Part shown: in pieces, positions 1 to 64,000 of the stretch
Position numbering within the stretch: position 1 is the stretch's first letter
How the letters are laid out: each line of letters begins with the position of its first letter
Assembly (NCBI RefSeq): GCF_037042905.1
Contig: NC_087245.1
Coordinates: 4,466,001-4,530,000 of the forward strand
Reading direction: 5' to 3'
DNA length: 64,000 nucleotides
Source of the DNA: Lytechinus pictus
Taxonomy: Eukaryota
The notes under the pieces: model-generated
Told to the model about the DNA's origin: nothing
Database searches by the model: none
What the model saw: only the letters and a program-made list of their open reading frames with translations
Program-made: the position numbers and the translations under genes

Positions 1-3000
1 TGAATAGGATTATTCATCTCATTATCTCATCTCGAGCACTAGGAGTGACGAACACATAGGCCCTAAGCAAACTATATTTCGTAAAGTTATGAAAATATAT
101 ATATAATATAATATTATATATATACTATTATATAACATAATATATAGTATGATATACAATAATTTTTTCTTCCTCCACCACGTTTCTCTTTCTTTCGCCC
201 TCTCTTTCTCCTTTTCCCGTTTTTTTTTTGGCCAACCGATGTGGGGGGCACGTGCCCCCGTGCCCCCCCCCGTAGTTACGCCACTGTCTGTGTGTTTTAT
301 TGATAGTCTAGATAGACTTTTTATACAAACATATTGTGAGTTTCGGCTGAAAACATCATGTGTATTAGATCTCTATTGGAAAACGAAAAATGTTTCAAAA
401 TGTAATGCATATAATATAGGCCTGTATAGAGTATGAGAAGAGTATTATTCTAGTGTTGCATTTTGGGTGAGGATCCGGAAACTTTTTCTTAGTTATGGCC
501 TAGACATGATGCTGTTCACAGTGGCTGTTATATTTTGGCTGCAATGTTAGGCAATCAAACCGATTATAAGTTGTATCAAAATATCGACACCTATAAAAAT
601 AATAAAGCGGGTGTTAGGGGAGGGTGTTGATGAGGTTAACATGTTAAATGTATTCCTTTAAGAGTTAGCTAGATCTTTCCTCTGTATTTTAACGGCTAAC
701 AACTCTTGCTTACAAGCATTGGTTCAAAACTTGTGGATATCGGTGCCGGTGTGTGTGTTCTTTTTAAGCTAAGTTATAAATAAGCAAATAAAAAATAGCA
801 CAAATATTTTATTTCAGGTTATTTCTATCTTCAATTCGCAAATTCATATCAGTTTTATGATCTCATCTTTCACAAATGCGTATTAGCCGTTACTATTATC
901 TGACCTTGCAGCGTATCATAATTTTGAAAAACAGATATATGCTTTATATTTACAAAAACTATCCCAGCAAAAAAGGTGAGCTATTTGACGATGGAGATTT
1001 TTCAGAGGTGGCATCCATTTGACCACTTAAATTAAAAAGAAAGATGTAAATTTGAGGGGTATATGCCCAGCCTGATCGCAACTCACTTTTTCTTCCATTT
1101 AATTTTTTTTTAATTCTGCTTCCGCCACTGGATCTTTCATTTTGAATTTCTTCCCGAGCTAAATCCAGCTAATGAAAATACGATCCCCCACCATTTTTAA
1201 TATTTTTCCGTAAAAAGATTTTCCTTTACTTTAGAAAGCATTGTCATTACACACTATTTCCCAAAATGATCAATCAAAGCGCACTCCCATTCCAGTAGCA
1301 ATTTCCGTTAAAAAAAATCTGAAAGCAATAAAAGAAGAAAAAAAAAGAAAATGGGCATCAAAATTTTATCAGTAGGCACTCTGTTTCCTCTCTCGCATGC
1401 TGGTCTAAAGAAATAATCAAATGTCTGTATTCATATCAATTTTGAATGAATAATAATAATGAATCAATAATGAATGAACTACCAACTTTACGATGAATTC
1501 TATTAACCCATATTCTTAAGTAATTTTAGAACCCAGTTTGATATACATCTATAATGACAACAGAGAACTTTTTAAAACGACATGAAATCAAAGGCGAATA
1601 TGAAGAAATATAGGAAAGTAATATCACTTGGTATGGTTTCCCCATTCACAATTCATTTGTTAGCACAGTTGAAAAACTCTGGTCTAAATGAAAGAATTAA
1701 ACAAATCGATTGCATCGTTGCTGCTAAATGTATGTTGTTGGATTTTTAAGGCAAATTTTTGAAATGTTCATTTGAACCATTTCCTTTTATATATTTTTTT
1801 GATACGGCGTGCACTTTACAATTGATTTCATAAGATGCAATGAGCATGGTATATGAAAGGTTTGATTTAAGTGCTTTTGTATAAGTTGAGCAACACACAA
1901 TAAGAACCGGAAAAGAAAAAAGGAGGAGGCCCTTTATCCCCGTTTTATACTTTTCTTAATTCTTATGATATTTCATGCGAGTCGTTCTAACGTTGGAATA
2001 TACGTCACAAATACTAACTCTATAATGATATTTCATTCGTGGTATCATTACACGTGCAACTAAAGAATAATCTTTGTATAAAAGCGACTTTCGACCATTA
2101 CAGCATCTGAATTTATAGGCAACACTCATTATACTCTGACTTGATAATAGTTGTTACAAACTTTTACCTTTATATATTTCAGTAATAAGCGACGGGGAGC
2201 AAATGGATATTGATGATGAATGAGATGCTTCTTGTGACAACTATAGTTTGATATTTTAATCATACTTTGGTATTACTTTGAATTCATTGAGCATATATAA
2301 TTCCTCTAATTCCCCCTAAAACTTCCCTTCTTCCATTTCCGTTGTATCAAGAAAAATCCTCGATCTTACCATGCTTATAGCGTGGTATACCATGCTTATA
2401 GAATCTTAAAGCTATTGATTAACCAGTCTCTATAACACCTTTTCGATATTAACCTGTCCGTCTCTCTCTTTCTTGCTCTGTCAATCTATCATGTTTTTTT
2501 TTCTCTCTCTCTCACACACACGCACATCCTCACAGGCACGTACTGATAGATGTTATTCCACTGTATAAACGCTGCTTATAATTTTAAGCACGTTGTTTAA
2601 GCCCGACGCTCTAACAACTATTGTTTAAACTTTTTAAACAACTGCTTAAACTTTTTAAAAAGTTGTTTGAAAAGTTTAAACAATTACAAAAAAGTTTGAA
2701 CAACTTGTTGTTAGAGTGACAGGCTTAAAACAATATACAATTTTTTTACTGTGTATGTTTAAAAGCCAACAACACGAGTTGCCTGTTGTTGTTTTAGCTT
2801 AGTTACGGTGCGTATTATTTTAGTGAATATTTGCGACAGTTTTATTTCTCAATGTAGCTTGGATTACAGGTGCACGCCTTTTTTCGAAGCCAACCATATT
2901 TTCACAATTTCAAGTACATTTTTAACATGTACAAAAAGAAGATTAAAAACTAGAACATGACTAAAAGCCCGACCTACTTTCATTTTGGAGTACTGATTCA

Positions 3001-3156
3001 TAAACACCTCGATCACAATCACACGAAGTCGATACTTTTTTCTTTCTTTTTTATTAATATAAAATCGCGTATATTACATTTCTGTTTCCCTTATTTAGTT
3101 TCCAATACTTCTAATAATGTGCATCTCATTCTGTTCTATACTGATATTAGAATTAG

Positions 3157-3739
3157 GGCTTTGCGACTGCAGTAGTGAGTATATGACGACCATAGTTTCA
3201 CCCGGCTTTCCCGATCATTATCCCTCTCTAACACACAAGGAATGGACTGTGGATATACCTCAATTTTACAAGGTTTGTTACAGGATAATAAAATATATTT
3301 TCTTTCTCTTTCCCCTTATATTCATTTTCATTATCGCTTCATAAATTTAACGAATCTTTACTGCCTGTCATTGTATTTTCCTGTGAATTTGGACGTCAAT
3401 AATTGATATCCAATTGTCTTTATTCTGGGTGATTTCAAGTTTAGCTAGTGTTGAGCTTATGGTATTCTGTGTTAGGTCGATGTTTACACGAGTATAACGC
3501 CAAACATAAAATGAAGATAGCAGTCTGAAAAGCCACTCACTGGGCATTGAGCTGTCAATTTTGTGATCTAGATCATTGTGTAAATTCAGAATAGGTTTTG
3601 GCGCTAGGAAACACAATCTAAATTGTGCTTTAAACACCAACACCGGAAATGAACTCACCCACTGTATTGCACTGGAATACATTCTTAGTTTTTACTTGAA
3701 ACTGATGTTGCTGCTTCAATTACTTTTACTTCTATTATT

Positions 3740-3805
<66 letters not shown>

Positions 3806-3820
3806 GTACTACTACTACTA

Positions 3821-3864
<44 letters not shown>

Positions 3865-3883
3865 GCTACTACTGCTACTACTG

Positions 3884-3936
<53 letters not shown>

Positions 3937-3949
3937 GCTACTACTACTG

Positions 3950-3982
<33 letters not shown>

Positions 3983-4004
3983 GTACTACTACTACTTCTA
4001 CTAG

Positions 4005-4037
<33 letters not shown>

Positions 4038-4076
4038 CACTACTACTACTACTACTACTATTACTACTACTACTAT

Positions 4077-4126
<50 letters not shown>

Positions 4127-4257
4127 GTACTACTACTACTACTACTACTACTAGTAGTAGTAGTAGTAGTGCTACCACCACTACTACTACTACTACTATT
4201 ATTATACTACTACTGCTACTACTACTATTACTTATACTACTACTACTACTACTACTG

Positions 4258-4308
<51 letters not shown>

Positions 4309-4315
4309 TTACTTA

Positions 4316-4353
<38 letters not shown>

Positions 4354-4378
4354 GTACTACTACTACTACTACTACTAG

Positions 4379-4413
<35 letters not shown>

Positions 4414-4553
4414 TTACTTATACTACTACTACTATTATTATTACTTATACTACTACTACTACTTCTACTACTACTACTTCTACTACTACTATTACGAATT
4501 CTACTACTACTATTACTACTATAGTACTAGTAGTAGTTCTACTACTGTTACTT

Positions 4554-4586
<33 letters not shown>

Positions 4587-4587
4587 T

Positions 4588-4640
<53 letters not shown>

Positions 4641-4671
4641 TTACTACTACTACTACTACTACTAGTACTTA

Positions 4672-4716
<45 letters not shown>

Positions 4717-7186
4717 TACTACTTCTACTACTACTACTACTACTACTACTACTATCATGCCACTCTACTCTTAGTTTTACTTCTATTCCCGCTACTACTA
4801 AGTAAAATGTATTTCAGAGATCAAAGTAAGAGTAACATACCCTCTGTGATAGGAGTAAGATTGAAATCGTAAAAATATTAAACTAAATAATTACTGAAAA
4901 GGAAGGTGCCATAAACCACAGAATAAAGTAAAGGCACTAATATGTGATAAAGCATCATTAATATATTGTGTTTATAAAATTTCCTTTCTCTTGAAAGGAA
5001 TATAACCTTATACCCCTTTCACTCCTTTCACGTTTTTATATTTCTGTTTTAGGTCCATATAGTCGTCAATGTTCTCTCTGTTGAACGTGTATGGGACACA
5101 CTCACATTGAAACATAGCCCACTTGCTCTCCCACATGATGGTATTGAATTTCTATTGGTCAGTGCCAATGTGACGTCATTGATTTTACCTTCTGGATCGG
5201 TAGTGATCGAATTCTGTAGCGATGACCGTGTGGAAGATGATGGCTTTGCGTTCGATTTCCGACTTATGCCAATACGCGGTAAGTATAATGCATGAATCAT
5301 ACCAAAAGGAACTACCCGGGGAAGGGGTTCAGGATTGTTTAATGACTACTGTTTAAACGTTTAATTGTCCACCCCAGAAAAACGTTACTTTGAAAAAAAA
5401 GAGAAAAATCAAACTAGCATAACACTGAAAAGTTGATCAAAATCGGATGTAAAAAAGGAAAGTTATGACATTTTAAAGTTTAAAGTTTTTATTTTTCACA
5501 ATACAGTGATATACACAACTCAGTGGCATGCAAATGAGACAGACGATGATGACCATCACTCACTATTTCTTTTGTTTTTTATTGTTTGAGTTATACAATA
5601 TTTTATTTTTTTCTAAACAAATTTGACAATAAGGACCAACTTTACTGAACCATATAGTATTAAACAATACTAATTCCACATTTTCAGGGAGGAATTAATC
5701 GTTGTTTCACTTGACAATGAGGAGAAAATCATAATATTTCATGTTTTATATAATAAAATACAAAATGAAAAGTGAGTGGATGGCGTCATCAGTCTCCTCA
5801 TTTGCATACAGACCAGTATGTGCATAATAACTGTTTGTGAAATTAGGCGAAACTTTAATTAAAATGTCATAACTTTCTTGTCTTGCATCCGATTTTGATG
5901 AAATGTTCAGTGGTATGCCTGTTGGATTTTTCCCTTTTTATTGAAATCAACTTTTTCTCGGCGTGGACTTGGCCTTTAAAATAATGTTAACTACGTCATG
6001 GCTCCTGCATTCAGTTATTTCAGTTTACTGAGATATAATATAATTTGAAATAGTTTCATATTCATGTAAGAAGGCATTTATTTTGATAGTCTTTCGATCT
6101 AAAATGTTAGGATGATGACTTTTGCATAACGTGTGCAAACATAATGTAAATTTCTTAATTTTCTTTGAAACCTCAATGTCTTGCCCTTTTCAGCAATATA
6201 TTTGAAGGTGGGATAGTTATGATTTAAACAGAGGTCGATATCACTGCTTAGACGCGTGCTTTTCAAAATTAAATTTGTAATTTTATAAATCATATTTTTG
6301 TAGATGGCAATAACATGTCATGTGAAAAGATAGCTGAGGACACGGAATTCGCTTGCTCATCTGGAATGCAATTCGTCGACATCATCGCAAGGTGTGATTG
6401 GAAAGTTGACTGTCATGATGTTTCAGACGAAGTCGGCTGTGGGAGTGAGTATAAGTTAATAGAAATGAAGCAAACGTCTGATATATCGATGCAATTTTTC
6501 ATTTGTTTGTATTTCCTGTTTTCATTATGTATGTCTATCCGCACTTTCACACGAAAAAAAAATCGTAATTTGAAAGATGATTCCAGTGAAAAATAAGATT
6601 AATGACGAATATTTAGCACGTGTGAAACCAAACTAGAACATGATTAGAATCACGAACGCTAATCACAGTCACCACAGTCACGATTACAATAGCAATCATC
6701 ATTACAATGATGATTTAAGATTCACGTGTGAAAAGGCCCTATATCATTCTAAGAAGTCAAAATTCATTTCATCTAGTATAAGTGTATTATGGCGCAGACG
6801 TCCAGACGCTTCCTTCCAGTAATATACATACATTTTTAAACTCCAAGGGTAGCAAACAATATCTATTAGAACAATGCTAAAAGTAAGGAAGATTATTGGG
6901 GGATGTGAAAATAGTCAGGGGCGGTGTTCGACCCTTTCGAACGTGGGCGGCAAATCCATCGAAAATTTCAAAGTCTGCATGTAATTTTTGTTTTAATGAT
7001 AAAAAATATATGCTGTCATTGCATCTCGTTCATTATTTAGGAATTCGATTGCATGTTTGTTACATCAGTAATTAATCCGTTTCTATTACAATATCAGATG
7101 AAGATATTTATATATTATATAGATGGTGATCATGGTAATTGCGGTGATGGTGCAGATGTATATTTTAATGTAGTTGGTGGTGGTGG

Positions 7187-7228
<42 letters not shown>

Positions 7229-10200
7229 CGATTGTGATGATGATAATGGTAATGGTGGGATAGTGGTGTTTGTGATGGTGTTGGTGGTGGTGATGACGAT
7301 AGTGGTGATGATGATAATGGTAATGGTGGGATAGTGGTGTCTGTGATGGTGTTGGTGGTGGTGATGACGATGGTGGTGATGATGATAATGGTAATGGTGG
7401 GATAGTGGTGTCTGTGATGGTGTTGGTGGTGGTGATGACGATGGTGGTGGGGATGTCGTTGGTGCTGATGGTGGTGATGGTGATAATGATGAATATGATG
7501 ATCAAGTCACATATATTTTTATTCATTTTACTGGGGTGTATCTGTCGGAAAGAACTATTTACATAGAGACATCATCATCTGACGTCACTATCTAAAATAT
7601 ATAACTCACACCAATATAACTGTATATAAACCCGCTGTCATCTTGATTACAGGTTAATGTCATAATGCCCTAGCCTTATTTGGTCACATGATCTGCGCTT
7701 TAATAAGTCAGTGTAATGATGGTACATTATTGTACACTGTTAGGAAATTTCTACTTATAAATTAAAAAATTCCTGCAGCAGAGTCTCGAGAGCACCTGTA
7801 ATCTTACTGCACTGTGTAATCTTACATGCATTTGTGTGAAATTACAGAAAATTTGTATTCGGTGTATGTAACCTTACAAATTTATTGTAATAAAACTGTT
7901 TCACCCTTTTCTAAAATAGACCTGTTCTGTAAAATTGTAGAATATCATTCCTGTTATAACAATTTACAGAATGATTTGGTAATTTCTCAAGTTCTGTAAA
8001 ATCTGTTTTTATATATATATTTTTTGTCTTCTGTAAAATCTTTTGTTTTTTCTCGCAGTGTAGATAGCTTTCGCTTCTGATAGAGTATAGTGATACGCGC
8101 TATACAGTGCGTATCCAAAAAAAAGTTTACACTTTGAAAAAGCCCTTGGAATTAAAAAGATATACAACATGTGGGTAATTTTTCACATATAATCTTGGGT
8201 TTGGGTCTCATGTATCCAATGAAAGTAAAAGTTTTGATAGAATGTTACACTTGAGTGAGTACTGTCCATTTTGTAAAGCTCGCAGAAATCTGTTTGCGCA
8301 GAAATGCTCGTTTTCACGCCTGTGTCAAGGGGAAAGGGCGTAATCAAACTTACCCTGCGAAACATTTCTCATATATTTCTCTTGCACTTTTAGTCATTTG
8401 AAATAAAAACGGATACATTCAAGCATTTTGTAACAATTTTGCCACCCAAATTTCAATTTCAACACTTAATAAGCACAGCCTTTACCCTTTTTGTGCCAGC
8501 TGGATCTGATGACATAAATGAATCTGAACAAAAGTTTATATCAGACATCTCCGCATTTTTTCACTAAGTTCTTATCATTTAAAATGGGTTTACATTTCAT
8601 TTTTCATTTAATACTTGCTTCTCTACACTTTTTCCAAGCTGGAAAATGATTAACAAAATGAAAATAAAGTCTAAGCCATTTCATGTAAATCACAGCTCAA
8701 TGTAAAGCAAATATCGTCACGATGGCCTCGGTGTGTCGGGGAGTGGGTTGGGGCGCAATGCACTCTTCGAAGTGTTTTGGGCAAGGAAACAAGTTAAAAA
8801 AATGTAAAAGATATCTTCAAATCAATTTTACTAGCTAAATTCCACGTGTTCTTCATGATTAAAGTCTACTTTTATTCGCATAACTATTTCAAAGTTCTGT
8901 GCAAATAATTTTTCACTAACTTTTCAAAAGTAAGTGGTGCTCACTCAAGCGGAAATATTTTTCGACAGTTATATCGTCATTTGCTTAAATGGATCTGTAC
9001 CAATATTAAAATGTGGAAAAATCTTCAGGATATTACTAATGTTTAATTTTACAGGATTTTTTTCTAAGTGTAAACTTTTTTTTTGATACGCACTGTATAA
9101 GAAAATATTATTATTATCGTATAATATATTGACGTTTTGCTATGACTACTCTATGCAGGTTGTCCATCGAATGTCTACCAGTGTAAAGGGAGTAATATTT
9201 GTCTCCTGATGGAGTTCCTGTGTGATGGTTGGTCCGATTGTCCTCTAGGAGAGGATGAACAAAATTGTAAGGAAATATGAGACTTCATTTCTTTTCTTCA
9301 GTTCCCAAAAGTGGTGATACCTAATGTCATTAATCAATTTATGTTAAGTTGCGATGTTCCACAGGTTATATGTATAATATCATGCGAAATATACTCCCGA
9401 CTTGTGTATGGGTGGGTGTGTGTGTGTGTGGGAGAGAGTGTGCGTGTGTGGGTGAGAGAGAGAGTGTGTGTGTGTTTTAAATAGAGAGTTTGTGTGTGAG
9501 CGGCGTGCGCACTACAGAGTTTTAGGGAGAGAGAGGAGAGGTGCGCTGTGTGTGAGGGTGTGTCTGTGTGTTATAGAGGGTGGGTGTGTGCGTGTGTGTT
9601 TCCGTTGGTCTATCTCTACCTCTCAAATTTTAGGTTAATTTTTTAGGGATAGGTACTTGATTTATATGAGGTTGTGCGTAGGTACATGCGCAGGTGTGTG
9701 AGGTGTCGGTAAGCAAATTTGTGTGTGTTAATGTGCGAAAAAATAGTAATTGTAATAGTTGCCAAACATTGCTGTTTGAAAACTAAAATCATTCATATTT
9801 TCATGATACGAGGTTCCCTTCAATGTCCCACCGGATACACGTGTGGCCACTTACCATATAATATCAAGTATGAACCAAGACACGACTGTGGGCCATCAGA
9901 CTGGTTACCTTTCTGGGTTAATGCTTCAAGTGCCTGGAGAACAGACTATGGTAACATCACCGCTAAACTTGCAACTATTCTGTGAGTATTTTGTGGGCTA
10001 CAATTCTCAACCTGCTCATTTTGACTTTATCCAGCTTGTACATTTCTTTCTTCTCAGTTACTGATTGTTTACTATATATCCACCATCTATGTGAAGATGT
10101 AATTGGTTTTAGAAGATAATTGAGTTATTATTTTGTTTGTTTCAATTGTAGCAACCTTCGGGAAATTTATCATAAAACGTTGGAAGTTGGAACATTTGTC

Positions 10201-13200
10201 GGTCTTCCCAATCTTAGCTTGCTGTAAGTTACCTGTTCTTATCTTAATTTATCACCATACTATATCTTGGCACAGACTCTCAGCAGGCAGCAGTGTATTC
10301 TTGAATATTTACAAAACTCAAGGTTTCGTGATTCGGTTTGTCCAACTACGTCCATGTAAGACCCACAGTCTTGTCCCTATGCCAGTTTATTCTAAATTAG
10401 AACCAGGAATGGAATTTTATTACAATCACTGCAATAAGTGTAGATAAAATGCCTACATCACATTGCCCTTCGTATCATACATTTCCAATAGAATTATTCA
10501 GATTTCGATTCATTAATGATTATTTTTTTTAATTTCAAATGATATTAATTAACGTAAATGTCAATGATGCATCATGATAAACATGCAATCAATTACTAAT
10601 ATCTATGAGTCATAAGTCATAATTATGTAAGAATAAAATGATATTCTGCACAATAATTTAAGCCTGATGGAAGGGAAAATTGAATACATAATAATGTATT
10701 TCTTCTATTATCAATTTAATGTTTCATTCCTATCAGTGATATGTCACATTGTGGATTAACACATCTAACCCCTGGAGTTTTCGATGGCTTAGTCAGACTC
10801 AAGAAACTGTGAGTGCTTCATCCTCATCCTTCATCACGCACGATTCTGTTTCTAGCTATACACCTTATTGGCGCCTCCTTCCTCTTAATCATACTCATGT
10901 GATTAATTTCATTAATTAATTAACAAATCTTACTCCTGTTGCACTCTCTTTTCCTCTCCCCTCCCTCTCCCACCCTCCTCCCCCTGGGAATTATTATCAT
11001 ATTTTTTTTTAAATAAAAAAAAAATCGCTAGAAAAAGATGGTAATATTGTTCCAGGAAAACTTTGACAAGAAAAAAAAGGGCTTATGAAGGTTACTTGGT
11101 TTCATTTCTTGGTTTCATAACTTGTATACTTTTTGCATTTTTTTTTATTGAACCGAAATATCACTATATTCTAAATTATGTCAAAGTCATTACATTTGAA
11201 ATTATGTCCTTTAATTACTCATACGACAAATGTTGGTGATCATAATGTATGAAATTAATTGTTTAGTTCTATCTTTACAGAATCCTGGCGCACAACAAAA
11301 TAACTTTCCTTGAGGCCTGGACATTTAAAGGTCTTTCTTATTTAAATTATTTGTAAGTACATTTTCCCTTCTCAAACATTTCCAAAAGCAGAAAAATGAA
11401 AGAGTCGAAGTTCAAGAGGCATAACCGTATTATGAGTATAGCCATAGTATATAGTATAGTTAAGTGTCAGTATAGTGGCAGTAGTAGCTGTGGTATAGTA
11501 AAAACAGTCTTTACTTTCATTATTTTGCCCATATTCGCCTCACGTTTTAAAAATGTACTCGCTCCATTAACATGATTAAGTGTGATTAAGAGTGAATGTA
11601 CATGAGCTCGTACAGCAATCGTCCTTCTGTCTGTTGAATTAAGTTTCTTATTTCTATTCTAAACTCTTCTTTCGTTCAAAGGTACTTGGAATTAAACGCG
11701 ATTCATGAATTCAGTGAGGATGGTTTCAAAGGCCTCGCCCGTATAAGATCTATGTAAGTAACGATACCTTAACCTGTTGATTGTAATACTTTAATTTCCA
11801 GCGTTTTTTTTTTTTTGCTAGATTTTACTCTGAATTAATTTGTGTTGCATGTAAGTTTGGCAAATCGGCTCTTGGAATACCAATAGATTTATAATTTTGG
11901 TGGAATAGACGTATGTCATTCGATTTAGAAATTGTTGAAATCAGTATCCAAAGAAGTCGTTGTCTGTTGTAGTGTATAATCAACTCCCATGCAGCCTTCG
12001 GATTTGGAATATGCGTATTAAAACGTATCTATGAGAAAGAATAGATTTACAAGACAATCAATTTTGCGAAAATTACCAAATTTATGAACGACTATCAAGT
12101 CCAAGGATTCAAATTGTTATGTTATAGTCTGATATTTGAATTAACATGCAACATTTATAGCCATAGCGATGTCAGATTTCTTTACGCAAAGAGATTGTCA
12201 TGCAGAGTATACATGGTATATAGCAAAATGAAAACATTATTAACTCGTTCACACATAATGTATTCGAAAATGAAAAATTTGTTTATAAACCCCCGAGACT
12301 TTCCCAGCAGCAGTAAATCCATGAAATTTTGACAGAAAGACATTGATTACACTGATAAACAGTTAATTCGGCCGGGAAATGCAATATATCAACTCTCTCT
12401 CATTAGATGGTTTACTGACTTTATAGACCTACAAAAAAAGGCTTGGACAAAGATATTTTCATTTGCGACTTTTTAAGGTTGTTCATAAAGTGTGGTATGT
12501 TAATTATAGATACTACAAAAACACACAAACATGACCTAATACGCACAGTCACATCCTGACCCTCATACACGCATAATATCTTACACACATATCATAAATA
12601 TACTAGTATTACTTACCTTTGTATTGCTGTGATTTAATGATGAAGGTTATTATTGATTGCTCGCAATACAAAGAAAAAATTCACTGAGAAAAAAGTATAT
12701 TCGAGAAAATTGTTTTCCTGATTTAAAAAAAATATATAATTATGATTACGTTTGATTATATATTTGATGGACATAAATTTAGGGATCCATAAAAGGCATC
12801 TATCAGAGAGCAAGGCTATTTCAAACTGTCTACAATGAAGTCTAAGAAAAAAACATTCCTTTTTTATGCAGAGACTTGGAAAACAATACAATAACTCATG
12901 TCAGGGCTGGTGCCTTCAAAGATGTTGGTCAAACACTCGAACGATTGTAAGTATTCATCGTCATCATCAGCAACTAAATTATCTTCTTATTTCTCAATAT
13001 ATTATAAGTCTTGTTATCAGTGTTATCCTCGTCCTTCCCATGTCATTAGTTTGTTATTTAATTCTTCGTCTTCTTGATCTTCTCTTCTCCTTCATCACCT
13101 TCTTTTTCTCCTTTCTTTCCCTCTCTTTTATCATCATCATCATCTTCATCTCCTCCTCCTTCTTCTTTCACTTCTTTACTTTTGTTCTTCTTATTTGTTT

Positions 13201-16200
13201 TCCAAAGGTATTTTTTTCTTCTTCTCCATATTCATAGTTTTTTCTTCCTTTTATTCCTTTCCTCTTCTTTGTCTTCTTCAAATGTTGTTTAGGTGAATTA
13301 TTTTTATTTGCCACAAACATTATTCGTTTGTTATTTCAATCATTTCATTTATTTCTTCTCTTACATTCCTTTTACGAGCAGATGGTTCACTTGAACTTGC
13401 ATCTATCCTAAAACTTCCTATAGCAATGTATAATAAGATGTGTTTTAAGATGAGATTATTTGTAAAAAAATTAAATTGCACTTTTGGACCCATATCACCC
13501 ACACGGGGTCCGACCACTTGACCGAAGGCCCGCGAGACCGATTTTTTCCCCTTCATCAGGTGCCGAGTGGTTTATATAAGGCGCCTCGTTGCAGCGGCGT
13601 ATGCCTGTTATCAGAGGGGGCAGAGCCAAATATTTCCCGGTACTCCGTCTAGAATTAGTGACATAGCTAGGATTTCAGTTTAGGGGTGGTAGTGAGCACG
13701 GGAAGCGCGCTTCCGGGGGGGGGGGGGTGCAGGGAGTGGGAGTGTCCCCCGCGAGAAGCGTGAAAGCTCCGACGTTCCTGTGAATCGTTCCTTGTCTGCT
13801 CCCGCTCATCTTAATACGTCCTCTGCCTGTTTTCGGGGGGGGGGGGGGGGAGGGTAGAGCAAAAATATTTCCCGGTAACTAAGTCCAGAAGGATTTCATT
13901 TTAGGGGGCTGTAGTGAGCACGCGAAGTGGCGAAACACCGTGCGCGCGAAAGGCGCTCCCTATAATGAAATTCAAGCAAAGCCACTGATTTTGGACTTAG
14001 TTACCGGAAATTTTTTTTGATCGCCCCCCCCCCCTGATAACAGGCAGAGGACGTATTAAGATGAGCGAGAGCAGATAAGGAACAACTCAAAGGAACGTCG
14101 GGCCTTCCGCGCTTCTCGCGGGGGGGGGGGGGTACACTCTCCTCCCTGCACCCCCCACCGGAACGCGCTTCCCGTGCTCACTACTGCCCCCTAAACTGAA
14201 ATCCTAGTTATGCCACTAATTCTAGATGGAATTACTGGGAAATATTTGGCTCTGCCCCCTCCCCCTATGATAAAAGGCACCTGTTACGCCGCTGCAACGA
14301 GGCGCCTTAAACCACTCGACCGCGGCACCCGATGATGGAGGGGGAAAATGTCGGTCTCGCGGGCCTTCGGTCTTGCGGGCTGTCACCTATCACACGCCCG
14401 GCCTTGGATAAAAGAAAAATTGATGCAATTTACTATCTTTTTGTGATTCTATAGGACATATTTTCCCCATTATCCTCAACTACTTCATAATCCAATTCTA
14501 TCATAAACCGCATTTTTCCCTATTAACCAGATTTCCGAATCAAATCCATTTGATTAATCGAATTAATTTTATTAATCTGATTATCATGTAGCTATACCAT
14601 CCTGATAAATCGATTTCACTCTCCTAAGACGTGGTGTATCTTTAAAAGAAAATCACCCCATAGTTTATCCCTTATGTTATTATGACTATGAGTCTACCAT
14701 ACTGAAGAAAGGAGTATCGCGGATCAATAATTGATTAAAGATCTAAAATTTGTTTTGAAATATATATCTTAGATTTCGTATGTGCTGCAAGGACAAATGA
14801 CAAATCAAAATAACAAAATTTCCCTTCCAAATACGTGCTGAAATAAAAATATTTAATATATATATCATTTAATTCCCTCGTATTTATGTATAAATTTTAT
14901 GCTACAATTTTTGTCCAAAACTCTACAATACACTCTCATTATACTCGTCAAAGCAATCAACTTCATCTACCCTTTGCTCGATCAACTATATCTTTAAATT
15001 CCTTTAAAACTTGTTTTCCTAAGTTATGGAATAACCTCCCCTCTGATATAAAATCCAGTTCAACTCTTTCTAGGTTCAAGAGACTTATTAGAAAATTATT
15101 AACCTGTGTTTAAAAAAACCTTCAGTCAATTATTTGTTTTTATCTCATTGAAAGTCCCCCTCCCGGCTGTTGCATCGGTGTACTTAGTGTAATTATCATT
15201 ATTTATTGTATATTTTCAGTGTACATTTAAACTCGATGGCCCCTTTTTATAAGCTCTGCTTTCTCCGGGGTTACCAAACCATCATTCTATTGTTATATTT
15301 GTATGTATTTATTTGATTGTTTGTACCTGATGATGGTTGAATAAATAAATTGAATTGAAATATTTCAATATTCATTATTTTGTTGATCAAAATGTCTCAT
15401 TTCTTCATTGAGATGTGTACTCGATTTGTCACGCGAGCTTTGAAGTTGTAGGTTGAAGAGTATAATAGGGTGAATCTGACGATTATTTTTCCACCCACCA
15501 CACCAATATAATTCTTTTTTGGGATGAAATAAATGCCACACGGGATTTACACTAATACAAAAATGTTTAAAATTTCTTTGAACGTTGTCTTTTAAATAAA
15601 GTTTTCAATAGAATTGATAAAATTTTGTTTTTAGTTGACAAGCAATATCAGATAGGTCTTTGATCGAAAAAGACGGTATTGTTCACACTATTAAATTTGG
15701 AAAGTTAAATTGATTTTTGAAATTGAAATTAAAAATTATTTTATTCAGACAGGTATAAAATTAACATTCTCTGGGGGAAAGATAATAAATAAATAATAAT
15801 AATAAATGACTATGATGGTGATGAAATATTAAAAAAAAATTATGTATTGAGTAAGAAAATTGAAGTGACTTATTTCATGGTATATTACTTATTCTCCTTG
15901 TTTAATGCGACCCTCTCCGCCCCCCCCTCTGTCTTTCGCTCTCTCTCTTTCCTAAACCCCGTCTTTGTTGTTCATGTTGTTGTTGTTGTTCTTCCCCTAA
16001 ATTTAATTAAGCCATTATTTGGGGGGGGGGGAGGCAAGCACTTAAACTTAATTTATATTTTTTTCACAGCTGTAATCTTGTCGTTTGTTGTTGTTGTTTA
16101 TTTAGGCTTTAAAGCGCATACCATTCAAATAAGAAGATGTATCCCAATCTCTAATATCTATTTAAGTTTCTCTCCCAGAAATGATTTCTTTACAAATTTC

Positions 16201-19200
16201 CTCTTCTGCTCCTCTCGTTTATGTATATTGTCTGCTTAACAATCTTATTCTTTTTATGTTTAAATTTGTCTCCATGATTCGTAATCCATGACGTCATCAC
16301 GGTAACACTAAAGCCTACTGCATGGAAACCTAATGACTTCAGTTAATGCTTCAATGTTTACTGGCTTACGAAACCTACAGAGGATGTAAGTAACATTACA
16401 ACAAACTTTAAATAATAACAGACATAAAACATAATACATACAAAAACGTAAGATGAATGAAAAAAAAAATAGTTCTTCGGATATTCAAAAATTTCGTCAG
16501 ATATAATGAGAATTATATACATGTATATAAAATCGTTTCAATTACAAGTTTTAACATGATGATATGTAGTTGAGGGAAATTTATCAGATCATTTGCTATT
16601 TTGCGCGAGTATTGTTAAAAAAATTATACTTATAATTATTGCGCGAAATGACTTGATATAAATGTCTTCGAATAAATAGCCTAAAATATTTGTTTACATA
16701 GATTACAATGAATAATAATTTCATTCTTTTTTTTTTGTCTCGCATGCATAGCAGAGCGAGACTATAGGCGCCGCTTTTCCGGCGGCGGCGGCGGCGGCGG
16801 CGTCAACATCAAATCTTAACCTAAGGTTAAGTTTTTGAAATGACATCATAACTTAGAAAGTATATGGACCTAGTTCATGAAACTTGGACATAAGGTTAAT
16901 CAAGTATTACTAAACATCCTGCCTGAGTTTCAGGTCACATGACCAAGGTCAAAGGTCATTTAGGGTCAATGAACTTAGACCATGTTGGGAGAATTTTTTT
17001 CAAAATCTTAACCGAAGGTTAAGTTTTTGAAATGACATCATAACTTAGAAAGTATATGGACCTAATCGCTAGAGGGTATTCATTTGTCTCGCAATCTACT
17101 ATGGTCAACAAGGAAATTCGTGATCACTCTCGCAAAAAGTGTTCACTGGCTTTCTAGGAAATTCGTGATCACTCTCGCAAAAAAGTGTTCACTAGCTTAC
17201 AAGTTCACGAGCTTTCGAGTGCCGCTGCAACTCTTTATCAAGTGACGAAAATTAGGTTGGTTGGTTGGTGTTGGAGTTAAGTTGGCGCTCTTCAATCTGG
17301 TAGATTATCTGCGCTAGGTCGTTTCCGAGTTAGTTGCTTAATTCCCGCATCAATGTCCTCGGCGTTAGACTAGTCTGACCTGTCATATAGCGAGGTGCAA
17401 TATAATTATGATTAGTTACCACCATCATTAATTCAGGATGACTTTATAATCTGCATTTCTTCCCAATAATGTTGCTAGATCTGATATTGGCTTGTTTAAT
17501 TATGCAAAGAAGCCTAAAATTAAACAAGCCAATATCAGATCTAGCAACATTATTGGGAAGAAATGCAGATTATAAAGTCATCCTGAATTAATGATGGTGG
17601 TAACTAATCATAATTATATTGCACCTCGCTACATGACAGGTCAGACTAGTCTAACGCCGAGGACATTGATGCGGGAATTAAGCAACTAACTCGGAAACGA
17701 CCTGGCGCAGATAAGTATACCAGATTGAAGAGCGCCAACTTAACTCCAACACCAACCAACCAACCTAATTTTCGTCACTTGATAAAGAGTTGCAGCGGCA
17801 CTCGAAAGCTCGTGAACTTGTAAGCTAGTGAACACTTTTTGCGAGAGTGATCACGAATTTCCTAGAAAGCCAGTGAACACTTTTTGCGAGAGTGATCACG
17901 AATTTCCTTGTTGACCATAGTAGATTGCGAGACAAATGAATACCCTCTAGCGATTATTTCAATCCGCAATAATGAACCTATTTAGTATATAGACCTAGTT
18001 CATGAAACCTAAGTATGAGCTTAATCAAGTATTAGTGAACATCCTGCTCGAGTTTAGGGTCAATGAACTTTGGTCAAGTTGGGGGTATTTGTTGAATTAC
18101 TATCATAACTTTGAAAATTTTTGGATCTAGTTCATGAAACTTGGACATAAGTATTAGTGAACATCCTGCTCGAGTTTCAGGTCACATGACCAAGGTCAAA
18201 GGTCATTTAGGGTCAATGAACTTTGGCCAAGTTGGGGGTATTTGTTGAATTACCATAATAACTTTGAAAATTTATGGATCTAGTTCATGAAACTTGGACA
18301 TTAGGTTAATCAAGTACCACTGAATATCCTGTGCGAGTTTCAGGTCACATGACCATGGTCAATGGTCATTTAAGGTCAATAAACTTTGGCCATGTTGGGG
18401 GTATTTGTTGAATTACCATCCTAACTATGAAAGTTTATGGATCTAGTTCATAAAACTTGGGATACAAGAGTAATCAAGTATCACTGAACATCCCCTGTGA
18501 GTTTCAGGTCACAAAATTAAGGTCAAAGGTCAGTTAAGGTCAATAAACTTAGGCCATGTTGGGGTAATTGTTGAATTGCCATCAAAGTTTATGGATAGAG
18601 TGAATGAAATGTGGACATGGGTGTAGTTGACAAGTCTTAAGTCACCGTTCAAATGTCATTTATGGTCAATGAATGTGGTATTATGTCATTATATGAATGG
18701 TGTTTTTGTGAATGATTATTTTATAGTAGTTTTCAAAGTTAGTACTGCTGCTATATTAAATCGCGTAATGCAGGCGAGACTGCCAGAGGCGTTCCACTTG
18801 TTCTTGATTATAATTTCTAATGTCACTTCATTTAATATATGATTTTTTCCCCACCCCCCTTCTGTCTTCCCCCTCTTTTGTCTTAAGTTATACCCGTGTT
18901 TGTTTGGTTTTACATACTTACGTAGTCTCTATGTGATTATTAATTGTGTAAAGTTATGTTTAATATATAAGTATTAATGATCACAGCAAAAATGATTTCT
19001 ATACTGAATCACAATTGAGGTAGGCATAAAACCTAGAAGGCTCAGTCCTGGTTTTAATCTTGCCCACCTTTTTTTCATTTTTTATGCTGTTTTATTTTTA
19101 AATAATTTTCTTTCTTCTCGTGCTCTAGATGTATTTTGATGTTCATGTTCTATATTCATGCTACTGTTATTGTTTTTATATGTAATTTTTAATGTAAATG

Positions 19201-21881
19201 ATTTGGAATTAAAGATTGAAATTGAAATAAAAACCAATTCCTTTCCATCTCTCACCCCTCTCCAGATACAAATATTTCCTCTTTACTGTGTTTTCTCTTT
19301 AGAAAAAAAAGAAAGAAAATGTTTCACTCTGAATAATTAAATCGTCAAATTTCATTGTAAGCTTACTCCCTCTCTCATATGGCATTTTATTGTTTTAAAC
19401 AGAAATTTTAACAACAATCATTTAAGGTACATTGAACCGGGAGCCTTCCACAATCTATCTACTGTGACTGATTTGTGAGTTTTTACCGATTTATTCAGTC
19501 TGTGTGATTTATTTGCATTTTTTTTTAACACATGTGATCATCAAGATGTTATTGTTATTAATCTTTGTAAACAACAAACGACGATTCTTGATAAAGGGGG
19601 CTAATTTACATAGTTGCATCTAAAAAACTTCTAACAATTTAGTTTTTGAGAGATAACGCAATTACATGCATTTGCTATTAAGTGTATCCTCCATTTCCAT
19701 AGATATTGATAATGTTTGAAAAAAAAAATGCTCTGAAATTTTGTTTTCTTTACTGATGAACTAATATGTAGATTATATACAAAGTATCTCAATTTATAAT
19801 TTTCTTTTATGATACACATTGTCATTGTATCTCTTCATATTTTTTCTGGTGGAAATGGAATAAACATGAATCTGAAATGAATTTTAATCGCGGTGGTACT
19901 ATCCTCAATCACCAGTAACAATAAAGATCACGCGTATACGGTTGGATTGTCCTTCTCTCTAAACGTTTTCTTCTGTTTTTGCCCTTGTTCTTCCTCTATT
20001 ATTTTAGAGTAATTTCATCGCTAAGTTCGGAACCATACCTTCTTTATCCCGGTATATTTGATGGACTGGATTCCTTGACGGCTTTGTAAGTACCTTTCAA
20101 ATATATTTTTTATATTCATGATTACATCAGTGGTTGAGTCGAAGCAATATTGTATTGACCAGGGGCCGCGGAAGCGGGGGGGGGGTGCTGGGGGCTTCAG
20201 CCCCCACTTTTTTTTCCAAAACCGTGTACAAAAACGTAAAAATTACCATATGATTGTGATTTTTTGCAGGATCAGCCCCCCCCCCATTTTAAAAACCGTT
20301 CCGCGGCCCCTGTTGACTTATGCCTGCATGACTGTCCATCTTATTCACATGTATTTAAAGGTGACAATTTTATCAATATAGGGTACATGGAACTTTCATA
20401 TTCGACACTCTCTCTGAATTCTTCAGGCAAAAAGATGCAGCTGTTAAAAACAAAATACTCGTCGGTTCAGTATAAATGTAGAACAACTTGCTTGTCTAGT
20501 GCAGTTGACTCTTGTCACGATTTCACGTGCAGCCTCTAAGAAGTGGTTTCAATATACCAATCATTATCTGATTACTAGTACAATCCGGTTAATGGACTTG
20601 AGAATTTAATGGGCATGATGGGCAAAATATACAAACAGAAGCATATTATGCTCAGATTTCCTACACGAAGTCACTGATGAATAAAGAACTGTCAGTTCGA
20701 TAACTTTTGCTGTTTAATTAAAAAAAGTTTTGAAAGTAATGTATGAATTTTCTTTATCCTTGCTTTATAGATATGTGTATGATCAGCGTTTATGCTGCCT
20801 GTTACCGACTAGCGTTGTTTGCGTTGTCCAAAAGCCTGCTCACCCTCTCTTCACCTGCCGTAGAACCTTTCTTCAGAACACAGCCATCAAGGTTTTCATA
20901 TGGATCCTTGGTTTGAGCGCCCTCTTCGGTAACATCTTTGTCATCACAATGAGAATCAGAAGCCGTTCAGTGACAACGGTTGGTAAGATACAGTCCATGT
21001 TCATCACTAACCTAGCTGTGTCTGACTTCTTTATGGGAATCTACATGGTACTCATAGCAGTCATGGATATCTACATTGGGGAATCCTATTTCTGGGAAGG
21101 TCGTGCTGATGAATGGCGCACCAGTGTAACTTGCCAGATTGCAGGATTCCTATCTGTCCTTAGCAGCGAAGCATCGGTCTTTCTCCTGACCTTGATAACA
21201 GCTGATCGTTTCATTTCCATAGTATTTCCCTTCAGCCACCACCGCCTTAGTACCACATCTGCCCGTGTTGCTCTTATTGTCATCTGGATAGTCGCAATTT
21301 CTCTCAGTCTTATCGGTGTCCTGCTGAACAATGTTATACCCGAAGCATATGGTCTCAGTGATGTCTGCGTTGGTCTCCCATTCATCAGGAAATCAACGGA
21401 CATCTCTACTGTGATTGACCAACGTTCATCTGCCCAGTACAACACTGTGATCTACAATATTGCATCAGGATCCACAGTCTCGACATGGCAGTTCTCAATT
21501 TTCCTGTTCCTTGGAGTAAACCTCTTAAGCTTCATCACTATCCTCTTCTCTTATATCATTATTTTCATCAAGATTCGTCTGGATCAGGCCGAAGTCGGTC
21601 GCAGGGCAGAAGCTTCTAACGAAATCAAGATGGCCTTTAAGATGTTCTTGATCGTTGGCACCGACTTTTGCTGTTGGATGCCCATTATCATTCTTGGTAT
21701 CCTCGTCCAGACGGTCGGGGTCGATGTTACACCAGATATCTACGCCTGGTTGGTGGTGTTTGTTTTACCAATCAATTCATCACTCAATCCCTATCTATAC
21801 ACCATAATTCACATGTCATCGAAGAGATCTGCAAATGAGAAGAGCAAGCAGACGGTTATTAGCATGGTTACCCGTGACTAG
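3157..21881 (+). CDS. GRL101/relaxin-receptor-like LRR-containing GPCR (CUB + 2 LDLa + LRRs + 7TM); 5' exon(s) uncertain
   Basis: Phase-consistent exons: 3157(or 3151)-3272 and 5053-5278 (CUB: IVSPGFPDHYP...EWTV...FCSDDRVEDDGF); 6304-6444 and 9159-9266 (LDLa: CDWKVDCHDVSDEVGC; CDGWSDCPLGEDEQNC); 9813-9981 (Cys-rich LRR N-cap); seven phase-2 LRR exons of 72-78 bp (10737-10808, 11281-11352, 11682-11753, 12872-12946, 16314-16385, 19403-19474, 20008-20085); terminal exon 20771-21881 with hinge DQRLCC and 7TM motifs NLAVSD, DRF, TDFCCWMP, LPINSSLNPYLY. About 795 codons in total. Confidence 0.92.
3741..4800. repeat. (TAC)n microsatellite, ~1 kb
   Basis: Direct reading. Confidence 0.98.
5357..5975. 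mobile_element. Kolobok-like MITE, diverged copy
   Basis: Colinear with 50597-51187; ends gtggacttggcct|ttaa. Confidence 0.75.
7175..7502. repeat. (GAT/GGT)n low-complexity tract with a 71-bp unit x3
   Basis: gataatggtaatggtgggatagtggtg recurs at 7242, 7313 and 7384. Confidence 0.9.
7735..8060. mobile_element. Possible CACTA/EnSpm-like MITE
   Basis: ta|cactg ... cagtg|ta termini, with repeated ctgtaaaat/ttacag motifs. Confidence 0.45.
8105..9095. mobile_element. Tc1/mariner-like MITE (~990 bp)
   Basis: TA|cagtgcgtatc..aaagtttacactt ... aagtgtaaacttt..gatacgcactg|TA. Confidence 0.85.
9403..9600. repeat. (GT)n/(GA)n compound microsatellite
   Basis: Direct reading. Confidence 0.9.
13472..14432. 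mobile_element. GC-rich foldback (long inverted repeat) element
   Basis: ~430-bp imperfect inverted arms (~13520-13910 vs ~13960-14372) with poly-G/poly-C tracts; outer taaattgca/tgcaattta. Confidence 0.75.
14860..15360 (+). mobile_element. 3' end of a CR1/L2-group LINE (ORF2 C-terminus + 3' UTR)
   Basis: HSHYTRQSNQLHLP...SF..CFPKLWNNLPSDIKSSSTLSRFKRLIRK is typical of L2/CR1-group ORF2 ends; tail aataaataaattgaattgaa. Confidence 0.8.
17205..17245 (-). ncRNA. Mirror copy of the minimal hammerhead ribozyme
   Basis: Reverse complement of 17775-17815, located in the left arm of the palindrome. Confidence 0.65.
17775..17815 (+). ncRNA. Minimal type-I hammerhead ribozyme (U3-A8 variant)
   Basis: TCAC (stem I) - TTGATAA (core) - A - GAGTtGC agcg GCACTC (stem II) - GAAA - GCT (palindromic AGCT helix III) - C (cleavage site) - GTGA (stem I'). 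Confidence 0.65.
20160..20312. mobile_element. Small MITE
   Basis: TIR caggggccgcggaa/ttccgcggcccctg, flanked by a ttgac repeat. Confidence 0.7.
20771..21881 (+). CDS. Terminal hinge + 7TM exon of the LRR-GPCR
   Basis: Lies within ORF 20730-21881. Acceptor tttatag ends at 20770. Seven hydrophobic segments with rhodopsin-class/LGR motifs; TAG at 21879-21881. Confidence 0.95.
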
Positions 21882-24047
21882 GATTTAACACAATGGCACT
21901 AAGAGGTACAGATAATTAGGAAAGGGCGCCTGTGGTCCATGGAATCCCCCCCCCAAAAAAAACAGAAAGAAAAAGAAAGAATTTTATGAATAAAATTTAA
22001 AAACAAGAGAAAATGGAAAGAAAGGAAAGGTAAAAGGGTGAATTTTCTGAATATCATGTCAAAATTTATTACGAAATAAGGCTGGGGGTGGGGGGGGGGG
22101 TCAGTATACGCCAATGCTCAGTGAATTCGTTCCGATATAACAAATACTAACTGTGTTGCCTCATTATTATTATCGGTGAATATTCAACGTGTTCTTGTAT
22201 CTATGGAAAAGGAAAAAAATATTTCATTCTTATTGATAGCTTGATTGATTTTATATCGTATAGATATCCAATTGTATAGACCATATTAGGCTTAAAATGT
22301 CGTATATGTCAATATTGTTTATGAAATTTCTTACATTATTTTCTGACTTTTCAGTTCAAGCGTTTTTCTCATGTATCAAAATGAACAGTTAAATAATTCA
22401 ATATAAAACATAACAAAAAGTTGTTCATGAAATATTGGAGTAAATTGGTTATTAATCTTAGATACATAGACGAAACCGATAGCTTGATTACACATCGTTA
22501 TATATAAGAATTGTAAGAGCAATTACATTCGTTTATTTAGTTATTTCCTCTTTAAGGATATTCATAGCGTAAAATGATTAAGAATATTCCAGAATGTCTC
22601 AGTTAAGCTTGTTAGGCATGCTATTTAATAGGCTGAGTAATCTTTGTTATTTCTGGAATGTAGACAATAAGGCCTGCCTGCAGTGAAAAGAACAATAGGA
22701 TTAGCTATGTTGTTTGTTGTTAATGTTGTTAATTTCACTGAGGTCATTCAAGAATTTCTAAAATTAGACTGCTCTAGAAATTGGCAGAATGTTCTTTTTG
22801 TAGACAATACTAGAAGCTTCCAGAATAGTGAATAATTTGTATATAAGCTGGCAGCTTCTTCAAGGACATCATCATATCAGATCAGAACTCAGAGTTTCAC
22901 TCCAGACTTTATGTCAGAGCACAGTTTACATGGTTTATTTCGAACTGGAATACAACATTTATCTTCTGTGGAATTATTTGCACGCCATCAATGAACTGTT
23001 TGCAGATACTTTGAGAGAGGAATTCTCAGTTCTCATCAAGATCATCAAGCTGTTTTAATGAACGCTTTTCAACCCATGGATTGCTGAAATTGATTGTTAA
23101 TCATCATCAACATTGTCTTCACAGACATTGCAACTCGTTACAGTGACTTTTGTTATTCATCGTGCTTCAACATCAATTTCATCATCGCCATCATTGTGAA
23201 CTTTAATTAAAGGAATCTTCGCCAACTGACTTGGATTTTCATTTGGATTTATATCATAACCTTGGATTGCACATCTAACTCTTCAAGATATGTAAGACCA
23301 TTGTTTATTTTTGTTTTGTTGAATGATCTATTTCCTGTAATAAAAGAAAAGGAAATCAAATTTAAAACTAAATTTTCATTGTTATTTGTTGCAGTATCGT
23401 AACAACATAATGTAGAAAACATTAGAAATGACACACTAAAAAAGAAGCAGAGCTTGTAGAAAATTTAGTGCATCTGAGATTCAATACCATTTCTAAGTCA
23501 TATAGTCAAAATAAGAATTGTATATACTGTATATAAAATTGTTGACCATTATACATTGCCTTGGAGAAAAAAATCAATTTAAAAACAGAGGGCTTTGAAA
23601 ATAAATAATGTTTTTAAAAAAGACGAGAAAGGAAGCAAGCAAGAAAGTAAAGATTAACAAAAGATGGAATGTATATAATCATATGTGAAGAGAAGGATAG
23701 CTCCACGTGTCAAACATTCATTTTTGAAGATTGAATAGCAGTTGTATATTTAAAAAAAGTATTGGATGTACTATTGTAGAATTAATCGTATTAAACGTTT
23801 TTTTTTTAAGGGAACGATCCTTGGAATCAATTTAACAGATTGGTGAATTTAATTCCAGTGTGGTAGGTCCATGGTTCCCATAAATACTACTGTTTTTTTA
23901 ACTTTTGGGGCAAGGGATGTCCGCAAGAGCGTAGAATGAAATTGATCAAATTGCCTAGCGGGATATGAATGTATTTCATGATCTTGTGGAAAAAAAGGCA
24001 TAGATTTTTGTCAGCGGAAACATGAAAATTCCTAAATGCCAGTTATA

Positions 24048-25032
24048 CAATGCGTATCAAAAAAAGTTTACACTTATTAGAAAAAATCCTGTAAAATTAT
24101 ACATTTGTAATATCCTGAACATATTTTCACATTTTAACATTAGTCCAGGTCCATTTAAGCAAATGACGATTTAACTGTCAAAAAATATTTCCACTTGAGT
24201 GAACACCACTTACTTTTGAAAAGTTAGTGAAAAATGATTTGCGCAGAACTTTGAAATAGTTATGCGTATAAAAGTAAACCTTAATCATGAAGAACACGTT
24301 GAATTTAGTTAGTAAAATTGATTTGAAGATATCTTTTACCTTTTTTAACTTGTTTCCTTGCCCGAAACACTTTGGTGAGTGCATTGCGCCCCACCCCACT
24401 CCCCCACACACCGAGGCCATCGTGACGATATTTTCTTTTGTGAGTTGTGATTTACATGAAATGGCTTAGGCTCGACTTTCATTTTGTTAATCATTGTCAA
24501 GCTTGGTAAAAGTGTGGAAAACCAAATATTAATAAAAAATGAAATGTAGACCTACTTTAAATGTTAAAATCTTAGTGAAAAAATGCTGAGATGTCTGATA
24601 TAAACTTTTGTTCAGATTCAGTTATGTCCTCAGATACAGCTGGCACAAAAAGGGTAAAGGTTGTGCTCACTAAGTGTTAAAATTTCAATATGGGTGGCAA
24701 AAAGGTTACAAAATGCTTGAATGTATCCGTTTTATTTCAACTGACCAAAAGTGCAAGGGAAATGTATGGGAAATGTTTCGCAGGGTAAGTTTGATTTCGC
24801 CCTTTCCCCTTGACACAGCGTAAAAACGAGCATTTCTGCGCAAACAGATTTCTGCAAGCTTTGCAAAAATGGACAGTGCTCACTCAAGTGTAACATTCTG
24901 TCAAAACTTTTACTTTCATTGGATAGATGATACCCAAACCCAAGATTATATGTGAAAAAATTTCCCACATGTTGTATATTTTTTTATTCCCAGGGCTTTT
25001 TCAAAGTGTAAACTTTTTTTTGATACGCACTG
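24048..25032. mobile_element. Tc1/mariner-like MITE, second copy in opposite orientation
   Basis: Same TIRs and TA TSD; internal sequence is the reverse complement of 8105-9095. Confidence 0.85.
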
Positions 25033-25314
25033 TAGATATCTTTTATCTTTAATATTTCATTGTAGAAAATAAAGTGTCGGTATGAGAACAAAAATGAACA
25101 TTATGTATAATATATTATGAGGATTCGTTTTTTGTAAAAGAAGCGTTCTATTCCTTTTTGAGGTCATTATGAAAGTTAAAATCCCTGAAGGTTTTCATAG
25201 TCTTATAAACCTTTACCACGGAATACTAGCTAGTGTACATTTTTATTTTTATTTGCCAACCGTTTCAAAAGTGACATGGTTTTTATGACGTACGATATTT
25301 TATACATTTATCTA

Positions 25315-25512
25315 GTTATTGTGACCGGGTGGGTGTTTAATAAAGCTGTTCGTAAGTTAAGAGCGACTTTAAGAACGACTGGTGATCCTTTCTTGTGGTA
25401 AATGGTAGATTCATTGGCGATGGTTTAGAGCGTAAAAAGGATCACCAGTCGTGCTTAAAGTCGCTCTTAACTTACGAACAGCTTTATGAAACGGACGCCC
25501 GGTCACAATAAC
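25315..25512. mobile_element. Palindromic MITE (Harbinger-like)
   Basis: ~75-bp arms aaagctgttcgtaagttaagagcgacttt..ctggtgatcctt and their reverse complement. Confidence 0.7.
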
Positions 25513-26199
25513 CGGATGTTTTGTAAATTAGTGGCTGATTTTGCTGATTATCCGTACTGTACAAATTTCACACATATTGCAATCATTGTTTAAAATTTGT
25601 TTCTATTCAACATCAATGGATTATCGCGTCATTCATTTCATATTACTCAAGATTTATCAATTTAATTCATTTTCATTCCCTTATTTTCATTAAATTAAAC
25701 CATTTAATGTAAAGTAAATTAGGTTTATGGAATGTTCAATATTGTAAATGAATCTGTAAACATGGAATTGAATATAATATTATGATACACTATTTTTCAT
25801 GAAGTCGGACTCATTCAGTCCTGAAGATTGTCGCAGAACTTAGTGGAGTGTGTGTCACAAAGGTAGGGCCAATCATATATGGTGACAGTAAAAAAAAAAC
25901 TTTGAATAAACCGTTCTTCTTTAACAAAACAATACCGCGATTACCTTAAATGAAATACATGCATGTATTAATAAATAATTGACGTAACATTTATTCACAT
26001 TCCCTATCCCTAATATTAGAAGCTATAAAATAAATGAAGAATGTACTCCTTTCAGAAATATGTATCTTTTCGAAAATCGAAAATCAAAAGGATATCTAGA
26101 AAAATATCAAAAGGAAAAAAATATATAAATATTTAAGCAAAATAGAAACTATAAACAAAAAGCAAAATGGTTCACTTGGAGGTTAACCCTCATCCCATA

Positions 26200-26466
26200 C
26201 ACCTAGTAAAAACACGTACACACGTCAACAAATTGTGACGTAAAAAGTTTATTGCAGTACGCAACCTCAAATCTACGCAACACTGTGACGTAACAATTGT
26301 AAACTTCGCGCAATGTGCGCACGCACTCTTAAATTAACATAGGCAAACGCTGATTGGTTCAAAGTTCACCTAAGAAACGTTGTTAGGAGATCTAAAACCA
26401 CCGATGCAGTTTTGATTACAGAAGAAGGAAGAGCCATCTCGAAAACACTGATAGTGAAGATCTTCG
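26200..26466 (+). promoter_or_regulatory. Probable promoter and non-coding first exon of the uncharacterised gene
   Basis: TGACGTAA (CRE-like) at ~26236 and ~26286, inverted CCAAT (gattgg ~26352), X-box-like motifs at 26366-26391, and a strong donor CG|GTAAGT at 26466/7 upstream of the acceptor ending at 27439. Confidence 0.55.
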
Positions 26467-26546
26467 GTAAGTATATTTTATTTAATACAACATGTATTTT
26501 ATTTTCTTGCAAGATTAAGTGTCTTCATTAATTAATACGTCCTGGC

Positions 26547-26818
26547 CTGGGCCCCGTTTTACAAAGAGTTTATGTTGATTTCGATCAACCGTAACTATGG
26601 AAAGCCAGCAACGTCAACATCTAAAATGCATGTTGTTCAAAATATTATCCAACTATGATGTTTATTTATACAGTCACTGTTTTCTTGACAATTCAGATAA
26701 GCTTTTTTCATAGGACATTGTGCAAGTTTCACAAAGAAAAAAAAATTACATTGATGGATTTTCTATTATACTTGAGGTTGATCGGATCAATCGTAACTCT
26801 TTGTAAGACGAGGCCCAG
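26547..26818. mobile_element. MITE in first intron of gene 2
   Basis: TIR ctgggccccgttttacaaagagtt / aactctttgtaagacgaggcccag. Confidence 0.65.
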
Positions 26819-26982
26819 TCCTGTTTTTTATTATCTTTGAAATCCCAAGTTTAGACCATTGTCAGACACAATTTTGGTCCTGTATGTATGTCCAGTTTGT
26901 TCTTTGTTTCTATTTTCACTTTAAGCAAAAACGGCTAAAAATATATTCAACTTTCACATTATAATTTTTAATGGCTTTAAAT

Positions 26983-27183
26983 CAGGGGCGGATCCAGGAT
27001 TTTCCAAAGGGGGGGGGGGCAAATTGTTTGGAGGAAAAATTTGACAAGCAAAAAAAACGTTCTTTAATTTCAAAAGAGGTGGCACGCTTCTGTTTTCATG
27101 GCATTTTTACATTACAAATTTTTAATTTTGTTTCTCAAAGGGGGGGGGGCACGTGCCCCTGTGCCCCCCTGGATCCGCGCCTG
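26983..27183. mobile_element. hAT-like MITE
   Basis: TIR caggggcggatccag/ctggatccgcgcctg; 8-bp TSD ctttaaat. Confidence 0.85.
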
Positions 27184-27448
27184 CTTTAAATGACCATGAT
27201 ATCAGCCAGTAAACTGCCGCAATTGTTTAAATCCATCTTTAAGGTAGCGATATACCGTTCGGTTTACATCAAATTCAGAATATTCCATAGAATACTTACA
27301 ACACCCTGTTTTGTCAAACCACGATCTGATTTTCACAGCTATGTGTAGCCGAGTTCATATAAACCAATATTTCGTTTCGTAACTTTAATCAGTAGAAAAA
27401 GTATTGGGGTTCATTGTATGAAAATAATTATTTATGCAGATAAGCAAA

Positions 27449-30400
27449 ATGGCTCCTGCGACGGGCACATCTACATCGGGCGCCAATCCCAGTGCAGCCC
27501 CAAACCCTGGCGGCTACTCGGTCATGCTGTCAGAGGAAGATTATCATAACACACAAAGCATGGAGATGACAAAATTTGTGAGAGAACATTTCAAGACACC
27601 GAAAGGTAGCATTTTAAAATATGAGTGAAAATGTTAAATCTGATGAAAGGAAATAATCACTGTCAGTCTCCCCTCCCTCCCCCCTCTCTCTCTTTCTCTT
27701 GATCATTGCTATCATTGTCAGTAATATCATTATTAATATTATTATTACTATTATTATCATTATTATTGTTATTATTGGTAGTATTATTATCATTATAAAA
27801 CCTTTTCTCCAGATAGTCTTGCCTGAATGGCAAATCGAGACTAATGCCGCTTTTCCAACGGCGGCGTCGTCAACTTTGAAATCATAACCTAAGATTAAGT
27901 TTTTGAAATGTCATTACTATGGACCTAGTTCATATTACTGAGCATCCTGTCTGAGTTTCTGGTCACAAGACTAAGGTCAAAGGTCATTTAGGATAATCGA
28001 ACTTCGATTATGTTGGGGGAGTCAAAATGAAATCTTAACCAATGTTAAGTTTTTAGAAATGTTATAAGTTTGAAAGTATATGGATCTATAATAAACTTGG
28101 ACGTAATAGTAATCAAGTATCAGTGAACATTCTGCGTGAGTTTCAGGTCACATGACTAAGGTCGAAGGTCATTTAATGTCAATGAACTTTGGCCAAGCTG
28201 GGGTTATTTGCTGAATTACCGTCATAACTGAAAGTTTATGGATCTAGTTCATGAAATGTGGACATAAGGGTACAGTATCACTGATCGTTTTGCACAAGTC
28301 TTGGTTCTCACGATCAAGGTCGAATGTCATTTAGGTTCAATGAGCTTAGTATTTTATTTTATACAAATGGTATCTTTTGTGAATAACTATTCTATAGATG
28401 ATGTGGAAGAGGTTCATCGTGGTGAAGGGTTGAGTAGAAGAAATAACCAGTTGTCTCGCGATGTAGCAAACTATTCTATAGTCGTTTTCAAAGTCAGCAC
28501 TGCTGCTATATTGAATCGCGTAATTGAGGCGAAATACCAAACGCTCCACGTGTAAAATTACTTTTTATTGATATTCTTTTCGTTATCATTAACTTGATAT
28601 TAATATTATTATCATAATCTTTACCTACCGTCATCATTATTTTCATCATCCAAACTAATATTATCCTCGTTACCGTCATTATTGATTTAGTTGTTGTTAT
28701 AACCATTCCTATCTAGCACCCCCTTACAAGTTAGAGAAGCTTCTCATCCGTACAAGTCTTACGAGAGTGAACGAAAGAGATCCGATGCTATGGCAGAAGC
28801 ATTGCAAGAGACGTCAAGATCAGCTGAACAGAGGATTCTTTACTCCAAATCATAAAGCTTACCATTCTATAGGGGACATACAGTTAAACAGTCAAAGACT
28901 TATACTTAATTCTATGGCAGACTATCTACCTAAAAAGGTAAATAACATTATTCGATAGAAGTCAATGAAACAAAAAAACTTACGACATAAAAATGTATAG
29001 GGAGGTGTTTTATTATAGGGAATGGAATTGCCAATATTCCATCTAACATTGATTTTAAAAATAATTTCCATGCTGAAAATACCATTATAATTTAATAATA
29101 AGGAATTTAGTTGAATTTCATTACATCAATCAAAATTCAATGTAATCACGTATCCGCTTGCTCGATTTCATTTCAAACATATCACAGATTGCTCATAAAA
29201 TAAGCAGATGTTTAGTTTAAAAGTATGCCGTATTAAAATGTCAAAACTGTACTTCGATTGAAAACAATTATGGAAGTCATGGTCTAGTGATTCTGATTCT
29301 TGCATTTCAATCAGAGGGTCGTGGGTTCGAATCCTACTTCATGTGTTAATGAGGTAAATGAGTACCCACAAGGATTTATTCCTTGTTGTCCTCTTATAAT
29401 GTTTTAGTGCCTTACCATAACTATAATGGCGGCTCAGCTATATAGCCGGGGTAATACACAATGACTGCGCTATAAATGGACCTGTTATTAATCTTTAACC
29501 TTATCGATTCTCATATTTTTTTACCCCTATTTAAATCACTTTTTTCTAACCCCATCTCTCCTCTCCCGCTTTCTGTCTCTCTCTCTCACTCTCTCTCTCG
29601 TGACATGACATTTGCTCCTGCGACAATTACTCCGGGCTTAATTTCGTCTATAAGATGTAGGGTTATGTTAGGGTTGCAATATGGTTTCATGTTAGGTTTG
29701 GGGTTCGGCTAAGGGTAGGGTAAAGTCAGCGGCGTAACAGGGGTCGGTGGCCAGGGGGGGCAAGAGCCAAAAATTTCCCGGTCATATCATGGAACAGGCA
29801 ATGGTGTCATAAGGCAAAAATTTTGAGGGGGCGATATGGCGTATCGGGCAAATATATAATATATATAAGCGAGCGAGCGAAGTGAGCGAGCAAATTTTTT
29901 TGACATTTTTATTGCAAAAATCCAATTTTGTGATAGATTTTGACATAATGTGTTAAAAAGATGATATCATATTTCACCCTCCTCTCTTTCCTTTTTTCTC
30001 TCTTTTTTTGTACGCCACGGTGAACAGGATTTTTGTTATGATTGTGAGCATCATGGCGAAGCTCTATATGCTTGAGGGGGCCGAGTATGGCGCTTCTGGC
30101 AATAAGTAGCTTAATAAAGGTCCCGAGCGAGCGAAGCGAGCGAGATAAAAACAACACATTTTCATGAGAATCTAACATGAAGATAGATTTTAACGTGATA
30201 TTCAAAAAAATATAATACACTTTCCTTTCTTTCCTCTTTTTTTTTGTTTGGTTGTAGAACTTTTGGGGGCCATGGTCCAACTCATCCATATAACAGTGCT
30301 TTATGGGTGGGGTCCAGGGCAGAGCCCCGGAACTTCTTGATATCAAAGCCATTTTAAACCTTACAGATGGCCACTTATTTTAATCAAATTGCGTGTATAT

Positions 30401-31574
30401 TTATATAGATTTAACACAACACATAAATGCAATGCAGTTGTGTATCGTAATCATCCAAATATTGTGAGGGGCACACCATAGCAAATGTGGGAAAATTTGT
30501 AAAAAGTCGCCAGCGAGCGAAGCGAGCCAGAAAAAAAATGGCCTGTTAAAATGAAATTCTAATTATGTGATAGATTTTTACATCATTACAGCAAATATCA
30601 TGTCATATATTTTGGTTCATTCATCTCATTTCGCTGCCTCCTTTATTTTCTTTTATTTCCCCTTGGCTGTGGAACCATCCCCCGGTACGCCAGTGCTTCA
30701 ACGTAAAGCTTAATGCAGGAAGGGTCCATGTAGGGGCCCGTTATAGAACCCATTAAAGGTTACAGATGAAGAGCCCCCACTGCACGGGGTCTTGATTCTA
30801 GGACAGAGCGTTTGGAGATTTAGCAAGTTTATGATAGACTTTCATACAACATTATGCTTTATACCATCCATTTTTCTTCCCGCTCGTTATCTCAATCCTC
30901 GGCAGCCCGGTGGTGTACGTTATCTTGTCCCTATTCTTTATTTTCCAATTTAGATTTTGGCTAATTCCATTCTGCCTTTATTTCCCGCTTTTGTTTGCCT
31001 TTTTGTCATCTTTAATTTATTTCCCTGTCTTACTAATCATGCTAATGTATTATATCGGGGGGAATTGTTCTTTGTCACTTGTTCTTTTTCCTTCCTTTTC
31101 CCGTTATCTTTCCGTTTTCCCTTTTTTTTTCTTAGTTTTCTTTTCCCTTTTCCTTTCCCCTTCCCTTTCCCCTTTCCCCTTTTTTTATTTTCTTCCCTTT
31201 CCCTTTCCCTTTCTCCCTTTTTTTTTTTTTATTTTTCCCGTTTTTTTTTATTTTCCCGGTGAGCTCCGCCAGGGGGGGGGGGCAGCTTGCCCCCCCTGCC
31301 CCCCCGCCTGTTACGCCACTGGGTAAAGTGTTAACCCCAGGGTTGAAGTTGGTCATTCGATTAGCGTGTAGAATTTAGAGCGGAGCGATTGTCGCCGGAA
31401 CAAATATCAAGGAACGCACTCTCTGTGAGAATGCCTGTCTATGTCTCTTTCTCCCTTCTCACACAGCTTCCACTACAGTCGTTGACTTCAAGATTTGGTC
31501 GTCGAGATCACAAGTTATCACCTACCAAGGCAGAGCAGGTCAAAACACCAGTAAAGGTAATTTTGTTAGTAGTA

Positions 31575-31642
<68 letters not shown>

Positions 31643-31855
31643 AAAGTTGTAGTAGTAGTACTAGTAGTAGTAGGAGTAGTAGTAGTAGTGGTATTATTAT
31701 TATTATTATTATTATTAGTAGTAGTAGTAGTAGTAGTAGTAGTAAAAGTTGTAGTACTAGTAGTAGTAGGAGGAGTATAGTAGTAGTGGTAGTACGTAGT
31801 AGTAGTAGGAGTAGTAGGAGTAGTAGGAGTAGTAGGAGTAGTAGTAGTAGTAGTA

Positions 31856-31948
<93 letters not shown>

Positions 31949-34900
31949 GAGTAGTAGGAGTAGTAGTAGTAGTAGTAGCAGTAGTAGTAGTAGTAGTAGT
32001 ATAGTAGAAGTAGTTTTAGTAGTAGCAGTTGTTGTTGATGTAGCTACTACAAACTACTACTGCTACAAGTACATGTAGTAGTAGAATTAGTATTTATTTT
32101 TCATCTGATCATCTTTCATGAAAAGGACGTGACGACCAAAGAACGCGTTAAGGAGCTTGATTTAGATGAGAAACTTCGTGAACGAGCTCAGATCACATCA
32201 GGGTTTGCTTACATACAACAGAGACTAGAGGAATCAGAGATGCTACTAAAGGCAGAAAGGGGTGGTCAAAGCTATGAAAAATGTGTCAAACAATTAAAGG
32301 TATGTGAGGTACACTCATTTTCATACAGGACATAATTATTATAAGGCACACAGAGGAAACTGCGTTTTCAGGTCCCCCCCCCCCCCCCCATAGGAGAAAT
32401 TAAAATAAATACAGAGATAAATACTCCAACTAAACCCCAGCAACAACAAAAGTTCATAAGTACATATTACATAATTAAAGAAATTCCAAGCTTCATCGAC
32501 ATCATGAAGAGATCTAACAACAATCGATAATCATTTGAAGTTAGCTGGAGGCAGGATATCTTCCCCAGGTCCATGGGCGGAAATCCAAGGTAGGGGGACA
32601 AGGGGCTTAAAAATTTGACAAGCAAAAAAAAGGCCATTTAGTCCAAACTACATGAATTATTACGATTGGGAATGACGTATTTTTCTCCATCATAAAACAC
32701 CAAAAATAGTAGGGGGACATTTGATATTGTCCCCCCTACTATTTTTGGTAGGGGACTCGTCCCCCCCCCCCCCGGGATTTCCGCCCATGCCCAGGTCTAC
32801 CTAATTATCATTTGATTTCTTTCTATAGAGACGAACTTTAAATGGCAAACTTCTATAGAGGATCTAATTTTTCGATTCAACGTCTTACAATCCACTTCTA
32901 TTACAATCTCATTGTAATTCATAAAACTGATGAGTGATGAAAATGTTCATCTAATTTAATGAAATAGGAAATGAAGAAGAGACAATGTGAGATGAACAAA
33001 CAAAAATCACAGTTAACCCTCGTAGCGCCCACCATGGGTACATGGTCACCCCTAGGTAGTCCTTCCGGTTCACCAGGTCCAACACTTGAAGATAGACAAG
33101 ACACAGAAAGGTGAGTCATTATTAATTCAAATCATGATGTATAGTAGTTTTAGAGTTTTCATTGATAGATAGATTAAATGAATAGACCGAGAGATGAATA
33201 GATACATGCGTTGTACGTTTTTGCTTACCAAAATTTATTAATATCATTTCCAAGGAAAAACATCAATCTCAAAAATTGTATTGTAATTCAGCTTTTTTTT
33301 TCACCATAAATGAATTATTCGCTTTATAACCTATGAAATTGTGTTATGCACACCTTTCTCTGATTTGCAGACGAGCTTATGAACGAAAGAGGAACCTTTG
33401 GCTTGGTAAGGTGCGGAGTATACTCAAAATCATTAACGCTCTTCATAACATCAAGACGAGAGATCTCAAGTCACGTGTTCCATTGTCACATGATCAAGTC
33501 AAACACATGTACCGTGATGTCGTGTGGGAGAAGCCTGCAATAATCAGGTAGTTAACAATGGTGGATAAATACAATGTTCAATTTAACAAGTCCATATGCC
33601 ATAATGATATGAAAGTATATTGCATAAAGTATCCTGAAGATGGATTTAAAAAAGATAATTAGTATATATATATATATGTTTTTTATTTTCAAGGTGAAAC
33701 CTCACTTATACTTGAATAATGTCCCTTAAGTCTGTTTCCTGTACTTCTTTTATTCCAATTCAGAATTGCTCCCATCAGGTCCACATTGGTTCTGTAAGAT
33801 AAAACCACAAAGACGCATCAAATTTAGATAGTAGAAATAAAGTATAAGAGCGTTGACAATCAGACAGTTTTATCAGACAGAAGTGGTAAGCGTATATAGG
33901 CCCACAGTTATGTTCATGAGCAAAATTAGTTTTTCAATGTTTTGTCTTGCCCTAAGTTTTCAGTAAATTATTATTTTTTCCTCGATCCACTCTGGAAAGT
34001 GTCTGTCATCCCTGTACAGCACACGTTTGAAGAAAAATATTTGAAAAGATCAAAGCACTATGACTGTAATAATGGATTAAGCTGAAATTCATATGATATT
34101 AAACAATTATATCGCTTCATATACATGCATATAACGCCTACATATTCACTCTAAAAACACTAAAAATGCAATACGGTGGAAAAGCGTCCTAAATGGCCTA
34201 GGAATGACAGCATTTTCCATATTAAAAACGTTATAACTCCTCGGCCTTAATAAAGGTCGATTTACTCCTTTCTACTCTTTCATTTTTACAGCGTATATTA
34301 ACAAACACATGAAGTGCCACTTTCCGTTGAATTGGATGGAATTATGTCATAATATTTCAAATGATTATATTTGCTTTTATTTAGTCAAAGCAAGCCTACA
34401 CGTCCTGTACAGACAGGAATGGAAGCGACTACCCGAGCTCACTCTTCAGCAGACACTATAAGTTCTGGAGAACAAGCTATGTTGGGTCATTTGAAGAGTT
34501 CTAAACCTGTATTACCAGCAGTTAACAAGTCAACACTTAGCATGCAAGGAAAGAGTGATGTTAACCAATCACCGAGCCCCGCCCCATGGAAAAAGTAAGT
34601 CAGTTCTTACGGTAGTAAGTAAGTTTGTCAGTTCGCAAGTAAGTCAGTTCGTAATTCAGTTTATAAGTAATAAGTAGGAGGTAAAAAGGTAAGCTAAGTC
34701 AGTAAGTATGTATGTAAGTAAATAAGTATGTAAGTTAGTAAGAAAGTAAGTAAGTATAAGAGAGTGAGTTGCTTAAGTGGGTTAATGGGAACTTTTTTTT
34801 TTTAATAAAATTTGTTGTTGAATTCAACGGAGTAGGCCTATCAAGCTAGCAGGTGATCAAATCCCTACTTTATATCCGCACTGCTTGACAACGCCCTTAT

Positions 34901-37900
34901 TAGATTTGTGGTTGATGATTCTATTCACAATATGATCATAATTATCCAGAGCTTACATTCAATGCAATTTCTTTGGGAGAAAAACTGATTGAATGAAAAT
35001 ATATATCGCCCCTCCCATGTTCATATTGTTAATTGTATATTGTTTAAAAAATAATGACAGGCTCGCCAGTAGGCAGTTAGGCCAATAAAACTATGGGTTA
35101 CATTATATGCCGCGGTTTCGCTAGAACATAAACGTATGTAGTTCGATTGATGCAAGATATTTTAAATATCATAGAGATGAATATATACGTTACCCACCCT
35201 GAAAGCATTTCTATCAATGTTGCATAATCCTTTTGGTAATATATATAACGTACTTCGAGGGACATTATGTGCTATCAAGCCAATGTACATTCAAATTGTG
35301 AACACAGAATTAATTAATAATGTTTGGCCACGATATTATGGTTATATTCAATACAATTTCCAGTTTGTTGGTGAATAAGTGTCGGACCAAAAATAATTAC
35401 TAACATTAAGCCAAAGTTGGAAAATTTGTTTAATTGTGACAGTTTTTGCCTATAGTCCTATAGTCTCACTCTGCTATGCAGGTGAGACAAAAACTTAACT
35501 GTCGGTAAAGCGACGCCTATAGTCTCGCTCTGCTATGCATACGAGACAAAAAATGCCCCCTCTCGAACGTGTTCTGTGCCCCTTTCACCTAAGAAGGACC
35601 CGTTTTATGTGTCAGCAAGTACCCACTGCCTACTTGTAAGTGCCCTTTCTCGAATCAGTGCCCCTTTTTACCCAAGAAAAGTGCCCCTCACCATAGGCGG
35701 AAATCTGTCCCAAAGGTAGGGAGACCAAGCCCTGGAAAATTGGACAAGCCCCCCCCCAAAAAAAAAAAAATAGTAGGGGGGACACTTGATATTGTGTCCC
35801 CCTACTATTTTGGGTAGGGGGACACGTCCCCCTGGGATTCCCGCCCATGCCCCTCACGAACGTGTTCTGTGCCCCTTTCATACTTGAGAAGGACCCGTTA
35901 TATGCCGTTTGCAAGTGCCCCTTTGCCTTCTTATAGGTGCCCTTTCTCATATTTTCACCCGAGGACCATTTCATGTGTTAACGAGTGCCCGTTTAAAACA
36001 ATATTCTCATTTTTACTACTTATGAAGGACAAAGCTCGTTATAAGAATCCTACGTGCCTTATTAAAGATTCACGAGTCATGTGAGTGGGGTAGATAAGCA
36101 TATGCGTATTGTGGGGGTCTTGGGAGGCTCTTGCCCCCTACCCACATTTTTCACGAGCAAGAAAAAAAGGAAAAGGAAAGAGAGAAGGGTGAAATATATT
36201 ATTTTCTGAATATTAGTTGTCAAAATCTATCACTAAATTGAATTTTCGTCATAAAAATGTCAAGATTTATGCTTGCTTGCTTCGCTCGCAACTTATAGAT
36301 TGATGTGATATGACATATCTAGCCCCTCAAAATTTTTGGCTCATTACGCCACTGTAGATAAGCCATTTTTTCTTTGTTTTAAGATAGCAGCATATTCAGT
36401 AGGTTTTATGTTCTCATTAATTCAGGGTCTAATGTTTGTTTTACTCTTGTATGCAATTTTCTGTTTTTTTTCAGATTTGGTTACCATGGTTTAGCACGTA
36501 AAGGGTTTCGTTTAGAACGTGAGAATAGAGTTGATACATGGGAGGATCTTATAACAGCACAACCTCCTAGCTCAGGAAAACGAAATAGCATGCTACCTAC
36601 ACTCTTATCAAGTATGTTTATTACTTTTCCTTGTTTTATGTTTACCTTTCTTCTTGTTCAATACTTTATCTATTCCTTTATTTATTTATTCCTTCATTAT
36701 TAATCCCTTTTTCATTGATGATCACCTTATTTTAGCTATTTATCTATCATTTGTCTGACCATTGGTCAATAATTCATTCAATTTTTTTCATAATATTCAT
36801 CTTCAATAAGAACTAAACATTTATCGTAATTTTTCGTCATTCTGTTAAATAACAGCCTTTGACAGCATTATGAAAATTTAAATAACTATTTTGTTCATTG
36901 ATCTTTAATTGATTACAATCACATCCACCAAAGGCACTTGTTAGGTAAACAAAATGCACTTGTAATCGATAATGAACATCTAACTGAATCAAACGTTTTA
37001 ATAAGAAAGCAATTATTGGGATATGTCTTGTTTTGTGCTTCATAATATGGATAGGATAAAACATAAAACTTTAATTTTTACTAATCGTTGGACATGACTG
37101 CAAATAAAAATCATGACTAGGTTCATTATGTCAACCAACCAAATATTTTTTTTTGGAGAGTGCGGTATAGTTGCCTCCTTCAGAGCTGCCAAGTTATATT
37201 TTGCATTTTCAGTATTCTTATCTCCCAAAATCAGTATTTTGACAAAAAAAATCAGTATTTTTACCGTGTGAGATAAATATTTTGTATTTTTCCCCAAAAA
37301 GGTGTATTTCATAATAAAATGCTTGGCGCACTCGCCCATCACGGCGCTCAAGCTGCATGCAAGCTAAAATGTGCACTGCTCTTGCAGATGAAAAAACAAC
37401 AACATTGAAACTTGTGTATATTTCACCCTGGTTTTTACAAAATCATTGAAAAAAAAACAAGTTACCTGAAATTACATTGATCTAATAACCATATTTGTGT
37501 ACGTTTCATGAAATAGAGACATATAGAGATGATTTTTCTCAATAAATTTCGATTTTGTAAAAAATGAAATAAAAAAAACGTATTTTTTAAAGAAAAAACG
37601 TACTTGCAAAAACGTACTAAATACGGAAAAATCGTACTACTTGGCAGCTCTGCTCCTTTCATCCTATATATCCCTTTTTCTACCAGCATCTCATTCCATC
37701 CAGTCTATAAGGATGAGTCCATAAAGTTATAATCTGCTTCATCTCTTTTATTTTGTATATAGTGTCTCATCCTGCCAATGCTGTAATGAGATGGCATCAG
37801 AATCACATGGATCATAAACAAAAACAACCTTATTGGATGACTGTAGGTGTAGCCAGCGACGAAAAGGGTAAGACCCTGTTTGCATCTTCTCTAAGCCCTG

Positions 37901-40900
37901 AACTCTTCATGTCATATTGTGTCTCCTTGAAGATTCAAATACTCATAACTGATGAGTAATCTCAGTAGTAAATAACTCAAAAATAAAAGATGCAATTCTT
38001 GTACTTATCATCTTCTGAAATGTAAACTATGGCCCGTATTCTGAAGTCAGGTTTAACTTAGACCACGGTCTAACTCTGTACAAAAATTATGGAAAGCCAA
38101 AAAATAAAAAATTAAGTTTATATTTCATATTTCTTATGTTTAATATTTTGTTTCCTATTGCTTCCGTAATGAAGAGAATACTTCAGTTATAATTCCCAGA
38201 CAATTATAAACAATCTGGTTGTCATATGAGTTAATAAATTGAATGTTTTACTGTTAGCAAGGTTTCCACTTTGGCGAGTTGGAGTTGCGATTCATACGCG
38301 AGCTGCGCGAGCTCTAACTCGCCTTAGCTCGCACAAGCTCGCGTGAAATTTACATTTTTTCCTGGAATTTGCTTGAGTGACAAACGACTCAACATCGAGT
38401 TCACTACGCTCGCTGTACGAGTGAACCGAGCGCGAAACGAGTCAGGCCGAGCTTAGTATGAGTTGCGGTGACCTTTATACGACTTAAAGCGAGCTATGAA
38501 CGAGTTATAAAGATTTTGTTACGAGTGATAAGAGTTTCATACGACCAAGGGGCGGGATATGCACATTTTTGGCACTCAAAGATGGATGCCGGCGGCGGCG
38601 GCCTCAACACCAAATCTTAACCGAAGGTTAAGTTTTTGAAATGGCATCAAAACTTAGAAAGTATATGGACCTAGTTCATGAAACTTGACCATAAGGTTTA
38701 TCAATCATTACTAAACATCCTTCTCGAGTTTCAGGTCTCAAGACCAAGGTCAGAGGTCATTTATGGTCAATGAACTTAGACCATGTTTAGGGAATCAACA
38801 TCAAAATCTTAACCTACGGTTAAGTTTTTGAAATGTCATCATAACTTAGAAAATATATGAACCTAGTTCATGAAACGTGGACATAAGGTTAAGTATATAA
38901 ACATCCTGCTTGAGTCACATGACTAAGGTCAAAGGTCAATTAGGGTCAATGGACTTTGGCCAATTGGGGTATTTGTTAAATTAACATTATAACTTTGAAA
39001 ATTTTTGAATCTGATTCATGAAACTTGAACATAAGAGTAATCAGGTATCCCTAAACCTCCTGTGCGGATATCAGGTCACATGTCCAAGGTCAAAGGTCAA
39101 TGAACTTTAGTGATGTTCGGGTGATCTGTTGAATTACCATCATAACTTTGAAAGTTTATAGATCTGATTCATGAATCTTGGATATGAGAGTAATCAAGTA
39201 TTCCTGAACATCCTGTGCGAGTTTCAGGTCACATGACGAAGGTCAAATGTCATTTAAGGTCAATAAACCTTGGCCATGTTGGGGGTATTTGTTGAATTAC
39301 CATCATAACTTTGAAAGCTTATGGATATGATTCATCAACTTGGATATTAGAGTAGTCAAGTATCATCGAACATCTCATGCCAGTTTCAGGTCACATGACC
39401 AAAGTCAAAGGTCATTTAAGGTTATTGAACTTTGGCCATCTTTTAGATTAATACTATATTGCTGTCATAACTTTCAAAGTTTAGATACAGTTTATAAAAT
39501 GTGGATATAGGGGTAATCTAGTATCACATGACAAAGGTCAAATGTCATTTATTGTCAATGAACGTAGTATTGTATCATTGTATGAATGGTGTTTTTGTGA
39601 ATAATTATTTTATAGTAGTTTTCAGAGTCAGCACTGCTTCTATATTGGATAGCGTGATGCAGGTGAGACTGCCAGAGGCGCTCCACTTGGACCTTAATTG
39701 TCTAGTTTGATGTCTTGTTATTTTACCTTGGCTCTGCTCGTCATTGACCTCCTCTTCCGTTTCAATTGTCTCTTCCTGCACTTCTTCTACCCTTGTTTGA
39801 ATGTCATCTTCTTTCGCTGTTTCCCTACCTGAATGGCCACAACTCTTGGATCTTTTGGATCGAGGCATATTTCTCTCCTTATTTGTTGAAAGTTGTAATA
39901 ATGCAGTGGCAACAGCATTTTTAAAAGTACGTGTACATTGCGTGTGTCAGTTAAAATGTGCTCTCACTTTAAAATAAACTCCCCCCAAAAAGTTTGGAAA
40001 TCCGATTTTAATCAAAACTCCCTCCTCAGTTTTAGTAAATATCAATTGTTATTAATATCAATGAATAGATCATTTAAGTTTCTTTAAAATGATACCCTAC
40101 ATGATATGATTATGGTTCACATGGAGGTGCAGTGCCTTGAAATGTGGGGCAAGGTCAAAATTCAAAATTTAGTTGCAAAGTGACACAATATTGAAAGTCA
40201 CTGTTCCTTTTTCCGTGGTGATGAGTGAGTATTTTAAGCGGTTTCTTTTGAGTTTGATCGATAATCCCGCCTCGGTCTTAGTAAATATTAATGTTGAATT
40301 AATATCAATGAATAGATCATTTATTTTTCTTTAAAATGATACTTTCCATGATATGATTTTGGCTCACATGGAGGTGCAGTGCCTTGAAATGCGGGGCAAG
40401 GTCAAAATTCAAAATTTGCAAAATGACACAATATTGAAAGTCACTGTTCTTTTCTTCCATGATGATGAGTGACTCTCAGCAATTGTTTTCATGCACCTTA
40501 TCATCAACATTCAAATGGAATCAAACACACCTCTGCACAAGCAAACACACAACAAACGAACGTAAACCACAACAAAACATTATGAAATGAAAAAGCAGGG
40601 GTTTGATTTGAATGGATTTTCATCTTTATTGACAGAGACAAAAAAAATCATGTTCTGTATTGACCCTTCATGATTACTTCTGCTCGTTTTGCAGCTTTTT
40701 ACTTCAGACCTCATCCAACCCTTTTAAATTTTGCTCTTTTTGATGGCATGATCATAACAAGCATGGAATCATTTTAAAGAGAATAAAATGATCTTTTGAA
40801 AGATATCAAATATGCATTGTGTAAAATTTGGAGTTGGGAGAAATTAATGGCCAAACTCAGATTTCCAAACTTTTTTGAGGGGTTTATGTGTGGGGAAAAT

Positions 40901-43480
40901 ATAGATCACTGGACATTTATCATTCAGCTGGCATGCCTCTGAGCACTTGCAACGCACTCGGAATAAACTCATACGAAACTCGCTGTAACTCGGGGTGCTC
41001 GATCTAAAGTCGCGCTAATCTCGCGTGCACCTCCATTTGACTCGTAAAACGATCGCAGTGCTCGTATATCGCTCTTGAAAACTCGGAACGCACTCGCGTA
41101 TACTCAGATGTGGCGAGTTATTACGAGTTATTGTGAGTTTATCTCGAGCTTCTTACGAGTTATTGCGAGTACTGCGAGTATATAACGAGTTTAGGTGAGT
41201 TCAGCACGAGTTACAGCGAGTTAGCAAAATTTTTGAACATGTTCAAAAATGTTGAAACAGCTCACGACTTCAAGGAGAGTTGTCCCGAGCTTGAACGAGC
41301 TCCGCCGAGCCATGCCGAGTTGTCGCGAGTTATCCCGAGTTCCATGGTGAGCTTTATGCGAGTTATCGCGAGTGCCTCATTTTGGCAACTCGCTATAACT
41401 CGCCATAACTCGCGATGTTAACTCGCCAAAGTGGAAACCTTGCTTTAGGGATTCGTGCCCCAATTGGCTCTCCATACTTAAACCACAACTTTAAACCAGG
41501 GATTGAATTAAACCCGACTTCAGAATACGGGCCTATGAGTCCATGTACATTACTTGTTTTCAATTTTATTTGTTTAAAAGTGAAACGGCCCCAGGCTAAC
41601 ACATCTGGTAGTAAACCTAGCGTTGAGGTTGAGCCTGATGCCGAAGCTACGTTAGAAGATATCAGACAGACTTTCTTAAAGACACAGAAGAAACTAGCCA
41701 GAGAAGCTCTACAGGATCTTGAACGACTTGATAGGTATATCACCTATTATTATTAGTCATCATTATGGTGCTGTTTGAAAGGAAATCGCAGCTCATCTTC
41801 AGAATATATTTGCAACCTCTCCCCTCAATCATACATTAACTACTCCTAATTATTTTCCCCTATATATCCCCGCAGTACGCCATTTTATCTAATTTTATTC
41901 AAACCATCCAAATGTAGCTGGTACAAGAAAAATGTTAAAACGGCTGTTCGGCGGCCATAGGGGAAATGAGACTATAGCATTAGCACCATCATTTGTGTAA
42001 ATTTGACAATCCAAAAAATGGAAATTACTCTGAGAAGGCTGAAGTAAGTTGCAGAATTGAAGAGAGTATTGGGGTTGTTTAGATTCACTCATGGGATACA
42101 TTCTTTTCTTTATAGGAATATAACACCTTTTCGATCAGCACGCAGGAATGTTGTTTTGTCTGTAAATGCTTTGTTTTCAATTGTTTCTTTCACTTTTTAT
42201 TTCATTTGACATTTCATCTTACTAGGGACAGACAACGAGTGATAAAACACAAGTTTCAGGTGATAACATTAAGTCCTTTATTTGAGAAGACAGTGTTTTA
42301 TCTACAATCAGCTAGAGCTCATCAGGCAGGCCCTGTTATGACTATCGATGACAGTGATGAAATCAAACTATCTCCATGGTGAGGACTTATCTTATTCAAT
42401 CAAACTGCTTTACTATAATATTTTTTCGTAGGTTTTAAAAAAATCATGCCTTTAATTGTGTGTTCATTGTGGCAGCCAAGTTTGAAGAAATAATAGCTGG
42501 TAGTTGGCAACATGGGCCCTGATGATGCAGATATAAATGTCAATTTGCTAGTGTTTATCTAATTTATGTGCATCATAAAAAAATTTGTCATTCATTTTAC
42601 CATGTCCTCCTTTACATTGCTTGGCTAATTTGATTCAGTGTATTTTTATCATCAGGTACATGGATCTTAAAGCAAGTGTTGAAGAGGTATTGGGCAAGCA
42701 TGACACGGACGTCGTCAATCTTTTCAATAAACTCTCACAATTTTCACTTGAAGATGGAAAATCAATTCCTAATGCAAAGGTTAGATTAAGTTTCTTTATA
42801 CTTTGTAGGCATTTCTTATAAAAAATTTAAAAAGTTTTTTTGAGGATCATTTAGTTCTTGCATACATCTTTTAGTTATCGGTATCAAGATATATCATAAA
42901 AATCATTTCCTAACTGGAATCAACTTGAAGTTCTCTGATTCTTCTGTATTTGATTTCAATGAATGGAGATGCTTTGGTGTCAGCTTTGACTGAAAAATTA
43001 TTTTTCCTTTTCTTAAAAAAGGTGATTAAACTGTTGAGAAAACCATGCATATCTTCTTTGGCAATTAGGGTTGTTTGTCTTATAAAATGGAAAAATAAAT
43101 TATATAAAGATTTAAAAATGTAATCATTTGATTTAATTCAAAAATACTATTGTACTTGCTGTTGATACATGTATACTAGTATGCAGAAATGAATAGTACA
43201 AGGAAAATTGTACTTTTGTTTCTCTTATGCTTTCAGCATGTAAAAAAAGAGAGAGAGGAAATTATCAGTTGTCTATAATTATAATCTCTGCATACAGGAG
43301 AAGCTATGTTTACTAGTGATGTCAATGCCAGCGAGTGATCTCCTAACCATTCCTATGCAGCTCGCAATTGTCTTTGTACTCGAAGAGATCCTGTGGGCTC
43401 CTCCACGTGCTCTAGCACAGTGGCTGCATCACAAGAAAGTACCCCTGATCATCGACATCGATCTACAATCAACAACATAG
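27449..43480 (+). CDS. Uncharacterised protein, ~675 aa, 13 coding exons
   Basis: Exons 27449(ATG)-27605, 28717-28937, 31467-31556, 32126-32299, 32968-33110, 33371-33547, 34385-34594, 36475-36611, 37763-37867, 41581-41734, 42226-42378, 42656-42779, 43298-43480(TAG). All introns are GT-AG and the phases join into one 2028-nt open frame. N-terminus MAPATGTS; C-terminus ...AKEKLCLLVMSMPASDLLTIPMQLAIVFVLEEILWAPPRALAQWLHHKKVPLIIDIDLQSTT. Confidence 0.85.
27816..28553 (+). mobile_element. Diverged Helentron/DINE-like element, same family
   Basis: Degenerate 5' hairpin, core repeats containing aaggtcaaaggtca, and 3' ttttcaaagtcagcactgctgctatattgaatcgcg. Confidence 0.7.
29272..29490 (+). mobile_element. 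tRNA-derived SINE remnant
   Basis: A-box-like tggtctagtg and B-box gggttcgaatcc followed by a non-tRNA body and an AT tail; no complete cloverleaf. Confidence 0.6.
29605..31412. mobile_element. Host MITE with degenerate telomere-like (AGGGTT) interior
   Basis: TIR gacatttgctcctgcgacaattactccg / cggagcgattgtcgccggaacaaatatc; agggtt-like motifs on both sides of the nested hAT element. Confidence 0.6.
29727..31321. mobile_element. hAT-like non-autonomous element nested in another MITE
   Basis: TIR cagcggcgtaacagg/cctgttacgccactg; 8-bp TSD ggtaaagt; internal gagcgaagcgagc motifs. Confidence 0.8.
31568..32085. repeat. (GTA)n microsatellite
   Basis: Direct reading. Confidence 0.97.
32572..32789. 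mobile_element. hAT-like MITE
   Basis: TIR catgggcggaaatcc/ggatttccgcccatg; 8-bp TSD cccaggtc. Confidence 0.85.
35692..35849. mobile_element. hAT-like MITE (same family as 32572), inserted in a GTGCCC-motif repeat
   Basis: TIR cataggcggaaatc/ggattcccgcccatg; 8-bp TSD cccctcac. Confidence 0.8.
38586..39690 (+). mobile_element. Helentron/DINE-like element, same family, lacking the 5' hairpin; nested
   Basis: (GGC)n, several core repeats, and 3' gcaggtgagactgccagaggcgctccacttg. Confidence 0.75.
39977..40884. mobile_element. Tc1/mariner-like MITE (nested)
   Basis: TA|aactccccccaaaaagtttggaaatc ... gatttccaaacttttttgaggggtt|TA; internal ~240-bp direct duplication. Confidence 0.7.
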
Positions 43481-46400
43481 TCGTCCATTGTACACGTTTC
43501 AATTAGTCTTCCATTCAGCATTGTCTTTGTTGACAATAGAACATGGTGGAATCAGTGTTTTCAGCATTAAAATAATGCTCCATTAATATAGTCTGCCTGG
43601 ACTTTATTTTTTTTAAACAAAACTATTAGACAATTGCATTACATTGAAAATTGGATCTTGGATGAAGTATTAGAGAAACTAAGTTTAGAGAAACTATGTT
43701 GAGAGAAACATTAAGAAAGTTTAGTCAGCTTCTTAGTAATGTAGTACAAGTTTCTTTGAGATATTATCTAAATCTATTGGAAATGTAAAAACCAGGATAT
43801 AGTTTCTTGTTGAAATACAAAATCAAGCCTGATTTAGGTAGAGCATCATCGATTCATATGCATATTATGTCAAGAAAAATTAATGCATTAAATTGACAGA
43901 AGCTTGGACGTTTTTGCAGTTATTGGAACATTTGAGAATCAAAACTTCAAAAACAGTCAACAGAATTTCATATTGCTACGTGATGAACTTAGGTTATTTT
44001 GGGTTATAGAATTGAAACTGAGCATAAGAAGTAAGAATGCACAAAAGAACATCTGCGAAGCGCAACGACAAAAAAGAAGCTAGTCCTTGCCAGCGATGAT
44101 GATGAGCAAATGTGATATTATGTCTTGATATGACTAATAAATTATTATCAAAGGCACAATTTTGAAGAATAGTTCATTTATGTTACTCTTAAATCTTACT
44201 CTGTTGAACTAATAGGATAATGTGATTTTTGTACAAAATAAAAATAATAGGTTATTCTAAAATTCCTTAACCACAAATGATAAGTAAAATAACCCAAAAA
44301 ATCTATCAATGAATATATTTGTGAGTTATTAATTTGTGAAACACCTATCAGCCCATCAGTAGTAATGTCAATAATAGCTGGATTTAAATAGTGTCTTTTT
44401 TAGAAGATGACAGGCATTATTATTACAATTATGAAGGTATAGCTCAAGCTATCAGTTCCCATGCTCAGTGCATTCAAAGAATTAATACTGCTACATGTAG
44501 GTACACCACATCATGGATGCTAATCTTGGACATAGAATCATATTTAGGATGGGAACATTTTTCATGAAACCACTGAATTCAACTGAGAATATAGTTGTCT
44601 AATTTTCCCATCACTGAATCTTTGTAAAACACCACTCTTGATGGAAAATATGAAACACATTTCATCTGTTTTTCTTGCCTACCAACCAACCAACCAACCC
44701 ATCCACCCCCACACCCAACCCAACCATAAATAGATGAATAAATAAATAAATTAATTAATCAATCAAAGATCAATAAATCACTCAATCACTAAATAAACAA
44801 ATAAAAATATCAATCAATCAATTAACAAGATAACTACCAGTCAATTAACTAATTATGATCCCTCGACTACAATTCTAATCAACCAATCAATTATCAAACG
44901 GTCCACAGATCTATTTGTAGTAAATCTACTAAAACTAACAATCACTTATCAATAAGTAATTTAATAATTTGTATACCAATTAATCAGTCAATCTGATAAA
45001 ACAAAGAATATTTCTTACTTACAATAAAATGACTGCCTATAACTATGCTAATAACAAAATGCATCGATCAAACAAACAAGTATCTTCAACAGAGTAATTT
45101 TAAGCACAGCAGTTTTATCATTTTATTCATGATTAAAAAATATACACTTTGAACTGTACAATGTAATGTACCCAAATAAAAACTCAATGATTTGGATATA
45201 GCAATGATATATAGCAGCAAATGATTGCCTCAAGATTCCTAATATATTTCAATTTGTATACATTCACATATGGTAACACTAAATGTTACATCAAGTCATT
45301 TTGTTTGTTTCCATCTTTGTTCACTCAAAACAAATTTTATTATCAGGTAAAAATTCACAATCTATTTTCATTGTTTACAACTTTGTGTGAAAACATAGAA
45401 CATAAATCTAATATCTACAAAAAGCAAACGTACATGAATAAAGATTTTTTTAAGTATTCAAATACATTCAACATTGACAAAAATAGAATATTCTAAGATC
45501 TCCAAAATATTTCAAGAATTCAGCATGGAGTGGTCTATAATTCAAATTTGTGCTAAAATATTGATTTCATCATGGCACGGTACAATCTGTTCTTTCAACA
45601 TACATGATAAACACAATACTGTTGCATATTACAAAGATGTTTACCAGGACAATATAAAGCACATACATATGAATATCAACACTTTTCTGTGATTTTACTA
45701 ACCAGTTTAAACATACTTTCTAGTCATATTTTGTTAAATTGCTTTTTCCTCTTCATTATTTGAAGGCATGTCATCAACTATATTGATTAAAAAGTACAAG
45801 ATCAAAATTTTTATTGTTTAAAGAATAAGATTAAATTTCACGAGAGCCAGTTTGTCCCCTCCTTTGATTTACATCTTTGAGCATTGTTTTCACACTAAAG
45901 CAGTCTCTTGAATGGTGCAAGGGGGTAAAAAAACCAACCTAGATGTTGAATGTATGCATTCAATAAACCATGGGTAATGCTGCTACAAACTATGCGCATG
46001 ATTTTATGGAGTGACCTTAACCCCCTCTTTTTCATAAGATAAGCAGTTTATGAAATGCCTATCTGCGCTACATAAAAATTGTGGACAAAATTTTGTACAT
46101 TGTAACAGAATGGAATTGATTCTTTAAATCGGTATAAATAAATGCCATGATTTCTTTCAAACATAGTTATGAGCATCAGAAAAACCTTGAACACAATTAT
46201 CATGTTTTGGAGACAAACCCAGGTTTAGGCCAGTTTGTAAAATTGTTGATGAATTGTGAAAGCCGGATGAGCATTAAATCATGTTCTAACAAAAGGAGAG
46301 AGAGAGAGGGAAGCAAGAGCGATAATATTGTACAGCCTCATTATATGAAGGACACAAGTGAATTAGTCAAGAGTTACATTTAGTTGAATAAACTTGAACT

Positions 46401-46574
46401 TAACTCAAATGACCTATGACTTTACATGTGACCTCCAAAAGCAATGTAACAAATGTTTTGCCAATGATTTCTGAATGTATAATGCTATAAATGTCCTCTA
46501 GTACATGTATCTCTATGACCAAGTATGGTTTACAGCAGCATGTGCTGTACTGGCAACCACTATGTATCTAAGAG

Positions 46575-46976
46575 GGTAAATTGCCAATTCGTCCACTGCC
46601 AACTAGTCCACTCACCACATGGTCTACCTTCATTTAGTATAATGCCATTCCGTCCATCAACATTTCATCTTACAACCATATGGTCCAATAATAAATTCAT
46701 CTAATCACCATTTCGTCTATTACCATTTCGTCTAATAACTAGTTGGTCTAAAACCCATTTTCCTTTCATTCATTTTGCACAATTAACACTTAAGTTTAAT
46801 TAGACAAAATGGTATATGGACTAAATGGTTATTGGACCTACTGGTTATTAGATGGAATGGCATTAGACTAAATGAGATTAGACCATGTGGTGAGTAAACG
46901 AACTGATAATAGACCAAATGGTAGTAGACGAGTTGGCAATTAGATGAATTGGCATTAGATGAATTGGAAATAAACT
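46575..46976. mobile_element. Palindromic MITE (MULE/hAT-like)
   Basis: Arms built from ccatttcgtcta/tagacgaaatgg-like motifs; 8(-9)-bp TSD tctaagag. Confidence 0.7.
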
Positions 46977-47467
46977 TCTAAGAGTGTATTGCAGGAAAAC
47001 TTTAAAGCATGCCCTAAAATGAACCCTTCTAGAGAACCCCCCCCCCCGAAAATTTCACGGTAGGGGGTGCCTCATCTCTTCTATACACAAATAATCATTC
47101 TTAAAAATAATTGAAACACCTTTGTAAAACTAAGCTTTTAACTTTAGGCATTCTCAAAACATTAACATTTGAAGTGTTCATTAACACTATAACACTATAA
47201 ATGGAAACAAAAACAAAAATGAGAAACCAAGATAAATGTGTAACTGAAAAAAAAAGACAAAAAAGTAGCCTGTTTAAAGCACTCATCTTTATGTATCAAA
47301 GTAAAGACACAAAACACATACACACACACACACACACAAAACTTGACATTCTCTTAACCAATTTTCCTATACTAATTACAGTTGGTTTACTGAATGAGAA
47401 TCATGTCAAAATGAATGCCCAAATACATATTTGTCCAATACTTCTTTGGCAAAAGGGCTCCACAGTA

Positions 47468-49070
47468 GTGGAGATTGGGGTTAGTTGGAACGCGGGGTAA
47501 GTTGAAACATTGTCATTTTCTTTAACGCCTTCACATAAATTTATGCAATACTGCCCTCAATTTATTGCCATTATCAACTGTCATCCACCACATGTGCAAC
47601 AAGCCTGGTGAAGTTAGAAAGGATTCAAAGGAATTTTTGTTTTTTCACCTTCTGAGTAATTTGTTTCTCTTTCAGAAATGTTTTATTATCTCCGAGAAGT
47701 TTATAGATCAAGTTGGCCATTTTGGGGGTATAATAGACACTTGTACCAAGCTACAAAATAAGGTTATTAATATGCCATTATGAAGTCCCTTATTTGTGCT
47801 GTAAGCTTGTGAATGTCAAATGGGCCTCTGGAGTTAGTTGGAACAAAATTGAAGGGGTTATTTGGAACATGTTCCAACTTACCCCAAACATAATTATGAA
47901 TAAAAACAATGAATATGAGAAAAAAATGTATACAGTATTTCACACTCTTTTGAACTTGTCCTGTAAGCCAGGCATGTTTTGTTTCTCAGTTAGGTCTGAG
48001 TGTGCATTTAAGGCCTATTGTAGGCCCCTAATGCAATATTAACCCTTATCAAACTGGGGGGGGGGGGGTAAATTTGAAGTCTTGCACATCATTTGAGACC
48101 AAATTTGCGATGCCCGGGTGCGCAGTTTCGAAATCACGCAACAATTGCATGTCTGACCCAAAATTGCTCAAAAACGTGATCCCATGTACAAGGTCAATGC
48201 AAATTGTACATGTATGATTATTTTTATTTTTGTTGGTTCAAATGGATTTATTTTATGCTATTTATGATCGCAAAAGGGTCCCGACAAAGTTCAGTGGAAA
48301 AAATATTAAAAAACAAAGGTTCGAAAAAAACTAAGAAATACAAATTTAAAAACAAAAAATACATAAATTATATTTTTTTGCCTTTTTTTTCGTAGATACA
48401 GTGTATTTTTTATAAATGTAAAAATTGATAATCTCACCAAAATTAGCATTCTACTAGGTTAATAAATTGAGTTAAAGGCAAAAACATAGACAAAAAAACA
48501 AATTTAGGGCAAATTTCATGCTTATTTGCATAATGAATTAATAAAAAATATAAACAATTAATTTTTGTCGTGTAAATTTGATGCAGAAGTACATAAAATT
48601 GCTGATACACTTAATTGCAAGTAAGATCAAACGCACACAAATACGCGGAATTCTACTACACAGTCGGCTTGCTTGAGTGGCTGTATAATAGAAAACATAA
48701 AGTTTAACAAATCAGAATACACACCTTTAATATTTTGAACTTGAAAAAAATAAACAAGTTGGCTAAAACCATGTAATATTACAGTCTAAGTAGTTTTAGT
48801 TTAATTCTTAACTGACCATGCAGTGTTCCAACTTACCCCATACCATGTTCCAACTTACCCCGTATATGGGGTAAGTTGGAACGCTTGCGATGGTCTTGTT
48901 CAAGGTTGATTTTTTTCAGTAACCATCACAGAATTAAAAATTTTATGGGGTACATTTGAAGCCCTTAGATATATGCTTTAAGCTGATATATTGATTGTTT
49001 CTCAAATAAAATCTATTCGGATTTTACAGCCATTTTTGTGAAAAATGTTCCAACTAACCCCAATCTCCCC
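47468..49070. mobile_element. pogo/Tc1-like non-autonomous element
   Basis: TA|g(t)ggagattggggttagttggaac ... gttccaactaaccccaatctcccc|TA; repeated ggggtaagttggaac motifs. Confidence 0.75.
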
Positions 49071-50180
49071 TACTCTCGGGCCATATTTCATTAAGCATTT
49101 TACCCAAGAGGAGAGGACTTATGTTGATAAGTTTAATGCAACAGGCTACATGATCTTCTTTATCCCATATACAAGATTGTGATCATACAACAATCAGTTA
49201 AGAAGATCTAGATTCAACAGAAAGATAGTTATATAACTTTTTTTTAGATATCACATACAGATACAGCAAAATTCCGTTGTAAACAATATCATCAATAGTG
49301 CTCTCCATATTCTGTACATAATTATTTCCAAATCCAAGCAATATATAAGCTACTTAGTAAGATTTCGGACAATAGTACATTATGTTGATCATATACATAC
49401 ATGATTCCTGAGAAGTGGTACAAAATTTGAAGAAATTTCATTAATTTGACAAAATATCAACTTCACCTGATAGTCTAATGTTAACTTGAGAGAAAAAAAA
49501 CTTAATTCATAAAAATTTCAAAGACATATATCACACATGTATATGTTTGACATATTCAACTTCAGATGGCAGTTTTGCTATATAAAATCATGACCATTTT
49601 TCATTGACGAGTGGAATGGTGGTTGAATAAAATGTAACTCAAATGTAATATAACATAAGTCAGAACTAAATATCAAACTATATATTTCCAAGACAATTCT
49701 CACAACCAAGTCCCTATGCCCAGTCCTAAACAATTTTGACTGATAAGGAGTCCCTTTCATAATAACTGTCCTAACTCTGCCAGTATAGCAGCTACCATGG
49801 TAACAAGGCTCAGCAGCCAATCACAATCTAGGTTTCCCATATAACTTACAATAATGGCAAATTTACAATAGTTATAAGTTTTCATGAAACAGGACCAAGA
49901 TGGATAGTCCTGGAATGTGGCATTTGAACAAACAAAAAAAAAAAAAAAAAGAAGAAGAAAAGAATATGTGCAAGATAGCAAAAAATTGCATACAACCTAT
50001 AAAAGATAGGAATACTATAATACAGTTTGATTGCATGTTGCTTTTAGATTTGTATGTGTGAGCTAAAGTAATTTTCAACCATTGTGATGGACCACAGCAA
50101 TATTATTATTAAACAAACAAAAATTCAAAGAAAATATATGGAAAGGATACCTGAAGAATGTTTGAGAAAGAATGGTTTAA

Positions 50181-53100
50181 TCAGTCAAGCTCTGAGTCAA
50201 GATCGGGTTGATTCTCTGCAATGTCCATGATTGTTAGGAGAGCATCAATAAACCGCCATACATCCAAGTAGTTACAGTACATAGGAGCTGGAGCAATGCG
50301 AATTACATTGGGTTTCCTCTCATCACACTGAAATTGATTATCACAGACAAAAAAAATGTAGGAAAAGAGGTGAAATGCTATTAATGTTTGGTCCCAACCC
50401 TGAAAACATGTAGATATTGATGAATATGCTGTTAAAAATAATTATCGCAGTACATTTGTTTGACAAAAATTTAACTACATTTTCTGAAGTACAGTAACAA
50501 TTTATGAGAATGCCGGGAAAAAATTCGAACTAAAACTATTTGTAAGCAATATTTCATTATTTTTGTCAGCCATGCATTGATTCATGAGATACTTAAAGGT
50601 CAAGTCCACCCCAGGAAAATACTGACTTGAATAAATAGAGAAAAATCAAACTAGCATAGTGCTGAAAATTTCATCAAAATCGGATGTAAAATAAGAAAGT
50701 CATGACATTTTAAAGTTTAGCTTTTTTTTCACAAAACAGTGATATGCACAACTAGGTGAGTCAGTCGATGATGTCCATCACTCACTATTTCTTTTGTTTT
50801 TTATTGTTTGAATTATACAATATTTCATTTTTTATAGATTGGACAATAAGGACCAACTTGACTGAACCATATATATTAAACAATGCTAATTCCACATGTT
50901 CAGGGAGGAATTAATCGTTGTATCACTTGACAATGAGGAGAAAATTAGAATATTTCATATTTCATATAATAAAATACAAAATAAATAGTGAGTGGATGAT
51001 GTCATCAGTCTCCTCATTTGCATATCGACCAGGATGTGCATATAACTGTTTTGTGAAATTAAGCGAAACTTTAAAATATCATAACTTTCTTATTTTACAT
51101 CCGATTTTGATGAAATTTTCAGTGTTATGCTTGTTGGATGTTTCTCTTTTTATTCAAATCATCTTTTTGTTGGGGTGGACTTGTCCTTTAAGTTCAGGTA
51201 ATGAGCCCAAAATGACACAAACGGTCTCAAAGAGTTTGGAAATAATGATGATAAAAAGCAATTACTGTATGCAGTAAGACTTTTTCATTACACCCAGAAA
51301 CTTATGCATGGAACAACATAAGCTGATTTTTCGTCATAGTTTGAATGTAGCAAGCATCTGAAACGCTATCTCCTGTGTGAACCTTCTTCCCAAAGTATTT
51401 ACCAACATAACAGTGAGTGTTCTTAACCTTTTCTACAACAAGATTTCCTAATAAGGGATACAATCATATGATTTCAATACAGACAATTACAACATTTGGA
51501 ATTGAAATTTGAGATACACTCAGTGTCTGTGAACAACCACCCGTCGTACGACACCAACCTGAAGATCAATGTGGCAAACCTGTCAAGTTTCCATTCTAAG
51601 ATGACATGATAGACTTACCACAATACCTCTCTTGCCCATCTCACTATGTATCCTGTTGATTGGTATGGAGAAGTAAAGGGATAGTTGGGCACCTCTTTCC
51701 TCTGGATTAGAAGGTGTAAGGATGGTGATAAACTCCTTGTTCTTCCTATGGGGACTGTCCTTACCAAAGTAATGACCTACCAGGTACTCTAAGTAACCTG
51801 TTAAGACCACTGACTTGGCTCGCAGCTCTGACATACTGGTCTTACAAAACACCTACAAAATAATTCAGGCATGATATGATAAATACTGACATAAGTTCAA
51901 TGCAAAGTAAAATTTTGTTTGTAAAAAGATCCTGAGACATTAGGATCAACAACACAATAAAAACAGAAATAAGTTATCATTTACCAGAAACATATCGAGT
52001 AGCAAGATATAACAAAACACACAGAGTGCACACTCTTATTAATCTCCAACAGCATATCAAGACAATTAATTAATTTGATTTTCAGTTTACTTCCAAAAGA
52101 AAAATAAAGTGACGGGGAGAATATCATGCAAAGAATTCAACAGAACAAGTAATAACATATATTTGATCTGGACATTAAAAACAGAGTTGTACATGAAAAT
52201 AAAGGCCAAATTTCAAAATACACTTGACATTGTGTATTTATTTCTATATATAGAGATAGGCTGCAATACAGACTTGGCATGAACTTACATCTAGACTTGC
52301 TCTCAGGGGACAAGCAGCAAAGATGGATGGGTTACTAAGGCGATATCCTGAGATGCCTGGAGATAGTTCAAGCTCTGCAACATCAAATAAAACAATGTAT
52401 ATCACATGAGGATGAGTAATGAATAGAGATCCATCATTTTAGAAGAAATTGACCCTGATATTCAGTTTTAGTTTTATTTGGCTAGTGGTTGCCCATAATA
52501 TAGGAAGAGGCTGCAGCTTTTGTCTTTATATTTATGAGTCTGATGCTGTTACACGAAATGTAAACAATTATACATCTGATGAGGAAAACTCTTGACAGTG
52601 GCTGCAAAGCAGCCCCTGCATATACACTCCAGTCTTGCTTTAAGTTGCTTTCTTTTGATCCACAAATGTCCAGTGGTACTGAGTAAAGACCTACAGATCA
52701 ACAAATTATAAAGGAAGAGGAAAAGCAATTTACATGTAGCAAGGCAAAAACAGTAAAAACTGACAGGTGAGCCTATTTTGAAACCACAGCAACAACGACT
52801 GGTTCATAGTCTACCGCAAGTAGATGTATTGCTTACAATAAGCGTAACATGAAAGATTCTGCAGCCTCTGCCTGTGGTCGAACACACCAAGTGTGATCTA
52901 ACAGGGCTTTGGAAGTCAACAAGGCCACGTTACATTGACTATGTTGTAACATGCAGTAAAATGGGAAGCAATTTCTGTCTACACAATCTAAAACTCCCTA
53001 ATATAACTACATGTACGTGAAAATATAGTTTATCCTTTATCTCTCACTTATGTTTCTCTTGAACATAGAGAGACCTGTTTCTGAATCCCAACACATGAGA

Positions 53101-56100
53101 ACTGCACGATGACCACAAAAGCTCTGTAAAAAATCACAGCCTCTAGCACCATATAACAACCTCTAAGCAAAAACTGTATGATGATTGCTGCATATGTAAC
53201 CTAGGCCTCACTTCTCAAAAGAAATGGCCGGTAGTAGTAATTTTAAATTATTTAACCATGGTTGCAGCCCCCCCTAAGAAAAAACACCCCCCCAAAAAAA
53301 AAAATAATAATGAATAAAAATAAAATCTGCCACTACATATCAGAATTCATAACTGAGCATTTTTCTAATGGAGGAATACATAAAGGTATATTGAGAAGAA
53401 AAAAACAATAATATACAAGGCAAATATTAATAGGCGGTAAGTGCTTGTTAAAATGATGCAACATTTATAGCACTTGAAGCAAATGCTGCATATTATTAAT
53501 AATGTGATGAATTAGAATTTATCATTAGGGATATTACATGAATTAATATTACAGAATAACAATACAAAATCTAGCATCAATCATAAATATACTTAAAAAT
53601 AAATTAATGCCACCAAACTTAATGTGAAATGATAAAATAACTTGTATTACACATGGGCATTTTCACGGTAACTGGCATTACACGGCACAATGTTTTCACA
53701 CCTTTCATTGTGTGTATCTCTAAAACAACAAATGATGGGAGTTTGCTTTTGATAGAGTTAATAAAGTGAACCTTGCTGTATAACCTGATACTAAGTTTTC
53801 CTATGTAACCACATTTTTTTACGCATCAGCAAGCAAAAATGTGTCGGTAACTGACATTACGCAAAAGGACATGCAATTTCAGGGTGTTCATTAAAATTGA
53901 AATATCTCATGTCCCTGAGTAGATAGAGTAATAATTTGAATATGTAAATATACCTCTGTTACTAGTTTAAGATGTGTCAAAATATTAAACAATTCGTTTT
54001 TGTTTTTTGGGGGCTTTGATAATTTTTCCACAACCATGCTGGTAACTGACATTACGGTAACTGACATTACACTTAATTTGCCATAGAGATAACACATGGA
54101 AGTCAAATGTGTGGAATCATTGCATTGTATCTTCTGTGCAGAGCTTCACATGAAAGTGAGCTTGATGTGGAAGTATACCAGAGTTTCTAGGAACATTTCA
54201 ATGAAAAAAAAATTTCTTTTTCTTAATTCCTTTCTTTGATTTGAACATTTTTATCATTACTTGTCGGTAACTGACAATACACATTAACATTTACCAGTGC
54301 TATATGATTTTCAAAGGCATAATTTTCTTGGTACTTATATGTAAGGCTTTTTAAAATCATAAAAGTTTCATAATACTTCACATTTTTAATTATCAAAAGA
54401 TAAGCATAGCAGCTACATGTTTTCCTTTATTTTATAATAATTTAATATTGCATTGACTGTACACATGGATTTTTCTGACTATACACCCATAATATATTCA
54501 TCAGTTTTATATTGACTTTTTAAACCTTTTCCTTCTTCAACCTCCCCCTCCCCTCAAAAAAGGCAAAATGAATAAGGGTCTCCTCCCCTAGGCTACATGT
54601 ACCCCTCCCCTGAATCTCATGCAGCCATGTAGTTTTATTGATTTCTATTCTGGTCAGTGCAAGCGATGCTTGTTCATATCTGTCGGATTTCAATTCTCTT
54701 CATAATTTGTTTAATCATTTTCTTTGCTAATTTCTTTTTTAAGCTGTCCACAAAAAATAAACTCCAGCTTCTAAACTGAAACTGAACTATTTGTAAATTA
54801 GAAAAAAAAAAAACAGTTTTAGTAGATCCATGCAACATTGATCAGAACTGTCAAATTTCACTTTTCATCTACACTTGTAAACCAAAAACAAAATTGTATC
54901 ACACATCCACACTACTAACAGGTATAAAAACCAGGAATTTACTTTTAGCGAGGCAATGCTCAAAAGAATCCTAGAAACTAAAAAAAGGGACCCTGGAAAT
55001 CCCCTTCATCACAATGTTAAGCTTAAAAAATGTTGCAGATTTAGGCAATAGGTTGGGAAAAGTACCCCCTACCCCCCCCCCCCCCCGATAACCAAACAAA
55101 AAATTGTCTGATACAATTAGGTACTTGGTAAGTGCATGTACAAAACAATTTCATAGTAATTTTTTTTTGCCTGATGGGAATGCAACTTCCTTCATAATTT
55201 CATATAGTATTCCTTGTGAACTATACCTTTTAAAAGTCAATAGCAAGCTCCTTCTGGTGTGACTTTTAAAGTGAAAGACTTAAATAGCAAGTATACAATA
55301 TTTCTTCTCCATAAAATTGACCACATATTTGCATTTCAATATTGGTAACCAACGTTTTATCATGGTAACTGACATTACATCTCTGTAACTGACATTACAT
55401 TTTCCACTTGGTAACTGACATTACATATATTTAATGGTACCCTATGGCTTCATTGTTAATTGGTAATCTTTAATTTTGGTGTAGAAGGGAGGGGTGTTAC
55501 CTAGAGAGGAAATCTACCAAGTTTCATTTAATATATCCTCTTTTCCAGGAAATTAGAAAAAAAAAGTTCATGTTTTCGGTAACTGACATTACATACCATA
55601 TCACATACTTCATCAATGTTTTTTTATCAGATGAATGAATTAATGGTGTTCCTTTCTGTGGGATTTTAAACAGTGTTATAATAGCAAGCTAAATCACAGG
55701 CGAAAACATCATGATCAAACCTGTTCTTTAAAAATCTGTCAAAACAAAATATGTATCAATATACTATTTTCAACACTAATTTGTATCCATACTTTGGCAG
55801 CCATTTTGAAATAAAAAATGGCTGCCAGAGTCAGAAATTTTTTTGTCTCGGAAACTTCAGGTCTTGTTTTATTAAAAAACATAAAGCATTTGACATGAAT
55901 ATCAACTTGATTTTTTTGCCTCTGTGTCCATCTGTGGTGAAAATGCCCACATGATCAATAAAATTAAATGATTAAATTCCTTCTAGGACCACTTTTCTCA
56001 GGTGTAAGGTCCCCTAAGTCTGTGCAGGGCCCCTTGTCTGTGCACACACGTATCTGCGCGATTCTAGCAAAAGAAGATACGCAATGACCACAAACTGTAC

Positions 56101-59100
56101 ACATGCAATATTTAGAAAGATATTCATTCAAAAATCTGACTCAAAATGGTGGAAAAATAATGAATTTCTGGCATTTAATGTGACAGCCTAAAAATGCAGC
56201 CTTTCTCATTAAATTCCCAGAATGTGTACAGTAAATAGGTGCACAGACATAGGGCACCATCTTTTTGTTCAATCTGAAAATGACTGGAGCAGGTTTTTTA
56301 CAAGAAAATCAAAAATTTCTCTAAAAATTTTATGAGATTTTTGGCACAATTACTCATAAGAATAAAAGGAACATTATCAACAGTTTTTTGTGAAATTAAA
56401 AAAGAATATAATGATTAATCTTAAATTAAATTGTTGGGTGCGCAGACATGCCCCCCCCCCTTCATATAATATATGCATGCAACATCTGCTACAATAACAT
56501 ATTACAGCCAATCGAATGAAGCACCAGAGAGCAGCAGATAGCATGCAGTAAAAATGCATAATATGCACTCTAAAAGTGTCAAGTATTTGCCCTACATACA
56601 AAGCAAGTGGATAGCAAGTGGATAGAAATATATATACATGTATGCAAGCAAGTGCTGTATGAAGGACTATACATGTATGTAGGTGCACGATACACTGTTG
56701 GGATCAGTGTTAAATAATAGGATTTTTAACTAGGCTTAATTCTTAAATGTGCAATGCCAATTGTTCTAAACAAGAAACAATTTTCTGTCATACATTCATA
56801 ATATTTTCAAGCCATTTCATTAAAAAAAATGCATAGGAAGTAGTAGGTCCATGGTTTAACTTCATGATGTTACAAGCAATGCAGGCATCTTGGGTATTTA
56901 CAATGTCGTACAAAAGCACACAGAGCAATTTTTTGTACCATGGGTGTGTTGCATTTAATTGTAATGCTTTCTACAACAACAAAGTTTGGTGGGTCAATAC
57001 TATATTAGTGCAAGTGGCCAAGCTTTTTTTTATATAACTATATTTAAAGTTATATGCTACTGCCATTATAAAGGTAGATAATGTGTGAAACAAGTATTTC
57101 CAATGCACATTTTGACTCGACAAACACATGATCCATCACCAAAAATGATCAATAAGTCAACAAACTGACTTCAATTAGTTTCATCCGCACTGAAGTGTAG
57201 AGATACATGTAACTTGTCATATCTAGTCCAAGGAGGAAAACGTTTGAAATAAGCTGCAGCAAAAACTCCAGCATGTTAGAAATGTTAAGTCTTTAAAAGG
57301 GTGTGAGTGGTCACAAATAAAAAGATCTGAAATAAAAAGAGCTCCCATACTTTTTGTACAGAGGAAAGCAAAAAATAAGCTGAAATTAAGCTGAAAATCA
57401 AAACCAAAAGAATCTGAAATCAGCTAAAAATCTGAACTCTCACACCCCTGATGTCTACATGTATGTTTGATGTAAATTTTAAACATCCCATTGTGGCTTA
57501 CTGAATGTTTTATGGTGAAGGGTCATAGATGTTCAATTCTAAAAGGAATTTTCATATTTACTGGATGGTAGCTGATGAAAATATCCTGGCCCAATCCCTA
57601 TATAAGGGGGGCATGATGGATTCGCCCCTGGAAATATAGAATTATTTGGTTTAAAAGAGTGAGAATATACAATAAAGGTAATAAAACATAATGAATGAAG
57701 TATTAGAATAAAATATCAATAATCACAATGTCTATTCTTAATAAACAATTTTGTTATGTGCAATAACTTAGGTGAGTGGGTTTCCTTATTTGGCCCACCT
57801 CATTATTTTTTGCAATGAAAATCATAATAATTCATGCCATTTTTTTTAAAGACTCAGGCAACTTTTCTGTCCGATTTTATAACACCATGGTGCACAATTC
57901 AAAAGTCATGCATAGTTTGGCCTACATGTAAGACTATAGAGGGTGTATTATAAATAGGTCTGCTAATGAGTTGTAGCCACCTGTGTCCATGGTGCACAAT
58001 TCAAAAGTCATGCATAGTTTGACCTGCATGTAAGGCTATAGAGGGTGTATTATAAATAGGTCTGTTAATGAGTTGTAGCCACCTGTGTCCATGGTGCACA
58101 ATTCAAAAGTCATGCATAGTTTGACCTGCATGTAAGATTATAGAGGGTGTATTATAAATAGGTCTGCTAATGAGTTGTAGCCACCTGTGTCCATGGTGCA
58201 CAATTCAAAAGTCATGCATAGTTTGGCCTGCATGTAAGACTATAGAGGTTGTATTATAAATAGGTCTGCTAATGAGTTGTAGCCACCTGTGTCCATGGTG
58301 CACAATTCAAAAGTCATGCATAGTTTGACCTGCATGTAAGATTATAGAGGGTGTATTATAAATAGGTCTGCTAATGAGTTGTAGCCACCTGTGTCCATGG
58401 TGCACAATTCAAAAGTCATGCATAGTTTGGCCTGCATGTAAGACTATAGAGGTTGTATTATAAATAGGTCTGCTAATGAGTTGTAGCCACCTGTGTCCAT
58501 GGTGCACAATTCAAAAGTCATGCATAGTTTGACCTGCATGTAAGATTATAGAGGGTGTATTATAAATAGGTCTGCTAATGAGTTGTAGCCACCTGTGTCC
58601 ATGGTGCACAATTCAAAAGTCATGCATAGTTTGACCTGCATGTAAGACTATAGAGGGTGTATTATAAATAGGTCTGCTAATGAGTTGTAGCCACCTGTGT
58701 CCATGGTGCACAATTCAAAAGTCATGCATAGTTTGACCTGCATGTAAGGCTATAGAGGGTGTATTATAAATAGGTCTGCTAATGAGTTATAGCCACCTGT
58801 GTCCATGGTGCACAATTCAAAAGTCATGCATAGTTTGACCTGCATGTAAGATTATAGAGGGTGTATCATTAAAAGGTCTGTGTCCTGCTGCAAAGCTTTG
58901 AATCCCAATCAAAACAAATTATTGCTTGATTCATACATAAAAAACAAAGTTTTGCAGAGAGTTTATCACTATTCTTTTTATCTTAACTTTCTCAAAAAGT
59001 TTCCATTAAAATTCAAACCTTATGTTTATTAAGTGTCATTAGCATTATGTATCTATTAATTTTCTTGTTCATTTTCCCATAGTTTCTTAATTTCTGTGAA

Positions 59101-61827
59101 TGATGGTTGCCATAATGTATGCTTTTCTGGTGGTCAATAGCAATGATCTATTGGGTGCTAAATATTGTTAAATTCCAGTGTACCTTCCTTGATTAGCATT
59201 ACAATATAAGCTATTAACTCTTGAGCTATTAGTACATGTGGTTTATGAAAATCTGTAGTATGGAGTGCCAAATTTGATGATAAGAAATACTAGTAGACAT
59301 TCTAACAAATTCTGATTTATTTCCACACACTTTAACGTAAATTGGGGTAAAAGAAAAAAAAAGTAATACTGGTAATTATAAAAGCCTGTCTAAAGCTTTG
59401 GTAACATTAAATAACGTTATCTGACTATACTCCTGTTTTACAATTACATTTTCTTGCCATAATCAAGCCATTCTAAGTATTACACTTTTTATATAAACAG
59501 AAAAGAGAGACAAATAATTTTAGAAAGGCGTCACATAAGGGGGTCAGACATACATGTATTTCATGGAATTCCAAAGAAGTGATCCATATAATCTAGACTG
59601 GCAATTAAAAACCCCTACAACCACAGACTTCACATGTTAATATGTGTGTGTATAAATATGTATGCTACAAAAACATAATTCCACACAAAATACATGTAAT
59701 ATAGCATTCCATTCCAATATTTGTTTAAAAAAATAGAATAAAAATTGTCACTACATGTATATGATAATGGTTAAATACATTCATGATGCTCAATCCATTC
59801 AAAAGAAATTTTTTGGCTTATCAATACAAAGGCCTATACTTTGAACCTAGTTAAAACTCACCATTATTCATGTCAAATCTGCTCTTAAACTTGTGGCCCC
59901 ACCATCCAACAAGCCTGATTGAAAACAGACACAAAACACAGTTATTATAATCTCTATTTCATATATTATATAGAAAATATGAGAGGATAAATTCAATACC
60001 AATGTATCTTATAAATTCAAATTCAAGGAAATATATTATAAAAATGTGTTTCATCATCCAAACAATTTACAGAGGTAAGCAGAACTGTTCTTAATGATTG
60101 AATAATTTTCACCAAATTATGCACAACCTGTACTGTGACAAATGGGTGTCATCCAGCTAAGGATGGCAGATATGAACAAAGTTATCTGTACATAAAGCAC
60201 TAACTCATCTCTTCTTGAGAGAGAAGTTGTAGGTCAGTGACCAAATGAAGCAATTATATCTGATTGAAACACTTCTTTATAAACATATCAAATATATCCA
60301 TTAACAAACACTTCTGACAACTACGTTTCTAGGTCTGCTCTGTGCAATATTCCATCGCACAGTTGACCTCAAGTATGCCAGGATTTTATCCAAGCAGCAT
60401 CGTTCATGAATATTTGTACAGATAACTCATTGACATGGGGTTGACTCAAAGATAAACCCTATTTTATCTTAGGCTAACAAAAAAATTAAAGGCCAAAAGC
60501 TAATGAACTCCAGCTTGACCAACCCGGCCTTAACTTTAGTTTAAGCATGCACTTTCTATAGCAGTTAAGCTAGGTATGTACAAAAAGCATTTGCAGCAGA
60601 AGTTATGACAGTTTTACCCATCCAGAGTTGCAATAATATTAACAATGAAGATCAATTCTAGTAAAGCAGGTACAAAGTTATCATATGATCTTACTTAGGA
60701 ATATTTCAGAGGATTGTAGCATCCTCCAGGAGTAGCAAATACAGGCCAACCAGGGGAGCATTTCAAATAGTCATTTCTCAGCAAACTTTAACTGACAACA
60801 AAATGAGTACCTAAAATCATACCATCTGATTAGCAGAGAGCAAACTTGGGAATGAAAATCACTATCAAGATTCTTAATGAAATTTTCGCTAAGATAACTC
60901 TGGTGATGGACACAGCGGGATATCAACATCCAAATGTTCTCAGATTTCCCACATGTGCCCATTATCACAATTTATGTACCTTATACTATAGGAATACATA
61001 CTTAGGTTCCATTGTGTCAGCCAGTTTAGAGTGAAGAAAAGCGCCACCCAAACTTCCAGCACCAGAATTCAAATACTGAAACATAGATATTGAAAATATA
61101 AATTTATCATGTCATGCACGCTAATGTATTAGAATAATCAGCTCATTTAAAGGTCAAGTCCACCCCAGAAAAATGTTGATTTGATTTTTTATTTTACATC
61201 CGATTTTGATGAAATTTTCAGTGTTATGCTTGTTCGATTTTTCTCTATTTATTTAAATTAACTTTTTTGGGGTGGACTTGTCCTTTAATATCTGATATTC
61301 ATTATTTTGAAACACATATAATTATCAAAATGGTTTTCATATCTTTTTTGTAAGAGCTGTGCTTTTTTCTTCTTCTGGCATTTTGACGATAAATGTAATA
61401 TGCAAAAACAAAAATCACTATTACTGAAATATAGAGTTAAAAGATAAGCAAACAAAGAGTTTTGAAAGGACAAGCTTTAAAGTTCACAAGTTTAAATGAA
61501 ACCATACAAGGTTTGAATAGTGACGCATGCCTTGATTTGATCAACTGAATAATTTGCAAATATAACCCACAAACCATATTAATGTGTCATGCATTAGTGA
61601 TGTGAAAACTTAAAACATATGGTGATAGTATTGTTTCTTTCATTTATAACTACCAATTTGACTCAACAGAATTCCTGTTTATTGCTTTCTCTCAGGAACA
61701 TTGGTGTAGTAAGTAAAGACTTAGTTACCTTGTATGTACACCAAACTGCAAAGTCCACATCCCAGTCATGTAGATGAAGCTCTACATTACCAACAGCATG
61801 TGCAAGATCAAAACCAACATAACAACC
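50181..61827 (-). CDS. KYNU: Kynureninase, 3' six exons (gene continues beyond the window)
   Basis: Exons 61729-61827 ([36 protein letters not shown] lysine), 61002-61075 ([15 protein letters not shown]), 59862-59914 (LVGWWGH...RFDM), 52289-52374 (GYRLSNP), 51619-51852 ([13 protein letters not shown]...[13 protein letters not shown]), 50181-50327 ([17 protein letters not shown]...TGA). Phases are consistent. Confidence 0.95.
50597..51187. mobile_element. Kolobok-like MITE (TTAA TSD, AGG...CCT termini)
   Basis: TTAA|aggtcaagtccacccc ... ggggtggacttgtcct|TTAA, with internal inverted symmetry. Confidence 0.8.
53655..55948. mobile_element. Sola2-like non-autonomous DNA transposon
   Basis: TIR gggcattttcac/gtgaaaatgccc; 4-bp TSD acat; about 9 internal ggtaactgacattac motifs. 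Confidence 0.7.
57885..58880. repeat. 102-bp minisatellite, ~9.6 copies (KYNU intron)
   Basis: Unit ccatggtgcacaattcaaaagtcatgcatagtttgacctgcatgtaagactatagagggtgtattataaataggtctgctaatgagttgtagccacctgtgt. Confidence 0.97.
61151..61284. mobile_element. Kolobok-like MITE, internally deleted 134-bp derivative
   Basis: Same TIRs and TTAA TSD as 50597-51187, with the interior missing. Confidence 0.8.
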
Positions 61828-62205
61828 CTGTGTGAATGCAGATTAAAAAGAACACACATTAATATAGGCATTTGGAAGGGAGTGTTCATACATGCAGTCT
61901 TAAGTGTCTGGACACTGGACAAAATACTTTCATAAAGATAGAGAAAGTGAGAGGTAGAAAGAGAAAGTACCTTTTAGAAACATATTTCAAAGGGGGAAAG
62001 TAGTTAGAGAATTTTACTCTTGATGGACAATCACAGGAGAGAATTATATATGCAGGTGAATATTAAAGCAAACATATAATCTAACTGATATTTAACAAGT
62101 TCAAAACAATACTTTGTGGCAGGATTAGATTATCATTCAAAGAGGTATCACACTGAGTGGTGAACAAAGCAATAACATTGGGTTTTGGTAGCTTGGTTAT
62201 AATTA

Positions 62206-63155
62206 AACAAGTGGAATGCCTCTGGCCGTCTCACCTGCATCACGCGATTCAATATAGCAGCAGTGCTGATTTTGAAAACTACTATAACTCGCACAAGATG
62301 TTCAGTGATACTTGGTTACTCTTATTTCCACGTTTTATGAACTAGACCAATACACTTATAGAGATATGATGGCAATTCAACAAATACCCCCAACGTGGCC
62401 AAAGTTCTTTGACCTTAACATGACCTTTGACCTTGATCATGTGACCTGAAACTTGCACAGGATGTTCAGTGATACTTGATTACTATTATGTCCAAGTTTT
62501 ATGAACTAGACCAACACACTTTCAAATTTATGGCTGTAATTCAACAAATACCCCAATTTGGCCAAAGTTCATTGACCCTAAATGACCTTTGACCTTGATC
62601 ATGTGACCTGAAACTTGCACAGGATGTTCAGTAATACTTGATTACTATTATGTCCAAGTTTCATGAATCAGATCCATAAACTTTCAAAGTTATGATGGTA
62701 ATTCAACAGATACCCCCAATTCGGCCAAAGTTCATTGACCCTAAATGACCTTTGACCTTGGTCATGTGATGTGAAACTCAAGCAGGATGTTCATTGATAC
62801 TTGATTAACCTTATGTATAAGTTTCATGAACTAGGTCCATATATTTTCTAAGTTATGATGACATTTCAAAAACTTAACCTTAGGTTAAGATTTTGATGTT
62901 GATTCCCCCAACATGGTCTAAGTTCATTGACCCTAAATGACCTTTGACCTTGGTCATGTGACATGAAACTCAGGCAGGATGTTCAGTAATACTTGATTAA
63001 CCTTATGGCCAAGTTTCATGAACTAGGTCCATATACTTTCTAAGTTATGCTGTCATTTCAAAAACTTAACCTCAGGTTAAGATTTGGTGTTGACGCCGCC
63101 GCCGTCGGAAAAGCGGCGCCTATAGTCTCACTCTGCTATGCAGGTGAGACAAAAA
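62206..63155 (-). mobile_element. Full-length Helentron/DINE-1-like element, same family (KYNU intron)
   Basis: Reverse-oriented copy with a perfect 12-bp subTIR pair gtctcacctgca/tgcaggtgagac. Core repeat spacing is 162, 163 and 192 bp. Confidence 0.8.
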
Positions 63156-64000
63156 TAATGGAGAAGAAAAAGAGAATACAAACAGAATAAAGAAGCTTAG
63201 AAAAGGATCTAGGATCAACAAAAATACAAAGAATAGACACTGATAAGAAAAAGTAATTACATTTTAAACTTGTTTCTTCTTCTTCGTATCACAGATTTAC
63301 AAGACAATCTACCAAAATACCATCCATGGCTGAAACTTTGCACATTATTATAAAGCTTTTACATGTATTAGATATTATGATCCCATGGTAACATGTGATA
63401 ACTACATTATTTTGCATGACAACAAGGCACTCATCTCATCCTAGATAGATCTGTCTCTTGGTATTATTACCTCCAGGCATGTATCATAATTGGGGCACAG
63501 TACAGTATTTACAACTGATTATTACATGTATCAAGGAAAGGTAAGTGATAAAATCTCAATCAGTTTGCTAAGCCTGTCTGTGATAAAACTATGATTGAAA
63601 ATATTCAGATATTAATTTTTTTATGTGAGAACTTACTTATAGCACAAGCAATTAAACCACAAAAGGAAGGTAAAGTTTTCTTGAAACGGTGATGACTCCT
63701 CTTTTCCTATCAAGGGACACGTACCCACAAAAGTACTTTGAAACCACTGCACTCTCACACCCAGTCACCCATGAATTTGTCAAAGACTGTTTACAAATTC
63801 CAGGCCGAGTATGAGGTTGGATACCTTGAAATATGTTCTGTTCAATAATATGTTATGTTCTATTCATTTTATAGAATACCGAAGCGATGACATCAGTTGC
63901 CATGGTGTCATGGCGGCCTGGTTCTAAACAAATGAACCCGCCGAATGAAAGCGTGTTTCTCATAGAAGAAAATGGCTGCTATCAGAATTTGATCGCTTGC

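Follow-up and report, generated by a model that had tools for sequence, protein, structure and literature searches.

The two hammerhead motifs that lie in mirror orientation in the window (the whole 64-kb stretch of DNA analysed here) are, with a probability that we put at about 0.9, the hammerhead modules from the pLTRs of a young, high-copy Penelope-like element (PLE), two 5'-truncated copies of which together make up one head-to-head insertion of 921 bp. At this particular locus the motif is almost certainly inert, since the insertion has no ORF, a transcript of it would carry one sense copy of the motif, and the 437-nt arms would lock that copy in dsRNA. The motif, its odd core and its mirror pairing are all explained by one known mobile element, so that neither a new class of ribozyme nor a regulatory cassette has to be postulated in the neighbourhood of the GPCR gene, the sole evidence for which is an open frame located ~2.7 kb downstream of the insertion. 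The earlier placing of the plus copy in the sense strand of a GPCR pre-mRNA is not supported beyond this open frame. The features referred to below are as follows.

17053..17064, no strand: left target-site duplication, TATATGGACCTA, inside the host satellite of ~163-nt units; the 12-mer recurs with 11/12 matches at 17986-17997
17065..17254, minus strand: left arm, an inverted 5'-truncated PLE fragment (part of the pLTR / 5'UTR), mirror of 17766-17954
17205-17245, minus strand: minimal hammerhead motif with U3-A8 core, mirror copy (direct read and descriptor scan)
17255..17765, no strand: inner palindrome of 511 bp, derived from the 3' end of a LINE-like retroelement unrelated to the PLE ("element B")
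17255-17501: inverted copy of element B
17502-17517: loop of 16 nt
17498-17765, plus strand: sense copy of element B
17766..17985, plus strand: right arm, a 5'-truncated PLE fragment that runs to the 3' end of the element (...GAACCTATTTAG)
17775-17815, plus strand: minimal hammerhead motif with U3-A8 core (direct read and descriptor scan)
17817..17906, plus strand: 45-nt repeat of the PLE 5'UTR, present as two tandem units, with its mirror at 17111-17203
17955-17985, plus strand: 31-nt "tail", in the right arm only
17972-17974, plus strand: ATG of the PLE ORF, which starts in "GCAATAATGAACC"
17986..17997, no strand: right target-site duplication, TATATAGACCTA
20718..21881, plus strand: rhodopsin-family GPCR open frame in one exon (7tm_1, E=2e-26, profile positions 1-260 of 260)

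Structure of the paired motifs

A hammerhead consists of three helices arranged around a core of conserved letters (C3 U4 G5 A6 N7 G8 A9, G12 A13 A14, A15.1-U16.1 and H17) and cleaves itself on the 3' side of position 17. Read directly, the plus-strand motif is TCAC-TTGATAA-A-GAGTtGC(AGCG)GCACTC-GAAA-GCT-C-GTGA, and both it and its mirror copy are exactly as they had been written in the preliminary description of this DNA. It has a helix I of 4 bp (TCAC/GTGA), a UUGAUAA core followed by one unpaired A, and a helix II of 6 bp with one bulge (GAGU(u)GC/GCACUC, loop AGCG) that is closed by the G10.1-C11.1 pair; on the 3' side of helix II come GAAA, the self-complementary palindrome AGCU (A15.1-G-C-U16.1) and then C17, at 17811. 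The palindrome stands in the place of a helix III, which is absent and could not close in a single molecule because AGCU would leave a loop of 2 nt; between two copies, the computed energy of an AGCU/AGCU duplex is -2.5 kcal/mol. Every letter of the hammerhead core is kept except for C3, which is U, and G8, which is A, and the 3-8 pair is preserved; swapped 3-8 pairs have been the subject of rescue experiments in other papers. The cuts predicted from these letters lie 3' of C17811 on the plus strand and 3' of C 17209 on the minus strand.

Our own descriptor of the minimal hammerhead allowed either a C3-G8 or a U3-A8 core and demanded helices I and II of no fewer than 4 and 5 bp, respectively, together with GAAA, complementary bases at 15.2/16.2, U16.1 and H17. 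On both strands of the 64-kb window it has exactly two matches, 17775-17815 (+) and 17205-17245 (-). Taken with the PLE context, these matches bear out the proposal that each motif is a minimal type-I hammerhead like those in PLE pLTRs and has a pair-keeping U3-A8 core and a palindromic AGCU, and also the statement that the transcript of either strand would contain one sense copy of the motif. The single-strand fold of 17765-17825 (-10 kcal/mol, z=+0.71) is no better than that of shuffled sequences, as is expected for such a small motif, and is evidence neither way; in two-molecule folding the lowest-energy dimer is a strand-swapped form and not the hammerhead dimer, a result that is uninformative because the nested-structure model cannot score a hammerhead dimer.

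When the Rfam models were run on the window, on the locus and on full PLE copies, no hammerhead was found at the gathering score or at E<=10; the matches obtained were sub-threshold ones to miRNA precursors, as any long hairpin gives. This negative result says little, because Rfam was likewise blind to 6/6 control loci with canonical-core minimal hammerheads. Rfam models do not see hammerhead forms without helix III. The earlier remark that a standard search would miss the motif is therefore accurate for Rfam, but a U3-A8 descriptor had been both used and published by 2014.

A head-to-head insertion in a satellite array

The insertion (17065-17985) is bracketed by a target-site duplication of 10-12 bp within a satellite array, and the satellite unit picks up in register across it. 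The hairpin arms, 17065-17501 and 17518-17954, can be aligned over 436 positions with three mismatches and two 1-nt indels, and the earlier figure of a 440-bp hairpin was right, the arms being of 437 nt around the 16-nt loop. The left arm ends at the internal "...CTCTAGCGAT" site without the 31-nt tail, as do some other copies of the element in the genome. Element B, from which the centre of the hairpin is built, is represented by at least 40 other copies of 89-98% identity, none of them palindromic; its copies have a common 3' end and variable 5' truncation, 172 nt that are present in other copies are missing here, and in one copy (L045) there is an RNase_H domain in the ORF upstream.

The palindrome probably originated in a single event, in which PLE cDNA might have switched template onto the 3' end of the LINE-like RNA, after which the cDNA would have been copied back on itself or matched by second-strand priming. 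The inverted arm ends at what would be the internal start site of reverse transcription, and the 31-nt tail is found at one end only. In a search of the assembly for a source locus of the LINE-B/PLE chimera, the junction 23-mer (with <=2 mismatches) was found only in the two arms in the window. One candidate, L047, where the match lies 12 nt further inward, was rejected as a source locus; it is an ordinary truncated PLE copy with its own TSD.

The preliminary description had suggested that the pair might be a self-silenced ribozyme cassette, and one part of this suggestion stands, namely that the hairpin would bury the motif: the fold of the whole insertion has an energy of -826.3 kcal/mol, versus -9.2 kcal/mol for hammerhead helices I + II. 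The other part does not, since inverted pairing is a routine by-product of PLE insertion and the arrangement is thus not a designed cassette. The first 100 sites listed for the family include 19 (-,+) head-to-head pairs whose members are no more than 5 kb from each other, 0 (+,-) tail-to-tail pairs and one direct pair, 2867 bp apart.

The element family and its hammerhead core

The PLE context, which had previously been a guess, is shown by repeat copies, an RT ORF and a pLTR-ORF-pLTR unit. The pattern GTCACNTGATNAAGAGTTGC has 438 genomic matches and 0 in the control, which gives the family at least 438 near-identical copies, and in 100/100 of the listed matches positions 3 and 8 are T and A. 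A first look yielded 883 candidates, and in 36 of the 42 scored the segment 17766-17965 is repeated at a (rounded) identity of 100%. The copies have a common end, ...CCTATTTAG, beyond which their flanks diverge; some of them, such as L025, L026 and L030, are 5'-truncated, with variable TSDs, and a subfamily in L052 has a helix I of 5 bp. Single-change copies of this PLE family were also encountered, one with C3-A8 (L066) and one with U3-G8 (L067). A canonical unit is found at the locus L046, in whose own numbering its parts are as follows.

L046, 2867 bp: canonical pLTR-ORF-pLTR unit, with 1014-bp direct repeats of 100% identity and a hammerhead in each pLTR
L046, 2139-2179 and 5006-5046: hammerheads, inside the 1014-bp direct repeats that flank the RT ORF
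L046, 2336-4804: ORF of 823 aa

In the intact element, which has a motif per pLTR, the motif lies 160 nt upstream of the ORF ATG and ~200 nt past the stop of the previous unit. The upstream ORFs contain RVT_1 (E=2.7e-8 to 7.3e-8, above the curated cut-off). Their C-terminal part has a GIY-YIG-like block, "GVVYNIPCQGCDGSYIGET..R..EH" ("GVVY..CxxC..YIGET..R..EH"), as read by eye; the Pfam GIY-YIG match to residues 688-755 (E=0.14, 12.9 bits) is below the 22.6-bit cut-off. The nearest ESM Atlas clusters (score 0.97) combine RT, HTH_animal and DUF8422, some of them with GIY-YIG: one is automatically named with this domain and another has it on 27% of its members. By eye, no CX2-5CxxC linker precedes the GIY-YIG block; its lack would suit Penelope/Poseidon better than Neptune/Nematis. 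To judge from its sequences, the family is a young, homogeneous and apparently still intact PLE with a U3-A8 core.

This family exists in a genome with many other hammerheads that are built alike. With the pattern core+N{10,24}+CGAAASSTH, counted against a control, C3-G8 cores gave 1613 matches versus 130 and U3-A8 cores 1288 versus 572, whereas the mismatched C3-A8 and U3-G8 cores gave 285 versus 553 and 267 versus 189, respectively. Palindromic AGCU or ACGU is present in 97 of the first 100 canonical matches listed, and the genome contains ~1,600 canonical-core minimal hammerheads of this build, with covarying helices. The covariation that had been proposed as a check is seen in 19 distinct segments, hand-picked from the canonical-match listing, which shows helix II and not helix I: 129/152 helix cells pair, compared with 42-58/152 when the partner is slid and 85.7 +/- 4.6 in column shuffles, 0/2000 of which reach the observed count. 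Two to five pair types occur per helix position across these segments; II.1 is G-C in 19/19 of them, its C being demanded by the search pattern.

Cleavage and competing explanations

Three raw-read RNA-seq runs with the same species label were mapped on the PLE unit. Over the motif the depth is 137-174, with no letter differences listed inside it, and the reads include forms of the 5'UTR with one more or one fewer of the 45-nt repeat (joints 2190/2236). No position in the PLE unit, the cut site included, qualifies as a read-end pile-up in these three runs. There is no clean start at the cut site among 496 genomic copies; G1.1 is preceded by C or T in 492 of these and by A or G in 4, which consist of two A17 variants and two head-to-head junctions. 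In the literature on hammerhead 3-8 variants we found no kinetics for a U3-A8 PLE hammerhead, and U3-A8 was mentioned only in Cervera & De la Pena 2014. By analogy with published PLE hammerheads, from which we infer either a dimeric or a protein-assisted route, cleavage after C17 would depend either on the formation of a helix III by two sense copies through their AGCU or on help with folding from the element's own protein; such cleavage would process PLE RNA of more than unit length.

It is possible, although on balance we doubt it, that the motif is a hammerhead by descent which no longer cuts, or never cut efficiently, and whose fold is kept for recognition by the RT/RNP, for a promoter or 5'UTR role, or as a passenger. 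The cut site without a read-end pile-up at such a depth would agree with this, as would the 4/496 copies with a non-pyrimidine before G1.1, none of which is a clean cut-site start. Parts of the literature point in the same direction: published minimal hammerheads are weakly active in vitro (Cervera & De la Pena 2014, PMC4209133); mutants of the hammerhead of PAc (Poseidon of Anolis carolinensis) leave insertion in vitro unaffected, and the sections of that work used here report no RNA-seq ends at its cut site (PMC11167929); and Naiad PLEs thrive without hammerheads, and the authors suggest that hammerheads may parasitise PLEs (PMC8557442). On the other hand, the whole catalytic core is kept and the change at 3/8 preserves the pair instead of breaking it, as is also reflected in the genome-wide enrichment of paired and not of mismatched cores; H17 is kept as well, with C or U in 492/496 copies and the two A17 variants still conforming to H; and poly(A)/cDNA RNA-seq is poor at detecting 5'-OH and 2',3'-cyclic-phosphate ends. 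A broader proposal, improbable in our opinion, is that the hammerhead fold in PLEs is a structured recognition or dimerisation element rather than a cutter of the template, and that the head-to-head habit seeds the element's own long-hairpin RNA loci. The most active PLE of the genome carries U3-A8 in hundreds of identical copies with no trace of cleaved RNA, and if this absence is real the fold would not be there for cutting the transposition template; were the proposal true, head-to-head insertion would itself give rise to silencing RNAs that target the 5'UTR + hammerhead region of the element.

That this locus functions as a hairpin, with ~437-bp dsRNA directed to RNA interference against the PLE family or to regulation of the GPCR and with the ribozyme as an incidental part, is quite improbable. 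The hairpin is near-perfect and very stable, 38 of the first 100 listed family sites lie in such head-to-head pairs, and strand-switching joints are present in PLE tail reads (for instance 2090/2167, 2149/2295 and 2152/2295, with 1-7 reads per run), so that junctions of this kind do occur in RNA libraries. Those reads could, however, stem from DNA carry-over or from other loci; in the RNA reads (those of <95% identity excluded) A>G/T>C changes are not in excess of C>T/G>A, so that there is no sign of dsRNA editing, and the formation of such pairs as insertion by-products fully explains the arrangement (PMC8557442). There is a very slim chance that the palindrome was produced by misassembly, for instance from a long read folded back into a chimera: PLE structures of this type do cause assembly problems (Craig et al. 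2021, PMC8557442), and the B/PLE junction is confined to the window, but the flanking duplication matches at 11/12, the satellite resumes in register, the arms differ by 3 substitutions and 2 indels as well as in the tail, and the first 100 sites listed for the family contain another 18 head-to-head pairs. Chance resemblance of an AT-rich repeat with hammerhead-like boxes is close to refuted. Rfam is silent, the U3-A8 pattern has a high random background in the control, and at least one unrelated abundant repeat (TTGATAAATTATATACCAATCGAAAGCTT) fits this pattern but has no convincing helix II; the complete descriptor, in which both helices I and II are required, by contrast had 1 match in 300 first-order-Markov simulated windows, the motif is placed in the PLE pLTR, where published motifs sit, and it shares the genome with the canonical-core motifs of the same build. 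If the motifs are, as we believe, the pLTR modules of an inserted PLE, then this young and homogeneous U3-A8 family, beside many canonical-core families, is a convenient natural system for asking whether U3-A8 cuts and whether PLE hammerheads cut in vivo.

Comparison with known elements

Every feature that the preliminary description had stressed is already published for the minimal hammerheads of metazoan PLEs (Cervera & De la Pena 2014). These include a U3-A8 variant in the Cercyon PLEs of Schistosoma mansoni, U3-A8 being a natural covariation, and as far as the sections of that paper cited here extend (PMC4209133) they resemble the present motifs in their location in the PLE pLTR, the lack of helix III, the palindromic 15.2/16.2 of the dimer model, the unpaired base between A9 and 10.1, the G10.1-C11.1 pair and the U3-A8 covariation. 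They are also alike in forming consensus families with covarying helices in the genome, in the many single motifs that truncated copies have left scattered about, and in the occurrence of pairs on opposite strands at distances of 100-700 bp. Helix II is of 6-8 bp and helix I of 4-5 bp in the published set, compared with 6 bp and 4 bp here. The host genome and the PLE family are different ones, and in contrast to the highly variable schistosome sets the U3-A8 family described here is extremely homogeneous (438 exact 20-mers). In the Drosophila virilis Penelope hammerhead variant the identity of the motifs was put down to ongoing invasion; that motif differs from ours in having a 2-bp helix I, a small palindromic helix III insertion and a C3-G8 core, and also in that an intron end maps at its helix I (PMC4209133).

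The PAc hammerhead (PMC11167929) likewise adjoins the start of the ORF, its RNA-seq reads too do not end at the cut site in the data reported there, and its 3-8 pair is needed, single mutants being dead and the double swap giving partial rescue; an internal start of reverse transcription in PAc explains the "tail". The PAc ORF has its start within helix II; in the present element the predicted cut site precedes the ATG by 160 nt. Cleavage of PAc, assisted by protein, has been demonstrated, whereas the present motif is known from its sequence. The non-LTR retrozymes of animals (PMC7229834; bioRxiv 10.64898/2026.07.22.740005) share with it type-I hammerheads, a weak palindromic helix III and the link to PLE pLTRs. 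They are head-to-tail tandem arrays that give rise to small circular RNAs; in the locus described here the pair is inverted and each strand has a single sense motif, so that, unlike in retrozymes, no unit is bounded by two cut sites.

The closest counterpart of the locus as a whole is found among the complex PLE insertions described by Craig et al. 2021 (PMC8557442), which combine partial tandems with a neighbouring copy that is inverted and 5'-truncated, and have a tail of 30-40 bp at one of their ends. The inverted 5'-truncated partner, the one-sided 31-nt tail, the heavy 5' truncation and the hammerhead in the pLTR are common to these and to the insertion in the window. The latter differs in that both of its arms are short, dead fragments and in that its centre consists of 511 bp from the 3' end of a LINE-like element unrelated to the PLE, which was duplicated together with the arms. 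Taken over its copies, the family shows the insertion traits of canonical PLEs, namely pLTRs (in L046), 5' truncation with TSDs, inverted partners and a tail at one end.

Hammerhead Motifs and the Insertion That Carries Them

The preliminary description had read two oppositely oriented minimal hammerhead ribozymes (min-HHRs, without helix III) with a U3-A8 core at this locus and had guessed that they belong to the pseudo-LTRs (pLTRs) of a Penelope-like element (PLE). As readings of motif and family, both are correct. A purpose-written descriptor (core C3-G8 or U3-A8, helix II of at least 5 bp, GAAA and helix I of at least 4 bp, with a complementary 15.2/16.2 pair, U16.1 and H17 also demanded) matches exactly twice on the two strands of the 64-kb window, at the two motifs listed below, against a background of one match in 300 simulated windows (first-order Markov). 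The motif also occurs once in each pLTR of L046, an intact pLTR-ORF-pLTR copy of the same family. Rfam reports no hammerhead at the window locus or in full PLE copies, a negative result that is uninformative because Rfam is likewise blank for six of six loci with canonical-core min-HHRs in the same genome.

Features of the locus (window positions)
17065-17985: PLE/element B insertion, bracketed by TATATGGACCTA and TATATAGACCTA
17065-17254, minus strand: left arm, mirror of the right arm, stopping at ...CTCTAGCGAT, without the last 31 nt
17205-17245, minus strand: min-HHR motif, reverse complement of 17775-17815
17766-17985, plus strand: right arm, 5'-truncated PLE tail up to the element's true end
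17775-17815, plus strand: min-HHR motif, TCAC TTGATAA A GAGTtGC AGCG GCACTC GAAA GCT C GTGA
20718-21881, plus strand: rhodopsin-family GPCR in one uninterrupted 387-codon frame (full-length 7tm_1 match, positions 1-260 of 260 in the profile, E=2e-26)

The insertion sits within a satellite of ~163 nt, whose unit picks up again on the far side; the satellite-like array as a whole spans 16796-18500, with copies 61-100% alike, and has a (GGC)n run ahead of it, near 16780-16803. The inverted repeat has one arm at 17065-17501 and the other at 17518-17954; their alignment of 436 positions contains 3 mismatches and two 1-nt indels, and the loop between them is 16 nt. The 440-bp hairpin described earlier is thus right. 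A transcript of either strand carries one sense and one antisense copy of the motif, as had been proposed, and the predicted burial of the motif in double-stranded RNA agrees with computed folds, in which the whole insertion collapses into an almost perfect hairpin (-826.3 kcal/mol, z = -78.7) and hammerhead helices I and II contribute -9.2 kcal/mol. The fragment has no ORF, and the motif at this locus is best regarded as inert. The sole evidence for the GPCR in whose pre-mRNA the motif had been placed is the open frame at 20718-21881, about 2.7 kb downstream of the insertion.

A PLE Family and Its Partner in the Palindrome

Positions 17766-17965 recur at (rounded) 100% identity and full cover in 36 of 42 scored rows, with 883 first-look candidates in the 811-Mb assembly. 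Searched with positions 3 and 8 free, the 20-mer GTCACNTGATNAAGAGTTGC has 438 matches there and none for its reversed control, and T at 3 with A at 8 is found in all of the 100 matches listed; elsewhere in the family, a single copy with C3-A8 (L066) and a single copy with U3-G8 (L067) were seen, and in one subfamily (L052) position 17 is U and helix I has a fifth pair. The copies share the end ...GAACCTATTTAG, usually followed by TA and then by unrelated flanks, and several (L025, L026 and L030) are shortened at the other end and flanked by target-site duplications of variable length; together these are the signature of a retroelement 3' end. ORFs upstream of the tail encode a reverse transcriptase (RVT_1, E about 3e-8) and a C-terminal block, GVVYNIPCQGCDGSYIGET...R...EH, which by eye reads as a GIY-YIG nuclease with a CxxC insertion and which Pfam matches to GIY-YIG weakly (E=0.14, under its cut-off). 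In the ESM Atlas, the nearest clusters (score 0.97) consist of animal proteins, 730-830 aa long, that combine RT with HTH_animal and DUF8422; some also have GIY-YIG.

L046 shows the canonical PLE layout: two 1014-bp direct repeats, 100% identical, are the pseudo-LTRs of a partial tandem with a unit of 2867 bp and an open ORF of 823 aa. The ATG of this ORF lies inside the element's final 14 nt (GCAATA-ATG-AACCTATTTAG), so that 160 nt separate the predicted cut site from the ATG downstream of it and about 200 nt separate it from the preceding unit's stop codon on its upstream side. Within the 5'UTR, at L046:2190-2236 (= window 17817-17906), the number of 45-nt tandem repeats varies among RNA reads, and joints that skip 45 nt and joints that step back 45 nt each appear in two or three RNA runs.

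The inner 511 bp of the insertion (17255-17765) are not PLE; they are the 3' end of another, LINE-like retroelement, element B, which is a second young family. At least 40 other copies (89-98% identity) were found, none of them palindromic; those inspected at L036-L045 are 5'-truncated to varying extents and share a CCAA-rich 3' end, and an ORF upstream within one of them (L045) encodes an RNase H domain. Relative to other B copies, both arms in the window share a 172-nt gap, the B|PLE junction is also identical in both, and the junction 23-mer does not occur elsewhere in the assembly. We infer that a single event formed the palindrome. PLE cDNA might have jumped template onto element B RNA, and the PLE/B cDNA might then have copied back on itself; alternatively, a second cDNA could have been primed on the opposite target strand.

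The preliminary description had suggested that the paired motifs may be a self-silenced ribozyme cassette. The first 100 listed sites of the family include 19 (-,+) head-to-head pairs within 5 kb; (+,-) pairs are absent from them, and a single direct pair has a spacing of 2867 bp. The head-to-head arrangement is thus routine for this family, and the opposite-strand pairing is a by-product of insertion, not a cassette. The internal ...CTCTAGCGAT end of the left arm also recurs in other PLE copies (L048). A large form of the same architecture is present at L031:4250-7894, where two long ORF copies of 730 and 540 codons, each encoding RVT_1, are arranged head to head so that their 5' ends overlap.

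Covariation and the Search for Cleavage Footprints

Genomic matches to the pattern core + N{10,24} + CGAAASSTH, by core combination
C3-G8: 1613 matches; reversed control 130
U3-A8: 1288 matches; reversed control 572
C3-A8: 285 matches; reversed control 553
U3-G8: 267 matches; reversed control 189

Both cores that keep the pair exceed their controls, the C-A mismatch does not, and the U-G wobble does so only slightly; the U3-A8 excess is due in part to an unrelated abundant repeat without credible helix II. This repeat contains TTGATAAATTATATACCAATCGAAAGCTT (many sites, e.g. G000:C1:3723698) and lacks G10.1 as well. A tandem array at G000:C6:11258031-11283912, whose unit with TTGAGGAATATTTTGGAAAACGTAGTTCGAAACGTT is spaced at about 765-2,800 bp, fits the U3-G8 pattern and may be a hammerhead-bearing (retrozyme-like) tandem or a chance match. 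The canonical-core matches group into visible families, and palindromic AGCU or ACGU is found in 97 of the first 100 listed, under a pattern that permitted GG and CC too.

Covariation across genomic copies, named at the outset as a check on the motif, was scored at positions 1-4 of both helix I and helix II in 19 distinct segments, anchored on the core boxes, from 17 hand-picked loci of the canonical listing and the window; mutated copies of the window's own family (L066-L068) were excluded. The helices do covary: 129 of 152 cells pair, compared with 85.7 +/- 4.6 in column shuffles (0 of 2000 attain 129) and 42-58 when the partner is slid by one or two positions, although the helix II part is biased because helix II was visible when the loci were picked, whereas helix I was not. 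Position by position, the two sides of helix I are complementary in 17, 18, 12 and 10 segments out of 19. Each helix position has 2-5 pair types, except for the invariant G10.1-C11.1, whose C was demanded by the search pattern. A long perfect hairpin at L053:105-240, about 200 nt upstream of one canonical-core min-HHR, resembles MIR6288 in Rfam below threshold (E=1e-11) and probably marks a further head-to-head junction of retroelements.

Raw reads from three RNA-seq runs labelled as the same species were aligned to one PLE unit (L046:2040-4900). Summed depth over the motif is 137, 174 and 162 in the three runs, no letter differences are listed within it, and no position of the unit qualifies as a frequent molecule start or end. 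The tail region has 5-10 times the depth of the ORF's 3' half; the ORF's 5' half is nearly bare. Since loose read ends just beyond the element's end give a consensus of low agreement, most reads probably stem from truncated copies inside other transcripts. At L046:2128 and 2138, immediately upstream of the hammerhead, reads continue into foreign sequence that is consistent among them (agreement 0.75-0.97; 12-36 reads in each run). Such reads may come from expressed loci with copies truncated just ahead of the motif, or from other elements that share the hammerhead-plus-tail module only. With cleaved RNA as the usual template, many copies would be expected to begin at G1.1 with an arbitrary base before it. 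The genome does not bear this out: 492 copies have C or T before G1.1, and the 4 copies with A or G there are two A17 variants and two head-to-head junctions.

Comparison with Known Elements

These negative footprints fit the literature: min-HHRs cleave poorly in vitro, only as dimers or with an extended helix III (Cervera & De la Pena 2014, PMC4209133), and the hammerhead of PAc, Poseidon of Anolis carolinensis, needs the element's protein, is dispensable for insertion in vitro and leaves no RNA-seq ends (PMC11167929). The very young, homogeneous U3-A8 family would be a handy test case for whether PLE hammerheads cut in vivo at all.

The insertion itself follows the pattern outlined by Craig et al. 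(2021, PMC8557442), in which PLE insertions have heavy 5' truncation, an immediately adjacent inverted 5'-truncated copy and a 30-40-bp "tail", often at one end only; the window has all three, with its 31-nt tail on one side. The tail has been linked to an internal start of reverse transcription (PMC11167929). As described in PMC4209133, min-HHRs of metazoan PLE pLTRs lack helix III and are thought to work as dimers, and their positions 15.2-16.2 are palindromic; one unpaired nucleotide separates A9 from 10.1, G10.1 pairs with C11.1, helix II has 6-8 bp (with a bulged base in Drosophila virilis) and helix I has 4-5 bp. The same source reports U3-A8 covariation of the core in Schistosoma mansoni Cercyon elements (about 1,300 matches) and motif pairs on opposite strands, 100-700 bp apart. 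The window motif has all of these features, including the U3-A8 core, the helix II bulge and the opposite pair. The motif type, its core and its pairing have thus been in print since 2014, and the whole observation is a known kind of PLE hammerhead in a head-to-head insertion.

Follow-up and report, generated by a model that had tools for sequence, protein, structure and literature searches.

The window, by which we mean the whole 64-kb stretch of DNA analysed here, carries on its forward strand a predicted receptor gene, in which Pfam places LDLa at about 6.3 kb and a frame with 7tm_1 at 20718-21878 and a pattern scan predicts LRR exons of 72 or 75 nt at 10152, 10737, 11281, 12872 and 19403. 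We take this LDLa-LRR-7TM receptor gene to be GRL101-like. Between the last two of these exons lies a near-perfect palindrome, which is probably intronic in the receptor gene as modelled and which has interrupted a host repeat, itself described below. The features on which the argument depends are as follows, with + and - for the forward and reverse strands.

6273-21881, +: predicted multi-exon LDLa-LRR-7TM GPCR gene (Pfam, LRR pattern scan)
12872-12946 and 19403-19474, +: predicted flanking LRR exons (splice-motif and LRR pattern scan)
16737-18802, +: host repeat interrupted by the insertion, about 2 kb, of HINE/non-autonomous Helentron-like layout
17051-17064, +: left copy of the TSD; its last 2 nt (TA, 17063-17064) are common to the left arm
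17063-17428, -: left arm, Penelope-like element (PLE) end (pLTR) without tail (arm alignment; tail-less ends in contigs of run X4)
17205-17245, -: candidate minimal type I hammerhead, left, with U3 at 17241 and C17 at 17209
17429-17501, -: 73 nt of the LINE ORF2 fragment, inverted (tblastn of protein P0001, 23 of 23 residues identical)
17502-17590, +: LINE ORF2 fragment, 89 nt (P0001 residues 204-232)
17502-17517, +: loop of 16 nt, with which the LINE fragment begins, on one side only
17591-17774, +: putative inner part of the right pLTR (depth far below that of the part from the hammerhead onward)
17775-17815, +: candidate minimal type I hammerhead, right, with a predicted cut after C17 at 17811
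17820-17824, +: candidate 5' splice donor, 9 nt past the predicted cut
17822-17908, +: tandem duplication with a 45-bp unit (1.9 copies), its mirror image at 17111-17198
17955-17988, +: one-sided tail, 32-34 nt, placed by ends in other copies; ATG at 17972
17984-17997, +: right copy of the TSD; its first 4-5 nt are common to the tail

Anatomy of the palindrome and of its site

The host repeat consists of a 5' inverted repeat, a GCG microsatellite, tandem units of 192/163 bp and a 3' sub-terminal match at 10 of 11 positions, the layout that PMC7492417, in the part that concerns us, gives for HINE elements. Three further copies of the host repeat are present in the window, at 27816-28553, 38589-39689 and 62197-63158, and no further copy of the palindrome arm is found elsewhere in the 64 kb. 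Other repeats are also present, namely a 102-bp tandem array at 57885-58880 (9.8 copies, 96% matches), two copies of about 1 kb at 8103-9100 and 24043-25034 that lie in opposite orientation and are 90.5% identical, and a MITE-like repeat of about 600 bp, matching in both orientations, at 5367-5979 and 50593-51191, and in part also at about 61185-61296.

Aligned globally, 17063-17501 and the reverse-complemented 17518-17956 agree at 435 of 440 columns, the exceptions being three substitutions and two one-base indels (left/right positions 17179/-, 17303/17717, -/17715, 17315/17704 and 17387/17632). The near-perfect arms of about 440 bp and the 16-nt loop described by the first-pass annotation are thereby upheld, and so, in part, is its 14-bp TSD, which is a true duplication without being a perfect 14-mer: the two copies are identical at 13 of 14 positions. 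When the insert and one TSD copy are removed, the remaining model aligns without a gap at the site to two of the three host-repeat paralogues aligned (62150-63200, minus strand, and 38500-39730), the third (27780-28600) lacking the region, and it is from this gapless alignment that we conclude the duplication to be genuine. Its length is 7-14 nt, according to how the bases shared with the arm and the tail are counted, and the target is AT-rich. Private G>A changes are seen at 17516 in the loop and at 17991 in the right TSD copy. The 45-bp tandem duplication also occurs in other copies of the family, where it is spanned by record 13 of X4 and record 4 of X1.

Parts of the arm are contained in 20 public runs from nine studies under two organism labels, the best of which holds 56% of the arm words; four of these 20 runs were compared with 17502-18140, and the end and depth figures given below come from the matches listed. 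No read or contig among those listed spans the whole of the compared stretch and long palindromes are difficult to assemble, points which, with the 56% maximum, speak for an assembly or chimeric-read artefact. We consider this very improbable, as the mirror ends exactly at the element ends with host flanks outside, a TSD and a one-sided tail are present and, at four of the five arm differences, other copies agree with one of the arms (with the left at 17632, 17715 and 17717, with the right at 17704), which favours independent mutation and argues against an artefact. The palindrome is confirmed as real.

Penelope-like features of the arms

The hammerhead motif in each arm has a 4-bp helix I, a U3-A8 core in place of C3-G8, an unpaired base before G10.1, a bulged helix II closed by G-C and a palindromic AGCU helix III. 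A descriptor of this motif, composed after the motif had been seen, matches only the two arm sites in 64 kb; it matches none of 20,000 shuffled arms and gives no hit across 300 shuffles of the window. The minimal hammerheads of metazoan PLEs, as described in sections of Cervera and De la Pena 2014 (PMC4209133), lie in pLTRs and have the same U3-A8 core, by covariation, the same G10.1-C11.1, the same unpaired base after position 9, a 4-bp helix I and a palindromic helix III; opposite-strand pairs 100-700 bp apart are also reported there, and the palindrome likewise holds such a pair, its members separated by a few hundred bases. Unlike the dimers of that report, the two copies in the palindrome are on opposite strands, so that no dimer can be formed on one RNA. 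The assignment of the arm hammerheads to the PLE minimal type, as candidate ribozymes, is thus supported at the level of the motif. Thermodynamic folding did not set the region apart, since not all of the windows folded gave the hammerhead as the minimum-energy structure and the z-scores lay near 0, and a search of 16500-18700 against Rfam returned 29 matches, all below the gathering score and with no hammerhead family among them, these being mostly miRNA-precursor models, which fit any long hairpin. The donor-like site that follows the right hammerhead may open a 5'-UTR intron ahead of the ATG at 17972; a spliced joint from 17820 does not occur among the 15 rows listed (37 more).

The exact hammerhead pattern is found in no viral contig and no metagenome contig, and a relaxed pattern is found at no fewer than 118 metagenome loci. 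Both helix checks are passed by 40 of the 119 relaxed-pattern matches listed, and many of the others look like chance. Among 60 matches screened for reading frames, a GIY-YIG motif lies just upstream of the hammerhead in L032, L061 and L104, and frames with RT and YIGET lie downstream of it in L046, which is frameshifted and whose Pfam E values of 7e-4 and 8e-5 fall under the curated cut-offs; the Pfam RT/GIY-YIG matches in L046 and L061, and the GIY-YIG match in the protein P0033, are all just under these cut-offs. The largest relaxed-pattern family has an ATG-bearing tail in 14 of 38 matches, and L072 is itself an inverted pair, at 4400-4900, of which just one arm has the tail with its ATG. 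The unpaired centre of L072 resembles PLE endonuclease sequence rather than foreign DNA. Likeness between these loci and the window is limited to the hammerhead, where it amounts to some 82% across 41-49 nt, and they would accordingly support the PLE reading by type, as a different family. No RT/GIY-YIG frame is joined to the exact palindrome family among the viral and metagenome contigs searched. Comparison of 17591-17990 by blastx with 168 proteins from PLE searches gave nothing significant (best E 0.29), and a coding remnant in 17591-17774 is unsupported by protein comparison.

The ends of other copies locate the boundaries of the family. Loose ends of DNA contigs behind 17988, the commonest among those listed (577 more rows), were found in at least 10 contigs of X1 and at least 18 of X6, with a flank agreement of about 0.5, i.e. 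with varied flanks, and loose ends without the tail lie behind 17957 in at least three contigs of X4. The mixed flanks at both positions imply that the family has tail-less as well as tailed ends, and the varied flanks behind 17988 further imply that the right TSD copy begins with 4-5 nt that are also element sequence. The left-arm terminus coincides with the tail-less end of the family, and the tailed end lies 32-34 nt beyond it, overlapping the right TSD copy by 4-5 nt, so the first-pass description of an asymmetric tail of about 27 nt is right as to its one-sidedness and short as to its length. From its ATG the tail reads MNLFS(I), which provides 5-6 residues for comparison, and this ATG is probably the start of the PLE ORF; P0033, a protein of 834 aa with RT and GIY-YIG matches, begins MNLFS, and an MNLF start is found in three of the 168 proteins from the two PLE searches.

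Depth falls steeply along the arm towards its inner end. Summed contig depth in X1, where the values are sums and not copy numbers, is 607,468 at 17898-17919 and 210,801 in the tail, as against 2,548 at 17612-17633 and 522 at 17502-17523, that is to say about 240-fold lower at 17612-17633 than at 17898-17919; the profiles of X6 and X4 have the same shape, and over the public runs the range along the arm is about 600- to 1,200-fold. Such a gradient shows that the family is not a fixed palindrome. A jump of about 100-fold occurs at the hammerhead (17766-17790) in the DNA runs and of about 6-fold in RNA, for which either a very abundant non-autonomous element of about 215 nt beginning at the hammerhead, or many subfamilies having in common only the sequence from the hammerhead onward, may be responsible.

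Taken with the hammerheads, the ORF start in the tail, the two end positions, the loss of depth and the presence of GIY-YIG or RT beside related hammerheads, these data sustain the initial proposal that a young PLE insertion, inverted, tailed on one side and flanked by a TSD, is present. The published descriptions of EN+ PLE insertions (PMC8557442, in part) include an inverted 5'-truncated copy and a one-sided tail of 30-40 bp; both an inverted 5'-truncated copy beside a direct pLTR and an optional tail of this kind at one end are found here. Sections of PMC3846280 describe 8-10-bp TSDs and an optional 31-bp tail that contains ORF start codons. The palindrome resembles the Penelope/Poseidon, Neptune and Naiad insertions of these two papers in its head-to-head inverted pLTRs, its tail at one end, the ORF start in that end, the short TSD, the AT-rich target and the strong 5' truncation, and it differs from them, as there described, in having no PLE ORF body, in its near-equal arms and in the LINE sequence at its inner ends. 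PLEs of the Naiad/Chlamys type, with an N-terminal EN, are rejected as the source, as the relevant part of PMC8557442 gives them no canonical hammerhead and the palindrome has one; a non-LTR retrozyme is rejected also, since this would require head-to-tail tandem units with a type I hammerhead (10.64898/2026.07.22.740005, in part) and here there is an inverted pair with no tandem. Near-perfect inverted arms, the absence of coding capacity and a direct repeat at the ends are also what a DNA foldback or MITE-type element with long terminal inverted repeats would show, an explanation that we find scarcely credible given the asymmetric ends, with their one-sided tail, the depth variation along the arm, which contradicts any fixed unit, and the presence in the arm of a PLE hammerhead and ORF start.

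The LINE fragment at the inner ends

The PLE reading is incomplete by itself, in that the inner 73 and 89 nt of the arms are, from their sequence, of LINE origin. The open frame of 49 aa at 17442-17588 was used as the query in a search of 5.8 billion proteins, and of 17 candidates one matched, P0001, with an E value of 5e-7; over 17502-17588 the identity is 28 of 29 residues (97%). P0001 has an RNase H domain (Pfam) and a CCHC motif, and the fragment matches the C-terminal region that follows both. All 20 of its longer relatives have RNase H, most of them being APE-RT-RNase H proteins of about 1,240 aa, and they end at the same place as P0001; P0002, a relative at 51% identity, has APE, RT and RNase H together. 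The match to P0001, combined with the RNase H of its relatives, identifies 17502-17590 as a piece of a LINE ORF2. An alternative assignment of 17502-17591 to the C-terminal end of a PLE ORF was rejected, the synonymous bias being 5 of 7 (P = 0.08) and the protein search pointing to a LINE. The LINE may be of the I group (I/Nimb/Ingi).

Its clade was not fixed by comparison with the portions of PMC11203168 and PMC5718144 that bear on it. The palindrome shares this C-terminal ORF2 region with APE-RT-RNase H non-LTR retrotransposons and departs from them in retaining only 89 nt, broken within the frame and lacking a 3' UTR or tail; the LINE is not what made the insertion. The earlier statement that the insertion contains no ORF consequently holds for long ORFs and fails for the LINE ORF2 piece and for the ATG of the tail, although the palindrome copy, as it stands, encodes nothing.

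The boundary of the fragment is sharp and is the same in both arms. P0001 continues for nine residues past the match and the window changes sequence between 17590 and 17591, inside the frame; in the left arm the LINE/PLE junction is mirrored between 17428 and 17429, at the same cut point, and the loop is the difference between the 73 nt of LINE sequence on the left and the 89 nt on the right. In the public runs, five listed pieces over the LINE part cease to match at 17588-17590, three of the five continuing with 60-472 unlike letters, and five RNA reads that cover 17568-17589 end at 17590. None of the 24 pieces listed from the four runs (9,997 more) bridges the junction.

The arrangement has partial precedents. 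In Adineta vaga (PMC3846280, in part) the pLTRs have captured unrelated DNA in trans, including an NRPS gene and non-coding pieces between pLTRs and N-rich inserts, and a PLE, Pen2, has inserted within a non-LTR element; PMC6431247, in part, makes the same point on transduction. As in the Adineta vaga captures, foreign sequence here accompanies pLTRs inside a TSD, and unlike them the foreign piece is short, derives from a LINE ORF2 and is inverted and duplicated in both arms. No case in which each of two inverted pLTR arms carries a copy of one foreign piece was found in the literature searched, mainly the main texts of open-access papers. As a structure the palindrome is textbook PLE, its unusual part being the LINE sequence present in both arms.

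Origin and consequences of the insertion

The palindrome consists of two head-to-head, 5'-truncated pLTR ends, each of which runs inward into the same piece of LINE ORF2. We propose, with a probability of roughly 60%, that it arose recently from one non-autonomous insertion event, carried out in trans by an RT and GIY-YIG enzyme of the Penelope/Poseidon type from a read-through LINE-PLE RNA. The enzyme would nick both strands of an AT-rich site some 14 nt apart; one of the free ends would anneal to the last 4-5 nt of the tail and the other, over 2 nt, to the start site without a tail, and cDNA synthesis would then be primed from both. The template would be a read-through RNA from a source locus in which a PLE end of 398 nt lies in sense orientation inside a LINE ORF2, and both cDNAs would pass through the PLE into the LINE, stop 89 and 73 nt into it, perhaps close to the RNA's 5' end, and be joined. 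The Poseidon protein PAc of Anolis carolinensis cleaves and extends both strands of its target in vitro, and two internal RT start sites flank its tail (PMC11167929, in the sections relevant here); two such starts with extension from both strands would yield the layout of the palindrome. PAc has a hammerhead that overlaps the start of its ORF, and RT start sites some 110 nt inside that ORF, as distinct from the palindrome, whose ATG is 160 nt after the hammerhead and inside the tail. The origin of the inverted arms of PLEs is stated as open in parts of both PMC8557442 and PMC11167929.

That both arms cross the same foreign junction means either that the template was already chimeric or that a jump was followed by fold-back copying. 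In the latter case the RT would have jumped from a PLE RNA to a LINE RNA and copied 89 nt of it, the second arm being made by self-primed fold-back of the cDNA. This is the less likely course, though one that deserves serious attention: the LINE/PLE junction is bridged by no listed piece and the RNA reads end at it, the LINE piece is in the sense orientation, and palindromic junctions have led to the inference of self-priming and template jumps in part of PMC3846280. After a run of more than 400 nt, moreover, a mere 16 nt separates the ends of the two arms, an observation that fits a shared RNA end as well as a fold-back. On the other side, the stop of the left arm at the tail-less end is better accommodated by an independent RT start, of the sort given in the part of PMC11167929 cited above, than by a chance stop; the centre has no clear microhomology (at most 1 nt, as judged from protein only); and a single-copy source locus is easily missed among the rows listed. 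Since the left arm terminates at the second of the family's own ends, we prefer the read-through template, which is the likeliest and which we favour over a template jump with fold-back by about 2:1.

The five differences in 880 arm bases correspond to about 0.6% change per arm. Another history would be an older insertion with arms homogenised by conversion, or a larger structure (a full PLE or two neighbouring insertions) that later collapsed into the palindrome. In its favour, the loop and TSD hold two private changes in 44 nt against five in 880 arm nt (Poisson P = 0.026, post hoc), an excess that is a weak hint of arm homogenisation. We nonetheless hold such a history to be improbable, for record 10 of X4 matches 17502-17588 with one difference (that listed being 17516) and record 12 of X4 matches 17633-17714 with none, so that no shared private change is seen in the stretches compared, and collapse alone would not place LINE sequence in both arms.

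As an RNA the palindrome is predicted to fold with a minimum free energy of -831 kcal/mol, in perfect duplex stretches of 115, 123, 71 and 114 bp, and the hammerhead bases pair with the other arm with a probability of 0.9995 in the same folding analysis. For the long intronic dsRNA that had been anticipated, the hairpin is a prediction from folding and the intronic position one from predicted exons; ADAR or Dicer might act on it, and a DNA cruciform might form. Should the GPCR intron be transcribed, a duplex of about 440 bp should bury the sense hammerhead. A>G differences occur at 28 or more places in the RNA run, as compared with at least 5-6 in the three DNA contig runs, figures that include differences between individuals and an admixture of host-repeat reads, so that the excess in RNA is not assignable to this locus; other transitions among the matches listed (57 more rows) number 10-13 in the RNA run and 3-7 in the DNA contig runs. 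Mate orientations are about equal, from which it follows that strand information is absent.

The palindrome is probably a passenger, whether neutral or mildly deleterious. Its value lies in the LINE piece, a marker from which it can be seen that the copying of both arms crossed the same foreign junction. PLEs could, in this manner, move flanking DNA and convert it to a perfect hairpin inside an intron, and we infer that such an intronic hairpin might be a source of dsRNA against an unrelated LINE family. Were the template jump with fold-back to prove true, the locus would attest directly, at the level of the genome, to template switching across orders and to a second arm made by self-priming. 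The 3' part of the family, about 215 nt, is very abundant, and palindromes marked in this way could be counted genome-wide to weigh twin priming against fold-back.
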